Both the position numbers and the translations under genes were made by a program. A stretch of DNA of 63,338 nt, counting the filler. It is 4 parts of 4 records of this genome, joined end to end, with 100 filler letters (N's around TTAATTAATTAA, not from the genome) between each part and the next. Parts side by side here need not be neighbours in the genome. Positions count along the whole stretch, not along the records: positions 11,640 to 40,790 come from SRR20825006_1781; 3 more parts are not named here. One strand, given 5' to 3'. The notes beneath the pieces are model-generated. The model was not told where the DNA came from and ran no database searches. It saw only the letters and a list, made by a program, of their open reading frames with translations. Positions 1 through 63,338 of the stretch are shown here, in pieces. Position 1 is the stretch's first letter. The number at the start of each line of letters is the position of its first letter.

Positions 1-582
1 AAAATATTTAAGTTAACATTATTGGTTTTTTTAATAGCGTTTACAACAACCACATATGCACAAGATGCTTCTAATGATGCTACTTGGGAAGAGACAATAA
101 ATTTCATAACAAAGTATAAGGAATATATTGTTGAAACTAATCACAGAACAATTAATTCTCATTTAGAAATAAAAAATATTGATATTGTTGATACGTCAAT
201 CAAAATTCATATAGATTTAAATAAAGATTTTTACATTAAAAAAATAAATCATTACCCTAATCGATTATTTGCAGATTTTATAATGTTAAACTTAAAAAAC
301 ATAAACAGTACACACTATAGTAGTAGCTATGGTGGAATACAACTTTATTTAAAAAATAATGCTGTCAATTTTAAAAATGTAATAGAAAGTTATAGAAATA
401 AGAATAATTCTAAACCTTATTATTCGGAAAGAAAGATTAAAGATATAACGTATGATGATATAATATTATATGTTGACGATGAAGATGTAAGTGATAGGTT
501 AGCTAAAGCTTTTGAGCATTTGGCTTATTTAGCCACAAATAAACGAGAAGAAGAACGTAAAGCCTCTGGAGATAAATTTTAA
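1..582 (+). CDS. Secreted hypothetical protein, member 1 of a tandem paralogue array (5'-truncated at window edge)
   Basis: Frame is open from base 1 (KIFKLTLLVFLIAFTTTTYAQ, signal-peptide-like). Shares DAT.EETIN.I and KAFEHL blocks with the next two ORFs. Confidence 0.8.
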   Translation, partial: KIFKLTLLVFLIAFTTTTYAQDASNDATWEETINFITKYKEYIVETNHRTINSHLEIKNIDIVDTSIKIHIDLNKDFYIKKINHYPNRLFADFIMLNLKNINSTHYSSSYGGIQLYLKNNAVNFKNVIESYRNKNNSKPYYSERKIKDITYDDIILYVDDEDVSDRLAKAFEHLAYLATNKREEERKASGDKF

Positions 583-593
583 AACATAAGACT

Positions 594-1082
594 ATGAGAA
601 TATTAAAATTGGCGTTTATGACATTGTTTTTAAGCGTAATAACATTTTGTAATGCGCAAGAAAAACAAAATGATGCTACAATTGACGAAACAATAAATTG
701 GATTAATGAATATGGTTTTGATAATACAATTGCATTAGACGATATGTTAAAGAGCCCAGAAGACATCCGGTACCGGACAGAGAAAGATGAATTACATTAT
801 TATTATAAAAACAAAGATGGTAATTGGAATACGGTCATACTTAAAAATACAATAACAAATACAATTATTGTTTCCAAATCAAACGGGCATTATGAGATTT
901 ATATTGAAGACTTGGAAGCACGTAAGTTCTATGATCCAACTAACTCCTCATTAGGTACTTTAAATTTTGGTTCAAATAAAGAATACGCTCAGAAAACTTA
1001 TAAAGCATTTGAACATTTATTTTACCTTTTAAAATGGGAAGTTGAATGTATTAACAAGTTAGTGGACGAAAATAAATTTTAA
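594..1082 (+). CDS. Secreted hypothetical protein, array member 2
   Basis: Signal peptide ending CNA-Q; NDATIDETINWIN and YKAFEHLFYLLKWEVEC blocks. Confidence 0.85.
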   Translation: MRILKLAFMTLFLSVITFCNAQEKQNDATIDETINWINEYGFDNTIALDDMLKSPEDIRYRTEKDELHYYYKNKDGNWNTVILKNTITNTIIVSKSNGHYEIYIEDLEARKFYDPTNSSLGTLNFGSNKEYAQKTYKAFEHLFYLLKWEVECINKLVDENKF

Positions 1083-1092
1083 ACCAAAACCT

Positions 1093-1575
1093 ATGAAAGC
1101 AACTAAAATAACATTAACAATCTTTATTTTATTGTTTTCAGTATTAGGTAATGCACAAGAACAACAAAATGATGAGACCATTAGAGAAAAAATTAGTTGG
1201 ATAAATAAATTTGGTTTTAAAAATACCGTTCCGATAAACGATACACTATTAAAGCCAAAACAAATTTTCTTTGGTGAAGCGGTTAGGGATATATTTTATT
1301 TTTATGATACGAAAGACAACAAATCAGTTACGGTTGCTTTTGAGGATAAATTAACTAACAAGATGACCCTTACTTGTATTAATGGAGAGTATAAAATTTA
1401 TATTTCCGATTTATTTACAGCAGGATATACTGTTATATCAAATGAAGATCTAGGAACAATTAATTTCGGAACAAATAAGGAAAATGCTATAAAAACCTAT
1501 AAAGCGTTCGAAGATTTATTCTATTTATTAAAATGGGAAGTTGAGTGTGTCAATAAATTAAGCGATAACAAATAA
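1093..1575 (+). CDS. Secreted hypothetical protein, array member 3
   Basis: Signal peptide ending GNA-Q; clear paralogue of 594..1082 (LGT.NFG.NKE.A.KTYKAFE.LFYLLKWEVEC.NKL). Confidence 0.85.
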   Translation: MKATKITLTIFILLFSVLGNAQEQQNDETIREKISWINKFGFKNTVPINDTLLKPKQIFFGEAVRDIFYFYDTKDNKSVTVAFEDKLTNKMTLTCINGEYKIYISDLFTAGYTVISNEDLGTINFGTNKENAIKTYKAFEDLFYLLKWEVECVNKLSDNK

Positions 1576-1595
1576 ATTTTAAAACCAATACAAAT

Positions 1596-2084
1596 ATGAA
1601 AACAATACAGTTTGTAACCTTAACATTTCTATTAGTGTTTGCCACGGTGATGCAGGCACAAGACATACATAACCCATACGATAACTGTGAGTGCACAGAT
1701 AGGATGGAACGAGACTATATTTTTGGCGGCTCAAATATTGTTACTTATAAAGGCGTGCGGTATATGTTTTATGATTATTACAAGCCAGAAAAAAATACAT
1801 GTTTTCAGAATTACCTGAATGAATCTAGCAGCATAACTGTAGAAGCTTTTAAAGAAAAGCTATTAGAGCACCCAACATTTAAAATGCTGGTCGATGCTGG
1901 CGTGGTACGTCAAAAAAGTATTGTAGGTAAGATATATTGGAAAGCTTCATCGGTAAGTGAGGTTGAGGAAGCTCAAAAGGAAAAAGCTATGGAATACAAT
2001 TATAGCAATCTTACTCTAAAAGCTATTGACCTAGATGTAGATTTTGAAACACCTTTTAGCAAATTTAAAACCTGTAGTAATTAA
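1596..2084 (+). CDS. Secreted hypothetical protein (four Cys)
   Basis: Signal peptide ending MQA-Q; co-directional with short spacing; no visible similarity to members 1-3. Confidence 0.75.
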   Translation: MKTIQFVTLTFLLVFATVMQAQDIHNPYDNCECTDRMERDYIFGGSNIVTYKGVRYMFYDYYKPEKNTCFQNYLNESSSITVEAFKEKLLEHPTFKMLVDAGVVRQKSIVGKIYWKASSVSEVEEAQKEKAMEYNYSNLTLKAIDLDVDFETPFSKFKTCSN

Positions 2085-2096
2085 AAATCACTAACT

Positions 2097-3155
2097 ATGA
2101 AATTCTTAAATGTAGTTGGTCTTTTAATTATAACATGTACAATACAGGCTCAGCATCTCATCATAAATCCAGATCTTATTTCTCATAATGTAGAAGAAGT
2201 TATTCTGCCGGTTTCAAATAACGCATATGTCTTAGTTAAGGATAGTACAGCTTATGTTTACAATATAGATGCTGTTTTACCATTTAAAAAAGGTAACATA
2301 AACGAGAACTTCATATTAGATATAAATAATAATAGGCTATTAACCATCGCATTAGTTCCTGAGTATTTTGATAAAGCAGATGAAAATATGAATATCGTGA
2401 CACTGGTATCCTATAAATATGAAATTAACTATAGTGTTGTAGATAGTATCAAGGCAAATAATTTAGTTGATAAATACGATTATTTCATCCCTAAGTCAGT
2501 TGTTCATGAAACTATTGAGAATCGCGAAGCATTGAATTCAGAAGATTTATATGTCTCGAGTATTTATAGTTCTTCAGATAATTTAGCACTACCATCACAT
2601 TATTTAAGAATAGATAAAAACCAATCTCTATCTGTTTTAAACAATGGGTATCTTACGCTTTCTGAAGTTAAAAATAACAAGGTAGTTAAAGACAAATCTT
2701 GGGGATTTTTTAATGGATCAATAAGTCTTCTACGTAGTATAAAAATAGGAGATTTTGCTCGAATTAATTTTCAACGCTATAAGGAAGATTCAGATATCTT
2801 AGAAAATTTTTGGTGTATAATAGATTTAAAAAAACAAATTTTCGCTCCTATAGATTTAATGCAATTTTATAGTAATCTAGAAACTATAGAGGCACAGGAC
2901 ATCTCGTTGATTAATAGTACGCCATTCTTTTTCAGGTCTTTAAATGATAATAATGTAAGAATGTACGTATTGCCAGATAATAATTACGTTTGGTTAGATG
3001 ACCAATCCTACTATTATAGTTCTGAAGACCTATCTAAATATGCACAAATTAAAATGAGAGATAAATCTTTAAGCCCTAATGTAAATGTGCACCATTATAA
3101 CCATCCAGGCAATATTCTAAAAGCTATTGCGCCGCACGAACCTGAAAAAAATTAA
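2097..3155 (+). CDS. Secreted hypothetical protein
   Basis: 352-aa ORF in AT-rich DNA; signal peptide ending IQA-Q. Confidence 0.75.
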   Translation: MKFLNVVGLLIITCTIQAQHLIINPDLISHNVEEVILPVSNNAYVLVKDSTAYVYNIDAVLPFKKGNINENFILDINNNRLLTIALVPEYFDKADENMNIVTLVSYKYEINYSVVDSIKANNLVDKYDYFIPKSVVHETIENREALNSEDLYVSSIYSSSDNLALPSHYLRIDKNQSLSVLNNGYLTLSEVKNNKVVKDKSWGFFNGSISLLRSIKIGDFARINFQRYKEDSDILENFWCIIDLKKQIFAPIDLMQFYSNLETIEAQDISLINSTPFFFRSLNDNNVRMYVLPDNNYVWLDDQSYYYSSEDLSKYAQIKMRDKSLSPNVNVHHYNHPGNILKAIAPHEPEKN

Positions 3156-3224
3156 TGCGTTATAAAGAGCAATGAAAACATTTAAAAAGAAATACCTTTT
3201 ATAAAAAGTTTAAAATTTGAATAA

Positions 3225-3617
3225 ATGAATTTAAAACTCTCAATCGAGGAAAATAAAAGTAAATTTCTAGATGAAATGATAACCTTTGAAAAAAAGTTTA
3301 TTCTTCAGCATTATTTTAAAACCAAGAAGGTCATCAATAATGCAGAAAGAGAGATTTTAAAAAAATCACCTAGCAATGAAATTGAAACTATTGCACTTAT
3401 AGGAGTTCTACTTCTAGAAAAAGATGCTTTAAATATGTTTAGATTAAAAATAGGATCTGTATTTAAAAGTGATGTTGAGTTAGCAGAGTCCTGTCAAAGA
3501 TTAATAGACACCAAAAGCATTATAAAAGCCGAAACTGAATTATTTCATTATGAGTATGAATACGAAGAATCTATAGAAGTACCTATTATCGATTATTATA
3601 TCAAATTTTTTAAATAA
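3225..3617 (+). CDS. Hypothetical cytoplasmic protein
   Basis: 130-aa ATG ORF in AT-rich DNA; no recognised motif. Confidence 0.65.
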   Translation: MNLKLSIEENKSKFLDEMITFEKKFILQHYFKTKKVINNAEREILKKSPSNEIETIALIGVLLLEKDALNMFRLKIGSVFKSDVELAESCQRLIDTKSIIKAETELFHYEYEYEESIEVPIIDYYIKFFK

Positions 3618-3798
3618 GAAAAAGTTCCTTCAAAAGGTATTCCTGATTTATCAACCTAAAAAAGTAATTGAGTTGTTAAATGCTACTACAAACAATACCA
3701 AACTCTTACTTTAAGCTTGTTTTGTATTTATCAAATAGGTAGTGCAGAAAAACTTCAATCTGCGCCTTAAAAACTTTAAAATCATGAGGTTTTGGGCT

Positions 3799-5073
3799 TT
3801 ATTTTTTCTTACGTCTATTATTTCCGCCACCTTTTTGAGAGCCTTTATTCTTCTTTCGGTTTGCAAAAAACTCTTGTTTTATACGTTGCTTCTCTTTTTC
3901 AGCAGCTTTCTTCTCAGAAGTTGTCATAGGTTTGTCTGTCTGCGGAAAAGGATTGTCTTTTATAACCGTAATTTTTTGCTTAATTAGCTTTTCAATATCT
4001 TTTATGAACTGTATTTCTTCTGGCTCACCAATAGATATAGCTATACCATCTTCTCCTGCACGTCCACATCGGCCAATTCTATGAACATAAGTTTCTGGTT
4101 CATTAGGAATGTCGTAGTTAATCACGTACTCTAATTTGTCAATATCAATTCCTCGAGCTGCAATATCTGTAGCAACCATAACCCTTATGTTGCCATCTTT
4201 AAATGCTTTTAATGCTTTTTGTCTTTGATTTTGAGATTTGTTTCCGTGTATGGCAGCACTCTTTATCTTCTTCTTTAATAGCTTACGTACCGTACGGTCT
4301 GCTCCGTGCTTAGTTTTAGAAAAAACGAGAACTTGGTCTATCTTAGGATCTTCTAAAATATGAAGCAGCAAGTCTCCTTTATTGGTCTTGTTGGTGGTGT
4401 ATAAATACTGTTGAATAGTTTCTGCAGTAGATGAAACTGGATTTACTTCAACTTTTTTAGGGTTTTTAAGAATTTGATTAGATAGTGTCAATATATTCTT
4501 TGGCATTGTAGCAGAGAAAAATAAAGACTGTCTGTTCTTAGGAAGTTTTGTTAGTAGTTTTTTAATATCGTGAATAAAGCCCATATCCAACATTCTGTCG
4601 GCTTCATCTAAAACAAAGTATTTAACGTCTTTTAAAGAAATATAACCTTGGTCCATAAGGTCTAACAATCTTCCTGGTGTCGCAATTAAAACATCAACAC
4701 CACTTTTAAGCTTATTAGTTTGCGCACGTTGAGGTACACCTCCAAATATAACTGTGCTTTTTAATGATGTATATTTTCCATAAGCAGAAAAATTCTCACC
4801 TATCTGTATTGCAAGCTCTCTAGTTGGTGTAACTATTAGTGATAATATTTTACGCTTTCCTTTAGCATTTTCTAAGTCGTTTGCTAAATGCTGAATAATA
4901 GGAATTGCAAAAGCACCTGTTTTACCTGTTCCGGTTTGTGCACTTCCTAAAACATCTTCACCTTTTAATATAAGTGGAATTGAACGTGCCTGAATAGAGG
5001 TAGGCTCCTCATAGCCTTGTTCATCAAGAGATTTTAAAATAGGGGAAATTATGTTTAGATTTTCAAATGTCAT
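3799..5073 (-). CDS. rhlE: DEAD-box ATP-dependent RNA helicase (RhlE-like)
   Basis: Q motif, AQTGTGKT, PTRELA, TPGRL, DEAD, SAT, ARGID, HRIGR; basic C-terminal tail. Confidence 0.92.
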   Translation of the reverse strand: MTFENLNIISPILKSLDEQGYEEPTSIQARSIPLILKGEDVLGSAQTGTGKTGAFAIPIIQHLANDLENAKGKRKILSLIVTPTRELAIQIGENFSAYGKYTSLKSTVIFGGVPQRAQTNKLKSGVDVLIATPGRLLDLMDQGYISLKDVKYFVLDEADRMLDMGFIHDIKKLLTKLPKNRQSLFFSATMPKNILTLSNQILKNPKKVEVNPVSSTAETIQQYLYTTNKTNKGDLLLHILEDPKIDQVLVFSKTKHGADRTVRKLLKKKIKSAAIHGNKSQNQRQKALKAFKDGNIRVMVATDIAARGIDIDKLEYVINYDIPNEPETYVHRIGRCGRAGEDGIAISIGEPEEIQFIKDIEKLIKQKITVIKDNPFPQTDKPMTTSEKKAAEKEKQRIKQEFFANRKKNKGSQKGGGNNRRKKK

Positions 5074-5152
5074 TCTTCAAATGTTTTGCGACTGCTAAGT
5101 ATTTTGGCAAGTATGCATTAAATATCTTAGAGTTTAGGGTAAGTTTAAAGCA

Positions 5153-5160
5153 CAAAGGTA
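5153..5160 (-). promoter_or_regulatory. Bacteroidota sigma70 -7 element (TACCTTTG) upstream of the DEAD-box helicase
   Basis: Matches the TAnnTTTG consensus about 80 nt upstream of the start codon. Confidence 0.6.
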
Positions 5161-5322
5161 GTGTTTATAACTACGAGAACAGACTAAATGAATAGTAGTA
5201 ATGCTTTAGAGGAGTTATGAGGGACGAGATACAAAAATATCAAATCGTCTAAAACCTCCCAAGGATTCAAAAATTGATAGCTTATTAGGTTTTAATTTTA
5301 TACAACTTAAATGTGGTTGGTC

Positions 5323-8300
5323 TTAAATGTCAAGCACTAGTTGTTCGTCACTTAAAACTTTTACAAATTCACCGATTACTCGCATATTCTCACCATTACT
5401 TTCATCAATTACAATATTCTCAAAAGTATCATCGTAAGAGTTTGGACTTAAAATAATCGAAGTATGTGTCCAACCTTCTTCAGTTATTTGTTTTTGACTA
5501 CTATAAGTTTTAATCGTAAACGCTGAATTAAAATCTGGATCTTGAAAATCAAAATTTTCAACTAATACGATTTTCCCACTTCGCGATCCTCCAGTGTATT
5601 TCTTAAACAGACAAACAGCTCCATTTGGAATTCTACGATTCATTGATTCTCCGACAACCTTGCAAGCGAAGTAATCATCTGCATCATAATCCAGATCAGT
5701 AGCTATCATATCATAATCTTTTTCAGATTGCATATCACTGAAAGTTCCAGCAGCTGCATAGAAATTATATAGTGGAATTTTAAAGATAGGTGTATCAATT
5801 TCTTTTTTCTCAGTTTCTATTATCGAAGTTGAGCTTTCTTGTTTTATAAGCGAACTTTCGTTTTTAGTAATGTATTTATAAAGATTCTCAGGAACTGGAT
5901 CCTCAAGGTCAAATCTAATTTTGACTACAGAAACATCCTTCCCTTTATCATTTTTCATAGTAGTTTGCTCAACCAAATTATGATTAGGTTGAACATCTCC
6001 CATATAATAAAATTCTGCGCTTTCGTCATTACTCTTTTTAATGAATAATGGTAGTCTTATTTTTGTTGAAGTATTTTTTCCTAAAATAGATTGAACGTCT
6101 TTACTGCTAATTTTACGGTTAGACTTAGACATCCAATCAAACTCTTTATTGTTTGCAAACTCATCTTCATATTTAGTAGACTCAGAAATGCTGTCATCTT
6201 TATGATAATTCACAAAAATCGGACAATGTTTATTATCAGGACTTACTAGGTAACCTCCAACATTTTGAGCAACTGGATTCTCGTCAACATTTAGAATTCT
6301 GAATACATCTTTTCTAGAATATTTTTGATAAAGAATAAAACCATCACGCCAATTTTCTATACTAAATTTCCTTTCGTAATTATTTATCGATTGTGCTATA
6401 GAATCAATTAAAAAATTTTTGAAATCATTTTGACTAAGAGTTTCTTTAAACTCATCACTTAATCGAATTTGATAATCATCTTGTATTACAATATTAAAAT
6501 CATAAATGTCTCTAACAGGAATTAGCATTCTGTCTTTTTTCTCACGGATAAACTCAAAATTCAAATTTGAAATTGTGGAATGTATAGTATCATTTGTTAT
6601 TTGAAATTTGTATTCATCTTCAATAATCTTTTTAAAATGGACATAACTTAAAGGGCCTCTTTCAATAAGTTCCTTTAATAATCTCGATTCAGTGATTCGT
6701 TTCGAATTGTTGATCTCTTTAGAAAAGTATTCTAGAAGCTTTGCTGAATTTTCGGTAATTGTGTTTTCAAAGCTCTTGTCAACTTTCAAAACAAAATTAT
6801 AATACGATTTTGAATACTCTACAAATAGAAAGGGATCTCGAGAACCTTGCTCTACAAAATCTATCATCATAGGTGTTCTTCCTAATCTATACTTAAGAAG
6901 TTCGTAATCCTTCCGAAGATCCACTAACAATTGCATATTAGTAGAATCTATTGCTTTAAAAATTTTTTCCTTCGAAACCCTATCAAAGTTGATTGTAGAA
7001 GTACCAGGAATCATTCGGCTACCTTCAGAAAGTAACTTTCTTAAAGAATCCTTGTTATAAGAAGTATCTCCATAGAGAGCAATAGGGATAAGATAGTTAT
7101 TGCTATAGTTTCCAATAAAATCAATAACAGTTACATAATCCTTACCATTAGTTTTTCTTAAACCTCGTCCTAATTGTTGAATGAAAATAATAGAAGAATC
7201 TGTTGGGCGTAACATAATAATTTGATTGATTTTAGGAATATCAATACCTTCATTAAAAATGTCTACTGTAAAAATATAATCTAACTTTTCAGTTAAATTA
7301 TCAGATTCTAATTTTTCGATTGCATCCAATCGATCTTTTTCAGAATTATCTCCAGTTAAAGCAATTGTTTTAAAACCACGCTCATTAAATTTTTCGGAAA
7401 GTTTTTGGGCTTCTAACTTTCGAGAACAAAAAACAAGACCTCTCGTGACACCATTATCACTTCCGTATAAATGAGTTTTGGATATTATTTTATCAACACG
7501 TTCATTAGCTGTTAATAATCTAAAATCACTCTTATCTTCAAGAATTTGATCATCTACACTAATATCAGTAACGCCAAAATAGTGAAAGGGACTCAACATA
7601 TCTTCATCCATAGCTTTATTGAGTCTTATTTCATAAGCTATATTATAATCGAATAGGCGAAATATATCATTGCCATCAGTTCGTTCTGGAGTGGCCGTCA
7701 TTCCCAACATAAACTTTGGCTCGAAATATTCGAGTAATCGAATATATGAGTCTGCTCCTGATCTATGTGATTCGTCAATTATTATGTAATCGAAATAATC
7801 TTTAGAAAATTGATTTAAGTGTGACTCTTTCGAAATTGTTTGCACAGTTGAGAATAAAAAGTCTTTTTCAATCTCTTTTTGGTTGCCTGAATAAATGCCC
7901 ATCGACTTTTTGTGACCAAAAATAATTTTAAAAGTATCGAGTGCTTTTTTCGCAATATTCAATCTATGAACTACAAATAGTAAACGTTTTGGATTAGCCT
8001 TTTTGGCATCAAAAGCTGCCAGAAAGGTTTTTCCTGTTCCAGTTGCCGAAATAAGTAGCGCTTTGTTTTTATTTTGTTCCCGTAATTTATCTAGATTTTT
8101 TAGCGCATCAGATTGCATTTGGTTAGGCTCTATGTCTTCCGCTTTCAGCTTCTTTGGCGAAGAATCCACATTAAGCAATCTCTGCTTTTTATATATTTCG
8201 TTATACAACGAAATGTACTCTTCGGTAACAAGAATGCCTTTATTAAAATCTGCATCAAATTCTGAAATCACTTTATGGACAATATCACTTGAATGCAGTG

Positions 8301-8778
8301 CAGAAACCTTCAAGTTCCATTCTTTATTTTGAGATAATGCAGTTGCTGTAAGATTGCTGCTACCAATTATAAGGTTATAATAATCTAATGTTTTAAATAA
8401 GTAACCTTTAGAATGTGAGTTTTCTTTAGTAGCTACCCTCAACTCTATATTCTTAAATTTTAAAAGCTTTCTAAGTGCTTCAGGTTGTGTAAAATTGAGA
8501 TATTGAGAAACAATTATTTTTCCTTGAATTCCTCGTTCCTCCAGATCTATGAGGCTATTCATAATAGATGAAACTCCACTAGTTGTAACGAAAGCAACAG
8601 AAATAAAAAACGATTCGCATTTTTCTAGTTCTGAAATTATTGCAGATAATACTTTCTTTCTAGGTATTTTCCTGTTAACTAACAATTCAGGTTGGTAGAG
8701 AAGATCAGAACTAGATTTCTTATCTATAAATCCAGTATGTAGACTTTTTTCAAAATCCTCAATATTGAATTTAGTCAT
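5323..8778 (-). CDS. PLD nuclease-SF2 helicase-DUF3427 protein (SauUSI-like type IV restriction endonuclease) with C-terminal S24/LexA-type peptidase domain
   Basis: N-terminal HSKGY...IIGSSNLT (PLD); ATGTGKT, DESH, TATPER, QQLGRGLR (SF2); YEDEF..FDWMSK (DUF3427-like); C-terminal PLY..AAAG...GESM...FTIKTY (S24). Confidence 0.85.
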   Translation of the reverse strand: MTKFNIEDFEKSLHTGFIDKKSSSDLLYQPELLVNRKIPRKKVLSAIISELEKCESFFISVAFVTTSGVSSIMNSLIDLEERGIQGKIIVSQYLNFTQPEALRKLLKFKNIELRVATKENSHSKGYLFKTLDYYNLIIGSSNLTATALSQNKEWNLKVSALHSSDIVHKVISEFDADFNKGILVTEEYISLYNEIYKKQRLLNVDSSPKKLKAEDIEPNQMQSDALKNLDKLREQNKNKALLISATGTGKTFLAAFDAKKANPKRLLFVVHRLNIAKKALDTFKIIFGHKKSMGIYSGNQKEIEKDFLFSTVQTISKESHLNQFSKDYFDYIIIDESHRSGADSYIRLLEYFEPKFMLGMTATPERTDGNDIFRLFDYNIAYEIRLNKAMDEDMLSPFHYFGVTDISVDDQILEDKSDFRLLTANERVDKIISKTHLYGSDNGVTRGLVFCSRKLEAQKLSEKFNERGFKTIALTGDNSEKDRLDAIEKLESDNLTEKLDYIFTVDIFNEGIDIPKINQIIMLRPTDSSIIFIQQLGRGLRKTNGKDYVTVIDFIGNYSNNYLIPIALYGDTSYNKDSLRKLLSEGSRMIPGTSTINFDRVSKEKIFKAIDSTNMQLLVDLRKDYELLKYRLGRTPMMIDFVEQGSRDPFLFVEYSKSYYNFVLKVDKSFENTITENSAKLLEYFSKEINNSKRITESRLLKELIERGPLSYVHFKKIIEDEYKFQITNDTIHSTISNLNFEFIREKKDRMLIPVRDIYDFNIVIQDDYQIRLSDEFKETLSQNDFKNFLIDSIAQSINNYERKFSIENWRDGFILYQKYSRKDVFRILNVDENPVAQNVGGYLVSPDNKHCPIFVNYHKDDSISESTKYEDEFANNKEFDWMSKSNRKISSKDVQSILGKNTSTKIRLPLFIKKSNDESAEFYYMGDVQPNHNLVEQTTMKNDKGKDVSVVKIRFDLEDPVPENLYKYITKNESSLIKQESSTSIIETEKKEIDTPIFKIPLYNFYAAAGTFSDMQSEKDYDMIATDLDYDADDYFACKVVGESMNRRIPNGAVCLFKKYTGGSRSGKIVLVENFDFQDPDFNSAFTIKTYSSQKQITEEGWTHTSIILSPNSYDDTFENIVIDESNGENMRVIGEFVKVLSDEQLVLDI

Positions 8779-9166
8779 CGCTTATCAACTTATCAACTAT
8801 GGGTAAATCTGCTGCTGCCCAATCTAAGGTATTTAACTTATCCTTTTTTAACCAAACTGAAGATATATGTTCTTTTAAGTTTATTTGTTTTGAGTGAGCA
8901 GTGCACATAAAGCTATGCATTGTCAATTCAAAATGTGGGTATTTATGTATGACAGTTAGAAATAAATCATCAATTTCTGGTTCTGTTTCTAACTCTTCAA
9001 TGAGTTCTCTTTTTAGAGCTTCAATTTTAGTCTCATTAGGCTCAATTTTACCACCAGGAAATTCAAATTTGTTAGAAATGTATGGTAATTTGTTTACTGG
9101 TCGTTGCACACATAGAATCTCATCTTTATGTTTAATTATGGCCGCAACAACTTCAATTTTTTTCAT
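8771..9166 (-). CDS. NUDIX (MutT-like) (deoxy)nucleoside triphosphate pyrophosphohydrolase
   Basis: Nudix box GGKIEPNETKIEALKRELIEEL; overlaps the nuclease-helicase start by 8 nt. Confidence 0.9.
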   Translation of the reverse strand: MKKIEVVAAIIKHKDEILCVQRPVNKLPYISNKFEFPGGKIEPNETKIEALKRELIEELETEPEIDDLFLTVIHKYPHFELTMHSFMCTAHSKQINLKEHISSVWLKKDKLNTLDWAAADLPIVDKLISDD

Positions 9167-9359
9167 CTTTTAAAAATAGTAATTTTAAGCACGATTGAGC
9201 TCTTAAGCAAAGGCCTTTAAATAATATAAACTAATATATCTATCAATTTTTGATGACTCCGCAATTGCCTTGTCAACCATAGTAGGTGTTAAAAAAACCA
9301 TAAAACAACTTTTTCGGATTTAGTCCAACAGGAATATGTGACTAGTAAATGTAATTTTT

Positions 9360-11426
9360 TTAGTAATTAAGAAGTTTCTCAATCTTCGCTTTCACTTTCT
9401 CCGTACTAGGAATAAACGTCTCTTCTAAAACAGAATTCAACGGTATTGCAGGCATATTTTCACTACCAATGGTCATTACTGGTGCATCCAAATATTGAAA
9501 GCATTCCTCTTGTATTTTTCCTGAAAGCGCTCTCGCAAAAGTATTGTCGCTAGGCTCTTCAGTTACCACTAAACATTTTCCACATTTTTTAACGGAAGCC
9601 ATTATGGTATCTTCATCAAGTGGATGAAGTGATCTTAAATCGACAACCTCAATACTGTCTTGCAATCCAAGTTCTGCGGAAGCATTCATAGCCCAATGCA
9701 CGCCCATTCCATAAGTGATTATAGTAATGGTTTCTTTCTCTTCCTGTTTCCAGATTTCTTGAAGGACATTCGCTTTTCCAAATGGTAAGACATAATCTTC
9801 ATCTGGCATTAATGAGGTCGCGCCTTTTGTCCCTTTTACCTTACTCCAATACAACCCTTTGTGTTCAAAAATAACAACAGGATTTGGGTCGTAATAGGCG
9901 GCTTTCATCAAACCTTTCAAGTCGGCACCGTTACTTGGGTAAGCGATTTTTAAACCGCGAATATTAGTCACCACACTTTCTACAGACGAACTGTGATAAG
10001 GACCACCACTTCCGTAGGCGCCAATAGGTACACGTAATATCATTGACACTGGCCATTTACCATTTGAGAGGTAATTGCTTCGTGAAACCTCTGTAAATAG
10101 CTGATTGAGTCCTGGCCAAATATAATCGGCAAATTGAACTTCTACAATTGGTTTTAAACCAGTGGCGCTCATACCAACAGTACTACCTATAATAAACGCC
10201 TCTTGAATAGGCGTATTGAAAACACGGTTATCACCAAACTTTTGCGCTAAGGTTGCCGCTTCTCTAAACACACCACCTAAACGGCCACCAACATCTTGAC
10301 CGTACATCAAACATTCAGGATGTTTGCGCATTAATTCTTCAACTGCAAATAGGGCACAATCTACCATTACGACTTTATCGCCACCTTGTGGTGAACGTTC
10401 GCCTTTCTCCTCAGTAATTGGCGTTGGTGCAAAGTCGTGTGTAAATAAATCTTCTGGTTTTGGGTCTTCGGCTTTTAATGCTTTTTGATAAGCTTCTTCA
10501 ACTTCAGATTTAACTTCAGTTTCAATTGCAGTTAAGTCCTTTTCAGTAAACCCATTATCCAATAATAATTTTTGAAGCTTCGGGTATGGATCGCGAGTCT
10601 TTGCTTCGTCTAAATCATCACGATAAAACTCCATTCGTACACCAGACGTGTGGTGATTTAGTAATGGTACTTTAGCGTGCACTAAAAACGGCCTGCGTTC
10701 TTCACGCATTGTTTTGATGACTTTTTGAATGGTACTGTAGCTTTCTTCAAAATCAGTTCCATCTATTGTGACCGCTTCCAAACCGTGAAAACCTGCTGCA
10801 TATTCGTAAGCATTTTGCGCTCTTGTTTCTGCTTCGTTTGCTGATATATCCCAACCATTATCTTGAACCAAATAGAGGATAGGCAGTTGTTTTAGAGCAG
10901 CCATTTGAAAAGCTTCGGCGATTTCACCTTCAGTAACTGAAGCGTCGCCTAATGAACAAACTGTTATTGGTAATTCAGACGTCTTTGAGTCATAACCTAG
11001 ATTCTGGTCTTCACGGTACCACATTCCCATAGCCACACCAGTTGCAGGAATCGCCTGCATTCCAGTAGCACTACTTTGATGTGGAATTTTTGGCTTATCA
11101 GCATCCTTTAAACTTGGGTGTGAGTAGTATGTGCGACCACCAGAAAATGGGTCGTCTTTCTTTGCCAAGACCTGAAGCATTAAATCGTAGGGTGTCATCC
11201 CAATACTGAGCAAAATAGAGTCATCTCGATAATACGGGAACACATAATCTTGTGGCAGTAATTGCATTCCCACAGCATTTTGAATGACTTCGTGACCACG
11301 TGATGTGGCGTGAACGTATTTGGAAACGACTTTAAAGTTTTCCTCATACAATTCTGTCATCGTCTTTGCAGTCGCGACATTTTTAAACGCTTGTTTTAGT
11401 GTGTTTTTATCTATGCTCATATTCAT
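9360..11426 (-). CDS. 2-oxoacid (probably branched-chain) dehydrogenase E1, fused alpha+beta subunits
   Basis: TPP motif GDASVTEG...QDN; beta part GQDVG, NTPIQE, EVQFADY, VDLRSL. Confidence 0.9.
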   Translation of the reverse strand: MNMSIDKNTLKQAFKNVATAKTMTELYEENFKVVSKYVHATSRGHEVIQNAVGMQLLPQDYVFPYYRDDSILLSIGMTPYDLMLQVLAKKDDPFSGGRTYYSHPSLKDADKPKIPHQSSATGMQAIPATGVAMGMWYREDQNLGYDSKTSELPITVCSLGDASVTEGEIAEAFQMAALKQLPILYLVQDNGWDISANEAETRAQNAYEYAAGFHGLEAVTIDGTDFEESYSTIQKVIKTMREERRPFLVHAKVPLLNHHTSGVRMEFYRDDLDEAKTRDPYPKLQKLLLDNGFTEKDLTAIETEVKSEVEEAYQKALKAEDPKPEDLFTHDFAPTPITEEKGERSPQGGDKVVMVDCALFAVEELMRKHPECLMYGQDVGGRLGGVFREAATLAQKFGDNRVFNTPIQEAFIIGSTVGMSATGLKPIVEVQFADYIWPGLNQLFTEVSRSNYLSNGKWPVSMILRVPIGAYGSGGPYHSSSVESVVTNIRGLKIAYPSNGADLKGLMKAAYYDPNPVVIFEHKGLYWSKVKGTKGATSLMPDEDYVLPFGKANVLQEIWKQEEKETITIITYGMGVHWAMNASAELGLQDSIEVVDLRSLHPLDEDTIMASVKKCGKCLVVTEEPSDNTFARALSGKIQEECFQYLDAPVMTIGSENMPAIPLNSVLEETFIPSTEKVKAKIEKLLNY

Positions 11427-11442
11427 TTCCTATTCCTAAGTT

Positions 11443-11538
11443 TGTCATTCCGTGCTAAGACACGGAATCTTTCACATTCTATATTTTCAATTGAACCTTA
11501 AAGGTTGTAAGAGATTCTGAATCAAGTTCAGAATGACA
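11443..11538. repeat. Inverted pair of TGTCATTC-headed palindromes (REP/REPIN-like doublet)
   Basis: TGTCATTCCGTG-CTAAGA-CACGGAATCT (11443-11470) and, on the minus strand, TGTCATTCTGAA-CTTGA-TTCAGAATCT (11512-11538); lies at the contig end. Confidence 0.7.
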
Positions 11539-11539
11539 A

Positions 11540-11639
11540 NNNNNNNNNNNNNNNNNNNNNNNNNNNNNNNNNNNNNNNNNNNNTTAATTAATTAANNNNN
11601 NNNNNNNNNNNNNNNNNNNNNNNNNNNNNNNNNNNNNNN
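11540..11639. other. Artificial contig-joining spacer (N44-TTAATTAATTAA-N44)
   Basis: N runs around a six-frame stop linker; abrupt change in base composition across it. Confidence 0.98.
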
Positions 11640-12414
11640 CGTGATCTTCCAACCCGCCGAAGAGGGCGGCGCGGGCGCGCAGGCGATGATCGAAGACGGG
11701 TTGTTTGAGCGTTGGCCCTGTGATGAGGTCTACGGCATGCACAATATGCCGGGGCTCGATGTGGGAAAATTCACCACCGCGCCGGGGCCGAATATGGCCG
11801 CCGTGGACATCCTGACCATCACCATCACCGGCAAAGGGGGCCATGCCGCCGAACCGCACACAAGCATTGATCCGTTTCCAGCGCTCGCCGGGATCATTCA
11901 GGCCATCCACGGCATGAGCGCGCGCTCTGTCGATCCGTTTGACGCCCATGTTGTGTCGCTCTGTGCGATTGAGGGCGGTCACGCCCATAACGTCATCCCG
12001 CAACAGATCACCATCAAAGGCACGGTGCGCACGATGAATGAGGCGCTGCGGGATCATGTCGAACACCGGGTCGGTGAGATCGTGTCCAATATCGCCGCCG
12101 GACATGGCTGTGTCGGCACACTGGACTATAAACGCAGCTATCCGGTGCTGGTGAACCACGCGCAAGAGACCGAATTTGCCGCCGAAGCCGCGCGCGCGGT
12201 GGCCGGTGAGGAGAATGTGACGTTGGATATGACGCCCACTTTGGGGGGCGAAGATTTCGCCTTTATGCTGAACAAAGTGCCGGGTTGTATGATCAATATC
12301 GGCAATGGACCGTCGGCCAATCTGCATCACCCGGCCTATAATTTTAATGACGATGTGATTGGCTGGGGCAGTTCTTATTGGGTCACGCTCGTGCGGCAAC
12401 GTCTGTCGGCCTAA
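11640..12414 (+). CDS. M20 family amidohydrolase (hippurate hydrolase-like), 5'-partial
   Basis: FQPAEEG, GMHN, GKGGHAA, GGEDF, LHHP motifs. Confidence 0.9.
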
Positions 12415-12449
12415 CCGCAACGTGCGGCGACTCTGACGGGTCGCCACCC

Positions 12450-13367
12450 TTAACTGCGCCCGGCGAGTTGCGACATTTGCGGCGACAGGAATGCATCCAT
12501 AAAGTAGTCGTAAAATACCCGAACAGGCTCGCTCATGTCCTGCGTACGACGCCACGCCAAACCCACATCCATAGAGGGGATTTCGCGGTCGGTCGCGACC
12601 GTGCCGATCCGGCGCCCCTCCAAGGACCAAGGCCGATAGACCATATCCGAGAGGATGGTGATGCCCTGCCCGTTGGCGACCATGGAACGCACCGCCTCGG
12701 TCGAAGAGGTGCGCAGTTTGATGTTGGGCGTCAGCCCGGTTGGCCCCCAATATTTCATCGACGTATTGGCCGCCTCATCAACGGTCAACATGATGTAATC
12801 CTCTTTCGCAATATCTTCGAATGTCGCGCGGCCCTGCTGGTGCAGCGGGTGGTTTTGCGGCACCCAAAGGCGGCGGTGCGAGCGCAGCAAGGTTTCGGTC
12901 TCAAGTTCGGGATTGGCGGTGTTCGAGGTCAGCAAAACCGCCATATCAAAGCGATTTGTCATCAACCCCTCTTCGATGCTCTCCCGGTTCAGCTCGCTGA
13001 TGCGAATGTCGAGTTTTGGAAACCGGTGGGTCAGGCGGTCGAGATGAAAGGGTAGGAAATAGCCGATCACCGTATAGGTGGCGGCAATGTTGATGGTGCC
13101 TTCAATCTCGGATCGACCTTGGCCGATGTTGCGCGCGATATTGACCTTTTCCAACACGTCACGCGCCGCCCCCACAAGTTCGCGCCCCGATGCGGTCGGC
13201 TCCATCCCATGCGCCGTGCGCACAAACAGTATGGTGTCCATTTCCTGTTCCAACTCGCGGATCGCCGTCGTGATCGAGGATTGCGAAATCGACAACTCAC
13301 TGGCGGCACGGCTGACCTGACCCAACTCGGCGGTGGCGAGGAAATATTTCAATTGGCGCAGATTCAT
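12450..13367 (-). CDS. LysR-type transcriptional regulator
   Basis: N-terminal HTH MNLRQLKYF...SQSSIT..IRELE; LysR substrate-binding domain; divergent from the pxpA operon. Confidence 0.93.
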   Translation of the reverse strand: MNLRQLKYFLATAELGQVSRAASELSISQSSITTAIRELEQEMDTILFVRTAHGMEPTASGRELVGAARDVLEKVNIARNIGQGRSEIEGTINIAATYTVIGYFLPFHLDRLTHRFPKLDIRISELNRESIEEGLMTNRFDMAVLLTSNTANPELETETLLRSHRRLWVPQNHPLHQQGRATFEDIAKEDYIMLTVDEAANTSMKYWGPTGLTPNIKLRTSSTEAVRSMVANGQGITILSDMVYRPWSLEGRRIGTVATDREIPSMDVGLAWRRTQDMSEPVRVFYDYFMDAFLSPQMSQLAGRS

Positions 13368-13450
13368 CAGGACCGTCCTCTTCGGATTTTCCGAACACCT
13401 TGGCGCGGTGCTTCGATGTCAGTGTAGAGGATGCCCAATGAATTCGGAAA

Positions 13451-13604
13451 TTCAATTTTTGAACTTAGCATTATCTCAAAAACAGAATAATGACTGTTGC
13501 AGTCGTTTCGAAGTTGCCTATTTTTGCCCAAATTCGCGCAAAATCTGATCTGAATTGAAATTTTGAATTTGGAAAATTAGATAATGCTATAGTTGAATTC
13601 TGAA
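13451..13604. promoter_or_regulatory. Candidate LysR operator boxes in the divergent intergenic region
   Basis: Palindromic T-N11-A box TTCAATTTTTGAA (13451-13463); related TTGAAATTTTGAA (13555-13567) and TTGAATTCTGAA (13593-13604). Confidence 0.5.
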
Positions 13605-13661
13605 TTTTACAAACAGACTCAATTTGGAAAATGCTGGTTCCACAGAGAACAAGGACCAGTC

Positions 13662-14441
13662 ATGCAGAAGATCATCGATTTAAATTGCGACATGGGTGAG
13701 GGCTTTGGCCATTGGGTCTTGGGCGAAGCGCCCGACGAAGATCTGATGGCATTGATCTCTTCGGCCAACATCGCCGCAGGGTTTCACGCCGGTGATCCGA
13801 ACTCCATGGATCGGGTGATCAAATTGGCCCAGGTCTACGGCGTCGGGCTTGGCGCGCATCCCGGCTATCGCGACCTTCAGGGCTTTGGCCGTCGCTTCAT
13901 CCAGACCACCCACGAAGAATTGGTCAACGACATCATCTATCAGGTCGGCGCGGTGCGCGAATTTGGCCGCCGCCACGGCATCCGGCTTCAACACGTCAAA
14001 CCGCATGGCGCACTGTACATGGAGGCCGCGCGCAACGAAGAGCTGTCACGCCACATGATCGAAAGCCTTGGCGCGATCAGCGGCGATCTTTTGATCTATT
14101 GCATGGGTGTGTCCAAGACCTACGAGGTCGCCAAACGGCTGGGTCACCCAGTGGTGCGCGAATTCTATGCCGATCGCGACTATGGCACTGATGGTGCGAT
14201 TGTTTTCACCCGCCGCGTTGGCCGACCCGATCCAGAGGCGATTGCACAAAAGTGCCTGCGCGCCTGTCTTGAGGGCAAAGTGACCACGGTTGAGGGCAAA
14301 GACATCGACATCGCGTTCGAGTCGATTTGTTTTCACTCCGACACGCCGGGCGCTCTGGACATCGGACGCGCCATCCGCGCCACTCTGACCGAAAACGGCA
14401 TCCATATTGCACCGGCCTCCGCCGTGCTTGAAACCGCCTAA
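13662..14441 (+). CDS. pxpA: LamB/YcsF family protein (5-oxoprolinase subunit A-like)
   Basis: [49 protein letters not shown]; start moved to ATG 13662 after an AAGGA RBS. Confidence 0.9.
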
Positions 14442-14472
14442 GCCAACAGAGCTAAACCAACAGGAAACGACC

Positions 14473-14706
14473 ATGAGCAACATTCAATCCCCCCTCCCCG
14501 GCACATTTTATCACAAGCCCTCCCCCGAGGAGCCGGTGTTCAAATCCCCCGGCGATGCGGTGGCCATTGGCGACACCATCGGTCTGGTCGAAGTGATGAA
14601 AACCTTTATCGCTGTGACCTCCGAAGTTGAGGGCACCTTTGTCAAATACATGATCGACGACGCCGCCCCGGTGACCGCCGGTGCTGTGCTTGCGGAGCTT
14701 GCGTGA
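14473..14706 (+). CDS. Stand-alone biotin carboxyl carrier protein
   Basis: SPLPGTFY..P and biotinylation motif EVMKT; 77 aa, biotinyl domain only. Confidence 0.9.
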   Translation: MSNIQSPLPGTFYHKPSPEEPVFKSPGDAVAIGDTIGLVEVMKTFIAVTSEVEGTFVKYMIDDAAPVTAGAVLAELA

Positions 14707-14710
14707 TCTG

Positions 14711-16087
14711 ATGGCTATTGAACGTCTTTTCATTGCCAACCGAGGCGAGATTGCCGTGCGGATCGTGCGCGCCGCCCAAGCGTTGGGCATCCACGCGATC
14801 CAGGCCCATTCCGAAGCTGACACCGATATGCTGGCGGTCAAGCTGGCCGACGAGGCCATCTGTATCGGCCCTGCGCCCTCGAAAGACAGCTATTTGAACA
14901 TCGAGGCCGTGCTGAAAGCCGCCAAGGATACAGGTGCGGATGCGATCCATCCGGGCTACGGCTTTTTGTCCGAGAGCCCGCGCTTTGCCCGCGCTGTCGA
15001 AGCCGCCGGGTTGATTTTCGTCGGTCCCACCGCGGACACGATCGAACGCATGGGTGACAAGGTCGCGGCGCGTCAGGCGGCAATAGCTGCCGGTGTGCCG
15101 GTGGTGCCCGGCTCCGAGGGGCGGATTGACGTCGAGGACGCACTGAAAGTGGCCGCCGAGATCGGTTATCCGGTGATGATCAAAGCCGCAGCGGGCGGCG
15201 GCGGGCGCGGCATTCGCATCGCGTCGAACGAGGCAGAGCTCAGAACCCTCGCCCCGCAAGCCAAAGCCGAAGCCGAAGCTGCCTTTGGCGATGGTGGCCT
15301 CTATATCGAACGTGCGATCCTGTCGCCGCGCCACATCGAGGTGCAAATCCTGGGTGATGGCGAAAGCGCGGTGCATTGTTTTGAACGTGAATGTTCGCTG
15401 CAACGGCGTCGGCAAAAAGTCTGGGAAGAAGCCGGGGCCGCCTGTTTGGACGAACCGACCCGCGACGCCCTTTGTGCCTCTGCCGTGGCGTTGGCCAAGG
15501 CGGTGAATTATCGCGGCGCGGGCACGCTTGAGTATCTCTATGACGAGGCGACCAACGCGTTTTACTTCATCGAAATGAACACCCGCATTCAGGTCGAGCA
15601 TCCGGTCACCGAAATGCTCACCGGCGTCGATCTGGTGGCGGAAATGATCAATGTTTGCGGCGGGGCCAAACTGTCGATGACCCAAGATCAGATCACCCGC
15701 TCAGGCCATGCCATCGAGGTGCGCCTCTGTGCCGAAGATCCGTTCCTGCAATTCATGCCATGGCCCGGCGTGGTGTCGAAACTGGTCGAACCGACAGGCG
15801 ATGGCGTGCGGTTTGATCACTTCCTTTCCGAGGGCTACCGAATCCCGCCGTTCTATGACTCGCTGTTGGGCAAGGTGATTGTCCATGCCCCAACCCGCAA
15901 TGAGGCGATTGATAAATTGGTCATCGCCCTGACCGAATTGGAGATCGGTGGCACAAAAACCACGGTGCCGCTGCACCTTGCGCTGGCCGCCGACCCTGAG
16001 GTGCGCAAAGGCGCGTTTCATACCCAATGGCTGGAACCGTGGCTGGCCGCCGGACATTTGACCGCAACCAAAGGAGACGCCGCATGA
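14711..16087 (+). CDS. Biotin carboxylase subunit
   Basis: ANRGEIA, HPGYGFLSE, KAAAGGGGRG, ERECSLQRR, EMNTRIQVEH, PPFYDS. Confidence 0.93.
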   Translation: MAIERLFIANRGEIAVRIVRAAQALGIHAIQAHSEADTDMLAVKLADEAICIGPAPSKDSYLNIEAVLKAAKDTGADAIHPGYGFLSESPRFARAVEAAGLIFVGPTADTIERMGDKVAARQAAIAAGVPVVPGSEGRIDVEDALKVAAEIGYPVMIKAAAGGGGRGIRIASNEAELRTLAPQAKAEAEAAFGDGGLYIERAILSPRHIEVQILGDGESAVHCFERECSLQRRRQKVWEEAGAACLDEPTRDALCASAVALAKAVNYRGAGTLEYLYDEATNAFYFIEMNTRIQVEHPVTEMLTGVDLVAEMINVCGGAKLSMTQDQITRSGHAIEVRLCAEDPFLQFMPWPGVVSKLVEPTGDGVRFDHFLSEGYRIPPFYDSLLGKVIVHAPTRNEAIDKLVIALTELEIGGTKTTVPLHLALAADPEVRKGAFHTQWLEPWLAAGHLTATKGDAA

Positions 16088-16959
16088 AAACGCGTTACAG
16101 CTATGGCGGGGACGAACATATCTATGTCGAGATCGACGATGAAATGTCTCTGGATGCCTTCTTTATCTGCCTGTCCTTAAGCAAACTGGTGCGCGCCGCG
16201 AATATCCCCGGCGTGACCGAGATTTGCCCAGCGAATGCCTCCTTTGAGGTGCGGTTTGACCCCGATGTCATCGCCCCTGACGCCATCATGGCCAAGATCA
16301 AGGAATTGGAACACGAGGCGGAGGCGCAAGAGAAACGCCTTGAGACCCGGATCATCGAAATTCCGGTGTTTTATGAAGACCCGTGGACCCATGAAACCCT
16401 GATGCGGTTCCGCGAACGCCACCAAGACCCGAGCGGATCGGATTTGGAATATGCCGCCAAGATCAACGGCTATGACAGCGTCGCCGCCTTTATCGAGGCG
16501 CATCATTCCCAACCTTGGTTCGTCTCGATGGTGGGCTTTGTGTCGGGTCTGCCGTTTCTCTACCAACTGGTCGAGCGCGACAAACAGCTTGAGGTGCCAA
16601 AATACCTACGGCCCCGGACCGATACGCCGAAACTGACCGTGGGCTATGGCGGGTGTTTTTCCTGCATCTATTCGGTGCGTGGTGCCGGTGGTTATCAGAT
16701 GTTCGGGATCACACCGATGCCGATCTATGACCCGGAGCAAAAGACCAGCTACCTGAGCGATTTCATGGTGTTTTTCCGCCCCGGCGACATCGTCAAATGG
16801 AAACCGATTGATCGCACAGACTACGACCGGATCGTCAAAGAGGTTGAGGCGGGCACTTATGCGCCGCGCATTGCCGAGGTCAAATTTGATCTCGACGCGT
16901 TCAACGCCGACATGACCGGTTTCAACGCCAAGCTGATGGAGGCCCTCAATGACGCTTGA
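16084..16959 (+). CDS. pxpB: AHS1 / CT_C_D domain protein (PxpB-like; resembles the urea carboxylase CT domain)
   Basis: ATGA overlap with the carboxylase; VGFVSGLP, PRTDTP, GAGGYQMFG.TP, FRPGDIV. Confidence 0.8.
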   Translation: MKTRYSYGGDEHIYVEIDDEMSLDAFFICLSLSKLVRAANIPGVTEICPANASFEVRFDPDVIAPDAIMAKIKELEHEAEAQEKRLETRIIEIPVFYEDPWTHETLMRFRERHQDPSGSDLEYAAKINGYDSVAAFIEAHHSQPWFVSMVGFVSGLPFLYQLVERDKQLEVPKYLRPRTDTPKLTVGYGGCFSCIYSVRGAGGYQMFGITPMPIYDPEQKTSYLSDFMVFFRPGDIVKWKPIDRTDYDRIVKEVEAGTYAPRIAEVKFDLDAFNADMTGFNAKLMEALNDA

Positions 16960-17920
16960 GATCATCAAACCGGGACTTGCAACCAGTGTTCAGGATCTTG
17001 GCCGCCCCGGCTACTTTCATCTTGGCATTCCCGAAGGCGGCGCGATGGATCGCTTGGCGCTGCGGGCCGCGAACCTTTTGGTCGGCAATGACGAGGGCGC
17101 GGCGGGATTGGAAGCCGTGTTCATGGGGCCGGAGATCAAATTCGGAGCCGAGATGAGCGTCGCCGTCACAGGTGCCGACATCCCGATGATGCTTGATGGG
17201 GATCCGCGCGAGACATGGACGTCGTTCACCGTCAAACCCGGTCAAGTGCTGTCCTTTGGCTTTCTCAAAGCCGGTGCGCGGCTGTATATTGCCGTTTCCG
17301 GCGGCATCGCGACCGAGCCTGCGCTTGGGTCGCGCTCCACCTATCCCATCGGAGCCTTGGGTGGTTTCGAAGGGCGCGCCGTGGCCGCCGGGGATGCGAT
17401 CCCGGTTGGCACTGGCGCGGTGGTGGCGGAGGGGCGCTCTGTTCCCCTGGCGCTCCGCCGCCGCCCCGGCACCCCCGCCGTATTGCGGGTGTTGACCGGG
17501 CTCTATTGGCACCGTCTGACCGAGAAAAGCCAAAAGGCGTTTTTCGATGATGCATGGGTGGTCGCGCCCGAAGCCGACCGCATGGGGTATCGGTTCCGTG
17601 GTGGCACTCCGATGGAATTTGTCGATCGTCCGCAACCCTTTGGCGCAGGCTCCGATCCCTCAAACATTGTGGATGGCTGCTATTCCTATGGCTCGATTCA
17701 GGTGCCCGGCGGCTTGGAGCCCATCGTGTTGCACCGCGATGCGGTCTCGGGCGGTGGCTATTTTACCCTGGGCGCGGTGATTTCGGCGGATATGGACCTG
17801 ATCGGTCAATTGCAGCCCAACACTCCCGTCACCTTCAAACGTGTCAAGATGGACGAGGCGCTGGCAGCACGCGCCGCGCGCAAAACCATGCTCGCAGACA
17901 TCCGTCAGGCCCTCGCTTAG
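16949..17920 (+). CDS. pxpC: AHS2 / CT_A_B biotin-dependent carboxyltransferase family protein (PxpC-like)
   Basis: SVQDLGRPG, GAMD, ANLLVGN, LGSRST, DRMGYR, GSIQVP, GGY. Confidence 0.85.
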   Translation: MTLEIIKPGLATSVQDLGRPGYFHLGIPEGGAMDRLALRAANLLVGNDEGAAGLEAVFMGPEIKFGAEMSVAVTGADIPMMLDGDPRETWTSFTVKPGQVLSFGFLKAGARLYIAVSGGIATEPALGSRSTYPIGALGGFEGRAVAAGDAIPVGTGAVVAEGRSVPLALRRRPGTPAVLRVLTGLYWHRLTEKSQKAFFDDAWVVAPEADRMGYRFRGGTPMEFVDRPQPFGAGSDPSNIVDGCYSYGSIQVPGGLEPIVLHRDAVSGGGYFTLGAVISADMDLIGQLQPNTPVTFKRVKMDEALAARAARKTMLADIRQALA

Positions 17921-18017
17921 GGGCCTGATGCCGACCGGGAGCACCCGCTCCCCTTTCATAATAAAAACGCGGCAATGACCGCATTTCAACTGATGGACCC
18001 AACAAGGAGTCAGATCC

Positions 18018-19082
18018 ATGAAACATGCCCTTTTGACCAGTGTGGCCTTTGCCGCCATGCTCACCACCCCGGCGCTCGCCGATGCGTGGTATCCCTATGA
18101 GGCCGAAGAGGTGACCCCCGCCTTTTCCACCGACGGCGCCTCCACTCCGGTGACCTATGAAGCGCTTGAGAAAGCCGATAAGGCCTATAACATCTGCGTG
18201 TCTTTCCCGCATATGAAAGACGCCTATTGGCTTGGCGTGGATTACGGCGTGGCCGAAGAAGCCAAACGTCTTGGCGTCAAAATGAACCTTGTCGAGGCGG
18301 GCGGCTATACCGAACTGTCGAAACAGGTCAGCCAGATCGAAGATTGCGTTGCCTCCGGCGCGGATGCGGTGATCATCGGGGCGATTTCCTATGACGGCCT
18401 CAACAGCGTGATTTCCGAAGTGGCCGCCAAAGGCATCCCGGTGATCGACGTGATCAACGGTGTGTCCTCGCCGGACATTTCCGCCAAATCCTTGGTGTCT
18501 TTCTACACGATGGGTTTTGAAACCGGCAAATATCTGGCGGACAAACATCCCGCTGGCACGGACCCGGTTCAGGTCGGTTGGTTCCCCGGACCTGCGGGTG
18601 CTGGTTGGGTCGAGGCCGCCAACACCGGCTTTATGACAGCCATCGAAGGTTCGGCCGTTGAGGTGTTGGAACCGCGCTATGGCGACACCGGCAAAGAGGC
18701 ACAGCTCAAGCTGGTCGAAGACGTTTTGCAATCCAACCCCGACGTGAAATACCTCGCAGGCACGGCGGTCACCGCCGAAGCGGCACAGGGTCTTTTGCGC
18801 GAACGTGGCCTCACCGATGAGATCGGCCTTCTGGCGTTTTACATGACACCGGGCGTCTATACCGGCATCCAACGCGGCATGATCGCCGCTGCTCCGGCGG
18901 ATTCGATGGTCATTCAGGGCCGGATCGCCGTGGACCAAGCTGTCCGCCTCATCGAAGGCAAGGATTACATCAAACATGTGGGTCCGAAAATCTTTGTCGT
19001 CGATGGCGACAATATCGGCTCGGTGGCGCGCGATGCGATCTTGCCGCCGGATGGGTTCCGCCCGGTGTTCTCCGTCGAATAA
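18018..19082 (+). CDS. TorT-like periplasmic binding protein (type I, sugar-binding fold)
   Basis: Signal peptide (ALA-D); ICVSFPHMKDAYW, EAGGY, PGPAGAGW, YGDTGK, QGRIAVDQAVR, which resemble TorT. Confidence 0.8.
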   Translation: MKHALLTSVAFAAMLTTPALADAWYPYEAEEVTPAFSTDGASTPVTYEALEKADKAYNICVSFPHMKDAYWLGVDYGVAEEAKRLGVKMNLVEAGGYTELSKQVSQIEDCVASGADAVIIGAISYDGLNSVISEVAAKGIPVIDVINGVSSPDISAKSLVSFYTMGFETGKYLADKHPAGTDPVQVGWFPGPAGAGWVEAANTGFMTAIEGSAVEVLEPRYGDTGKEAQLKLVEDVLQSNPDVKYLAGTAVTAEAAQGLLRERGLTDEIGLLAFYMTPGVYTGIQRGMIAAAPADSMVIQGRIAVDQAVRLIEGKDYIKHVGPKIFVVDGDNIGSVARDAILPPDGFRPVFSVE

Positions 19083-19149
19083 CGGCTGATCTTTGATCTC
19101 GGGCCGGGGCAGATGTGTCCCGGTCCACTGTCCCATTTGGAGGCCCACT

Positions 19150-20652
19150 ATGCCCCGTCCCCTACTCTCCACCCACGGATTGACCAAGGACTACCCCGGC
19201 GTGCGCGCCCTCAATGCGGTGGATTTTGACCTGAATGCAGGCGAGGTTCATGTGTTGTTTGGCGAAAATGGTGCCGGGAAATCGACGCTGATTTCCATGC
19301 TCGCGGGCGCCACATCGCCCTCTGAAGGCGCGATTTACCTTGACGGTCATACGATGAATTTCGACACGGTGGCGCGCGCCAAATCCCATGGCGTCTATAC
19401 TGTGTTTCAGGAATTCTCGCTGATCCCGACGCTGACCGTGGCCGAAAACATGTTTTTGGGCCAAGAGCCGCGCGCCGGATTTTTGATTGATCACGGCGAA
19501 ATGCGCCGACGCGCACAAGAGATTTTCGACACGTTGGGCTTTGCCCTCTCCCCCTCGGCACAGGTCGCCTCCCTGTCGCGCGCCCAGCAACAGATGGTTG
19601 AAATTGCCAAGGCGTTTCACGGCGATCTCAAGGTCTTGATCTTGGATGAACCGACCGCCTCTCTGACCGACCGCGAGGTCGATCACCTGTTTGCCTTCAT
19701 CCAACAGCAAAAGGCCAAGGGCGTTGGCATCGTCTACATTTCCCACCGGATGCAGGAATTCGCCCGCATTGCCGATCGGGTCACAGTTCTGCGCGATGGC
19801 GCGAAAATCGGCACGGTCGCCATGACGGATACAGATGAGGCGCATTTGGTCGAGATGATGACCGGACGCGCGATTGCGGAAATTTATCCGGTGATTGCGA
19901 CCATGCCCGGCGAGGTCGTGCTTGAGGTCAACGGGCTGTCGACGCCCGGCGTGGCCCCCAGCAGCCTGAGCCTGCGGGCGGGTGAGGTTCTGGGCGTGGC
20001 GGGGCTGGTTGGCTGCGGCAAATCGCGGTTTTTCCGCGCCATGATGGGGCTGACCGCGCATCAAACGGGCACCGTCATCCTCAAAGGCCAGGACATCACC
20101 CATCTTTCGACCCGCGAGATCATCCGCCGTGGTCTGTATTACCTGTCGCCGGATCGCAAGGCCGAGGGGCTGGATCTGGCCAAGACCTCCAATGACAATC
20201 TCGGGCTGAATGTGGTGACCTCGGGCACCGCCTCCAAGCGCGGATGGATCACTTGGCGCGTGGTGCGTGAGCGGGTCGCAGAGATCGCGGATCGCGTCGA
20301 ATTGCCCCATGATTACCGCACCAAATATGTCTCGCAGCTTTCGGGTGGCAACCAACAGAAGGTGTTATTTGGCAAGGCCTTTGGCCAAGATGCCGATGTT
20401 TACATCTTTGATGAGCCGACCGTGGGCGTCGATATGGGCACCCGCGCCGCCCTGTATCTCAAGATCAAATCCCTGGCGGAGGCGGGCAAGGCCGTGGTCG
20501 TGATCTCCTCCGATCTGCCCGAAGCGATCAACCTCTCTCACCGTCTCCTCGTCTTTGCCCATGGCCATGTCACCGCCGAATTGGCGCGGGCTGATGCCAC
20601 CGAGGACACTGTTTTGAAACACTTCTTTGTTGAAAGTGAACCGACCCTATGA
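19150..20652 (+). CDS. CUT2 (RbsA-like) ABC ATP-binding protein, two ATPase domains
   Basis: GENGAGKST, LDEPT, LSGGNQQK, DEPTVGVD. Confidence 0.92.
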   Translation: MPRPLLSTHGLTKDYPGVRALNAVDFDLNAGEVHVLFGENGAGKSTLISMLAGATSPSEGAIYLDGHTMNFDTVARAKSHGVYTVFQEFSLIPTLTVAENMFLGQEPRAGFLIDHGEMRRRAQEIFDTLGFALSPSAQVASLSRAQQQMVEIAKAFHGDLKVLILDEPTASLTDREVDHLFAFIQQQKAKGVGIVYISHRMQEFARIADRVTVLRDGAKIGTVAMTDTDEAHLVEMMTGRAIAEIYPVIATMPGEVVLEVNGLSTPGVAPSSLSLRAGEVLGVAGLVGCGKSRFFRAMMGLTAHQTGTVILKGQDITHLSTREIIRRGLYYLSPDRKAEGLDLAKTSNDNLGLNVVTSGTASKRGWITWRVVRERVAEIADRVELPHDYRTKYVSQLSGGNQQKVLFGKAFGQDADVYIFDEPTVGVDMGTRAALYLKIKSLAEAGKAVVVISSDLPEAINLSHRLLVFAHGHVTAELARADATEDTVLKHFFVESEPTL

Positions 20653-21659
20653 CAACCGCACCCACATCTTCTGACACCTCCGGCGTTCTGCGCAAACTGT
20701 TTTTACGTGTCGGCGTCTTGCCGTTCTTTTTGGCCATCGCTTTGGTGGTTTTCTCGTTGATGTCCGCGAAATTCCTGACCGGGCAGAACCTCGTCAATGT
20801 GGCCCGGCAATCGGTTTATCTGGTTTTGGTCTCTTTGGGACAGATGTTGGTTTTGGTCTCTGGCGGGTTTGACTTGTCGGTTGGCACCGCGATTGCGCTG
20901 ACTTCTGTGGTCTCCGCCGTGTCGATGACCTGGGCGGTGGGCGTGATGCCCGATGCGATCTGGCTGGCGATTGTGATCGGGATCGCTGCGGGGGGATTCA
21001 CCGCCTTGCTGGTGGGGCTCGTCAATGGCGTGGGCGTGGCCTATTTCGAGGTTTCGCCCTTCATCATGACCTTGGGCGTGTCCTCCGTTGGCGCAGGTCT
21101 TGCGCTGTTTCTCACCGGCGGTGTGCCGGTGTCTGGCCTGCCCTTTGCCTTTGGCGACACCTTTGGCTTTGGCAAATGGTTCGGCGTGCCTGTTCCGGTG
21201 TTCATCGCCGCGATCTGTATCGTGGTGATGTGGCTGGTGATGTCGCGCACGCCTTTGGGCACACAGATTTACGCCGTTGGCGGCAATATCAAGGCCGCGC
21301 ATCTCTCGGCCATCAACACCAAGCGCACCTTGATGGTGTCCTACATCCTCTGTTCGCTGATTGCGTCTCTCACCGGGCTGTTGTTGACCGCGCGGGTGGA
21401 AAGCGGCGAGGCCAATTTGGGCGGCTCCATGGCGCTTGAATCCATCGCCGCCTGTGTCATCGCGGGTGTGTCGCTCAGAGGTGGGATCGGCAAGGTGCAG
21501 ACCGTGGTCCTGGGCGCGTTTTTCATCGTCATGGTACAAAACGGCATGAACCTCGCCCAGATCAGCTCCTACATGCAGATGGTGCTTTTGGGCGGGCTTT
21601 TGATCCTCGCGGTGATCTTTGACCAGATGCGTTACCGCATGATCATGCGCGGTCGCTAA
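20649..21659 (+). CDS. CUT2 (RbsC-like) ABC permease
   Basis: GGFDLSVG, PFIMTLG, YAVGGN, IAACVIAGVSL.GG.G; hydrophobic. Confidence 0.92.
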   Translation: MTTAPTSSDTSGVLRKLFLRVGVLPFFLAIALVVFSLMSAKFLTGQNLVNVARQSVYLVLVSLGQMLVLVSGGFDLSVGTAIALTSVVSAVSMTWAVGVMPDAIWLAIVIGIAAGGFTALLVGLVNGVGVAYFEVSPFIMTLGVSSVGAGLALFLTGGVPVSGLPFAFGDTFGFGKWFGVPVPVFIAAICIVVMWLVMSRTPLGTQIYAVGGNIKAAHLSAINTKRTLMVSYILCSLIASLTGLLLTARVESGEANLGGSMALESIAACVIAGVSLRGGIGKVQTVVLGAFFIVMVQNGMNLAQISSYMQMVLLGGLLILAVIFDQMRYRMIMRGR

Positions 21660-21720
21660 CCCCACTGTGTGCGCGGGCTGTTGCAGGCCCGCACGCCCTT
21701 GATCGACCGCTCTTACAAAG

Positions 21721-22581
21721 GTGACGGACATGATGGAGATACCACAGCAGAGCCTGATCTCAGTGACCCGCGTTTCGCAGGCGCTCGACATCCTGACACG
21801 TTTGGGAGAGACGGCAACCGTGATGGCCGGGGGCACATGGGTCATGCGCGAGGCGCGTGAGCGGACCTTTATATCGCTGGCAGAGATTCCAGACCTCACA
21901 GACATCACACTCGATGATCAGGTGCTGGTTGTGGGGGCGATGGCAACCCATCAGGACATATGCAACGCGGTGATCGGCGCGCCCGATCTGGCAGCGCTCG
22001 CCACGGCGGCGGGCAAATCCGCGACCCCCGCCATCCGCCGCATGGCCACTTTAGGTGGCAACCTATGCACGCGGGATTTTCACTCTGCGGACTTGGCCCC
22101 CGCCCTTCTGGCGTTGAATGCAAAGGTGACGCTTGAAACCTCCTCGGGCCGCGAGACCCTCTCGCTTGAGGATTACCTCAACACCCCTGTCGACAGGCCT
22201 CATATTCTGCACCACGTCACCGTGCCCCGCACTTCTAGGCGTTCGGCGCATGTGCGGTTGATGCAAAGGCAGGCCGGGGACTATCCGCTTGCGGTGGTCA
22301 GCCTCTCGGCGGCAATCCACCCTGATGGCACGCTGCATGACCTGCGGATTGCCGTGGGGTCGGTCGAAGAGCGTGCGCGGCGCTGGCACGCTTTGGAAGC
22401 GCTGTGCGACGATCAAAAGATGACGTCGGACAGCATCCGCGCCCACGCCGCCGCCCGCGCATCACAGGACTTTGTGGGCCGTGACGCCGTGGATGGCCAA
22501 GGTTGGTACCGCCTGCGGGTGTTGCCCGCTTTGGTGGCACAGGCCTTCTCTGACATATCGCTGACCGCGCAAGGAGCCTAA
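21721..22581 (+). CDS. Molybdenum hydroxylase FAD-binding (medium) subunit
   Basis: AGGTW, IRRMATLGGNL, ADLAPALLA motifs. Confidence 0.85.
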   Translation: MTDMMEIPQQSLISVTRVSQALDILTRLGETATVMAGGTWVMREARERTFISLAEIPDLTDITLDDQVLVVGAMATHQDICNAVIGAPDLAALATAAGKSATPAIRRMATLGGNLCTRDFHSADLAPALLALNAKVTLETSSGRETLSLEDYLNTPVDRPHILHHVTVPRTSRRSAHVRLMQRQAGDYPLAVVSLSAAIHPDGTLHDLRIAVGSVEERARRWHALEALCDDQKMTSDSIRAHAAARASQDFVGRDAVDGQGWYRLRVLPALVAQAFSDISLTAQGA

Positions 22582-22583
22582 AT

Positions 22584-23069
22584 ATGGTGCTGACTTTGAT
22601 GATCAATGGCGACCCGGTCCCCTATCACGGCGATCCGCGCCGATCCTTGCTTGAGGTCCTGCGCGACGATTTGCACCTCACCGGGGCCAAGGATGTCTGT
22701 GGCGAAGGCTTTTGCGGCGCCTGTATCGTTCAGATCGACGGCGTACCAAAAGTGTCCTGCCTGCTGCCCGTTGGCCGCCTTGCCGGGGCGGAGATCACAA
22801 CGATCGAAGGGGTGTCCAACAGTGAAACCCTGACTGCGGTTCAAAAGGCGTTCTTGGAATACGATGTCGTGCAATGCGGCATGTGCTTTCCCGGCATGGT
22901 GCTGTCGATGACGCATTTCATGGTGGAAAATCCGTCGCCCACGCGCGCCGAACTCAAATCGGCCATGACCGGGAATATCTGCCGCTGCACCGGTTACGAA
23001 CGCATTATAGATGCGCTCCTGTCGCTTGGATCAAATGGTCTTGGCCCCGTGGAAGAGGTGCGCCCGTGA
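22584..23069 (+). CDS. Molybdenum hydroxylase 2x[2Fe-2S] (small) subunit
   Basis: CGEGFCGAC...C; QCGMC.PG; GNICRCTGY. Confidence 0.93.
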   Translation: MVLTLMINGDPVPYHGDPRRSLLEVLRDDLHLTGAKDVCGEGFCGACIVQIDGVPKVSCLLPVGRLAGAEITTIEGVSNSETLTAVQKAFLEYDVVQCGMCFPGMVLSMTHFMVENPSPTRAELKSAMTGNICRCTGYERIIDALLSLGSNGLGPVEEVRP

Positions 23070-25432
23070 CACTGCCCTACCCTCCCAATACTGCTGTGAT
23101 GAACCTGCCTCGGCGGGATGCAAAGGACAAGCTGCTGGGGCGCACCCGCTATACCGTGGACGAGGGCAGCCACGGCATGTTGCACGCCGCTGCACGCCGT
23201 TCAGAGACCGCGTCGGGAAGGATCGTCAAAATCGACGTCACCCCCGCGCTGTCCATGCCGGGGGTCAAAGCGATTGCAACACGTGAGGACGCGCCCGGTT
23301 TGCATGGGATCGGCATCGCCGACCATCCGCTGTTTGCAAAAGACGTGGTGCGCTATCATGGCGAACCTCTGGCCGTGGTGGCCGCGACCACCCTGGCCCA
23401 AGCGCGCGCCGCAGCCGCAGCCATTCTGGTCGAGATCGACCCGATAGCGCCAATTCTGACCATGGCGGAGGCGCTGGCCAAAGACGCGCCATTGATCCAC
23501 CCCGATTGGGCCAGCTACGAGATTTTGCGCGAAGGCGCGGCACGCGGTGGCAATATCGCGTGGGAAGCCACGGTGGTGCGCGGCGACACCGATGCGGCCT
23601 TTGCTCGCGACGACGTCATCCTTGTGGAGGGCACCTATCGGGTCGGGCGTCAAAGCCATGTGCCGTTTGAACCGCGCGCCGTGGTGGCCGCCTATGAAGA
23701 CGGGCGGTTTCACATTCACACCTCGACCCAAGTGCCATGGACCGTGCGCCATGTGACGGCCAAGATTTTAGGCGTACCCGAGGCAGCAGTCCATGTCACC
23801 GTGCCCGCCGTTGGCGGCGGGTTTGGGTTGAAATTCGATTGCTCTCTGGAACCCTTCGCCGCGATTTTGGCACGCAAAACCGGGCGCAAAGTGTCTTTGG
23901 TGAACTCCCGCCGCGAAGAACAGATGACCTGTTTGAGCCGCGAAAATGCCGACATCCTGATCCGGTCCGCGGTAACCCCAGAGGGCGACATTGTCGGGCG
24001 CGAAGCCACGGTGTTGATGGATTGCGGCGCTTATGGCGGCGAACAAGTGTTCCTCACCACGATGACGGCGCATACGCTGGGCGGCAATTACCGGTTGGGA
24101 TCGGTGAAAATCGCCAGTCAAGCGGTCTACACCAACACACCGCCGAATGGGGCCTTTCGTGCCTGCAACGGCGTGTACAACACCTTTGCGCTTGAATGTC
24201 ACACCGACGAAATCTGCAAGGCCATTGGCATGGACCCGGTCGCCTTTCGGCGGCGCAACGTGGTGGGAGATGGCGACATCGGCGCGACGGGACAGGTGTT
24301 TGAGGGTGACGTGCTTGGGCCGATGCTGGATTTGGCCATCGACGCCTATGGGCCGCATGAGCGCGCGAAAAAAGGCCCCGATGGACGGCTTTACGGGCGC
24401 GCCACGACGGTTGGCACCTGGTTCATTTTTGTCGGCCCGTCAAGTGCCACGGTCAATCTCAACGTCGATGGCAGCGCCACGTTGGTCACCTCTGGCGTCG
24501 AAATCGGATCGGGCACCATGGTGCAATCCTTGCCGCAAATCGTGGCGGCCAATCTGGGCATTCACCCGGATGCGGTCATCGTCAAAACCGCGGATACGGA
24601 TGCTTCCGGGCGCGATCTGGGCGTCGGCGGCGGGCGCACGACCGTGTCGATTGGCGCGGCCAGCCAAGAGGCCTGCGCCGAGGTCCGATCCAAACTTTTG
24701 GCCGTCGCCAGCCAAATGCTGCAAACGCCGCAAGACGATTTGGTTCTCGCCCAAGGCCGGGTCGAAATCCGTGACCGACCCGGCTCTGGCACCACCATTC
24801 AAACCGTGATCGCACAGGCAGAGTTGGAGCACGGGCCGATTTCTGGCAGCGGGGCGTTTACCGCGCCGGGCATTCCAGCAATGCCGGGCTGTGCGGCGGG
24901 GCATTTCATCGATGCGATAGATATTCCGGTGTTTGCCGTGCATGATTGCGATGTGGCGGTCGACCCGGATACCGGCAAGGTCGAGGTCCTCGCCTACCGC
25001 GTCATCCAAGACGTCGGTCGGGCGCTGAATCCCCGCGCGATCCATGGTCAAATTCAGGGCGGGGTCACGCAGGGCATTGGCTACGCCTTGCATGAGGAAA
25101 TCACGATCAATGCAGAGGGTGCGTTTGATCAGACCTGCTTTTCTTCCTACCGCATTCCGACCGCGCTTGACACCCTGCCAATCGACTATCACCTCTATGA
25201 GGGGGCACCGTCTTGTGGGCCTTTGGGCACGAAAGGCGCCGGAGAGGTGCCAATTTTGAACGTGGGTGCAACCATTGCCTGTGCTGTGGCCAATGCCATC
25301 GGAACCCCGGTGAACGCCCTGCCTCTGACCGCGCCTCGGGTGTTGGGGCTGATCGACGGTCTCAGTTCAGGTGTCGACCTGGCGCATCTGTCGCGCCATT
25401 GGCACGAGAATACGATTGCCTTTTCAAAGTGA
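23066..25432 (+). CDS. Xanthine dehydrogenase-family molybdopterin-binding (large) subunit
   Basis: GTGA overlap start; VGGGFG.K, GQIQGG..QGIG.AL.E, KGAGE (catalytic Glu); atypical loop GAFRACNG. Confidence 0.9.
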   Translation: MTLPYPPNTAVMNLPRRDAKDKLLGRTRYTVDEGSHGMLHAAARRSETASGRIVKIDVTPALSMPGVKAIATREDAPGLHGIGIADHPLFAKDVVRYHGEPLAVVAATTLAQARAAAAAILVEIDPIAPILTMAEALAKDAPLIHPDWASYEILREGAARGGNIAWEATVVRGDTDAAFARDDVILVEGTYRVGRQSHVPFEPRAVVAAYEDGRFHIHTSTQVPWTVRHVTAKILGVPEAAVHVTVPAVGGGFGLKFDCSLEPFAAILARKTGRKVSLVNSRREEQMTCLSRENADILIRSAVTPEGDIVGREATVLMDCGAYGGEQVFLTTMTAHTLGGNYRLGSVKIASQAVYTNTPPNGAFRACNGVYNTFALECHTDEICKAIGMDPVAFRRRNVVGDGDIGATGQVFEGDVLGPMLDLAIDAYGPHERAKKGPDGRLYGRATTVGTWFIFVGPSSATVNLNVDGSATLVTSGVEIGSGTMVQSLPQIVAANLGIHPDAVIVKTADTDASGRDLGVGGGRTTVSIGAASQEACAEVRSKLLAVASQMLQTPQDDLVLAQGRVEIRDRPGSGTTIQTVIAQAELEHGPISGSGAFTAPGIPAMPGCAAGHFIDAIDIPVFAVHDCDVAVDPDTGKVEVLAYRVIQDVGRALNPRAIHGQIQGGVTQGIGYALHEEITINAEGAFDQTCFSSYRIPTALDTLPIDYHLYEGAPSCGPLGTKGAGEVPILNVGATIACAVANAIGTPVNALPLTAPRVLGLIDGLSSGVDLAHLSRHWHENTIAFSK

Positions 25433-25450
25433 TCTGAGAGCGCGCGTAAC

Positions 25451-26395
25451 ATGGAAGCACCGGTGCCCCGCCCACAGCACGCCCCCCTCGCGTCGGCACC
25501 GGGTTCGGTCGCGGACAGGACGCCGTTTTGTCCGCAAAAAACGGATCGCCCTCAGCATGTGTTGGAGTTTCTTTGCCAGGCGATGGAGTCGGGTCCGGCG
25601 GCGGCCTTGGTGCTTTTGGTCGGGATCGATGGTAGTGCCTCACGCAGTTTAGGCACCATTATGGCGGTGCGTGAAGACGGTGCCTATTGTGGCTACGTCT
25701 CGGGCGGATGTGTCGAAGCCGCGGTTGCGACGGAGGCCCTGTCCGCCCTTCAGACCGGTCAGGATCGCCTGATACGTTTCGGCAAGGGGTCGCCCTTTTT
25801 CGACATCACCCTCCCCTGTGGTGGTGGGCTTGAGCTTTTGGTGCATGTGTTGCGCGACGGCGCACCGATCCGGGATGTCTTGGCGCGGCTAGAGCGCCGT
25901 CAGACCGCGACACTGGTCTATGACAAAGACAGCGCGCAGGTGATGGCCGAACCGAGCACCGCCCAAACCGGGTGGCAAGACGTACGGTTTGTGACCCATT
26001 TTACCCCGCCCGTGCGGATCGTCGTCATGGGCGAGAGCCTTGAGGCGGAGGCGCTGATCCGGGTGGCGCAGGCTGCGGATGTGGGCATCACAAGAGTGAA
26101 TCGGCCGCACGGATTGGGCGAGATCGACGCCCACACCGCCATCGCGTTTCTGCATCATAATACTGAGGATGAGGAGCCGCTGCTGACGCAGGCACTGCTA
26201 AGCGAGGCGTTTTATGTCGGTTGTCTTGGCGGCAGACAGACACAACACCGGCGGCGACAAGGCCTCGCCGCTGCGGGACTAAAGCGAAGCGCGATGGACC
26301 GGCTGCATGGTCCAATCGGTCTCTTTGGACCCGCGCGCGATGCGTCTTCGCTCGCGGTGTCGGTTCTGGCCGAGATTTTAAGCAAACGGGTTTAG
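25451..26395 (+). CDS. xdhC: XdhC/CoxI family molybdenum cofactor chaperone
   Basis: GYVSGGCVE, LPCGG, YVGCLG, LHGPIGL. Confidence 0.88.
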   Translation: MEAPVPRPQHAPLASAPGSVADRTPFCPQKTDRPQHVLEFLCQAMESGPAAALVLLVGIDGSASRSLGTIMAVREDGAYCGYVSGGCVEAAVATEALSALQTGQDRLIRFGKGSPFFDITLPCGGGLELLVHVLRDGAPIRDVLARLERRQTATLVYDKDSAQVMAEPSTAQTGWQDVRFVTHFTPPVRIVVMGESLEAEALIRVAQAADVGITRVNRPHGLGEIDAHTAIAFLHHNTEDEEPLLTQALLSEAFYVGCLGGRQTQHRRRQGLAAAGLKRSAMDRLHGPIGLFGPARDASSLAVSVLAEILSKRV

Positions 26396-26472
26396 GAACG
26401 AAATCAGACAAAGTTGGCTCAAGGAGACGCGCGAGGGATGAAACATGCCCCGCGCCCCTCGATAGATGCATG

Positions 26473-27279
26473 TCAGCGGGTCAGCAGGGCTTCTGCTTTT
26501 TGCACAATCAGATAGATGCCAACCGAGATCAGACTGAGGATCACAATCGCGGCCATCACCATATCCATGCGGAAAATCTGGCTGCCGTAGACGATCAAAT
26601 ACCCGAGACCAGCTTTGGACGCCTGAAATTCCCCCACAATCACCCCCACAAGGCTCAGACCGACATTGGCTTTCAACGTCGCCATGAAGGTGTGAACATT
26701 GCCCGGCAAAATCACCTTGGTCAGGATTTGCACCTGTCCTGCCCCAAGGGTTTTCGCCAGTTTGATCTTGTTGGGATCGCTTTGGTTGAACCCAGTGTAG
26801 AGCATCAGAATCGTGATGAACAACGCCACGGCAATGGCGACGGCATAGATCGACCCGGTCGGGCCCAACCAGATGTAAAAGATCGGCACCAAGGCGATTT
26901 TTGGCAGGGCGTTGAGCACCACCAAGAAGGGATCAAGCACCCGTTCCAACATCGGCGACAACCATAAACAAATGGCGATCACTGTGCCGAGGATCATGGC
27001 GATGGCAAAGCTGATCATCACCTCCATCAGCGTGACGCCAATATGAAGCCCCAGTTTGCCCTGTGCAATCAGGTCCCAAAACCCGTCCCAAACGGCACTT
27101 GGGTAACTGGTGAGCATCGGATTCACCATGCCGTTGCGCGGCGCATATTCCCAGAGAGCCAAAAAGCCCAACAGCAAAAGCAGGCGCCCGACGATCACTT
27201 TTCGGCGGGCGCGGCCCTGACGTGCTGCCCAGTTTTGATAGGCGACGCTTGGCGTCGCGTTCGGGGTCGTGTCAGCCAT
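26473..27279 (-). CDS. NitT/TauT family ABC permease
   Basis: LNALPKIAL.P, VIVGEF..SK.GLG; start set at MADTT, overlapping the ATPase stop. Confidence 0.88.
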   Translation of the reverse strand: MADTTPNATPSVAYQNWAARQGRARRKVIVGRLLLLLGFLALWEYAPRNGMVNPMLTSYPSAVWDGFWDLIAQGKLGLHIGVTLMEVMISFAIAMILGTVIAICLWLSPMLERVLDPFLVVLNALPKIALVPIFYIWLGPTGSIYAVAIAVALFITILMLYTGFNQSDPNKIKLAKTLGAGQVQILTKVILPGNVHTFMATLKANVGLSLVGVIVGEFQASKAGLGYLIVYGSQIFRMDMVMAAIVILSLISVGIYLIVQKAEALLTR

Positions 27280-28081
27280 CGGATTCCATCTCCGTCCAGA
27301 TTGTGTGGAAATAGTCTTTGAACTCCTCCGCATCGCGCACCGCCATGCAGCCGGGACGCACCTCGCCCAAACTTGGGAAGGTGATCTCATGAATGTTTTT
27401 GAGCCGTCCGGGGCGCGGGCTCAAAACAATCACCCGGTCGGCCATGGCGATGGCTTCAGGGATGTCATGGGTGACAAGGATCGCGGTCTTGCCCTCGCGC
27501 CGGATGATCTCGCCGATTTCTTCGGAAATCGACATGCGGGTCTGAAAATCCAGCGCCGAAAACGGTTCATCAAGCAAAAGGATATCCGGCTCCATACACA
27601 TGGTTCGCCCCAACGCCGCGCGTTGACGCATCCCGCCCGACAATTGCGTTGGACGGTGATGCAGGAACTGCCCAAGACCGTAATTCGTCAAAATCCGCTC
27701 GGCCCGCGCTCGTGCGGCGGGCATGTCCATGCCGCGAATTTCCGGCCCAAGCAGCGCGTTCTCAAGGATGGTGCGCCATTCAAACAAGCTGTCATGTTGC
27801 AACATAAACCCCACTTGCGGCGAAGGGCCTTTGACGGGTTTCCCGTCGATCAGCACCTGTCCCGAAGTCGTTTGCATCAATCCGCACAGCAGAGACAGCA
27901 ACGTCGATTTGCCACAGCCGGATTGCCCGACGATGGAAATGAATTCCCCTTTGTTGACGGTGAAATTCATGTCACTCACGGCGTGGGTTTCGCCCTTGGT
28001 CGAAAAGTAATGCAGTTCGACGTTGCGAAATTCAATTTTGGGCGGCACCGCGAGGGGCCGCCCTGTGGTATCGCCCGTCAT
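27272..28081 (-). CDS. NitT/TauT family ABC ATP-binding protein
   Basis: GQSGCGKST, LSGGMRQR, LLDEPFSALD, VTHD. Confidence 0.92.
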   Translation of the reverse strand: MTGDTTGRPLAVPPKIEFRNVELHYFSTKGETHAVSDMNFTVNKGEFISIVGQSGCGKSTLLSLLCGLMQTTSGQVLIDGKPVKGPSPQVGFMLQHDSLFEWRTILENALLGPEIRGMDMPAARARAERILTNYGLGQFLHHRPTQLSGGMRQRAALGRTMCMEPDILLLDEPFSALDFQTRMSISEEIGEIIRREGKTAILVTHDIPEAIAMADRVIVLSPRPGRLKNIHEITFPSLGEVRPGCMAVRDAEEFKDYFHTIWTEMESDG

Positions 28082-29085
28082 TATTGCGCACTCTGCGCAA
28101 AGAAACTGGGATCGACGACGTTTTCAAAAGCCACTTTTGTCTCAACGGCCAAAAGGCCGTTGTACATCAACATGTCTTGAAGGGCATCAATGGCCTCAGG
28201 CGCAACCGCAGGCGTGGTTTTCCAAACGCCTGCCGCACGGTGCCGCAGCACGCTTTGGGCCAACTCATCCAGACCGACGCCGGGGAAATAGGGCTGCAAA
28301 ACCTGTGCAACATCGGCCTCCGGGGCCTCGGCAATCCAGGCCTCAGCCTTGGCGATTGCTTTGACAAAGCCCGCAACCACCTCTGGATGCTCGGCGATAT
28401 AGGCTTCGCGGGCAATAAAGACCGTATAGTCGATGTCACCGACCGCTTGTCCGACATTGGTTTGGGCATACAGACCGTTGGCCTCAAGCGTGGTCACATC
28501 CGGTTCAAAGAAGGTGCCATAATCGGCAACGCCCGACATGAAGGCCCCCATCCGGGCGGGAATGGCAACGTTGGTGATGATTTCAACATCTTCGTCCGGG
28601 TTCAAACCGGCCTTTTCAAGCGCCGCGCGCAGGAACATCGCCGGGGACGAGCCTTCGCGCCAGCCCAGGATTTTTTTGCCCTTCAAAGAGGACCAATCAA
28701 AGTCGCCTGTCGCGGGGTCGTGCCCGATCAGAAAGGAGCCATCCGTTGCCGTCAGCCCGGCAATGATGCGAATTTTCTCAGGCGACTTTCCAGTCTCGAC
28801 ATAAAGCGTGGTCTCTGGCCCGGCGAGCGCAATGTCCACAGAGTTCGAGAGCAAGGCGGCCGTCACCTTGTCGCTGCCCTGACCGGCGATGAGATCAAAG
28901 GCGATGCCCTCTTCCTCAAAATAACCATTGCCGATCGCGACATAGAGCGGTGAATAAAACAGCGAGTGAATGACCTCCATGAAGGAGATTTTGGTCACAT
29001 CTTCGGCGGCAGCCGGTGTGGGCAATGTCGTCAGCGTTGCCGCCGTGATGCCAGCGATAAAGGAAAGAGTGCGTGCGATTTTCAT
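28081..29085 (-). CDS. NitT/TauT (NMT1/SsuA-like) substrate-binding protein
   Basis: Signal peptide; FYSPLYVAI..GYFEEEGI, FEP motif; first gene of the ABC operon. Confidence 0.85.
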   Translation of the reverse strand: MKIARTLSFIAGITAATLTTLPTPAAAEDVTKISFMEVIHSLFYSPLYVAIGNGYFEEEGIAFDLIAGQGSDKVTAALLSNSVDIALAGPETTLYVETGKSPEKIRIIAGLTATDGSFLIGHDPATGDFDWSSLKGKKILGWREGSSPAMFLRAALEKAGLNPDEDVEIITNVAIPARMGAFMSGVADYGTFFEPDVTTLEANGLYAQTNVGQAVGDIDYTVFIAREAYIAEHPEVVAGFVKAIAKAEAWIAEAPEADVAQVLQPYFPGVGLDELAQSVLRHRAAGVWKTTPAVAPEAIDALQDMLMYNGLLAVETKVAFENVVDPSFFAQSAQ

Positions 29086-29155
29086 AATACCTCCTGTTGA
29101 CGAGAGTGTTGTATTTTTTGCCGAAAGTGTTGTGATCTGGACCTATCGACTTGGA

Positions 29156-29173
29156 TTGTAGTATACAATATAC
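29156..29173. promoter_or_regulatory. GTATAC-core operator-like site between the divergent ABC and amidase operons
   Basis: TTGTAGTATACAATATAC; the same core recurs at 33483, 33578, 33737 and 38602. Confidence 0.6.
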
Positions 29174-29245
29174 TGAACTGAGGTCACTAAAATACCCCAG
29201 CAAGAGCAAATAATTTGCGCACAAACCGACCATGGAGATCATAAA

Positions 29246-29932
29246 ATGAGCAAAGTGCACCCGTTTGAGATGCCCGACTGGGCCGTTGAGCGCATCAACG
29301 CCCGCCAAGGTCGCCTGCATGTACACGATTCCCTCCCTGCGGATCGGACCGCTCTGGTCGTGGTCGACATGCAAAACTATTTTCTTGATCCGCAAAGCGG
29401 TGCCAGTGTGCCCAATGCACGGGCCATCGTCGGCAACATCAACCGGCTGGCCAAGGCGTTACGCCAAGCGGGCGGAACCGTGGTCTGGATCAGAACGCTC
29501 TACACCGAACAGGCGCTGGCCGAGATCCCGCATTTTCATCAAACCTTGCTGACGCCCGCGCGGTTCGAAACCCGTTGTGCCGCGTTGGAGCGCGAGGCCG
29601 AAGGTTCGCAAATTTGGCCTGCTCTTGATGTACGCGACGAGGATATGATCGTCGAAAAGACCCGCTATAGTGGGGTGATCCAAGGTGCAGGCGATTTGGA
29701 ACATAGGCTGCGCGCGGCGGGTATTGAGGCGATTTTGGTGGGAGGAACCATGACCAATGCCTGTTGTGATTCCACCGCGCGGGACGCGATGATGCTCAAC
29801 TTTCGGACAACTATGGTGCATGATGCCTGTGCCTCCCTGCGCGATGACGAACACGCCTTTGCCTTGATCAATTTCGCGCTGTTCTTTGGTGATGTGACGA
29901 ATACGACTACATTGATTGAACGCTATAGCTGA
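29246..29932 (+). CDS. Isochorismatase-family cysteine hydrolase (RutB/NicF-like amidohydrolase)
   Basis: Asp-Lys-Cys triad: VVDMQNYF, EKTRYS, TNACCDSTARDA. Confidence 0.88.
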   Translation: MSKVHPFEMPDWAVERINARQGRLHVHDSLPADRTALVVVDMQNYFLDPQSGASVPNARAIVGNINRLAKALRQAGGTVVWIRTLYTEQALAEIPHFHQTLLTPARFETRCAALEREAEGSQIWPALDVRDEDMIVEKTRYSGVIQGAGDLEHRLRAAGIEAILVGGTMTNACCDSTARDAMMLNFRTTMVHDACASLRDDEHAFALINFALFFGDVTNTTTLIERYS

Positions 29933-29982
29933 ACGAAAGAGAGGGGCGTTTTGACCACGACACCTTACACAGGCAGCCCAAC

Positions 29983-30750
29983 ATGAAACTGGCGCTGTTT
30001 CAATCCGCGCCAGCCGACCATTCAGTTGAGCGGACAGAGGCGCTTTTGCACACGGCGGCACGCCAAGGTGCCGACGTGCTTGTGCTGCCCGAATTGTTTT
30101 TTCCCGGATACAATCGGCCCGATTTACATCACGCCGAGGCTCAGCCGATCGCGGGCGCTTGGATGGATGATCTGCGCGCGCGGGTGGCGGGCACGGGATG
30201 TGCGTTGGTGTTTGGTTGGGCCGAACGGTCAGGATCAACAGTCTATAACGCGGCAAGCTGCATAGGTGCAGATGGCGCGATTTTGTCGCATTACCGCAAA
30301 GTTCAGCTTTTCGGTGACATGGAGCGTGCGAGTTTTACAGCGGGCGATCACCTATCCCCGACCTTCCAACTTGCCGGGCGCAGATGCGGGATATTGATCT
30401 GTTATGACATCGAGTTCCCCGGCCATGCTGCAACACTGGCGCGCGCCGGAGCGGAGGTCCTTTTTGTCCCAACCGCCAATCCCGCCGGCTATGAACACGT
30501 CCAAGACGTGCTGGTCCCGGCCCGCGCCCATGAAAGCCGCGGCTTTGTCGCCTATGCCAACTCGTGCGGCGCCGAAAACGGCATACAATTTGGCGGCGGA
30601 TCGGTGATTGCCGGGCCCGATGGGCGCGCGCTGGCGCAGGCAGGTCGTGACGAGACGCTTTTGATCGTTGATCTGCCGAAACTCACAGACTATCCGCCGG
30701 AAGCCCTGTCAATGCAGGGGACTGAGTTTCGCCCTGCCCCGATAAAATAA
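29983..30750 (+). CDS. Carbon-nitrogen hydrolase (nitrilase superfamily amidase)
   Basis: Glu-Lys-Cys triad: LPELF, YRKVQLF, ICYDIEFP. Confidence 0.9.
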   Translation: MKLALFQSAPADHSVERTEALLHTAARQGADVLVLPELFFPGYNRPDLHHAEAQPIAGAWMDDLRARVAGTGCALVFGWAERSGSTVYNAASCIGADGAILSHYRKVQLFGDMERASFTAGDHLSPTFQLAGRRCGILICYDIEFPGHAATLARAGAEVLFVPTANPAGYEHVQDVLVPARAHESRGFVAYANSCGAENGIQFGGGSVIAGPDGRALAQAGRDETLLIVDLPKLTDYPPEALSMQGTEFRPAPIK

Positions 30751-30790
30751 GGCGCTTTCTCGGGCAAGGGGACCCCGAAAAAGCGCCTTA
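30748..30790. terminator. Hairpin between convergent genes
   Basis: TAAGGCGCTTTCTCGGG...CCCGAAAAAGCGCCTTA inverted repeat. Confidence 0.6.
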
Positions 30791-30813
30791 GAGAGACCGT
30801 CAAGGGATACGGT

Positions 30814-31857
30814 CTATTCCGCCGCCGCCGGATGAACATGGCGTTTGTTGTAGCGCAGCGAAGAGACAAGCGAGAGCAGGATAAAGCCTGCACCGATCAG
30901 CCCGGTGATCACCTCTGGGATATGCACGAGGCTTTGCACGAACATCACGCAAGACAACACAAACACCGAATAGAACGCCCCGTGTTCGAGATAGCGAAAC
31001 TCGGTCAGCGTTTCCTTTTCCACCAACATGATCGTCATCGAGCGCACATACATCGCGCCGATGCCCAGACCGACAGCGATGAGAAACAGGTTCTGCGTCA
31101 GGGCAAAGGCCCCGATCACCCCGTCGAAACTAAAGGAGGCATCCAGCACTTCGAGATACATGAACGCACCGAACCCGCCCGCCGCCATCATCGGCCCACG
31201 ATCAAGAACATGCCCAAGCGTTTCAACGGCAATAAAGGCCACCAAGCCCGCAATCGCAGCGACCAGAAATGAGCCGCGTTCCGCCTGATCAAGAAACCCT
31301 GAGATCAGCAAGACAATGAGCAACACCAAACCAATCGCCACTCCACGCACGGACGCCCACCTGCGCAAAAGATTTTCGAGCGGGCGCAGCCAATCGACCT
31401 CCTTGTCGGGGTCGATAAAATAGTTCAACGCCACCATCATCAAAAACGTCCCACCAAAGGCCGAGATCGACAGATGCGCTGCCCCAATCAGGCGCGCATA
31501 TTCGGAAGGTTCGGTGGCGGCCAAGCGAATGGCCTCGATCGGACCAATTTTGGCGGCGATAGAGACAACAGCCAGCGGAAAGATGATCCGCATGCCAAAG
31601 ACGGCAATCAGAATGCCCCAAGTCAGAAAGCGCCGCCGCCAGACGTCGCTCATATCTTTGAGTTTATTGGCATTCACGATGGCATTGTCGAAGCTCAACG
31701 AGATTTCCAGAACTGAGAGAATAACCCCAATTGTAGCAAAGGCGATCATGCCGGAGACCCGCCCGGTATAGGCCCAGCCGAGCCAGATACAGAGCCCAAT
31801 CCCGATCACGGTGACGGCAAAGCTCCAGCGAAAATATTTGAATATGGACGAGGACAT
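30814..31857 (-). CDS. DUF475 (TerC-superfamily) membrane protein
   Basis: LEISLSFDNAIVNA, GILIAVFGMR, YLEVLDASFSFDGVIGAFA, YLEHGA. Confidence 0.88.
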   Translation of the reverse strand: MSSSIFKYFRWSFAVTVIGIGLCIWLGWAYTGRVSGMIAFATIGVILSVLEISLSFDNAIVNANKLKDMSDVWRRRFLTWGILIAVFGMRIIFPLAVVSIAAKIGPIEAIRLAATEPSEYARLIGAAHLSISAFGGTFLMMVALNYFIDPDKEVDWLRPLENLLRRWASVRGVAIGLVLLIVLLISGFLDQAERGSFLVAAIAGLVAFIAVETLGHVLDRGPMMAAGGFGAFMYLEVLDASFSFDGVIGAFALTQNLFLIAVGLGIGAMYVRSMTIMLVEKETLTEFRYLEHGAFYSVFVLSCVMFVQSLVHIPEVITGLIGAGFILLSLVSSLRYNKRHVHPAAAE

Positions 31858-31905
31858 GGTGCCTCGATCCCCCTGTGTTGCGAGCGCGTGCAAAGGCGGC
31901 TCTGG

Positions 31906-32955
31906 TTACAGATTGTGAGCGAAGTGAAAGCTATCCACATAGATGTGGTTGACGCTCGCCCCGGCTTCAAGAAACCGCCCACGTGCCGCGCCGATCATCG
32001 CCGGCGAGCCGCACAGATAGAGCGCATGTTCTGACAGATCGGGCAGATCTTCGAGCACCGCATCCTGGACATAGCCTCGCCGCCCCGACCAGCTTTCTGC
32101 GGCACGCGACAGGACCGGAACAAAGGTGAAATCCTCCAACGCCGCGCCCGACATGGCGATCTCATCGGCGAGGTAAAGCTCGCTTTCCTCGCGCATCCCC
32201 CAATAGAGCGCGACGGGTGGACAGTCCGGATCGCCCTTAAGCGCCGCAAGCATGGCGCGCAGCGGCGCGATGCCCGTGCCTGTGGCGACCAAAACGAGCG
32301 GACGAAAATCATCGAGACGCAGGCGGAACAGCCCATGCGGTCCATGCAGCGCCACGACCTCCCCGCATTTGAGCGCCGGGACGATGCCAGCGGTGAACAT
32401 TCCGCCGGGGATGGTGCGGATGTGCAATTCGATCATGGTCTCATCTGGCGCTGAGGCAATCGAAAACGACCGCGTGGCACCGCTCTGTGTGACCACATCC
32501 ACATATTGCCCCGGAAGAAACGCCGGCATGCCGCCAACAGGCGACAACCGCAGCCGGGTAATGTCACCGCAAACCTGATCGACGGCCAAAACCTGAGCCG
32601 TGATTTGGGACGGTTCGGGGCGATCTGTTGGCATCAACGGCGCTTCGATCACGAGGTTGGTTTGCGCCCGCGCCTGACAGGCCAGCGCAAAACCGCATCC
32701 GCGCTCCTGGTCGCTCAATCCAATGGGATCATCCGCATAGGCGACACCGCCCTCCAAAACCCGTACCCGGCAAGAGCCACAGAACCCGGTCTTGCACTCA
32801 TGGGCCAACTCAATCCCGGCGTTCAAAGCCGCCGCGAGCACGGATTCATGTGGCTGGACCGGAAAGGTTTTGCCGGTTTCGGCCAGGGTCACATGCAGAG
32901 CCGCAGTTTCCGACGTGCCCTCTTCGACTTTGTGAACTGCGCGAATGATAGTCAT
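31906..32955 (-). CDS. [2Fe-2S]-FAD-NAD(P)H oxidoreductase (oxygenase reductase component)
   Basis: CKTGFCGSC...LAC, RSFSIAS, GTGIAP, YLCGSP.MI. Confidence 0.9.
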   Translation of the reverse strand: MTIIRAVHKVEEGTSETAALHVTLAETGKTFPVQPHESVLAAALNAGIELAHECKTGFCGSCRVRVLEGGVAYADDPIGLSDQERGCGFALACQARAQTNLVIEAPLMPTDRPEPSQITAQVLAVDQVCGDITRLRLSPVGGMPAFLPGQYVDVVTQSGATRSFSIASAPDETMIELHIRTIPGGMFTAGIVPALKCGEVVALHGPHGLFRLRLDDFRPLVLVATGTGIAPLRAMLAALKGDPDCPPVALYWGMREESELYLADEIAMSGAALEDFTFVPVLSRAAESWSGRRGYVQDAVLEDLPDLSEHALYLCGSPAMIGAARGRFLEAGASVNHIYVDSFHFAHNL

Positions 32956-32962
32956 GATGGCC

Positions 32963-33442
32963 TCACTTTTTGATGTCGGCGGCGACAAGAACCTCATGCC
33001 CTTGCGGGCTCAAAAGATCGGACAGGGCTTGCAGCGCCGCAACGCCCGCGGCTGTGTCCTGTTCGCCATTGCCGCCCGACAGGCCAACGCCGCCAACGAC
33101 CTCGCCATCGACGACAATCGGAAAGCCGCCAACGAAAACGGCGAACTTGCCTTCAAAGGACAATTGGATACCAAACGCCTCATTGCCCGGTAGCGCCGGA
33201 CCGTTGGGGGCCTTGTTGAACAGATGGGTCGAACGTTTGTGCGTGGCCGCCGTAAAGGCCTTATTCCAACTGATTTGCGGGCCTGTGACGCGCGCACCAT
33301 CCATACGTTCGATCAGGATCGGGAATCCCCCATCATCCGCGATGCAAATTGTTTCGAGCACCCCGATTTCTTTGGATTTTTCAACAGCGGCCGCGATCAT
33401 CACGCGCGCCTCTTCGGACTGAAGTCTGAGGACAGTTTTCAA
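32963..33442 (-). CDS. GlcG/HbpS family heme-binding protein
   Basis: ERMDGA, KAFTAA, GGFPI..DGEVVGGVGLSGG..EQD; TTG start. Confidence 0.88.
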   Translation of the reverse strand: MKTVLRLQSEEARVMIAAAVEKSKEIGVLETICIADDGGFPILIERMDGARVTGPQISWNKAFTAATHKRSTHLFNKAPNGPALPGNEAFGIQLSFEGKFAVFVGGFPIVVDGEVVGGVGLSGGNGEQDTAAGVAALQALSDLLSPQGHEVLVAADIKK

Positions 33443-33480
33443 TGGATCATCTCTTGAGTTGTGCGATTGTAACTTTTATT

Positions 33481-33744
33481 TTGTATACTGTTTTCAAAAA
33501 TATCCCCCTTATGCAACTTATTTTTGGCAAAATAAGTCAGAAATCCCCCAAATGGCTCATCATATGTCATTTTTTTAGTATACCAAATTATGGAAATTTT
33601 TAAAACGAAAGCGCCGGAGCTGACGCGAGCACCTCTGTCCTGAGGATGAAAATCGCGATTCCCGCCGGTCACCTCAAGTACTGCCCCAAAATCCGATCAT
33701 GCCGCCTCACGACTTGGCAAGCCGCTTTGGTATCTGGTATACAA
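33481..33744. promoter_or_regulatory. Three GTATAC-core sites in the glcG/gntR divergent region
   Basis: TTGTATACTG (core 33483), AGTATACCAAATT (33578), TTGGTATCTGGTATACAA (33737). Confidence 0.6.
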
Positions 33745-33806
33745 CTTCATGAAACGCGCGCGGCCCACCCCGACCGCGCGCCACAAAAGAGACGGCAGGA
33801 CAACAG

Positions 33807-34460
33807 ATGACAGTGGCTCTGGGAGACGCGCACACACCATTGACGAAAATGGTCAAGGATGCGCTACGCCAACGGATTTTGAACGCCGAATTCGAAACCG
33901 GCGCCCGCCTTGTCGAAGGTCGGATTTCCGAGGAAATGGGCGTGTCGCGCATGCCCGTGCGCGAGGCGTTGCGGGAACTGGCCGCCGAAGGTCTGGTCAA
34001 GATCATTCCCCGGCGCGGGGCGACCGTCTCGATGCCCGCGCCCGATCAGAAAATGGAATTGATCGAAGTGCGCGCGACGCTTGAATCGCTCAATGCCAAG
34101 CTCGCGGCCAAGCGCAAAGACCCAGAGCGGATCGCCGAATTGCAGCGTGTTCTTGCGGCGGGCGAAAACGCCATCGAAGAGGGTGATTTTAGCCAAATCA
34201 GCGCCCATAACGACGCGTTTCACACCGCACTTGGCCAGGTGTCGGGCAATGCGACCCTTCAGGACCTGATCCGCACGCTGCGCGACCAAACCGCGATGCT
34301 GTTTAAGCAAGATGACCCGGTGAAAGTGTCAAAGAGCTGGCAGGAGCACGCCGACATTCTGCGCGCGGTGATTGCCGGAGACGAAGAACTTGCAGCCCTT
34401 TTGGCGGCGCGCCACGTGTATAATTCGGTCGACACGCCGGAGGCGACAGACGAGGTCTAA
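33807..34460 (+). CDS. GntR (FadR/FCD) transcriptional regulator
   Basis: wHTH GVSRMPVREAL..L.AEGLV...PRRG; FCD residues NDAFH, EH. Confidence 0.93.
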   Translation: MTVALGDAHTPLTKMVKDALRQRILNAEFETGARLVEGRISEEMGVSRMPVREALRELAAEGLVKIIPRRGATVSMPAPDQKMELIEVRATLESLNAKLAAKRKDPERIAELQRVLAAGENAIEEGDFSQISAHNDAFHTALGQVSGNATLQDLIRTLRDQTAMLFKQDDPVKVSKSWQEHADILRAVIAGDEELAALLAARHVYNSVDTPEATDEV

Positions 34461-34477
34461 GGCCCCGCAGATCCACC

Positions 34478-35227
34478 TCAAAATGCCGCCCGCAGCAAAA
34501 GCCCGACCGCGCTGAGGGCGGACAGCCCCAAAAGCACATGACGGATCGCGCCTTTTGGCACATGCCGCGCAAGGTGTGTTGAAACGGTGAAACCCAAAAG
34601 CAGCGCAGGCAACAACAACAGACCCAACAGCAGTTGATGTAGGCCAAAGCGCCCCACCGACGCCAGCAACAACAACGATGTTGTCGCACCAAAAAAGAAG
34701 GTGAAATTCAGCGTCGCCCGCAAGGTGGCGGGGGCCGCGTTTTGCATGACGATCGCATAGGGCGGCGCGCCCGAAGAGGTGATCGTGCCCATAATGCCCG
34801 ACGTGATCCCAGCCGCCCCCAACGTGCGCCAATTGGCAACGATCCTCAGGCCACTATAGCTCAGCGCCACGCCCAATAAGATCAGCACCGCGAAGAGAAT
34901 GTAAAAGCTTGTCGCACTCAACAGTGTCATCACGGCCACGGCGATGAAATTGCCAATCACCCGGCCTGTGATCATCATGCCCGCCGATTTGTAATCGATC
35001 GCGGAGCGTTCGCGCAGAACCACCATGACCGACAGGCATCCCCCCAGAACCAGCAGCGGGCCGGGTGCCATTTCCGGGAAAAACAGCGCCGACAGCGGGG
35101 CCGAGAACATGGCAAAGCCCAAGCCCCCCACGCCTTGGAGAATGGCGGCGACAAAGACCATCGCCACCATGCCCAAGACATGCAGGGTCAATAGATTTCC
35201 GCCGATCAGATCGTGGACAAACTCCAT
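34478..35227 (-). CDS. TauE/SafE family membrane protein (sulfite exporter family)
   Basis: About 8 hydrophobic helices; QGVGGLGFA and GIMGT.TSSGAPP repeats. Confidence 0.8.
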   Translation of the reverse strand: MEFVHDLIGGNLLTLHVLGMVAMVFVAAILQGVGGLGFAMFSAPLSALFFPEMAPGPLLVLGGCLSVMVVLRERSAIDYKSAGMMITGRVIGNFIAVAVMTLLSATSFYILFAVLILLGVALSYSGLRIVANWRTLGAAGITSGIMGTITSSGAPPYAIVMQNAAPATLRATLNFTFFFGATTSLLLLASVGRFGLHQLLLGLLLLPALLLGFTVSTHLARHVPKGAIRHVLLGLSALSAVGLLLRAAF

Positions 35228-36673
35228 TCAGCCCCCCAGGTAGACGCTTTTGATCCGGCTGTAGAAGTCCATCACATTGGCCCCGCCTTGCTCTTTCGCG
35301 CTTTGATTGGAGGAATGTTTGAACCCGCCGAAGGGGGCGTTGAGCGCCACACCCGTGGTCGGGCTGTTGACCTTGACCACACCGTGCTGGGTTTTCTGCG
35401 CAATTTTGAGAATGGACGCCATGTCATTGGACACAAGGGAAATGGCCAGACCGTATTCGGTATCATCCGCGATCTCGATCGCCTCATCGACGCTATCGAC
35501 AGCTCGCACAGCCACGACCGGCGCGAAAATTTCGTCGCGCAAAAGACGGCTGTCTGCAGGCACGTCAGCGATCACGGTCGGACGGATAAAGAAACCATTG
35601 GCGAGATCAGAAGAGGCCTCGGGCAAACCGCCGGTGGTGATCCGCCCGCCTTCCTGCTTGGCGATGCCAAGGTAGGCTTTGACCTTATCAAGCTGCGCAC
35701 TGGTGGCCAGTGGCCCCATCGTCACGCCCTCGCGCGTGCCCGCACCGATGGTGATCCCAGCGGCGGCGGCCGAGAGTTTCTCGACCAGCGCGTCATAATG
35801 GCTGCGCGCCACAAGCACGCGGCTCGTGCCGGTACAGGCCTGACCCGTCAGACCAAAAGCGCCGCGCCGAATGATGTCCACCGCGCGATCCAGATCGGCA
35901 TCTTCCAACACCACGGTGGCGTTTTTGCCGCCCATTTCCAACTGACACCGGGTATCTGTGGTCAAAGCGGACGCGATTTGCATCCCCACCCCGTAGGATC
36001 CGGTAAAGGTCAGCGCGTCGATCCCCGGCGTCGAGGTGATGGCCTGGCCCACGGTGGCGCCGCGACCGTGAATAAGGGCGATGAGGCCTTTTGGCAGCCC
36101 CGCATCCAACAACACCTCAACTAGGCGCTGACCCATCAAGGGGGTCATTTCGGACGGCTTGAAAATCACCCCATTGCCCGCCGCAAGCGCAGGCGCGATT
36201 TTGCGCGCCGCCATCGACAGCGGGAAATTCCACGGTGTGATCACAGCAACAACGCCCACAGGCTGGCGCAACGTCAATGCGATTTGCCCCTCAGGCATCG
36301 GGAAACTTTCGCCCTTCAAACGCAGCGCCTCCCCCGCATAAAAGCGAAAGTTGGCGGCGATCCGGCTGGTTTCATTGCGCGCCTCAGTGAGGGTCTTGCC
36401 CTCCTCACGGGTCAGTTCCGCGGCAATGGCGTCAATGCGCGACGAGATAATATCGGCCGCTTTGTAAAGCACATCCGCCCGCGCCTCTGGACCTTTGGCG
36501 GCCCATGCCGGCCACGCGGCGGACACGGTTTCGACGGCGGCGGCCACATCCTCCATCCCGCCATTCGGAAACAGGCCGATGAGGTCGGTTTGGTCGGCGG
36601 GATTGCGGTTTTCAAACGTCTCGCCGGAGAGGGCCGGAACCCAGTCCCCGCCAATAAAATTGAGATAAGACAT
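35228..36673 (-). CDS. NAD(P)-dependent aldehyde dehydrogenase
   Basis: ITPWNFP, FTGS, LEMGGKN, GQACT (catalytic Cys), EIFAPV, PFGG.K.S. Confidence 0.93.
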   Translation of the reverse strand: MSYLNFIGGDWVPALSGETFENRNPADQTDLIGLFPNGGMEDVAAAVETVSAAWPAWAAKGPEARADVLYKAADIISSRIDAIAAELTREEGKTLTEARNETSRIAANFRFYAGEALRLKGESFPMPEGQIALTLRQPVGVVAVITPWNFPLSMAARKIAPALAAGNGVIFKPSEMTPLMGQRLVEVLLDAGLPKGLIALIHGRGATVGQAITSTPGIDALTFTGSYGVGMQIASALTTDTRCQLEMGGKNATVVLEDADLDRAVDIIRRGAFGLTGQACTGTSRVLVARSHYDALVEKLSAAAAGITIGAGTREGVTMGPLATSAQLDKVKAYLGIAKQEGGRITTGGLPEASSDLANGFFIRPTVIADVPADSRLLRDEIFAPVVAVRAVDSVDEAIEIADDTEYGLAISLVSNDMASILKIAQKTQHGVVKVNSPTTGVALNAPFGGFKHSSNQSAKEQGGANVMDFYSRIKSVYLGG

Positions 36674-36700
36674 GTTTGCCCCTTGTGTCGCGCGGCCCGT

Positions 36701-37021
36701 TCAGGCGCGCTTTTGCGTTTCTTTTAAAGGAGGTTCGCCCCAGGACACTTTGACATCGCCGCGCACGAAGGTCTGGCAGGCCATGCGAAACCCATTGGCC
36801 ACATCCTCGTCAGTCAAATGTTTGCGCTCTTTGGCTTTCACGTCGTCGGTATGTTCCAACCCCTCGACCACCTTGCAGCGACAGGTGCCGCAAAATCCGC
36901 CACCACATTTGAACGGAATACCGCCCTTTTCGCGCAGCGAGGCGCGCAAAAGATTGCTGCCCGCATCGACAGAAATGGTTTTGTTGTCGTTGGGAATAAA
37001 GGTGATGTTGATCTTATCCAT
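36701..37021 (-). CDS. [2Fe-2S] ferredoxin
   Basis: CGGGFCGTC...RMACQ. Confidence 0.9.
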   Translation of the reverse strand: MDKINITFIPNDNKTISVDAGSNLLRASLREKGGIPFKCGGGFCGTCRCKVVEGLEHTDDVKAKERKHLTDEDVANGFRMACQTFVRGDVKVSWGEPPLKETQKRA

Positions 37022-37082
37022 GGCCTGTCTTTGTGCGTTCTATGATTTGGTCAGGCGACCGGGGGAGACGATTTGGCGCGGC

Positions 37083-37376
37083 TCACACGGCGCGCAGCTC
37101 GATATCCATGCTGCCGAAATGGGTCAGAACATTCAGTTCCGCCCGCGCCTCTTTGACCGTGTCAAAGGACTCGAACATTTTGCACGGCACCTTGTTGACG
37201 ATATGCGGCGGCTCGTCTTCGACGATGGTGATGCGGTCGGCATCGACGATCTCGGCAATGGTGAAATTTGCGCGCTTGCGACCATAAAAAATGTAATCAT
37301 AGGATTCGATGAGCACGACGCCATCGCCCATGATTGTGCGGAATTCATCGGGTTTGGTGGTCAGAATGACATACAT
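37083..37376 (-). CDS. Small acidic protein of unknown function (97 aa) between two ferredoxins
   Basis: Starts MYVILTTKP after a GAGG RBS; co-directional; only one Cys, so not an Fe-S protein. Confidence 0.75.
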   Translation of the reverse strand: MYVILTTKPDEFRTIMGDGVVLIESYDYIFYGRKRANFTIAEIVDADRITIVEDEPPHIVNKVPCKMFESFDTVKEARAELNVLTHFGSMDIELRAV

Positions 37377-37432
37377 GAGACAGCCCTCGGCAAGGATAAA
37401 GGAAGCACCGCCCCTTGGGGCGATACAAAGAC

Positions 37433-37726
37433 TTAGACGTCTTGTGCGAGTTCGATATCTTCGGTGACCCAGAGCTGACACGCGAGGCGGTAGCCCTCGT
37501 CCAATCGTTCACCAAGTTGGCGTTTCTCTTTCCAGTTTGGCGGCTCCAAATGGTCCGCCCCGGCCAGAATGCGACAGGTACAGGTCGAGCATTTGCCCAT
37601 GCCGCATTTATAGGCCAGATTGGGGAACGGAAACTTACGGATTCCGGCGCTGACCACAAGGTTGGTTTTAGGCGCAACGTCGCCCTCAAACACCTCGCCG
37701 CCCTTGTGCAAGATAACTTTTGGCAT
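37433..37726 (-). CDS. [2Fe-2S] ferredoxin
   Basis: CGMGKCSTC...RLACQ; start set at MPKVILH. Confidence 0.88.
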   Translation of the reverse strand: MPKVILHKGGEVFEGDVAPKTNLVVSAGIRKFPFPNLAYKCGMGKCSTCTCRILAGADHLEPPNWKEKRQLGERLDEGYRLACQLWVTEDIELAQDV

Positions 37727-37778
37727 GAGATTTTCCGGCTGGGAGAGGCGGGCCGAAACCCACCTCTCAGGGGTCAGA

Positions 37779-38510
37779 TCAGGCGGCGAGGCCCAGGTCG
37801 GAGAGCGGGATTTCTGCGCCCACATACTCATTATAGAGTGCCGTGGTATAAAGCAGACGCATCTGCGCGCCGATTTCACAGATTTTCAAACATTTCTGCT
37901 GAAGCTCATAGGTGCGGGCGTGTTCCAGAACGATCTGATAGCCGCGCTCGCCGTGGATTTCATCAGAGACGATGTGCAGATCGAAGAATTCGACCTCTTC
38001 GTCGGTGAAACCGTATGTGTCGCGCAATGTCGGAGTTTGCTTGCGGTAGATCGACGGCACCTGGCTTTCGAGACCCACAACAAGGCCCGCGATGGCAACG
38101 ATCGGATCTTCGCGCATCGCCACAGTGTAGCACCACGCCTGAAGTGCACGTGTGGTGGCGGTCATGTTGTCCGGGTTGAGGATGCGCGCGCGATTTGTGC
38201 CACAGGCTTCGCCAAAACGGATCAAAAGATCGGTGTGACGATCTGCCGCCAGCTCTTCTTCATACATGTTCTGAAGCATGAAATCTTTGGCTTCTTCGAA
38301 CTCTGCGGGAAGGCGTGCGTAGACATATGCGAGGTATTCGGCGAAGGGGCCGACATAGTGATAATGGTTTTCACACCAGCGCGCGAGATGGTCGCGCGAC
38401 AGTTTTCCGCTCGCCCAAGCAAGGCTAAACGGGGACGCGTTGGCGGTGTTGCCCTTGATGGCTGTTTCGAGGGCTGTGCGTAGTTCATCGGGATTCAGGA
38501 CTTGGCCCAT
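37779..38510 (-). CDS. Heme-oxygenase-like di-iron oxidase (CADD/PqqC/TenA fold)
   Basis: NMYEEELAADRH (E..H), GLESQ (E) and HIVSDEIH (H-x3-D-x2-H) give a CADD-type 3His/3-carboxylate ligand set; GGAG RBS before MGQV. Confidence 0.85.
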   Translation of the reverse strand: MGQVLNPDELRTALETAIKGNTANASPFSLAWASGKLSRDHLARWCENHYHYVGPFAEYLAYVYARLPAEFEEAKDFMLQNMYEEELAADRHTDLLIRFGEACGTNRARILNPDNMTATTRALQAWCYTVAMREDPIVAIAGLVVGLESQVPSIYRKQTPTLRDTYGFTDEEVEFFDLHIVSDEIHGERGYQIVLEHARTYELQQKCLKICEIGAQMRLLYTTALYNEYVGAEIPLSDLGLAA

Positions 38511-38595
38511 TTCCGTCTCTCCGTGTTGGTTTTTATCTGTGCGGGACCCTGCCGACACCAGCAGATTGCAAGAGTCTTTGAGCTCCTATAGTCAC

Positions 38596-38614
38596 CATAC
38601 TGTATACCAAATTT
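38596..38614. promoter_or_regulatory. GTATAC-core site upstream of the di-iron oxidase operon
   Basis: CATACTGTATACCAAATTT; shares the 12-mer GTATACCAAATT with 33578. Confidence 0.6.
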
Positions 38615-38799
38615 AAGGTCTACAGCTTATTTCACGATGATCCAAAAAGTTAAAATTTACTCATCACCATGTTTTTAATGTATTTTTTAATTTTATGCAA
38701 AAATAACACTCACTGTTAGAAATACAAATTACATACTTTTTTGAATTTATATGTCAGATTGCCGAGAGAGAATCTCCGACACAAGGACGTCACCCCACC

Positions 38800-40266
38800 A
38801 TGACCAAAGCCCCCGCCCCGACCGCCCTCAAAAGCGCGACCGAAGCCGTCGCCACCGGACATCCGCGTGCTGCCGCTGCCGCCATGGCGATGCTCGCACG
38901 CGGCGGAACCGCCGTTGATGCCGCGATTGCGGCGGATGCAGTGCTTGGTGTGGTGGAACCGATGGCGACCGGGCTGGGCGGTGACAGCCTTGCCATGCTG
39001 CTGCCCCCCAATGAGGCCCCGCTGACTTATAATGGCACCGGGTGCGCGCCGATGGCGCTGACCCCCGATCATGTGAGAGCCTTCCCAGATCAAAAAATCC
39101 CCGAACGCCACCCCTATTCGGTCACCACGCCCGGTCTGGCACGCGGCTGGGGGGATTTGCACGCCCGTTTTGGTCGCCTGCCCTTTGCCGATCTGCTCGC
39201 TCCTGCGATTGAGCTTGCGCGCGATGGTTTTGATGTTGCGCCCGTTTGCGCGCGTGAATGGGCGATTTTTGCGCATATCATTCAAAACGACCCGGCGTCG
39301 AACTTGATATATCACGGCGCGAACATCCCAAAGGCCGGGGACCGTTTTGCCAATCCCGCATTGGCGGATCTTTTGGCCTCCATCGCTACCCACGGCCCGG
39401 ATGCGTTTTATAAAGGTGTGGCGGCAGAGGCGATCGAACGAGCCGCACGGGCGCGCGGCGCGCTTTTGACCGTCGAAGACCTTGCCACGCATGAGGGCTT
39501 TTTTGATGTTCCGGTGCGGCGCATGTTCAAAGGCATCGAAATTCTCGAATGCCCGCCCAACACCCACGGCATCGGCGTGCTCAAGGCGCTTGAGACACTC
39601 GACACACTGGACCTGCCGATGGACGATCCTATGAGCATGATCGAGGTGGTCAAAGCCACCCGTGACGGCATGAAATACGCTCGCAACACCGTCGCCGATC
39701 CGTCCGGCAATACCGTATGCACCGCCATTGTTGATCGCGAGGGCTTTGCCGTCACCCTGATGAGCAGCGTCTTCAAACGGTTTGGATCGGGCATTGGCGT
39801 GCCGGAACTGGGCATTTGCTTGCAAAACCGCGGCCACGGATTTTCCGCACCGGGGCATATCAATGGTGTGGCGGGTGGCAAGCGGCCCTACCATACCGTC
39901 ATCCCGGCGGCGGCGCTCAAGGATGGCGCGTTTCATGCAGTCTTTGGCGTGGTCGGCGGGTTGATGCAGCCGCAGGGCCATATTCAGCTGATGCTGCGCG
40001 TGGCGGCATGGGGGCAAGACGTGCAAGAGGCGATCAATGCGCCGCGCTGGCGACTTGAAAGCGACACGCGCATCGCCCTTGAGCCGGGCAGTGATCCGGC
40101 CTTTGCCACGGCGCTCAAAGCGGCAGGGTTTGAGGATGCGACGGGCGCGGGTGAATTGGGCGGGCGCAGTGACTTTGGCGGGGCGCAATGCGTCGTGCGC
40201 GCGCCCGATGGCGGGCTGATCGCCGGGTCGGACCCACGCAAGGACGGCACGACATTGGGGCGCTAA
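38800..40266 (+). CDS. Gamma-glutamyltransferase-family Ntn hydrolase (cytoplasmic; HpxW/YwrD-like)
   Basis: GGTAVDAAIA, GLGGD, GN|TVCTAIVD (Thr nucleophile), LQNRG, KRPYHT, GGLMQPQG, SDPRKDG; no signal peptide. Confidence 0.9.
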   Translation: MTKAPAPTALKSATEAVATGHPRAAAAAMAMLARGGTAVDAAIAADAVLGVVEPMATGLGGDSLAMLLPPNEAPLTYNGTGCAPMALTPDHVRAFPDQKIPERHPYSVTTPGLARGWGDLHARFGRLPFADLLAPAIELARDGFDVAPVCAREWAIFAHIIQNDPASNLIYHGANIPKAGDRFANPALADLLASIATHGPDAFYKGVAAEAIERAARARGALLTVEDLATHEGFFDVPVRRMFKGIEILECPPNTHGIGVLKALETLDTLDLPMDDPMSMIEVVKATRDGMKYARNTVADPSGNTVCTAIVDREGFAVTLMSSVFKRFGSGIGVPELGICLQNRGHGFSAPGHINGVAGGKRPYHTVIPAAALKDGAFHAVFGVVGGLMQPQGHIQLMLRVAAWGQDVQEAINAPRWRLESDTRIALEPGSDPAFATALKAAGFEDATGAGELGGRSDFGGAQCVVRAPDGGLIAGSDPRKDGTTLGR

Positions 40267-40294
40267 ACCACAAGAAACCAAACCATTAAAAACC

Positions 40295-40324
40295 AAAAGG
40301 GGCGCTCCAAGGGGCGCCCCTTTT
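40295..40324. terminator. Bidirectional intrinsic terminator
   Basis: AAAAGGGGCGCTCC-AA-GGGGCGCCCCTTTT between convergent genes. Confidence 0.8.
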
Positions 40325-40343
40325 ATGATCCGTGAGACCAATC

Positions 40344-40790
40344 TTACGTCATTCCAACATGCCAACAGGCGGCCCAATGCCCCCCCTCATGTTTGGCAAA
40401 AGGCGGCGCTTCGCGTTGGCAATGCCCGCCAGCCTTGTCACAGCATTTTCGATACCGACACCCGACCCCATCAAAGGCTAAGGTCTGGGTCGGCAGGGTC
40501 TTGGGCGCATTCACCCCGCCGTTGCGACGATGGCTTGGATCGGGCTCCGGCACCGCAGACAACAACACCTTGGTATAGGGATGTTCCGGCGCCTCATAGA
40601 TTGCGTCTCGACCCGCCATTTCCACCATATGCCCGCGATGCAGAATCGCGATGTCATGGGAAATATGGCGCACCACGGACAGGTCGTGGGCGATGAAAAC
40701 ATAGGTCAGCCCCAATTCCTGTTGCAAATCCTGCATCAGGTTCACCACCTGCGCGCGCACCGACACATCCAGCGCCGAGACAGGTTCGTC
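40344..40790 (-). CDS. Oligopeptide/dipeptide ABC ATP-binding protein, C-terminal part
   Basis: [28 protein letters not shown], and a C-terminal Cys cluster; cut by the contig end. Confidence 0.88.
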
Positions 40791-40890
40791 NNNNNNNNNN
40801 NNNNNNNNNNNNNNNNNNNNNNNNNNNNNNNNNNTTAATTAATTAANNNNNNNNNNNNNNNNNNNNNNNNNNNNNNNNNNNNNNNNNNNN
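40791..40890. other. Artificial contig-joining spacer
   Basis: N44-TTAATTAATTAA-N44. Confidence 0.98.
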
Positions 40891-41104
40891 AGAATTTCTG
40901 GATGTTTAAACTGCATTCCTATAAATATTTTTCAAAGATAAAAAATGGAATGTAATAATAGCTATTTCTTGGCAGTAAACGTAAATGTAATTTTTTTTTG
41001 GAATTTGTGGTTAAAAAAAAGTAACCGCCAACTTTAAAGCCAAGGGAAACAATTTTCAGCTCATTTTTTAATAAAAAAGCTAACTGTACAATAAAAAATA
41101 TTGT

Positions 41105-42307
41105 TTATCCCTTTTTTACATAAAACTGAAACGTTGTTCCTTTACCTACTTCAGATGTAACTTCAACTTCCCCGTCGAGTTTGTTAATTAGTTTCTTTAC
41201 AGTTGATAGACCGATTCCATTTCCTTTTTTCCCATTTCGGTCTAATGTTCCTGAAGTTGTAAAAAGGTTGAAAACATGTTCCATTTTATCCTTTGGAATG
41301 CCCATACCATTATCAGAGATTTTAAAATGATAAAAACCTTTTTTTTCGCTACAATCTATATCAATTTTAATCTTTTCCTTGTCGTTATATTTTAAACTGT
41401 TGCCAACTAAATTTAGGAAAATCTGTTCTAAAGCCGCTTTGTTGGCGTGCATTTCTAGGTTTTGATCAGGAAGGTTTATTTCGCAATCAATATTGATGTT
41501 CATTAATTCAATAATATCTTCAAGAAGGTCATGGCTATCAAAAACTTCAACCGTTTGTGAGGCGGTATTATCACTTTCATAATGCTCTAAAAGCCCAGTA
41601 ATATATTCACTTAAAGTAAATGAAGATTGTTTTATATAATCTAAATATTCATTTCCTTCCTTATCTAAAAAGCGCCCATATTTTGAGCGAAGCATATCTG
41701 AAGTAATTATCATATTTGCCAAAGGCATTTTCATATCGTGGGAAACAATACCTGCGAAATTTTTAAGCTCCTCGTTGCGTTCCTTTAATTCCTGTTGAAC
41801 AGCCAATAAAATTCTGTTACGTTTTTTAGATTCAAAAAGGTTAATAACTTGATATGCCAAAGCTGTTAATGCTTTTTTCTGAGCTGAAGAAAGTGTTCGC
41901 GGTTTTGTGTCGAATATACAAAGTGTACCAAGAGGATACCCATCGGTATTCACCAAACGCACACCAGCATAAAATACTGCTTGCATATCTTTAACAAAAG
42001 GGTTGTCTTTAAATCGAGGATCCTTTCTGGCGTCTTCAATAATAAAGATATTGCTTTCATCTAAAATAGCATGTCCGCAAAAAGAAATATCGCGTGGGCT
42101 TTCACTAAAATTCACGCCATAATGTGATTTTAAAAAGTTGCGATCGGCATCCAACAAGGTCACCAAAGATATTGGCACATCACAGATACTTGCAGTTAAT
42201 TGCGTGATGTTGTCAAAATCCTTTTCAGGCAAAGTATCCAGTAAATTGTACGAATACACAGCTGCTAAACGCTGTTCTTCATCAATTGGGAGGGCTGGTT
42301 TAATCAA
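41105..42307 (-). CDS. Cytoplasmic GAF-domain sensor histidine kinase
   Basis: GAF (SFCGHAI, FYAG..L, GTLC..D); H-box SHDMK.PL; N-box, DNGMGI, GIGLS. Confidence 0.9.
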   Translation of the reverse strand: MIKPALPIDEEQRLAAVYSYNLLDTLPEKDFDNITQLTASICDVPISLVTLLDADRNFLKSHYGVNFSESPRDISFCGHAILDESNIFIIEDARKDPRFKDNPFVKDMQAVFYAGVRLVNTDGYPLGTLCIFDTKPRTLSSAQKKALTALAYQVINLFESKKRNRILLAVQQELKERNEELKNFAGIVSHDMKMPLANMIITSDMLRSKYGRFLDKEGNEYLDYIKQSSFTLSEYITGLLEHYESDNTASQTVEVFDSHDLLEDIIELMNINIDCEINLPDQNLEMHANKAALEQIFLNLVGNSLKYNDKEKIKIDIDCSEKKGFYHFKISDNGMGIPKDKMEHVFNLFTTSGTLDRNGKKGNGIGLSTVKKLINKLDGEVEVTSEVGKGTTFQFYVKKG

Positions 42308-42412
42308 ATTATCGATTTATTTATACTTTTTGTCTAACAATTAAGAGTAAATGTACAACAATTTCCAGTTAATGTTAACAAGAAATAGATATGTGCTATG
42401 TTAAAATTTTAT

Positions 42413-43177
42413 TCAAAAATTTTCAAAGATACCTAATCCAAAGAGAGCAAAATCATACTTAACAGGATCTTTAGGGTCAAATTTCCGTAATGATGCATCT
42501 AATTCGGTTAAAGCTTTAGCGTCATTTTGTTTTCTGGTAAGTAATTTTAGTTTTCGAGCTACATTGCCACTGTGAACATCTAAAGGGCAAGAAAGTTGCG
42601 AAGGCGAAATACTATTCCAAATTCCAAAATCGACTCCTGTATTATCGTTTCGCACCATCCAGCGTAAAAACATATTGATTCTTTTTGCTGCAGAATTTTT
42701 AAGCGGATCGCTAATGTGTTTTTGAGTTCTAGGAAGATGGGGAAGTTCAAAAAAAGTCTTCTTAAATTGATGAATTGCGGGTTGTATCGTGTTTTTTTGT
42801 ACATGTTTAGCAAAAACAGCTTCCAAGCCACCGTGATTTCTATATATGTTTTGAAGCGATTTTATAAAATAAAATAAATCATCACTATTAAAAGTACGAT
42901 GTACAAAACCTAACAATTCAGAGGCATTATTTTCTGAAAAATTCATCACATACTCAAATGGTGAATTGTCCATGATGTCCATTAATCGATGCCCGTTTTT
43001 TATAATGCTTTTTCTGTTTCCCCAAGCAATAGTAGCTACTAGAAAACCAGCAATTTCAATATCTTCTTTTAATGAAAATTTATGTGGAACTTGAATAGGA
43101 TCTGACTCAATGAAATTTGGGTTATTATAAAGTATAACCTTTTCATCGAGGAATTCTTTTAACTCACGCTGTTTCAT
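42413..43177 (-). CDS. TIGR02757 / DUF2400 family protein
   Basis: DPIQ.PH, IAWG.R, KRINMFLRWMVR, PLDVH, DPVKYDFALFG. Confidence 0.85.
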   Translation of the reverse strand: MKQRELKEFLDEKVILYNNPNFIESDPIQVPHKFSLKEDIEIAGFLVATIAWGNRKSIIKNGHRLMDIMDNSPFEYVMNFSENNASELLGFVHRTFNSDDLFYFIKSLQNIYRNHGGLEAVFAKHVQKNTIQPAIHQFKKTFFELPHLPRTQKHISDPLKNSAAKRINMFLRWMVRNDNTGVDFGIWNSISPSQLSCPLDVHSGNVARKLKLLTRKQNDAKALTELDASLRKFDPKDPVKYDFALFGLGIFENF

Positions 43178-43180
43178 GTG

Positions 43181-43840
43181 TTATTTCACAATTTTTCCAT
43201 CCTGCATCACAAGTTTCCGATCCGCCATATTTGCAAGGTCTTCGTTGTGAGTTACAATGACAAAAGTTTGTCCAAACTCATTTCGTAATTTAAAAAACAG
43301 ATTATGGAGATTTTCAGCACTTTCAGTATCTAAGTTTCCGCTTGGTTCATCTGCTAGAATTATTGCAGGATTGTTTATTAATGCTCTAGCAACAGCCACG
43401 CGTTGTTGTTCTCCACCAGAAAGTTCGTTTGGTTTGTGGTTTTCACGGCTAGAAAGACCTAAAAAAGCAAGGAGCTCTTTTGCTCTTTTTAATGCTTCAG
43501 CTTTTGGTGTGTTTTTTATGAAAGCAGGAATACAAACATTTTCAATTGCAGTAAACTCTGGTAATAATTGATGAAACTGAAAAATAAATCCTAAATTTTC
43601 ATTTCGAAACTTAGCCAATTTTTTTCCTGAAAGAGAACCAACATCCACTCCATTTATCTGTAATTTACTTTTAGAATCATGTAAAGAATCTAAAGTTCCT
43701 AATATTTGAAGTAATGTAGTTTTTCCAGCACCTGAAGCTCCAACAATTGAAACAATTTCACTTTTTTTTATATGAAGATCAACCCCTTTTAAAACATGTA
43801 GATTGTCATAATATTTGTGGATGTTTTGTGCCTCGATCAT
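43181..43840 (-). CDS. lolD: ABC ATP-binding protein, LolD-like
   Basis: [39 protein letters not shown]. Confidence 0.85.
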
Positions 43841-43962
43841 AGCGAAATTTTAAAACGTGAAAATACTATTTATAGTGCTATAATACAATCCAATTGGTTA
43901 TATTGTTTAATTCATAGTTATGTGTTTATTTTTGAAGTTTAAGATTAATAAATAGAAATATA

Positions 43963-44562
43963 ATGGCGTCATTTAGATACTTTGAAGAATACGATCAGCC
44001 TGTAACAGACAATTTAATAGCTAATTACAGTAAGATTTTAAGCTCAATAGGAGAGGATGTTTCCCGCGAAGGAATCGTTAAAACCCCTGAACGTGCTGCA
44101 AAAGCAATGCAATTTTTAACATCTGGACATAGTCAAGACCCTGCTGAAATTTTAAAAAGTGCAATGTTTGCAGAATCGTATAACGATATGGTTATTATTA
44201 AAGACATTGAACTTTATTCACTTTGCGAACACCATATTTTGCCTTTCTTCGGAAAAGCGCACATAGCATACATTCCTGATGGTTATATTGTTGGGTTGAG
44301 TAAAATTCCGCGAGTTGTGGATGTTTTTGCCCGAAGATTGCAAGTACAGGAACGTTTAACACACGATATTTTAGAATGTTTAAATACCACATTAAAACCC
44401 AAAGGAGTAGCCGTGGTTATTGAAGCTTCGCATATGTGTATGATGATGCGCGGTGTGCAAAAACAAAATAGTGTAACAACAACCTCTGGTTTTCGTGGTC
44501 AATTTGAAGCAATCGAGACTAGAAATGAATTTCTTAAATTGATTAGCAGCGACTTATCATAA
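43963..44562 (+). CDS. folE: GTP cyclohydrolase I
   Basis: [28 protein letters not shown]. Confidence 0.96.
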
Positions 44563-44604
44563 TTTTTGGAATGTTTTTTGCGTTTATAATTAAAAAGATA
44601 AGAA

Positions 44605-44907
44605 ATGAAAAACGAAAAATATAAATTATTACGTCAAGGAATAATATACGATGTGGTTGGTATGGCAACAATGGCAATACCTGTTGTTGGTCCATTTTTA
44701 GATATGCTTTGGGCTCCTTATGCTGCTAAAAAAATGAGCGATATGTATAAAGGCACTGAAGGAAAAATAGCTTCAGTTCTTGTATTTATGGAAGAGATTT
44801 TGCCATTTACAGATGTAATTCCAACATTTACTTTAATGTGGCTCTATACATTTGTATGGAAAAAACAACCAACACCACAAACTATTGAAATTAGAGTTAA
44901 TGAATAA
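44605..44907 (+). CDS. Small membrane hypothetical protein
   Basis: Hydrophobic 100-aa ORF with D.LWAP and EEILPFTD.IPTFT; followed by a terminator. Confidence 0.75.
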   Translation: MKNEKYKLLRQGIIYDVVGMATMAIPVVGPFLDMLWAPYAAKKMSDMYKGTEGKIASVLVFMEEILPFTDVIPTFTLMWLYTFVWKKQPTPQTIEIRVNE

Positions 44908-44937
44908 TAAAAAAGCTCCAATCGGGGCTTTTTTATT
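44906..44937. terminator. Bidirectional intrinsic terminator
   Basis: ATAAAAAAGCTCC-AATC-GGGGCTTTTTTATT. Confidence 0.8.
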
Positions 44938-45016
44938 AGGTTTCCAATTTTAAAAGTGCTTTCTATGCCAGTGCTTAAAAGTGAATAACCATTAGTTGGT
45001 GTTTTAAAATCCGTTA

Positions 45017-45319
45017 TTATTTTCTAAACAAAAACCCTAGCCCCATTCCTCGGAGCATTTTTTTTTCAAAATTCCAGAAAAATTCAAACTCACCAAACAC
45101 CCAGCCAAAAAAGACCAAAAGCAACTTATATATAGGGAGGATAATTAAAATTCTAAAAGGCCAATAAATATACCAACCCATCTCTTTTGTAATTTCAAAA
45201 AAGTCAGTAAGTGGTACTGCTAGTTTTGCTGCAGAACTTCCGGTAATAGCAAATACTAATAAGATTATAAAAAGTTGGCCGTTGGTTTCAATATTCCAAC
45301 GTTTTTTTAGTTTTTTCAC
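45017..45319 (-). CDS. Small membrane protein (DUF6787-like)
   Basis: LK.RW.I, VFAITGS, FG.F.FFW.FEKKM; GTGA overlap with the upstream gene. Confidence 0.7.
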   Translation of the reverse strand: MKKLKKRWNIETNGQLFIILLVFAITGSSAAKLAVPLTDFFEITKEMGWYIYWPFRILIILPIYKLLLVFFGWVFGEFEFFWNFEKKMLRGMGLGFLFRK

Positions 45320-45738
45320 TTTCTTCCGCCAATAAATTTTTGATCGTATTTCTCCTGAAAGTAAACAAAGTAATTGTAGAGTAAATAGTTTACTTCATAA
45401 CCATAATCTACTGTTGGGTCATAATTTATCCGTTCAGAATATAAATTTTTAGCGTATTGGTTGGATTGTAAAACGCGGGAATTATACTCGGTTACAAACA
45501 TATTATTTTTAGCTTCTAGCTTAGGTTGTCCATAAAATCCGCGTGGTGGTTGTGAAATTAGCCAAGATTCAAATCCTGGCTCTATAATAATAATTTCATA
45601 CTCAAGGCTATCATTAGCAATTCTAATGGTATCATTTTTTATGTTTTCAGAAGTGGAATTACTATTAATTGCTGTATTTCCGGTACCACAGCTATAAAAA
45701 GCAAAGGAGGCGAAAAGTACTAGTAGAAAATATTTCAT
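45316..45738 (-). CDS. Lipoprotein (DUF6146-like)
   Basis: Lipobox FYS-C; IANDSLEYEIIIIEPGF, DYGYEVNY.LYNYF. Confidence 0.75.
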   Translation of the reverse strand: MKYFLLVLFASFAFYSCGTGNTAINSNSTSENIKNDTIRIANDSLEYEIIIIEPGFESWLISQPPRGFYGQPKLEAKNNMFVTEYNSRVLQSNQYAKNLYSERINYDPTVDYGYEVNYLLYNYFVYFQEKYDQKFIGGRK

Positions 45739-45803
45739 AAAAAGGATTTTAACAAAGTTAAGAAATGTATTAGAAAGAGCACATTATTTAACTTTCATTT
45801 AAA

Positions 45804-45840
45804 AATAAACCGCCCTTTGTTTTATTAAGGGCGGTTTATT
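45804..45840. terminator. Intrinsic terminator downstream of the DUF937 gene
   Basis: AATAAACCGCCCTT...AAGGGCGGTTTATT. Confidence 0.75.
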
Positions 45841-45859
45841 CTTTTATATTTTATAAATT

Positions 45860-46495
45860 CTATTTGCCAAATAACCCACCTAGCATTCCTGCAATGCCAC
45901 CTTTTTTCTTGTTACCTCCTAAAACCATTCCAGCGACATCGTCAATTATGCTTCCATCTCCGTCAGCATCCAAAAGTGTTTCTATTAATGATTGGTCATG
46001 ATTTGAGTTTTTACCTAAAACGGAGCCCAACAAATCACCAATTCCATTTTCGCTTACGTTATCTTTTCTTTTTTGATTTCCTAGAACTCCCATTAATATT
46101 GGAGCGGCCATTTTTATAATTTGTGCAACAGACCCAGCGTCAACACCGCTAGTGTTACTTATATTTTGTTCAACTTTTTGTTGATTGCCGCCAAGCACAT
46201 GTTTTAAAATACCAGCACCGTCATTAAGAAGGCTTGAATCTGCATTGCCACCACCTAAAAGTCCACCTAATTGGTCTAAGATAGAACCGTCATGACGTGT
46301 GTCTTCCAAAGCGTTATTTAAATTTTTAGCTCCTTGAGGTGTAGCGGCATTTCGTTGCATTGCGCCCAGAATAACAGGCAACGCCATGCTCAAAACATTT
46401 GCTGTTTTATCTGCTGGTTGTCCAGTTTGGGCACTCGCACCACTAATTAATTGTTTGCCGAGATCACTGTTTAATAAATCTAATATAGAAGCCAT
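45860..46495 (-). CDS. DUF937 family protein
   Basis: HDGSILD, GAGILKHVLG, LLDADGDGSIIDD; Gly/Leu-rich. Confidence 0.8.
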   Translation of the reverse strand: MASILDLLNSDLGKQLISGASAQTGQPADKTANVLSMALPVILGAMQRNAATPQGAKNLNNALEDTRHDGSILDQLGGLLGGGNADSSLLNDGAGILKHVLGGNQQKVEQNISNTSGVDAGSVAQIIKMAAPILMGVLGNQKRKDNVSENGIGDLLGSVLGKNSNHDQSLIETLLDADGDGSIIDDVAGMVLGGNKKKGGIAGMLGGLFGK

Positions 46496-46539
46496 TTTGT
46501 TAAAAATTTACGGTTAAGTTGCCAAAGTAGTTAAAAAAA

Positions 46540-47496
46540 TTAAGCATTCGCCATAATGCTTATAATTTGTTCGGCAAGTTCAGTGCCAATTCTATCTTGG
46601 GCTTCATTTGTTGCTGCACCAATGTGTGGTGTTAGTGAAATTCTATCGTTCATAAGTACTTTTAAAGAAGGAGTTGGTTCTTTTTCAAAAACATCTAAAG
46701 CCGCAAATGAAATTTTACCATCTTCTAGTCCATTCAAAAGTGCTTTTTCATTAAGTACGCCACCTCTAGCTGCATTCACAATACCTACGCCATTCTTCAT
46801 TTGTGAGATTTCGTCTTCCCCAATTACATACCCATTTTGAGCAGGCACGTGAAGCGTAATAAAGTCACTGTGTTTTATTAATTCTGAAATAGGTTCCTTT
46901 TGTATTTTTAAAGTTACTTGTTGTCCGTCGTAAAAATCGAGTGTTAATGATTCTTCACCAACATTTCTATCACTAGCTACTACTTTCATTCCACAACCTA
47001 AAGCAATTTTTGCAACTTCGCGACCGATTCTTCCAAAACCAATAATACCAATGGTTTTTCCGCGTAATTCACGGCCACCGCCATAGTTTTTCTTTAATTC
47101 TTTGAATCTTGTATCTCCCTCTAAAGGCATATTCCTGTTGGAGTCATGAAGAAAACGAACTCCGCCAAAAAGGTGTGCAAATACTAATTCGGCTACTGAA
47201 GCAGACGAAGCTGCAGGTGTATTTATTACTTCTAAACCTTTTTCTCGAGCATAATCAACATCAATATTATCCATACCAACACCACCGCGACCAATAATTT
47301 TTAGTGACGCACAATTGTCAATAATATCTTTACGGACTTTAGTTGCACTTCGAACCAAAAGTACTTCAATTTTATGCTCGTTTATATAGTTTTGAAGTTG
47401 TTCCTGTGCCACTTGCACTGTAATTACTTCAAATCCTGCTTGCGCTAATTTTTCTATTCCGCTGTTTGAAATTCCGTCGTTTGCTAATACTTTCAT
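46540..47496 (-). CDS. serA: D-3-phosphoglycerate dehydrogenase (no ACT domain)
   Basis: VRSAT, GVGMDNID, GFGRIG, NAARG, DVF..EP, PHIGA; directly downstream of serC. Confidence 0.88.
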   Translation of the reverse strand: MKVLANDGISNSGIEKLAQAGFEVITVQVAQEQLQNYINEHKIEVLLVRSATKVRKDIIDNCASLKIIGRGGVGMDNIDVDYAREKGLEVINTPAASSASVAELVFAHLFGGVRFLHDSNRNMPLEGDTRFKELKKNYGGGRELRGKTIGIIGFGRIGREVAKIALGCGMKVVASDRNVGEESLTLDFYDGQQVTLKIQKEPISELIKHSDFITLHVPAQNGYVIGEDEISQMKNGVGIVNAARGGVLNEKALLNGLEDGKISFAALDVFEKEPTPSLKVLMNDRISLTPHIGAATNEAQDRIGTELAEQIISIMANA

Positions 47497-47533
47497 CTTA
47501 AAGTTTACTGATTGTTAATTTAGTATATTTTGA

Positions 47534-48601
47534 TTATGCTCCTTTTTCTATCGCTTGCATTATGGATACCAAAACTTGCACACTTTCAAGTGGCAACGCA
47601 TTGTACATAGAAGCGCGATAACCGCCAACACTACGATGGCCGTTAAGTCCATTTATTCCAGACTGTTTTAATTGTTCGTCGAAATTGGCTTTAAGTTCGT
47701 CATTAGTAATATTAAAGGTCGCATTCATTTTTGAACGGTCTTCTTTGTTGGCTATAAATCCTTCAAATAAAGGGTTTCTATCAATCTCATTGTATAGCAG
47801 CTCTGCTTTTTGATTGTTTATTTTTTCAATTGCTGAAATTCCACCTAGATCTTTTAGCCATTGAAGCGTTAACATAGAAACATAAACAGGGAAAACCGCC
47901 GGAGTATTAAACATACTCTCCTTATCTATATGCACTTTATAATTTAGCATAGATGGAATGGTGCGCGATACTTTTCCAAGAATTTCTTCTTTAATAATAA
48001 CCAAAGTTGTTCCCGCAGGGCCCATATTTTTTTGTGCGCCTGCATAGATTAAGCTAAACTTTGAAAAATCTAACTGACGTGAAAAAATATCACTACTCAT
48101 ATCACAAACCAATGGGATTTTAGTTTCGGGAAAATCCTGCATTTGTGAGCCGTAAATAGTATTGTTACTGGTGCAGTGGAAATAATCTGCATCACTCGGG
48201 ATTGTATAATTTTTAGGGATGAAGTTAAAATTGTCACTTTTTGAAGAAGCAACTTCCACAACCTCACCTAATAATTTGGCTTCTTTTATTGCTTTATCGC
48301 TCCAAGTTCCAGTGTTTAAATAAGCTGCTTTATTTTCTAAAAGGTTGAAAGCTGTCATTAAAAACTGAAGACTGGCGCCACCTTGAAGAAACAATGCTTG
48401 ATAGCCTTTATTTTGAAGTCCTAAATGTTCAAGCGCTAAACTTTTTGCTGTTTCCATTACTTCAACAAAATCTTTGCTCCGGTGAGAAATTTCTATTAGC
48501 GAAAGATTTGAATTGTTGAAATTTAATACCGCTTCAGCAGCTTTTTGTAAAACAGATTGTGGTAAAATGCAAGGGCCTGCACTAAAATTATGTTTCTTCA
48601 T
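47534..48601 (-). CDS. serC: Phosphoserine aminotransferase
   Basis: NFSAGP, ISHRS, DMSSD, AGAQKN.GP, NTP, GHRSVGG.RAS.YNA. Confidence 0.96.
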   Translation of the reverse strand: MKKHNFSAGPCILPQSVLQKAAEAVLNFNNSNLSLIEISHRSKDFVEVMETAKSLALEHLGLQNKGYQALFLQGGASLQFLMTAFNLLENKAAYLNTGTWSDKAIKEAKLLGEVVEVASSKSDNFNFIPKNYTIPSDADYFHCTSNNTIYGSQMQDFPETKIPLVCDMSSDIFSRQLDFSKFSLIYAGAQKNMGPAGTTLVIIKEEILGKVSRTIPSMLNYKVHIDKESMFNTPAVFPVYVSMLTLQWLKDLGGISAIEKINNQKAELLYNEIDRNPLFEGFIANKEDRSKMNATFNITNDELKANFDEQLKQSGINGLNGHRSVGGYRASMYNALPLESVQVLVSIMQAIEKGA

Positions 48602-48670
48602 TTTTGTGGAATTTTATGTTACAAAGATGTGAATTATGCTTCTAAAACGATAGTAATTATAAATAATTTA

Positions 48671-49693
48671 TCATTTAAGTTTCAACAAGAAATCAACCGT
48701 ATCTACACCGTCGGCATAATCCCATAATTGTGGGTTTTGAGCTTTTCCGAAAGGTATTTCATTTGCAAAACCAGCTTTTGAAACTACACATTGAATGTTG
48801 TCCGACTGGAGTTCAATTTCTTGTTTAATAGCTTCCAAAGAAGTATAGTTTTCATGAAAAACCACTGAAATAGGCGAGGAGAAGCCGCTATCTTTTTTTA
48901 GCAACATAAATTCGTTGTCTAAAAGCGGAAAGCTATCCATTAAATAAACCGCTTTATTGTAATCGTAATTATTGATGTATTTGTGGTTGTGGATTATTTC
49001 CTTCCAAAGAAACATTGCTTTAAAAAACTTTTCAAAATTATAGTTTTCAGGAACATATAATTTTGAAACATTTCTACAACCTAAGCCGAAATACCTAAAA
49101 ATATCGTCGGCAAGATTTTTTAACTCTTCTTTAGTTTCATTTCCTGTTAAAACTGCAACTGAATTTCTGTTTTTCCGAATAATATTCGGGTATTTTCCAA
49201 AATAATATTCAAAATAACGAGCTGTATTGTTACTTCCTGTGGCGATAACAGCATCAAAATTTTCGAGTTTTCCTTCTGTAAATTCAATATAATTTTTGAA
49301 TTCAGGTTCAATTTTTATTAATTGACTTGCCAAAAAAGGAAGTAACGTTTTATCGTTTGAAGAAAGCTTCGCCAAGATTTTATTTCCTGAAATTAAAACT
49401 GAAAGAAAATCATGAAAACCAACCAACGGAATATTTCCAGCCATAATAACTGCAACGGTTTTTGGTTGCGATTCTGTAAAAGAGTACTTTGAAAACCAGT
49501 GTTGTAGGTTCGTTTCTGTAAGTGCTTTACTCCAACTATTTAATGCAAAATTTATATTTTCCTGAGTAAACCAACCGTTTTCATTTTCAGCTCGCTTTAA
49601 AACCAAGTTGATTTCAGTGTCTTTTTCGTTATTGATTTCAAGGAGAAACTTTCCTAATTGGGTAAAAGCGTTAATTCTTTGTTTTAATTGCAT
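48671..49693 (-). CDS. Acyl-CoA reductase (LuxC-like, Bacteroidota type)
   Basis: MAGNIPLVGFHD, ATGSNNT, YFGLGCRNVSK, DYADGVDT; start set at MQLKQ, downstream of a promoter element. Confidence 0.85.
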   Translation of the reverse strand: MQLKQRINAFTQLGKFLLEINNEKDTEINLVLKRAENENGWFTQENINFALNSWSKALTETNLQHWFSKYSFTESQPKTVAVIMAGNIPLVGFHDFLSVLISGNKILAKLSSNDKTLLPFLASQLIKIEPEFKNYIEFTEGKLENFDAVIATGSNNTARYFEYYFGKYPNIIRKNRNSVAVLTGNETKEELKNLADDIFRYFGLGCRNVSKLYVPENYNFEKFFKAMFLWKEIIHNHKYINNYDYNKAVYLMDSFPLLDNEFMLLKKDSGFSSPISVVFHENYTSLEAIKQEIELQSDNIQCVVSKAGFANEIPFGKAQNPQLWDYADGVDTVDFLLKLK

Positions 49694-49723
49694 AGTTATT
49701 TTGGTGTTGCCCTTTCTAGGCAT

Positions 49724-49741
49724 TAAATTTGCGCAAAGTTA
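49724..49741. promoter_or_regulatory. Two opposed Bacteroidota -7 elements for the divergent reductase and ferredoxin genes
   Basis: TAAATTTG (+, 49724-49731) and TAACTTTG (-, 49734-49741); both fit TAnnTTTG. Confidence 0.6.
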
Positions 49742-49756
49742 GAAAAAGTATAACCT

Positions 49757-50107
49757 ATGGCAATTATTATAACCGATGAATGTATAAACTGCGGCGCATG
49801 TGAACCTGAATGCCCAAACACTGCTATTTATGAAGGTGCTGATGATTGGCGTTATGCCGATGGTACCGATTTAGATGGAAATGTTGTGTTGTCAAACGGA
49901 AAAGCAGTAGATGCAAATGAAGCACAAGAGCCTGTAAGTGACGAAATTTATTATATAGTAGCAGATAAATGTACCGAATGCAAAGGCTTTCATGAGGAGC
50001 CACAATGTGCGGCAGTATGTCCTGTAGATTGTTGCGTGCCCGATGAAGATAATGTAGAAACGGATGAAGAGTTATTAGGTAAACAGGCGTTTATGCATAA
50101 GGATTAA
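49757..50107 (+). CDS. 2[4Fe-4S] ferredoxin
   Basis: [12 protein letters not shown] and CTEC.G....PQCAAVCP. Confidence 0.92.
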
Positions 50108-50126
50108 TGTATATTAAAAACTTCAA

Positions 50127-50173
50127 ATAAAAAACCCTCCTACAAAACATTTTTTGAAGGAGGGTTTTTTTAT
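50127..50173. terminator. Bidirectional intrinsic terminator
   Basis: AAAAAACCCTCC...GGAGGGTTTTTT between convergent genes. Confidence 0.75.
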
Positions 50174-50184
50174 GAATTCACTTT

Positions 50185-52902
50185 TTAAAAATTATAATTT
50201 ATTCGTGCATAATAGAAGGATCCGCCAAAGCCCATTTGTACAGAATCCCAATAGCCACCACCTTCTGTCCAGTCGTCTTGTTGGTCTGGATAAACATTGA
50301 ATAAGTTGTTTGAACCAACATTTAATTTTAAGTTTTCTGAAAGCTCAAAACCTAAATTTAAATCTGTAACATATTTTGCGGTATAAGTATCGGTAGCAGC
50401 AATCACTTGGTTTTCGAATCCTCCATAATCTGCAGGATCTTCAAACATTTGAAAATCTAGAAGTGCAACTTCACTAAATCGAGTTACAGTAAAACCTGTG
50501 CTAAACCATTTTCTTTCATAGGTAAGATTACCAACCAATTTACTTTCTGGAGCGGAAGCCAATAAAAAGGCTTTATCGCGTTCACCAAAAAATGTTTGTT
50601 CGTCCAGATTACCGTTTTTCACCTCTTTAATAACCATATTGTTGAAATTCCCCAAAAGTGAAACCCCAATACTATTATCATTGAAATCTTCCTTATAGGT
50701 TAAAACGATATCAAGACCAGTGGTTTCAGTGTCTACACCATTTGCAAAAAACTGTGCAGAATCTACATTTTCAATCTGTGGGGCAGGAAAATTCCCTGTT
50801 AAAACAATTCTGTCTTTTACATCTATATAGTACAGATCTGCGGTTGCAGTAAATTTTGAGAAATTTGTGGTAAAACCAAAACTTGCGTTTGTAGATACTT
50901 CTTCTTTTAAAGCGCCAATTCCGAATGCAGCAGTAACCGGGCTGTTATTTGGTGATAATAATTGATCGCTAGCTACACCGCCAATAAAATTGGTGAAACG
51001 CAAATTATAATATATCTGCGCCAGTGACGGAGCTCTAAAACCTGTACTTACGGAACCTCTAACGTTAATATTATCGGTTGCTTTGTAGCGCATTGCTAGT
51101 TTTCCATTTAGGGTGCTTCCAAAATCGCTGTAATTTTCAAAACGAGCAGCAGCACTTACTAAAAAGGCTTCACTAATATCTAGCTCGCCATCTGCATATA
51201 CAGAAATGTTTGATCGGCTTCTGTCTACCTCGTTTGCAGGGCCATATCCTGGAAAACCTTGAGATCCGCCGGGTCTTATTTGCGTGTTACCATCATCTAA
51301 AATAGGATTTCCGTCTGAGTCTCTATAAATTACAATATTTTCTTCAGGAGTATTTGCGTTTACGGGCACACCATTAACATCGTATGTTGCATAGGAACCT
51401 TCTTCACCTGCAAAAATTATAAAGTTTTCAGTTCTGTATTCCGCGCCAAATGCTAAGTTCATACCACTTAAAACATCTTCATAGTATTTCGAAAAATCTA
51501 GGTTTACAGTGTTTTGCGAAAGGCTATGTCCGCCAGCGTCAAATTCGGTTGGTGAAAGATCTACTAATGAAGCGTTTAAGGTTCCTTTAATATAGTAGTG
51601 GAAATTATTAATTCCGTATGCATTACTTATGTCTACATTCCATCCAGAAGCTGTTTTGGTTTTAACACCAGCAACAACTGAATTATCTGTAATGATTGAA
51701 GTAATACGTGGCGTGTAGCCATTTGGAAAAATTGATTCAACAACTCTATTTCCTCCATTTCTAGTAAAAGCGTAGGCATCTGTATCTCTGTAGTTTCTTC
51801 CTCCAAAAGCATAGACTTCGGTGTTTTCGTTAACTGGGATTCCAACATTTCCCATTAAGTTGAAGCCTTCAATTGCTGCTTCGCCAAAGCCTTTTCTAAA
51901 ATCGAACGTAGGGCGTAATGTTTTGTTTTTATTGATATATTCGGTTGTAAAATTTGCATAACCACCTTTTTCACCTAGCGAAAAGCCGTAATTTGCTCCA
52001 AATTTAACAGAACCTCCATCAAAACTTTTGTCTTTCCCTATGGCGTTTCCATCCTTTTCAGTGTCAAGGCGATACCCGTCTGTATTCCATAACCCATAGG
52101 CATCATCGGTAAAAGCACTTGTATCTACATCTGCATTGGTGCTATATGCTCCGTATGAAACGCTTCCCGACAGTTGATCTATATTGTCTTTCAGTACAAT
52201 ATTTATTACGCCAGCAATTGCATCACTACCATACTGTGCAGAAGCACCATCGCGAAGTACTTCAATTCTTTTAATGGAAGTTGCAGGAATTGCATTTAAG
52301 TCTGTACCGGTATTTCCGCGGCCACGTGTACCAAAAACATTGATTAATGAAGATTGGTGTCTTCTTTTGCCATTTATTAAAACTAAGGTTTGGTCGGGTC
52401 CTAAACCGCGCAATGATGCAGGGTCAATATGGTCTGCTCCATCAGACCCAGATTGTTTGCTTGCATTAAAGGAAGGTGCGGCATATTGTAAAAGTTCATT
52501 TATTTCAACTTTTCCCAATTGCAATGTTGTGGCTTCTACATCAATTACATCAATAGGTACAGCGGTATTTATAGCGGTTCTTTTTGGACTTCTTGAGCCA
52601 ACAAGCATTACATCTTCTAATGATTCTCCTTCAGAAAGTGTTATGGAAATTGTTGTTTGTCCATTTATTTCAACTTCTTGGGTATTAAAGCCCACATAGC
52701 TAAAGGTTAATGTTGCATTTTCAGCAACATCAATTGTAAAATCGCCATCAATAGTTGTTGTTGTTCCATTTGTAGTTCCTTTTTCAACAACATTAACAAA
52801 AGAAAGAGGAATGCCTGCAGCGTCCGTTATATTTCCTGTTACAGTAATTTGTGAAAAAGAAACCCCGCAAATAAAAAATAATAAAAGTGTAATTTTTTTC
52901 AT
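50185..52902 (-). CDS. TonB-dependent outer-membrane receptor
   Basis: Signal peptide; N-terminal CarboxypepD_reg-like domain; plug (LRGLGPDQTLVLINGKR, IEVLRDGASAQYGSDAIAGVINI); C-terminal Phe. Confidence 0.92.
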   Translation of the reverse strand: MKKITLLLFFICGVSFSQITVTGNITDAAGIPLSFVNVVEKGTTNGTTTTIDGDFTIDVAENATLTFSYVGFNTQEVEINGQTTISITLSEGESLEDVMLVGSRSPKRTAINTAVPIDVIDVEATTLQLGKVEINELLQYAAPSFNASKQSGSDGADHIDPASLRGLGPDQTLVLINGKRRHQSSLINVFGTRGRGNTGTDLNAIPATSIKRIEVLRDGASAQYGSDAIAGVINIVLKDNIDQLSGSVSYGAYSTNADVDTSAFTDDAYGLWNTDGYRLDTEKDGNAIGKDKSFDGGSVKFGANYGFSLGEKGGYANFTTEYINKNKTLRPTFDFRKGFGEAAIEGFNLMGNVGIPVNENTEVYAFGGRNYRDTDAYAFTRNGGNRVVESIFPNGYTPRITSIITDNSVVAGVKTKTASGWNVDISNAYGINNFHYYIKGTLNASLVDLSPTEFDAGGHSLSQNTVNLDFSKYYEDVLSGMNLAFGAEYRTENFIIFAGEEGSYATYDVNGVPVNANTPEENIVIYRDSDGNPILDDGNTQIRPGGSQGFPGYGPANEVDRSRSNISVYADGELDISEAFLVSAAARFENYSDFGSTLNGKLAMRYKATDNINVRGSVSTGFRAPSLAQIYYNLRFTNFIGGVASDQLLSPNNSPVTAAFGIGALKEEVSTNASFGFTTNFSKFTATADLYYIDVKDRIVLTGNFPAPQIENVDSAQFFANGVDTETTGLDIVLTYKEDFNDNSIGVSLLGNFNNMVIKEVKNGNLDEQTFFGERDKAFLLASAPESKLVGNLTYERKWFSTGFTVTRFSEVALLDFQMFEDPADYGGFENQVIAATDTYTAKYVTDLNLGFELSENLKLNVGSNNLFNVYPDQQDDWTEGGGYWDSVQMGFGGSFYYARINYNF

Positions 52903-52980
52903 TGGTTTTTGGTTTTATCGTTATACTTTTTGTTAAAGTTACTGTTTTAATATATTATTTTAAGGATTCTGTTTTGAAAA

Positions 52981-53015
52981 AAAAATCCGCTCACTTGTTA
53001 AGTGAACGGATTTTT
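52981..53015 (-). terminator. Intrinsic terminator
   Basis: AAAAATCCGCTCACT-TGTTA-AGTGAACGGATTTTT. Confidence 0.7.
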
Positions 53016-53038
53016 AAAATGTATGAGGAGAAGTATAT

Positions 53039-53512
53039 TTACTCTTTATCTAACTTAGCCATTCCATCTGGCCTTTTTGTTAATGCAGCACGTCTCTCTT
53101 CAAGTTCTTTTTGTTGTTGTTGCAGTTTTTCTTGACGAATTTTTTCTGCTGCCGCTGCTGCTGCTTCTTTTTGAGCTTTTATGGAACTTTCCAGTTGCAT
53201 TTGTTGTTGCTCTTTTTTAATAGCAACCATAGCTTCATTTTTTTTATCAATATTTATTTCATCTACAACTTTTTCATTACTGTCTTGTGAAGTAGTTTCA
53301 CTAAATTCTTGATTTGTTTCATCGTTCCCTTCTACAATTACTTCGCCAGTTTCGGTAAGAGTGCTTTTAATTTCCTTAATCTTTACATCGCTACCTTCTT
53401 TTGTAACAACACGTTTAATTGTTGATTCTTCTTTAACCGTTTTGCTTTCTTGGGCTTGAATGCCTGCGATTGTAAAAATCATAACAGCAAAACTCATAAG
53501 TACTTTTTTCAT
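53039..53512 (-). CDS. Secreted hypothetical protein with charged/coiled-coil C-terminus
   Basis: Signal peptide MKKV...IQA-Q; E/K/Q-rich. Confidence 0.75.
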   Translation of the reverse strand: MKKVLMSFAVMIFTIAGIQAQESKTVKEESTIKRVVTKEGSDVKIKEIKSTLTETGEVIVEGNDETNQEFSETTSQDSNEKVVDEINIDKKNEAMVAIKKEQQQMQLESSIKAQKEAAAAAAEKIRQEKLQQQQKELEERRAALTKRPDGMAKLDKE

Positions 53513-53678
53513 AATCATCGGTTATTTATAGATTGAAGTGTAAATTTAATAGTATTATAGTTAAGTTATTGTGAATTTTAAGTGAAATAAAACACAAACT
53601 TTTTTCAAAAAAGCATTTAAATTCAATAATAAAAGTCAGTTTTGAAGATGTATATTTGCACTCTAAAAAAATATTTTA

Positions 53679-54773
53679 ATGAAAGCAGGTATTGTAGGAT
53701 TGCCAAACGTTGGGAAATCAACACTTTTCAATTGTTTATCTAATGCAAAGGCACAAAGCGCAAATTTTCCTTTTTGTACAATCGAGCCTAATGTAGGTGT
53801 TGTAAATGTTCCTGATCCAAGGTTGTTAAAGCTAGAAGAATTGGTGAAGCCAGAACGTGTTTTGCCTGCAACAGTTGAAATTGTAGATATAGCTGGTCTT
53901 GTAAAAGGTGCAAGTAAAGGGGAAGGACTTGGAAATCAATTTTTGAGTAATATTCGTGAAACGGATGCTATTCTTCATGTGTTACGTTGCTTTGACAATG
54001 ATAATATAGTGCATGTGGATGGTAATGTAAACCCAATCCGTGATAAAGAAACTATAGACATTGAACTTCAATTGAAAGATTTAGAAACAGTCGACAAAAA
54101 ACTTGAGAAAGTAAAACGTGCTGCACGAACAGGAAATAAAGATGCTCAAAAAGAAGAAGCTGCCTTACTAAAAGTTAAAGCGGGCCTTGAGGCTGGAGTT
54201 TCAGTTCGCGCTATAGATTTATCTGACAGCGAACGTGAAGAATTTATTGTAAATGCACAGTTTATTACAGACAAACCCGTATTATATGTATGTAATGTAG
54301 ATGAAGGGTCTGCAGCTAACGGAAACGCCTACGTAGAAAAAGTTAAAGAAGCTGTTGCAAATGAAAATGCAGAGGTTTTGGTGCTTGCAGTTGGTACAGA
54401 AGCTGATATTACAGAACTAGAAACTTTTGAAGAACGCCAAATGTTTCTTGAAGATTTAGGCCTTGAAGAAGCTGGTTCAGCAAAATTAATACGTAGCGCA
54501 TACAAATTACTTAATCTTCAAACTTACTTTACCGCCGGTGTAAAAGAAGTGCGCGCATGGACAATTCCTGTTGGTGCAACAGCTCCACAAGCAGCAGGAG
54601 TTATTCATACAGATTTTGAAAAAGGTTTTATTCGTGCTGAAGTAATTAAATATAATGATTACGAAACCTACGGAAGCGAAGCCAAAGTAAAAGAAGCAGG
54701 AAAGATGGGTGTGGAAGGTAAAGAATACGTCGTTAATGACGGAGATGTGATGCATTTTAGATTTAATGTATAA
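53679..54773 (+). CDS. ychF: Ribosome-binding ATPase YchF
   Basis: [42 protein letters not shown] domain; TATATTTG promoter element at 53651. Confidence 0.97.
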
Positions 54774-54806
54774 AAAAAACGTCCCTAATTCTGGGACATT
54801 TTTTTT
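54772..54806. terminator. Bidirectional intrinsic terminator
   Basis: A8-CGTCCC-TAATTCT-GGGACA-T8. Confidence 0.7.
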
Positions 54807-54819
54807 ATATTCATTTCTT

Positions 54820-55812
54820 TTAAAAACTTAAACTTATAGCCATCGCGTTATATTCATCACTATTAAAACTCATGCCGGTGGTTGGGTATATTTGTAAATT
54901 TTCATTGTCATTTTTATGAAGTTCAGGAATCAAAATTCCTGTTGCGGCACCTATAATATACCCTACCGTAACATCAGTTAAAAAGTGTTGACCTGCTTCT
55001 ATTCTTAAATATGAAACACCAGCAGGAATTACAGCGGCTCCAGCCCAAACCCAAGTTTTTGCGGGCGATTCTGGATGATAATCATTATATACCTTAGCTG
55101 CAAAAAAAGTGGCTGATGCGGACGCTGCTACATGGCCAGCATAAAAAGACCGCTGTCCGTTGTTTTTTCTTCTCCTTTCATCATTTGTTTCTCCACTATC
55201 ATCATATACATAAGGTCTTGATCTGTTTAATAAGCCTGCGGTTAATGAGTACATGGTAGCGGTTGTGGCAAGAGTTTCTAGATAAAGTCCTAAAAATTGC
55301 CCAGTGTTATCATTGACTTTGTCATCTATAAGAAGTGTAAAAGGAGCAGCAAATGAAACTGCAAATGGAATATCACTTAACTTGCTTGCATTTGTAGAAT
55401 GATTTCCAGCGGCCCATCTATCAACAAAATTTATGTCGTCAATTGTTTTTTGGAGGTTTTCACCTTGATATTTTGCGAATTCAGCGTCAGTTAAATCATC
55501 TTTATTTTTTATAAAACTAAGACCGATTGCTGCACCTGCCAATCCAGCGCCAGTCCAAATACCATCACGAACCCATTTCCATTCATAAGGAGAGCCAGGT
55601 TTTGTGGTTAAGGTTGCGTTTCTGTTTTCTGTGAAGCTAATTTTCGGGGAAGCATTTTTATTTAAGTATAATTGATTTACAAAATTGGTTTGTTGTTTTA
55701 ATACCAATGAATCGATACCGTTTTGAATTTTAAAAGCATGGTGAGTAATGCTCTTTTGTGCGTAAAAATGCGTCCCAAAAATTAACGCTACTATTAAAGT
55801 TAACTTTTCCAT
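54820..55812 (-). CDS. PAP2-family phosphatase
   Basis: RSRP, SFYAGH, RIEAGQHFLTDV motifs. Confidence 0.85.
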   Translation of the reverse strand: MEKLTLIVALIFGTHFYAQKSITHHAFKIQNGIDSLVLKQQTNFVNQLYLNKNASPKISFTENRNATLTTKPGSPYEWKWVRDGIWTGAGLAGAAIGLSFIKNKDDLTDAEFAKYQGENLQKTIDDINFVDRWAAGNHSTNASKLSDIPFAVSFAAPFTLLIDDKVNDNTGQFLGLYLETLATTATMYSLTAGLLNRSRPYVYDDSGETNDERRRKNNGQRSFYAGHVAASASATFFAAKVYNDYHPESPAKTWVWAGAAVIPAGVSYLRIEAGQHFLTDVTVGYIIGAATGILIPELHKNDNENLQIYPTTGMSFNSDEYNAMAISLSF

Positions 55813-56138
55813 AGATTATAAATTTATTGGAAAAGGTGCTGTATTTTAAGGGTTTTAACGCTTCGTTTGAAAAAGTTTAGGGATTTATTTAGGTTTGTAT
55901 GTACTTTATTTTAATCCGTTTTTTAAATATTTTACAACTGTTTAATTGTTAGAATTTAAAGATTATTATTTTAAAAACTGAATGTTTTACGCTTCTTTAA
56001 ATACTATTGATATTTGCTTGTAAGTAGCGGAAAAACAATTACTAACAATAAGCTCCTTTTTATTGTTAATTACTTTCCAAAGTATTGTTTTCACAAGTGC
56101 TCACGTTATTTTATATTAGCAACCCTACACTTATTTTT

Positions 56139-57611
56139 ATGGCAGAAACGCAATATACCGAAGACAATATACGCTCGCTCGACTGGAAAGAGCATATCCG
56201 TATGCGCCCAGGAATGTACATTGGTAAACTAGGCGACGGTTCTTCACCAGACGATGGAATTTATATTCTTTTGAAAGAAATAATAGATAACTGTATCGAT
56301 GAATTCGTAATGGGTACTGGTAAAACAATTGAGGTACGCATAAAAGACAAAGAAGTAAAAGTACGTGATTATGGTCGTGGAATTCCACTGGGGAAAGTGA
56401 TTGATGTTGTTTCAAAAATGAATACCGGAGGAAAATATGATAGCCGCGCGTTTAAGAAATCTGTTGGTTTAAACGGGGTTGGTACAAAAGCAGTTAACGC
56501 CCTTTCTTCTTTTTTTAAGGTAGAGTCTATTCGTGAAAATCAAATGAAAGCCGCAGAGTTTTCACTTGGAGAGCTTAAAAATGATTTAGCGGTAGAGGAA
56601 ACTACAAAGAGAAAAGGAACGAAAGTAGTTTTTGTTCCAGACGAAAGTATTTTCAAAAATTTTAAATTCCGCACAGAATATGTGCAAAAAATGCTTAAAA
56701 ACTATGTCTACCTTAATCCGGGACTGACAATAGATTTTAACGGTGAAAAGTTCTATTCTGAAAACGGTTTAAAAGATCTTTTACAGGAAACAATTACGGA
56801 AGAAGACAGTGCGTATCCAATAATTCATCTTCGCGGTGAAGATATTGAAATAGCAATGACGCACAGTAAAACACAATATAGTGAGGAATATCACAGTTTT
56901 GTAAACGGACAAAATACAACACAAGGCGGAACGCATTTAGCTGCTTTTAGAGAAGCTTTAGTGAAAACCGTTCGTGAATTTTACAATAAAAATTACGATG
57001 CCAGCGATGTGCGAAAATCTATCGTAACCGCAATTAGCATCAAGGTAACGGAGCCTGTTTTTGAAAGTCAAACAAAAACAAAACTTGGTTCAACCGACAT
57101 GGGTGGCGACTTGCCAACGGTTCGAACTTTTATAAATGACTTCGTAAAAACGCAGCTGGATAATTACCTACATAAAAATCCAGAAACTGCAGATGCAATT
57201 CAGCGTAAAATTGTTCAAGCGGAACGCGAACGAAAAGAGCTAAGCGGAATCCGTAAACTAGCAAAGGATCGTGCTAAAAAAGCCAACCTTCACAATAAAA
57301 AATTACGTGATTGCCGTGTGCATTTGGCAGATATAAAAAATGAACGGAATCTGGAGTCTACACTGTTTATAACCGAGGGAGATTCTGCGAGTGGAAGTAT
57401 CACCAAAAGTAGAGATGTAAACACCCAAGCCGTTTTTTCACTTCGAGGAAAACCGTTGAATACGTACGGAATGACCAAGAAAATTGTTTATGAAAATGAA
57501 GAGTTCAACCTTCTGCAAGCTGCATTGAATATAGAAGATTCGATGGAAGATTTGCGTTACAATAATATAGTAATTGCAACAGATGCCGATGTGGATGGAA
57601 TGCACATTCGC
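56139..57611 (+). CDS. parE: DNA topoisomerase IV subunit B (GyrB/ParE family), 3'-partial
   Basis: [54 protein letters not shown]. Confidence 0.9.
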
Positions 57612-57711
57612 NNNNNNNNNNNNNNNNNNNNNNNNNNNNNNNNNNNNNNNNNNNNTTAATTAATTAANNNNNNNNNNNNNNNNNNNNNNNNNNNNNNNNN
57701 NNNNNNNNNNN
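57612..57711. other. Artificial contig-joining spacer
   Basis: N44-TTAATTAATTAA-N44. Confidence 0.98.
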
Positions 57712-58076
57712 CACGCGCTGCACCGGAGACATTGCCAGCGCCGGATATCCCCGCACCGCCTGTACCGCACATTGATCCGATCCGCCCGATCGTTTCACAC
57801 CATCTGAATGTTCTTCGAAACGGCCCGTCACTCGAAGCAGCCATTACGGCACTTCTACCCCGGTTCGAAGCTGATGGCGCTGAGGCTGATCCCGCGCTCG
57901 TCGCTTTGGCGATTGCGGTATTTGCACATCGGCGCCGGGAATCGCGTGGGGCCCACGCCCGTCAGGATTTTCCGATGAAAGCCGCCGTGTCATCGCAAAG
58001 CCGGATGGATCTTGCAGCCATTCTGGATGCTGCCCGAAGCATTATCGAAACGCATCCCCTTGCCCGGAGCGCCTGA
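57712..58076 (+). CDS. nadB: L-aspartate oxidase, C-terminal fragment
   Basis: RRESRGAHARQDFP motif; immediately upstream of nadC. Confidence 0.8.
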
Positions 58077-58077
58077 T

Positions 58078-58938
58078 ATGAACCTTCCGCCCCTGCCCCG
58101 TCTTCTGATCGAACCAGCCGTTCGCCGCGCACTCGAAGAGGATCTCGGTCTGGCCGGTGATATCACCGCCAACGCCGTAATACCGCCAGACCATCATTCG
58201 ACGGTGGTGATGGCAGCACGCAGAGGCGGCGTGATTGCCGGACTGGACGCCGCAACTCTGGCTTTTCAGTTGATTGATCCGACCATCCACATCGACCGGC
58301 ACATGAGCGACGGCGAAAAGGCAGAAGAAGGAACTGTCATCGCCACGGTGAGCGGCCCTTCACGTGCAATCCTGACCGGCGAACGCACGGCATTGAATTT
58401 CCTCAGTCATCTTTCCGGCATTGCCAGCGTCACCGCCGGTATCGTCGAAGCGGTCGCCACAACAAAGGCCAACATTGTCTGCACCCGCAAAACCACGCCC
58501 GGCCTGAGGGCGCTTGAGAAATATGCCGTCAAAGCCGGTGGCGGCGGCAACCATCGTTTCTCGCTGGCCGATGCCGTGCTGATCAAGGACAATCACATCG
58601 CCATTGCAGGAAACATCAGGACCGCGATCCGCCAGGCGAAAGCCCATTCTGGCCATATGGTCAGGATTGAGGTTGAGGTGGACACTCTGGAACAGCTACG
58701 CGCTGCAACGGACGAAGGGGTCGATGCCGTCCTGCTCGATAATATGACGCCCGAAACACTGCGACAGGCGGTTGATATCGTCGCAGGTCGGGCGATTACG
58801 GAAGCATCCGGCGGCATAACGCCTGCAACAGCCAAAGCCGTTGCCGGAGCCGGTGTCGATCTCATCTCCATTGGCTGGTTAACCCATTCCGCTCCGGTTC
58901 TTGATATTGGCCTTGATTATCAGGGCACCCGAAGCTGA
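58078..58938 (+). CDS. nadC: Quinolinate phosphoribosyltransferase
   Basis: EDLG..GDIT, ERTALN, TRKTTPG, HR, LIKDNH, EVEVD, LLDNM, EASGG. Confidence 0.96.
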   Translation: MNLPPLPRLLIEPAVRRALEEDLGLAGDITANAVIPPDHHSTVVMAARRGGVIAGLDAATLAFQLIDPTIHIDRHMSDGEKAEEGTVIATVSGPSRAILTGERTALNFLSHLSGIASVTAGIVEAVATTKANIVCTRKTTPGLRALEKYAVKAGGGGNHRFSLADAVLIKDNHIAIAGNIRTAIRQAKAHSGHMVRIEVEVDTLEQLRAATDEGVDAVLLDNMTPETLRQAVDIVAGRAITEASGGITPATAKAVAGAGVDLISIGWLTHSAPVLDIGLDYQGTRS

Positions 58939-59000
58939 TCGGAGAATGATCCAAATCGCGTGAACAAACGTTTTTCGCTTAAAACAGCGAGGAACCGGTC

Positions 59001-59375
59001 ATGTTTGGCAAATGGACGATTTTTTGTGCTGCCGCCGCGCTTTCTGCTCCGGTTGGAGCCAACGCCTCGGATATAACCGGGCTTTGGGCGCGTGGTGACG
59101 GCAAGGCACGGGTACAGGTCAAAAAATGCGGCGATGATTTTTGCGCGACCAATGTCTGGGTCAGACCAAGCACACCGCGCGAGCGGATCGGTGACAAGCT
59201 TATAATGGATGTCGAGCCAACTTCCGCAAACAAGCTGGAAGGCAAGGCCAAAGACGTGCGCCGAGGCCTGACCTACAGCATGGAAATCACCGTAAATGGT
59301 GATGCCATGCAGACCAGAGGCTGCATTCTGGGCCAGATCATCTGCAAGTCCGCAGACTGGTCAAGCCTTCAGTAA
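59001..59375 (+). CDS. DUF2147 family secreted protein
   Basis: Signal peptide; G.W...G.ARV..KCG...C, D...G.TY, RGCI.G..ICKS..W. Confidence 0.8.
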   Translation: MFGKWTIFCAAAALSAPVGANASDITGLWARGDGKARVQVKKCGDDFCATNVWVRPSTPRERIGDKLIMDVEPTSANKLEGKAKDVRRGLTYSMEITVNGDAMQTRGCILGQIICKSADWSSLQ

Positions 59376-59426
59376 CGATCTATGCATCACAGGTCTTAAC
59401 GGTCTAGCGCATCGTGCTTCAATAGT

Positions 59427-59468
59427 TAGAGCATCCTTGGTGCGTCAAAACGGACGCACGGCGATCTA
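59427..59468. repeat. Rhizobial palindromic intergenic repeat (RIME/REP-like)
   Basis: TAGAGCATCCTTGGTGCGTC-AAAACG-GACGCACGGCGATCTA: GTGCGTC/GACGCAC stem with TAGA/TCTA ends. Confidence 0.55.
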
Positions 59469-61289
59469 AAGTCCATAGTACCAAGGTGCCACAAGTGCAA
59501 ACACCACGGCGATGATGATGATCAGTGGCGTTCCGGCTCGCAGGAAATCTCTGAAACTGTAATGCCCCGGCCCCATGACCATCAAATTGGTCTGATAGGC
59601 AATCGGTGTCGCAAAAGAGCAGTTGGCCGCGTAGATGACCGTCGCCGCAAAGGCCTCCGGCGGTGCGCCGATCTGACGGGCCATATCAAGTGCAATCGGA
59701 ATGAATAGCGCCGCAGCGGCATTATTGGAGAGCATATTGGTCAATGCAGCTACGCCAACAAAAAGAAGCGCCATGGCAATAGGGGCGGAATTCGATCCGG
59801 CCAGATACACGATCCCCTGCGCAATGAGCTGCGCACCGCCCGTTGCTTCCAAAGCCGTAGACATCGCGATCGATGCCCCGACCAGAAGGAAAATCTGACG
59901 ATCAAAGGCGCGGGCAGCCTGCTGCAGGGTGAGGCAGCCAAAAGCAATCATCAACAGCGCCCCGGCGACGGAATTCACCGCAATCGGCGAAACGCCAGTG
60001 GCGGAAAGCGCCACGATGGCGGCAAAGATACCAGACGCCATCAACGCCTTGTCGCGTGGCGGCACGCTTTCGGCAGAGTGCTCCAGAAGCAGAATATCAT
60101 GGTTGCCGCGCATCGCCATGATATCCTCTTCGCTGCCGCCGATCAGAAGTGTATCACCGGCATCCAGCCTTAACTGCGACAAGGGAGTACGGGCCATTCG
60201 GCTTTTACGCCTGACCCCGAAAATGGTAATGCCAAACCGCTGCTGAATGCCGCTGTAGCGGATCGACCGTCCCTCAAAAAGCGAACCCGGTGCGATCACA
60301 GCTTCCGCCAGATGATAGTGCGGTCCGACCTTCTGCTCCTGAACCGGTACGGAACCATCCGGCGGAGCAGAAAGATCGACCTCGCCCTTGGCCACCATAT
60401 CCATGAACGCCTTGCGGGTTCCCGTCAGCTGAAGTCGGTCTCCGGGCAAAAGTTCGATATCGTCATCATAAGGTGGCAGTAACGTCCGTCCATTGCGGAG
60501 CAACGCATGGAGGGAAAGAGGGGATAGCTTCGGGAAGAAGCCGGATTTGGCATGATCGCCGGCCAGGCGGCTGTTCGGCAGAATGACGATCTCACCCAGA
60601 AACTGCGCGCCGGAACTTCGATAGCTTTCCGCCTGCTCACCGTGTTTTCCGCCGAGAACACGCGGCAAAACCAAAAGAACATAGAGGTAACCGACAGCAG
60701 CCAGAATAACCCCCATGCCGGTGATATCGAAAAAGCCGATTTCGACACCCTGTGCCCCGGCCATACCGGCAGCGATCATGTTTGTCGAAGAACCGACCAT
60801 CGTCGTCATGCCGCCAAGAATAGTGATGAAAGAAAGCGGCATAAAAATCTTGAATGGGGAGATGTTGAAGCGCGCTGCAAGCGACGTCAGCACCGGAATG
60901 AAGATCACAACCACCGGCGTATTGTTCAAAAAAGCCGATAGAACGCCCGCAATCACCAGCAAAGCTGCAATCGAAAGTGCCGGATTGCCGCCATAAAAAC
61001 GGCCGATCCGATTGGTGAGTCCTTCCAGCGCATCTGTTGCAAAAAGCCCCTTGCCGACAATCAGAAGCGAAAGAACCGTCACAAGCGCAGGCGAGGAAAA
61101 CCCGGACAGCAGGGCGGCAACCGAAAGCGGATCGCCATCATTTACCTGATAGGGAAATGTGCCAAAAACGATCAGGATCAGGCTGAGCGAGGCCAGAGAC
61201 ACAGCCTCGATGGGAAACCGGTCCAGGGTATATACGATGATCGTGCCAACGATGATCACCAGCGTTGCTACAAGATGGAAGTGATCCAT
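59466..61289 (-). CDS. SLC13/DASS family permease with TrkA-C domains
   Basis: SAFLNNTPVV, GSSTN, two soluble TrkA-C repeats, SNNAAA, ATPIAYQTNLMVMGPG.Y.F.DF. Confidence 0.9.
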   Translation of the reverse strand: MDHFHLVATLVIIVGTIIVYTLDRFPIEAVSLASLSLILIVFGTFPYQVNDGDPLSVAALLSGFSSPALVTVLSLLIVGKGLFATDALEGLTNRIGRFYGGNPALSIAALLVIAGVLSAFLNNTPVVVIFIPVLTSLAARFNISPFKIFMPLSFITILGGMTTMVGSSTNMIAAGMAGAQGVEIGFFDITGMGVILAAVGYLYVLLVLPRVLGGKHGEQAESYRSSGAQFLGEIVILPNSRLAGDHAKSGFFPKLSPLSLHALLRNGRTLLPPYDDDIELLPGDRLQLTGTRKAFMDMVAKGEVDLSAPPDGSVPVQEQKVGPHYHLAEAVIAPGSLFEGRSIRYSGIQQRFGITIFGVRRKSRMARTPLSQLRLDAGDTLLIGGSEEDIMAMRGNHDILLLEHSAESVPPRDKALMASGIFAAIVALSATGVSPIAVNSVAGALLMIAFGCLTLQQAARAFDRQIFLLVGASIAMSTALEATGGAQLIAQGIVYLAGSNSAPIAMALLFVGVAALTNMLSNNAAAALFIPIALDMARQIGAPPEAFAATVIYAANCSFATPIAYQTNLMVMGPGHYSFRDFLRAGTPLIIIIAVVFALVAPWYYGL

Positions 61290-61950
61290 AAACCATTGGC
61301 CCCGTCGGCTATCCCCATGCACCGCATCGCGTCATTTTTGACCTGCGTACATTCAGGACTTAACGACGTGCGCATTCCGTTGTCAATTTCAGTAAAGTTA
61401 AAGCTGCATTGTCTATTACATCGCTCGATAGAAAAGCAACGGTCTGGACAAACAGGTAGATTTCTCCTGTTCAAAACACTGCATTTCTGCTGACGCCCGG
61501 CACATCAGCCTTCACTGATTGTGCCGCCGGGCCAGCTTCCCTTCGGGAAAGCTCAATACAATTTTCAGATTTTGACACACAGACAAGACACGAAACAGAA
61601 TATCATGAATTACTGTTTTTAAAACATACGTTTAGCGATGAATGACCCCGTTGTCTTAATGTACATCTGACAAAGATGTAGAATTTATATCGCATAATCA
61701 CGTTATAATGGCGTATTTTCGCCAATTTTCATTTTTAGGGGCAGTTTCATAAGCAGATTATGCGTCGATCATCCATCAAAAGAAAACGTAGTATTGCATG
61801 ACAACAGCCCATTTCGGCCTGCGTCCGATTTTCTCGCACCCAGGCAGAAGGCGACCACAGCGAAACATAATAATTTGTTTACCGTGTTCCCCTTATTCTG
61901 CCATCAACGACCGAGCATCATCCTTGGGTAGTGCGTAGAAAGTGTGCATC

Positions 61951-63060
61951 GTGGCGTTTAGTCCTAGTTTAAAGAAAAAACGTGTTCCCGGAGAACGCAA
62001 AATCAACCTGTTGATGCGCCTTGCCGCAGCATCGGCGATCGTTCTGATCACGGGCGGTGCGATTATCACAATCGCCTCCTCGCCGATCATTTCGACTTCA
62101 GTCGCAAAACCGCATCTTGGCTCCGCCAGCAGTTTGAACCTGATGGTAAACCCGGCATTTCAGTCCCAACGCAGCAAAAGCGAAAAAGCTCATCGCCTGC
62201 TCACGGCCAGGGAAAACCAGGGCCGGACCAAACCGCTGAGCGCAGAGGTAATCCGCCTCTCCTACCTGAAACCTCAGGTGAGGCAAGCTGGTGAGACAGC
62301 ACTGACGGACTGGCAGCGCAAGCTTGTCGGCAAACAGATCGCTGAAAATGCTGCCGATGGCGACCTGCTCGCCGGCCTTCCGCCTGAGCTTCAGCAACCT
62401 GCTGTTCCTCAGATCAAGACAGCACCGGTCGCTCCGTCCTCGGCTCTCGCAGCAGTCAGTCCGAAGACGTCTGCCACGGATAGCGGCAAAAACCCGTTCG
62501 AGCTGGTACTTCAGGGCGTTGATGATTCCCGCACACCACCCGGCCATGTACCGGTTCCGGCGAAGCGTCCGGCGGGCATGGCACTGGCTTACGCATCGTT
62601 CAGAAATGACAATGTCAACGAGATTTTCAACAACGTACCGGAAGAAACATCCAAGGTCGCGGTCTATGATATCGAAGGTGGCAAGGTTTACATGCCGGAT
62701 GGCGAAGTGATGGAAGCTCATTCGGGAATAGGAGATTACCGCGATAATCCCAAATATACGCATGTGAAAATGGCCGGCGCTGTCCCGGCTGCGACCTACA
62801 AGCTGACCCCGCGTGAAGCGCTTTTCCATGGTGTGCCAGCGCTTAGAATGACATCGGTCGATGGCACGCACCCGCTTGGCCGCACCGGACTTCTGGCGCA
62901 CACCTACATGTTGAGAACACCGGGGGACTCGCATGGCTGCCTGGTTTTCAAGGACTATTACAAGTTTCTGAAGGCGTATCGCGCTGGCAAGGTCGATTAC
63001 ATCGTTGCTGTTTCGAACCTGAAGAAAGGCATGTCTCAGCAACTGGTTGCCAGCCGTTGA
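61951..63060 (+). CDS. Membrane-anchored DUF2778 (Tlde1 / L,D-transpeptidase-like) protein
   Basis: N-terminal TM helix, long linker, C-terminal YMPDG..MEAHSG.G, RE.LFHGV.ALR, LLAHTYML...GDSHGC; start uncertain (61942 or 61951). Confidence 0.8.
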   Translation: MAFSPSLKKKRVPGERKINLLMRLAAASAIVLITGGAIITIASSPIISTSVAKPHLGSASSLNLMVNPAFQSQRSKSEKAHRLLTARENQGRTKPLSAEVIRLSYLKPQVRQAGETALTDWQRKLVGKQIAENAADGDLLAGLPPELQQPAVPQIKTAPVAPSSALAAVSPKTSATDSGKNPFELVLQGVDDSRTPPGHVPVPAKRPAGMALAYASFRNDNVNEIFNNVPEETSKVAVYDIEGGKVYMPDGEVMEAHSGIGDYRDNPKYTHVKMAGAVPAATYKLTPREALFHGVPALRMTSVDGTHPLGRTGLLAHTYMLRTPGDSHGCLVFKDYYKFLKAYRAGKVDYIVAVSNLKKGMSQQLVASR

Positions 63061-63088
63061 GGCGAGGCCGGCCGACGCATCCCAACCG

Positions 63089-63122
63089 AAAAAAGGCGGC
63101 TCCGCGCGGGGCCGCCTTTTTT
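63089..63122. terminator. Bidirectional intrinsic terminator
   Basis: AAAAAAGGCGGCTCC-GCGC-GGGGCCGCCTTTTTT. Confidence 0.85.
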
Positions 63123-63148
63123 ATTCAACTACGGTCTTGGAAGCTCGA

Positions 63149-63338
<190 letters not shown>

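Follow-up and report, generated by a model that had tools for sequence, protein, structure and literature searches.

Gene content of the locus

The window, meaning the whole 63-kb stretch of DNA analysed, is made up of four contigs with N/TTAATTAATTAA linkers between them, and the cluster described here lies on only one of them (window positions 11640-40790). The cluster comes from a marine bacterium. A minus-strand run of genes begins with one encoding a 243-aa heme-oxygenase-like (HDO) di-metal oxygenase component (37779-38510; Pfam PF14518 Haem_oxygenas_2, E 7e-35, above cutoff), the putative orthologue of DipD. On the same strand are genes for a DipJ-like [2Fe-2S] ferredoxin of 97 aa (ferredoxin 1, 37433-37726), with a C41-X4-C46-X2-C49...C83 pattern in its translation and weak NCBIfam 2Fe-2S matches (E 4e-6), a DipK-like 97-aa protein (37083-37376) that is labelled 'ferredoxin' in databases and lacks the cluster cysteines, and a DipL-like [2Fe-2S] ferredoxin of 106 aa (ferredoxin 2, 36701-37021; Pfam Fer2, E 3.5e-15). 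The run also includes an aldehyde dehydrogenase (ALDH, the DipE counterpart, 35228-36673; Pfam Aldedh, E 3.5e-152), for which the top NCBIfam match is alpha-ketoglutaric semialdehyde dehydrogenase at 480 bits, under the cutoff of 770, and a TauE/SafE-family membrane protein, the DipA counterpart (34478-35227; Pfam TauE, E 3.2e-19).

A GntR/FadR-type repressor, the putative DipR orthologue, is encoded on the plus strand (33807-34460; Pfam GntR and FCD). Beyond it, on the minus strand, are predicted orthologues of DipF, a GlcG/HbpS-like (DUF336) protein (32963-33442; Pfam HbpS-like, E 6e-32), and of DipG, a Fer2-FAD-NAD(P)H reductase (31906-32997; Pfam Fer2, FAD_binding_6 and NAD_binding_1). The reductase is given as the longest ORF, and its real start may be ~14 codons downstream; its NCBIfam matches are BenC/MmoC-like, with scores under the cutoffs. 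Directly downstream of it is a minus-strand gene for a DUF475/TerC-family membrane protein (30814-31893; Pfam DUF475, E 8e-101), a lineage-specific gene found in only 2 of 77 loci. An NMT1-type ABC transporter operon (26473-29085, minus strand) and an isochorismatase/CN-hydrolase operon (29246-30750, plus strand) lie further along. At the opposite end, divergent from the dipD orthologue, is a plus-strand gene for a gamma-glutamyltranspeptidase (GGT)-family Ntn hydrolase, the putative DipC orthologue (38800-40266; Pfam G_glu_transpept, E 1.4e-104). The set named in the first-pass annotation (HDO, two ferredoxins, the 97-aa ORF, ALDH, TauE, GlcG and reductase) is present in full, the 97-aa ORF having no Pfam or NCBIfam family match.

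The HDO protein and its metal site

The AF2 model of the HDO protein (pLDDT 91.3) has a CADD-type fold, and among solved structures it matches CtCADD best (8va9_A; TMt of 0.86 and rmsd of 2.5 A). The full CADD-type ligand set recognised in the first-pass annotation is borne out: residues E85, H92, E148, H179, D183 and H186 align with the CADD ligand positions and are invariant in 45/45 aligned homologues.

An alternative reading is that the redox genes are chance neighbours and that the protein belongs with the self-sacrificing pABA synthases of CADD type, with PqqC or with the TenA thiaminases. CADD/pABA synthases (E ~1e-12) and PqqC (2e-9) are its nearest solved relatives by sequence, and its database label is TenA/PqqC. 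However, the sacrificial residue of CADD, Tyr27 (PMC9522330), corresponds here to an invariant serine (Ser29), and the protein scores below the cutoffs of TIGR04305 (86 bits against 200) and TIGR02111 (38 against 240). Because the tyrosine is missing and the family cutoffs are failed, this assignment is refuted, and we give it next to no credence. Among the annotated ORFs of the contig, moreover, there are none for pqq, folate, NRPS or thiamine. The same had been claimed earlier of "this contig"; the absence holds for the annotated ORFs, and the wording fits positions 11640-40790 and not the four-contig window.

Conserved partner genes and the 97-aa protein

The putative redox partners are conserved with the HDO gene. 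Of the related loci, 51 have complete 10-kb flanks. Ferredoxin 2 is present in all 51 of these, ferredoxin 1 and the 97-aa ORF in 50 each, GlcG in 49, ALDH in 44 and the reductase in 41, which is far above chance, while gene order differs by lineage. ALDH and TauE are missing from 7 and 12 of these loci, respectively, whereas the ferredoxins and GlcG are near universal. This co-conservation supports the earlier proposal of a catabolic multicomponent oxygenase built on a CADD/PqqC-fold protein that has a reductase and ferredoxins of its own, and the proposed architecture, from NAD(P)H through reductase and ferredoxins to a di-metal centre, stands.

The AF2 model of the 97-aa protein is beta-rich (pLDDT 91.6), and a fold search of it against the PDB returned 0 matches at E<=0.001. 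Its single cysteine is not conserved. We infer that DipK is a cofactor-less, beta-rich subunit and not a ferredoxin. Complex prediction, run without alignments of our own being supplied, gave the DipD-DipK pair an ipSAE of 0.82 against 0.25 for the best control. This mark is attained by 51 of the 78 solved complexes, by 2 of the 108 mismatched pairs and, in the calibration of the tool itself, by 7 of 44 neighbouring genes picked blind. The runs agreed in at least 80% of contacts, with a partner pLDDT of at least 88. The predicted interface on DipD comprises residues 153-160 and 170-196 and includes the helix with H179, D183 and H186, such that DipK is predicted to dock on the metal-binding helix of the HDO protein.

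Regulator and candidate operators

In Alcaligenes faecalis JQ135, DipR acts as a repressor at GTATAC operators, from which dipicolinic acid (DPA) releases it, and its key residues are R63, R67, H196 and H218 (PMC11472048). All four are kept in the window protein (R48, R52, H181 and H203). The 63-kb window has five GTATAC sites, all of them in three intergenic promoters of the cluster that total ~0.8 kb. One candidate operator is in the dipD/dipC divergent promoter (38602-38607), three (at 33483, 33578 and 33737) are in the dipF/dipR divergent intergenic region (33483-33742), and one is between the ABC transporter operon and the isochorismatase/CN-hydrolase operon (29161-29166). The flanks of the last site match those of the site in the Alcaligenes dipD promoter. 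Of 73 related loci, 67 have a GTATAC site in the 300 bp upstream of the HDO gene, compared with ~6% expected and a background of 0.22 per kb.

Correspondence to the published dip cluster

Bacteria with dip genes feed on dipicolinic acid freed from bacterial spores. The products of dipF (heme-binding protein), dipG (ferredoxin reductase) and dipJ, dipK and dipL (ferredoxins) reportedly also take part in DPA hydroxylation, all of them as parts of a multicomponent DPA monooxygenase. In A. faecalis JQ135, dipD encodes the monooxygenase component and is essential for the conversion of DPA to 3-hydroxy-DPA, and 18O labelling showed that the hydroxyl oxygen comes from O2 (PMC11472048).

The published dipB-promoter footprint was found in 7 of 401 genomes (the family of G002) and is exact in 5, and all 5 encode a protein 81-82% identical to the window HDO ~3.2 kb from the footprint. 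In locus L084, assigned to Alcaligenes by the names of its proteins, both published DipR footprints are exact and lie between the TauE gene and a gene for a 505-aa membrane protein. The order there is GntR, TauE / 505-aa, GGT / HDO, ALDH, GlcG, reductase / small ORF / ferredoxin 1, 97-aa, ferredoxin 2, OCD-like, a layout that agrees with the published units (-4 bp overlaps, largest gap 202 bp). All ten window genes have counterparts in this locus at 44-82% identity: 82% for HDO (dipD position), 59-62% for ferredoxin 1 (dipJ position), 64-66% for ferredoxin 2 (dipL position), 44% for ALDH, 49% for TauE (dipA position), 51% for GntR against DipR, 75% for GlcG, 47% for the reductase and 54% for the GGT-family protein (dipC position). 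The identification of dipD with the HDO gene is drawn from this positional mapping and from background on the dip genes; the 15 members listed for a 316-member cluster did not include ASR91160.1. The literature searched contained no paper linking DipD to the HDO superfamily, and none that reconstituted DipD in vitro, analysed its metal or gave its structure.

Window positions 31906-40266, with a probable extension to ~26470, very probably constitute a Celeribacter-type dip regulon for the catabolism of DPA (pyridine-2,6-dicarboxylate), as judged from sequence. The first-pass annotation had proposed a new oxygenase, to be given up if the cluster proved to be characterised already. The multi-part oxygenase is real, and it is not new, since it corresponds to the dip cluster that is already in print (PMC11472048).

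The same enzyme family and regulator type might serve another pyridine or heteroaromatic (di)carboxylate in alphaproteobacteria, an alternative raised because the transporter and downstream genes differ. No homologues of DipB (the 505-aa membrane protein), DipM (OCD-like) or the small dipH candidate occur in the window, and an NMT1-type ABC transporter, an isochorismatase-like hydrolase and a CN-hydrolase are found behind a GTATAC box instead. Likewise, ALDH is only 44% identical to that of Alcaligenes, compared with ~70% among alphaproteobacterial copies. Across alpha- and betaproteobacteria, however, the HDO proteins share 77-91% identity and have 130 columns without variation, GlcG is 72-97% identical across loci, and the key DipR residues are kept, including two effector-domain histidines. 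Conservation this close points to one substrate, and we consider a different one unlikely.

The earlier annotation also held that the di-iron centre oxidises a C-N- or C-S-bearing carbon to an aldehyde for the ALDH. In this reading the carbon would be an sp3 one in an amine, amide or sulfonate, and TauE would export sulfite. ALDH and TauE are indeed in the HDO operon, and the GntR protein has weak similarity to regulators associated with phosphonates. This chemistry is nevertheless largely refuted and very improbable: the reaction reported for the orthologous system is hydroxylation of the DPA pyridine ring (PMC11472048), ALDH and TauE are, as noted above, less constant than the ferredoxins and GlcG, and the regulon is without sulfonate or amine genes.

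For the dip regulon, we propose that DipD is an HDO-fold di-metal oxygenase that would convert DPA to 3-hydroxy-DPA. Two electrons per turnover would pass from NAD(P)H through DipG and the [2Fe-2S] ferredoxins DipJ and DipL to DipD, with DipK docked on the helix bearing H179, D183 and H186 and DipF (GlcG/DUF336) as a further conserved accessory protein. The ALDH (nearest to alpha-ketoglutarate-semialdehyde dehydrogenases), the GGT-family hydrolase and the TauE protein may act in later steps or transport. In the Celeribacter-type lineage, the regulon seems to have gained the NMT1-type ABC transporter and two amidohydrolases, and DipB and DipM are absent.

Comparison with known systems

The window shares with the A. 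faecalis JQ135 dip cluster (PMC11472048) counterparts of dipA, C, D, E, F, G, J, K, L and dipR, the GTATAC motif and the key DipR residues. Besides the missing and added genes described above, including the DUF475 membrane gene after the reductase, the two differ in arrangement: in the window the HDO gene comes first in an operon that continues with the ferredoxins, ALDH and TauE, and in Alcaligenes it comes first in HDO-ALDH-GlcG-reductase. The CtCADD and NePabS pABA synthases (PDB 1rcw, 8va9, 9pj4) have the same fold and an identical six-residue metal ligand pattern. CADD is a single-turnover enzyme that sacrifices its own Tyr27, whereas the window HDO has serine at that position and travels with a dedicated electron-transfer chain, so that it appears to be catalytic.

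Soluble methane monooxygenase (sMMO) and the toluene/phenol hydroxylases are multicomponent di-iron monooxygenases built on a ferritin-like four-helix bundle. They and the window system have a common logic, from NAD(P)H through a Fer2-FAD reductase and [2Fe-2S] centres to a carboxylate/His-bridged di-metal site, as well as a small cofactor-less protein, here predicted to lie over the metal-binding helices. The fold of the window HDO, a 7-helix HO-like one, is unrelated to theirs, and the window system has two separate ferredoxins and a GlcG/DUF336 protein. As the fold search of the 97-aa protein gave no match in the PDB, nothing MmoB-like was detected at significance.

UndA, BesC, SznF, FlcD, HrmI and RohS share the fold and the ligand helices (TMq 0.67-0.78), and core helix alpha-3 with its H-x3-D-x2-H motif is a dynamic element in SznF and UndA (PMC7848743). 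A 2026 HDO mini-review has 0 mentions of ferredoxin, DipD or dipicolinate. These six enzymes are biosynthetic and are without a dedicated in-cluster reductase/ferredoxin chain, whereas the window system would be catabolic and would hydroxylate an aromatic ring.

Gene content of the cluster and its counterpart in Alcaligenes

The cluster encodes a heme-oxygenase-like di-metal protein (HDO; 37779-38510, minus strand, 243 aa) that matches Pfam family Haem_oxygenas_2 (E 7e-35). Further minus-strand genes encode a 97-aa ferredoxin with a plant-type C-X4-C-X2-C...C pattern and weak 2Fe-2S matches (Fd1; 37433-37726), a second 97-aa protein without a family (37083-37376), a Fer2 ferredoxin (Fd2; 36701-37021), an aldehyde dehydrogenase (ALDH; 35228-36673) and a TauE protein (34478-35227). 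A GntR/FCD regulator (33807-34460) is encoded on the plus strand, a GlcG/HbpS-like protein (32963-33442) and a Fer2-FAD-NAD reductase (31906-32997) on the minus strand, and a plus-strand GGT-family gene (38800-40266) is divergent from the HDO gene. All ORFs listed in the first-pass annotation were found, and family scans back their assignments. That annotation had also put the system forward as a candidate new one, a claim that does not hold: this is a dip-type cluster, already known, with its substrate, first reaction and regulator in print since 2022-2024.

In Alcaligenes faecalis JQ135, the dip cluster serves catabolism of dipicolinic acid (DPA; pyridine-2,6-dicarboxylate). Its dipD is described as "the monooxygenase component", essential for conversion of DPA to 3-hydroxy-DPA with incorporation of 18O from O2 (Jiang et al. 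2024, PMC11472048). As probes we used the DNase-footprint sequences printed for its regulator, DipR (PMC11472048). Of 401 genomes from the family of genome G002, seven contain the dipB-promoter footprint, five of them exactly; in each of these five, a protein with 81-82% identity to the window HDO is encoded ~3.2 kb from the footprint. In one locus, L084, which is from Alcaligenes according to its protein names, both published footprints are exact and lie between the TauE gene and a gene for a 505-aa membrane protein. The order in this locus is GntR (minus), TauE (minus), 505-aa protein (plus), GGT (plus, 4-bp overlap), GTATAC, HDO, ALDH, GlcG, reductase, a 63-aa minus-strand ORF, two GTATAC sites in a 202-bp gap, Fd1, the 97-aa ORF (4-bp overlap), Fd2 and an OCD-like gene. 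Because it reproduces the published units, the "-4 bp" overlaps and the 202-bp maximal gap, we assign, by position in L084, dipD to HDO, dipE to ALDH, dipF to GlcG, dipG to the reductase, dipJ, dipK and dipL to Fd1, the 97-aa ORF and Fd2, dipA to TauE, and dipC to GGT.

The window HDO is 82% identical to the product of the first gene of the four-gene unit after dipBC in L084, and ten window genes match dip genes of this locus at 44-82% identity. In an abstract by Mu and colleagues from 2022, dipF (heme-binding protein), dipG (ferredoxin reductase) and dipJ, dipK and dipL (ferredoxins) are reportedly part of a multicomponent DPA monooxygenase, and DipD is said to be treated as an oxygenase unlike known ones. 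Counterparts of all five of these partner genes lie near HDO in the window, at 47-75% identity. Among the 15 members listed of a 316-member protein cluster, the DipD accession ASR91160.1 was absent, and DipR of L084, with its start as chosen, had no entry in the protein collection.

A tblastn search of the window gave no match to DipB (the 505-aa protein), DipM (OCD-like) or the 63-aa dipH candidate. Thirty organizations of the dip cluster are reported in the paper (PMC11472048), which makes the full Alcaligenes gene set a variable feature. The 63-aa ORF (L084 12768-12959, minus strand) is the only dipH candidate there, is poorly conserved, with three weak matches in 77 loci, and judged by sequence appears doubtful as a real gene. 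Other substrates had been raised by TauE, a phnR-like GntR, Aminobacter hosts, OCD and GGT; these (sulfonates, phosphonates, methylamine, ectoine and gamma-glutamyl-amines) were dropped once the dip mapping held.

The heme-oxygenase-like di-metal protein

The HDO scores 120.8 bits against Haem_oxygenas_2, for which the gathering cutoff is 28.9. Its AF2 model (pLDDT 91.3) is all-helical, consistent with the seven-helix HO-like fold, and has 42 PDB fold matches at E<=0.001, the best being CtCADD (TMt 0.86), PqqC, FlcD, UndA, HrmI and BesC. A six-ligand set of the form E...H, E, H-x3-D-x2-H (E85, H92, E148, H179, D183 and H186) aligns with that of CADD and is invariant in 45 of 45 homologs, which bears out the CADD-type ligands proposed from the sequence at first pass.

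Among solved proteins, CADD-type pABA synthases are nearest in sequence (E 4e-13 to 1e-12), followed by PqqC (2e-9). In nearest sequence, fold and ligand positions the HDO resembles CADD, but CADD is described as using a sacrificial Tyr27 (PMC9522330), and this position is an invariant Ser29 in the HDO; the score against TIGR04305 is 86.4 bits versus a cutoff of 200. We therefore reject a CADD-type pABA synthase. PqqC is rejected as well, with 38.4 bits against TIGR02111 (cutoff 240) and pqq genes unseen among the annotated ORFs of the contig, where the first reading had likewise noted no pqqABDE.

Conservation of the partner genes

At least 561 HDO relatives were confirmed among 600 candidate stretches, and the protein is unusually conserved, at 77-91% identity in Alpha- and Betaproteobacteria. 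Co-occurrence was counted by tblastn of the window proteins against 77 loci, 51 of which have full 10-kb flanks. Among these 51 full-flank loci, Fd2 is present in all 51, Fd1 and the 97-aa ORF in 50 each, GlcG in 49, GntR in 46, ALDH in 44, the reductase in 41, TauE in 39 and GGT in 17. The ferredoxins, 97-aa ORF, reductase, ALDH and GlcG, which the first-pass annotation had placed in one system with the HDO, are therefore co-conserved (41-51 of 51). Gene order differs by lineage; in Aminobacter, for example, an HDO-GlcG-reductase set lies 6-9 kb from Fd1-97aa-Fd2-ALDH-TauE. Reshuffled order with retained partners is the signature of a functional module, not of inherited synteny. Clustering of all neighboring ORFs brought in the 505-aa membrane protein, encoded in 38 of 70 loci, and an OCD/mu-crystallin protein, encoded in 26 of them.

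On one contig of Aminobacter sp. HY435 (loci L018 and L050), two HDO copies lie ~54 kb apart, one with Fd1-97aa-Fd2-ALDH-TauE and the other with GlcG-reductase-GntR, a split or duplicated dip arrangement. Nine Acetobacteraceae-type loci (L019, L045, L047, L057, L062, L068, L073, L075 and L076) have a compact HDO-Fd1-97aa-Fd2-GlcG set; within 10 kb of it ALDH and TauE were undetected and the reductase was detected in L019 only. In these loci the reductase gene may lie at another site or have diverged beyond detection.

The DipK-like 97-aa protein

The 97-aa protein carries the automatic database name "ferredoxin". It has a single Cys, replaced by Ser in most homologs, and we reject a [2Fe-2S] ferredoxin, given that it is without the four cluster cysteines, a Fer2 match or a significant fold match. 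Its model (pLDDT 91.6) has six strands and one helix, and a fold search of the PDB gave nothing at E<=0.001, with insignificant immunoglobulin- or cupredoxin-like matches (best TMq 0.38).

Prediction of a complex between the HDO and the 97-aa protein, run without custom alignments, gave an ipSAE of 0.82 versus 0.25 for the best control. In the calibration of the tool, this mark was attained by 51 of 78 solved complexes and by 2 of 108 mismatched pairs, and 7 of 44 blind-picked neighboring genes passed as well. At least 80% of contacts agree between runs, with a partner pLDDT of 88 or more. On the HDO side, the interface is predicted to comprise residues 153-160 and 170-196, and in the model corresponds to helix 174-197, which carries H179, D183 and H186. 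As a prediction, the modeled complex supports binding between the two proteins. In SznF and UndA, this helix, core helix alpha-3, is described as folding and unfolding with the cofactor, which underlies cofactor instability (PMC7848743). We hypothesize that the 97-aa protein stabilizes or gates the di-metal site.

Regulation

DipR is described as a GntR/FadR-type repressor whose operator is GTATAC, or GAATAC at dipA; DPA releases it from the DNA, and its key residues are R63, R67, H196 and H218 (PMC11472048). The GntR protein of the window shares 51% identity with DipR, and all four residues are conserved in it (R48, R52, H181 and H203 in the window protein). The 63-kb window contains five copies of GTATAC, a count that is unremarkable alone (reached by 66 of 100 shuffles); all five sites fall in three intergenic promoters of the cluster, ~0.8 kb in total. 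One site (38602) is in the HDO/GGT promoter, three (33483, 33578 and 33737) are in the GlcG/GntR promoter, and one (29161) lies between an operon for an NMT1-type ABC transporter and an operon for isochorismatase-like and CN-hydrolase proteins. In 67 of 73 related loci, the 300 bp upstream of the HDO gene contain GTATAC; the background is 0.22 sites per kb.

From the site at 29161 and the absence of DipB, we infer that in the window lineage the ABC transporter probably replaces DipB, and that the regulon has probably gained two amidohydrolases. The GTATAC box at this site also shares a longer identical flank with the dipD-promoter box of Alcaligenes (29147-29180 in the window and 8855-8888 in L084), which suggests that the DipR operator is wider than its 6-bp core.

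Genomic context

The six-frame stop linker TTAATTAATTAA in N runs at 11584, 40835 and 57656 marks the split of the window into four contigs; the linkers span 11541-11639, 40791-40891 and the region around 57656. Contigs 1 and 3 have ~30-37% GC and contigs 2 and 4 ~52-62%. The GC jumps had suggested a genomic island in a low-GC host, which we reject because they coincide with artificial contig linkers. The dip cluster is on contig 2 (11640-40790, ~58% GC), whose DNA is 98-100% identical to one stretch of the nearest genome compared, G001, and Celeribacter baekdonensis DSM 27375 encodes an HDO with 100% identity to the window protein. Two Celeribacter-like genomes (G001 and G003) gave no match to contig 1, and G001, the sole genome compared with contig 4, gave none to that contig; for contig 3 the comparison covered 40892-45000 against G001 only. 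Given the GC contrast and this pattern of matches, the source assembly appears to be a bin of mixed organisms. Scans for tRNA and Rfam features returned none.

Upstream of the dip genes, 13593-26395 of contig 2 holds two more gene sets without a GTATAC box. The first encodes LamB/YcsF, carboxyltransferase and biotin-carboxylase proteins (5-oxoprolinase/allophanate-type), and the second a sugar-type ABC transporter, a three-subunit xanthine-dehydrogenase-family molybdoenzyme and XdhC; they probably constitute a separate N-heterocycle or lactam pathway. The low-GC contig 1 encodes a 1151-aa fusion (5323-8778, minus strand) of a PLD-like nuclease, a ResIII/SNF2 helicase, DUF3427 and a C-terminal Peptidase_S24, which looks like a defense or DNA-damage-linked helicase.

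Chemistry, electron transfer and comparison with known systems

The architecture proposed at first pass stands, and electrons would pass from NAD(P)H through DipG and DipJ/DipL to the di-metal DipD. The proposed chemistry, oxidation of a C-N- or C-S-bearing carbon to an aldehyde for the ALDH, does not stand, the published reaction being ring hydroxylation. For both ALDH types the best match is alpha-ketoglutarate-semialdehyde dehydrogenase, at 480 and 575 bits, short of the cutoff of 770, and this sequence similarity suggests that the ALDH may act in a late step after ring opening.

The value that remains is the link between the DPA-degradation and HDO literatures, which in searchable papers do not cite each other. 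Searches of these papers for HDO with ferredoxin and catabolism, or TenA with ferredoxin, ALDH and GlcG, returned nothing relevant, and none relevantly covers dipicolinic acid and HDO together. A 2026 HDO mini-review has no mentions of ferredoxin, DipD or dipicolinate, no later work on 3-hydroxy-DPA or DPA monooxygenase was found in the searchable literature, and the other searchable papers that mention dipD do so in reference-list citations only. The placement of DipD in the HDO superfamily and of DipK as a non-ferredoxin subunit appear unpublished in the searchable literature; subscription papers or supplements may cover both.

DipD as an HDO with its own electron chain would give the HDO field a member that acts in catabolism, is genetically tractable and is very widespread, and DipK would be a candidate stabilizing subunit. 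It would also offer a natural reductant system for a class described as notorious for unstable cofactors (PMC7848743). Because DPA from spores is reported to be an abundant carbon pool (PMC11472048), the marine alphaproteobacterial variant, which has another transporter and additional amidohydrolases, may be relevant to carbon turnover in sediments.

Tentatively, we propose a combined reading that is quite possible if still short of probable: that DipD is the first multi-turnover aromatic-ring hydroxylase of the HDO superfamily, served by a dedicated chain of NAD(P)H, reductase and two ferredoxins, and that DipK is a cofactor-less subunit of new fold that clamps the labile helix alpha-3 (H179, D183 and H186), stabilizing or gating the di-metal site as MmoB does in methane monooxygenase.
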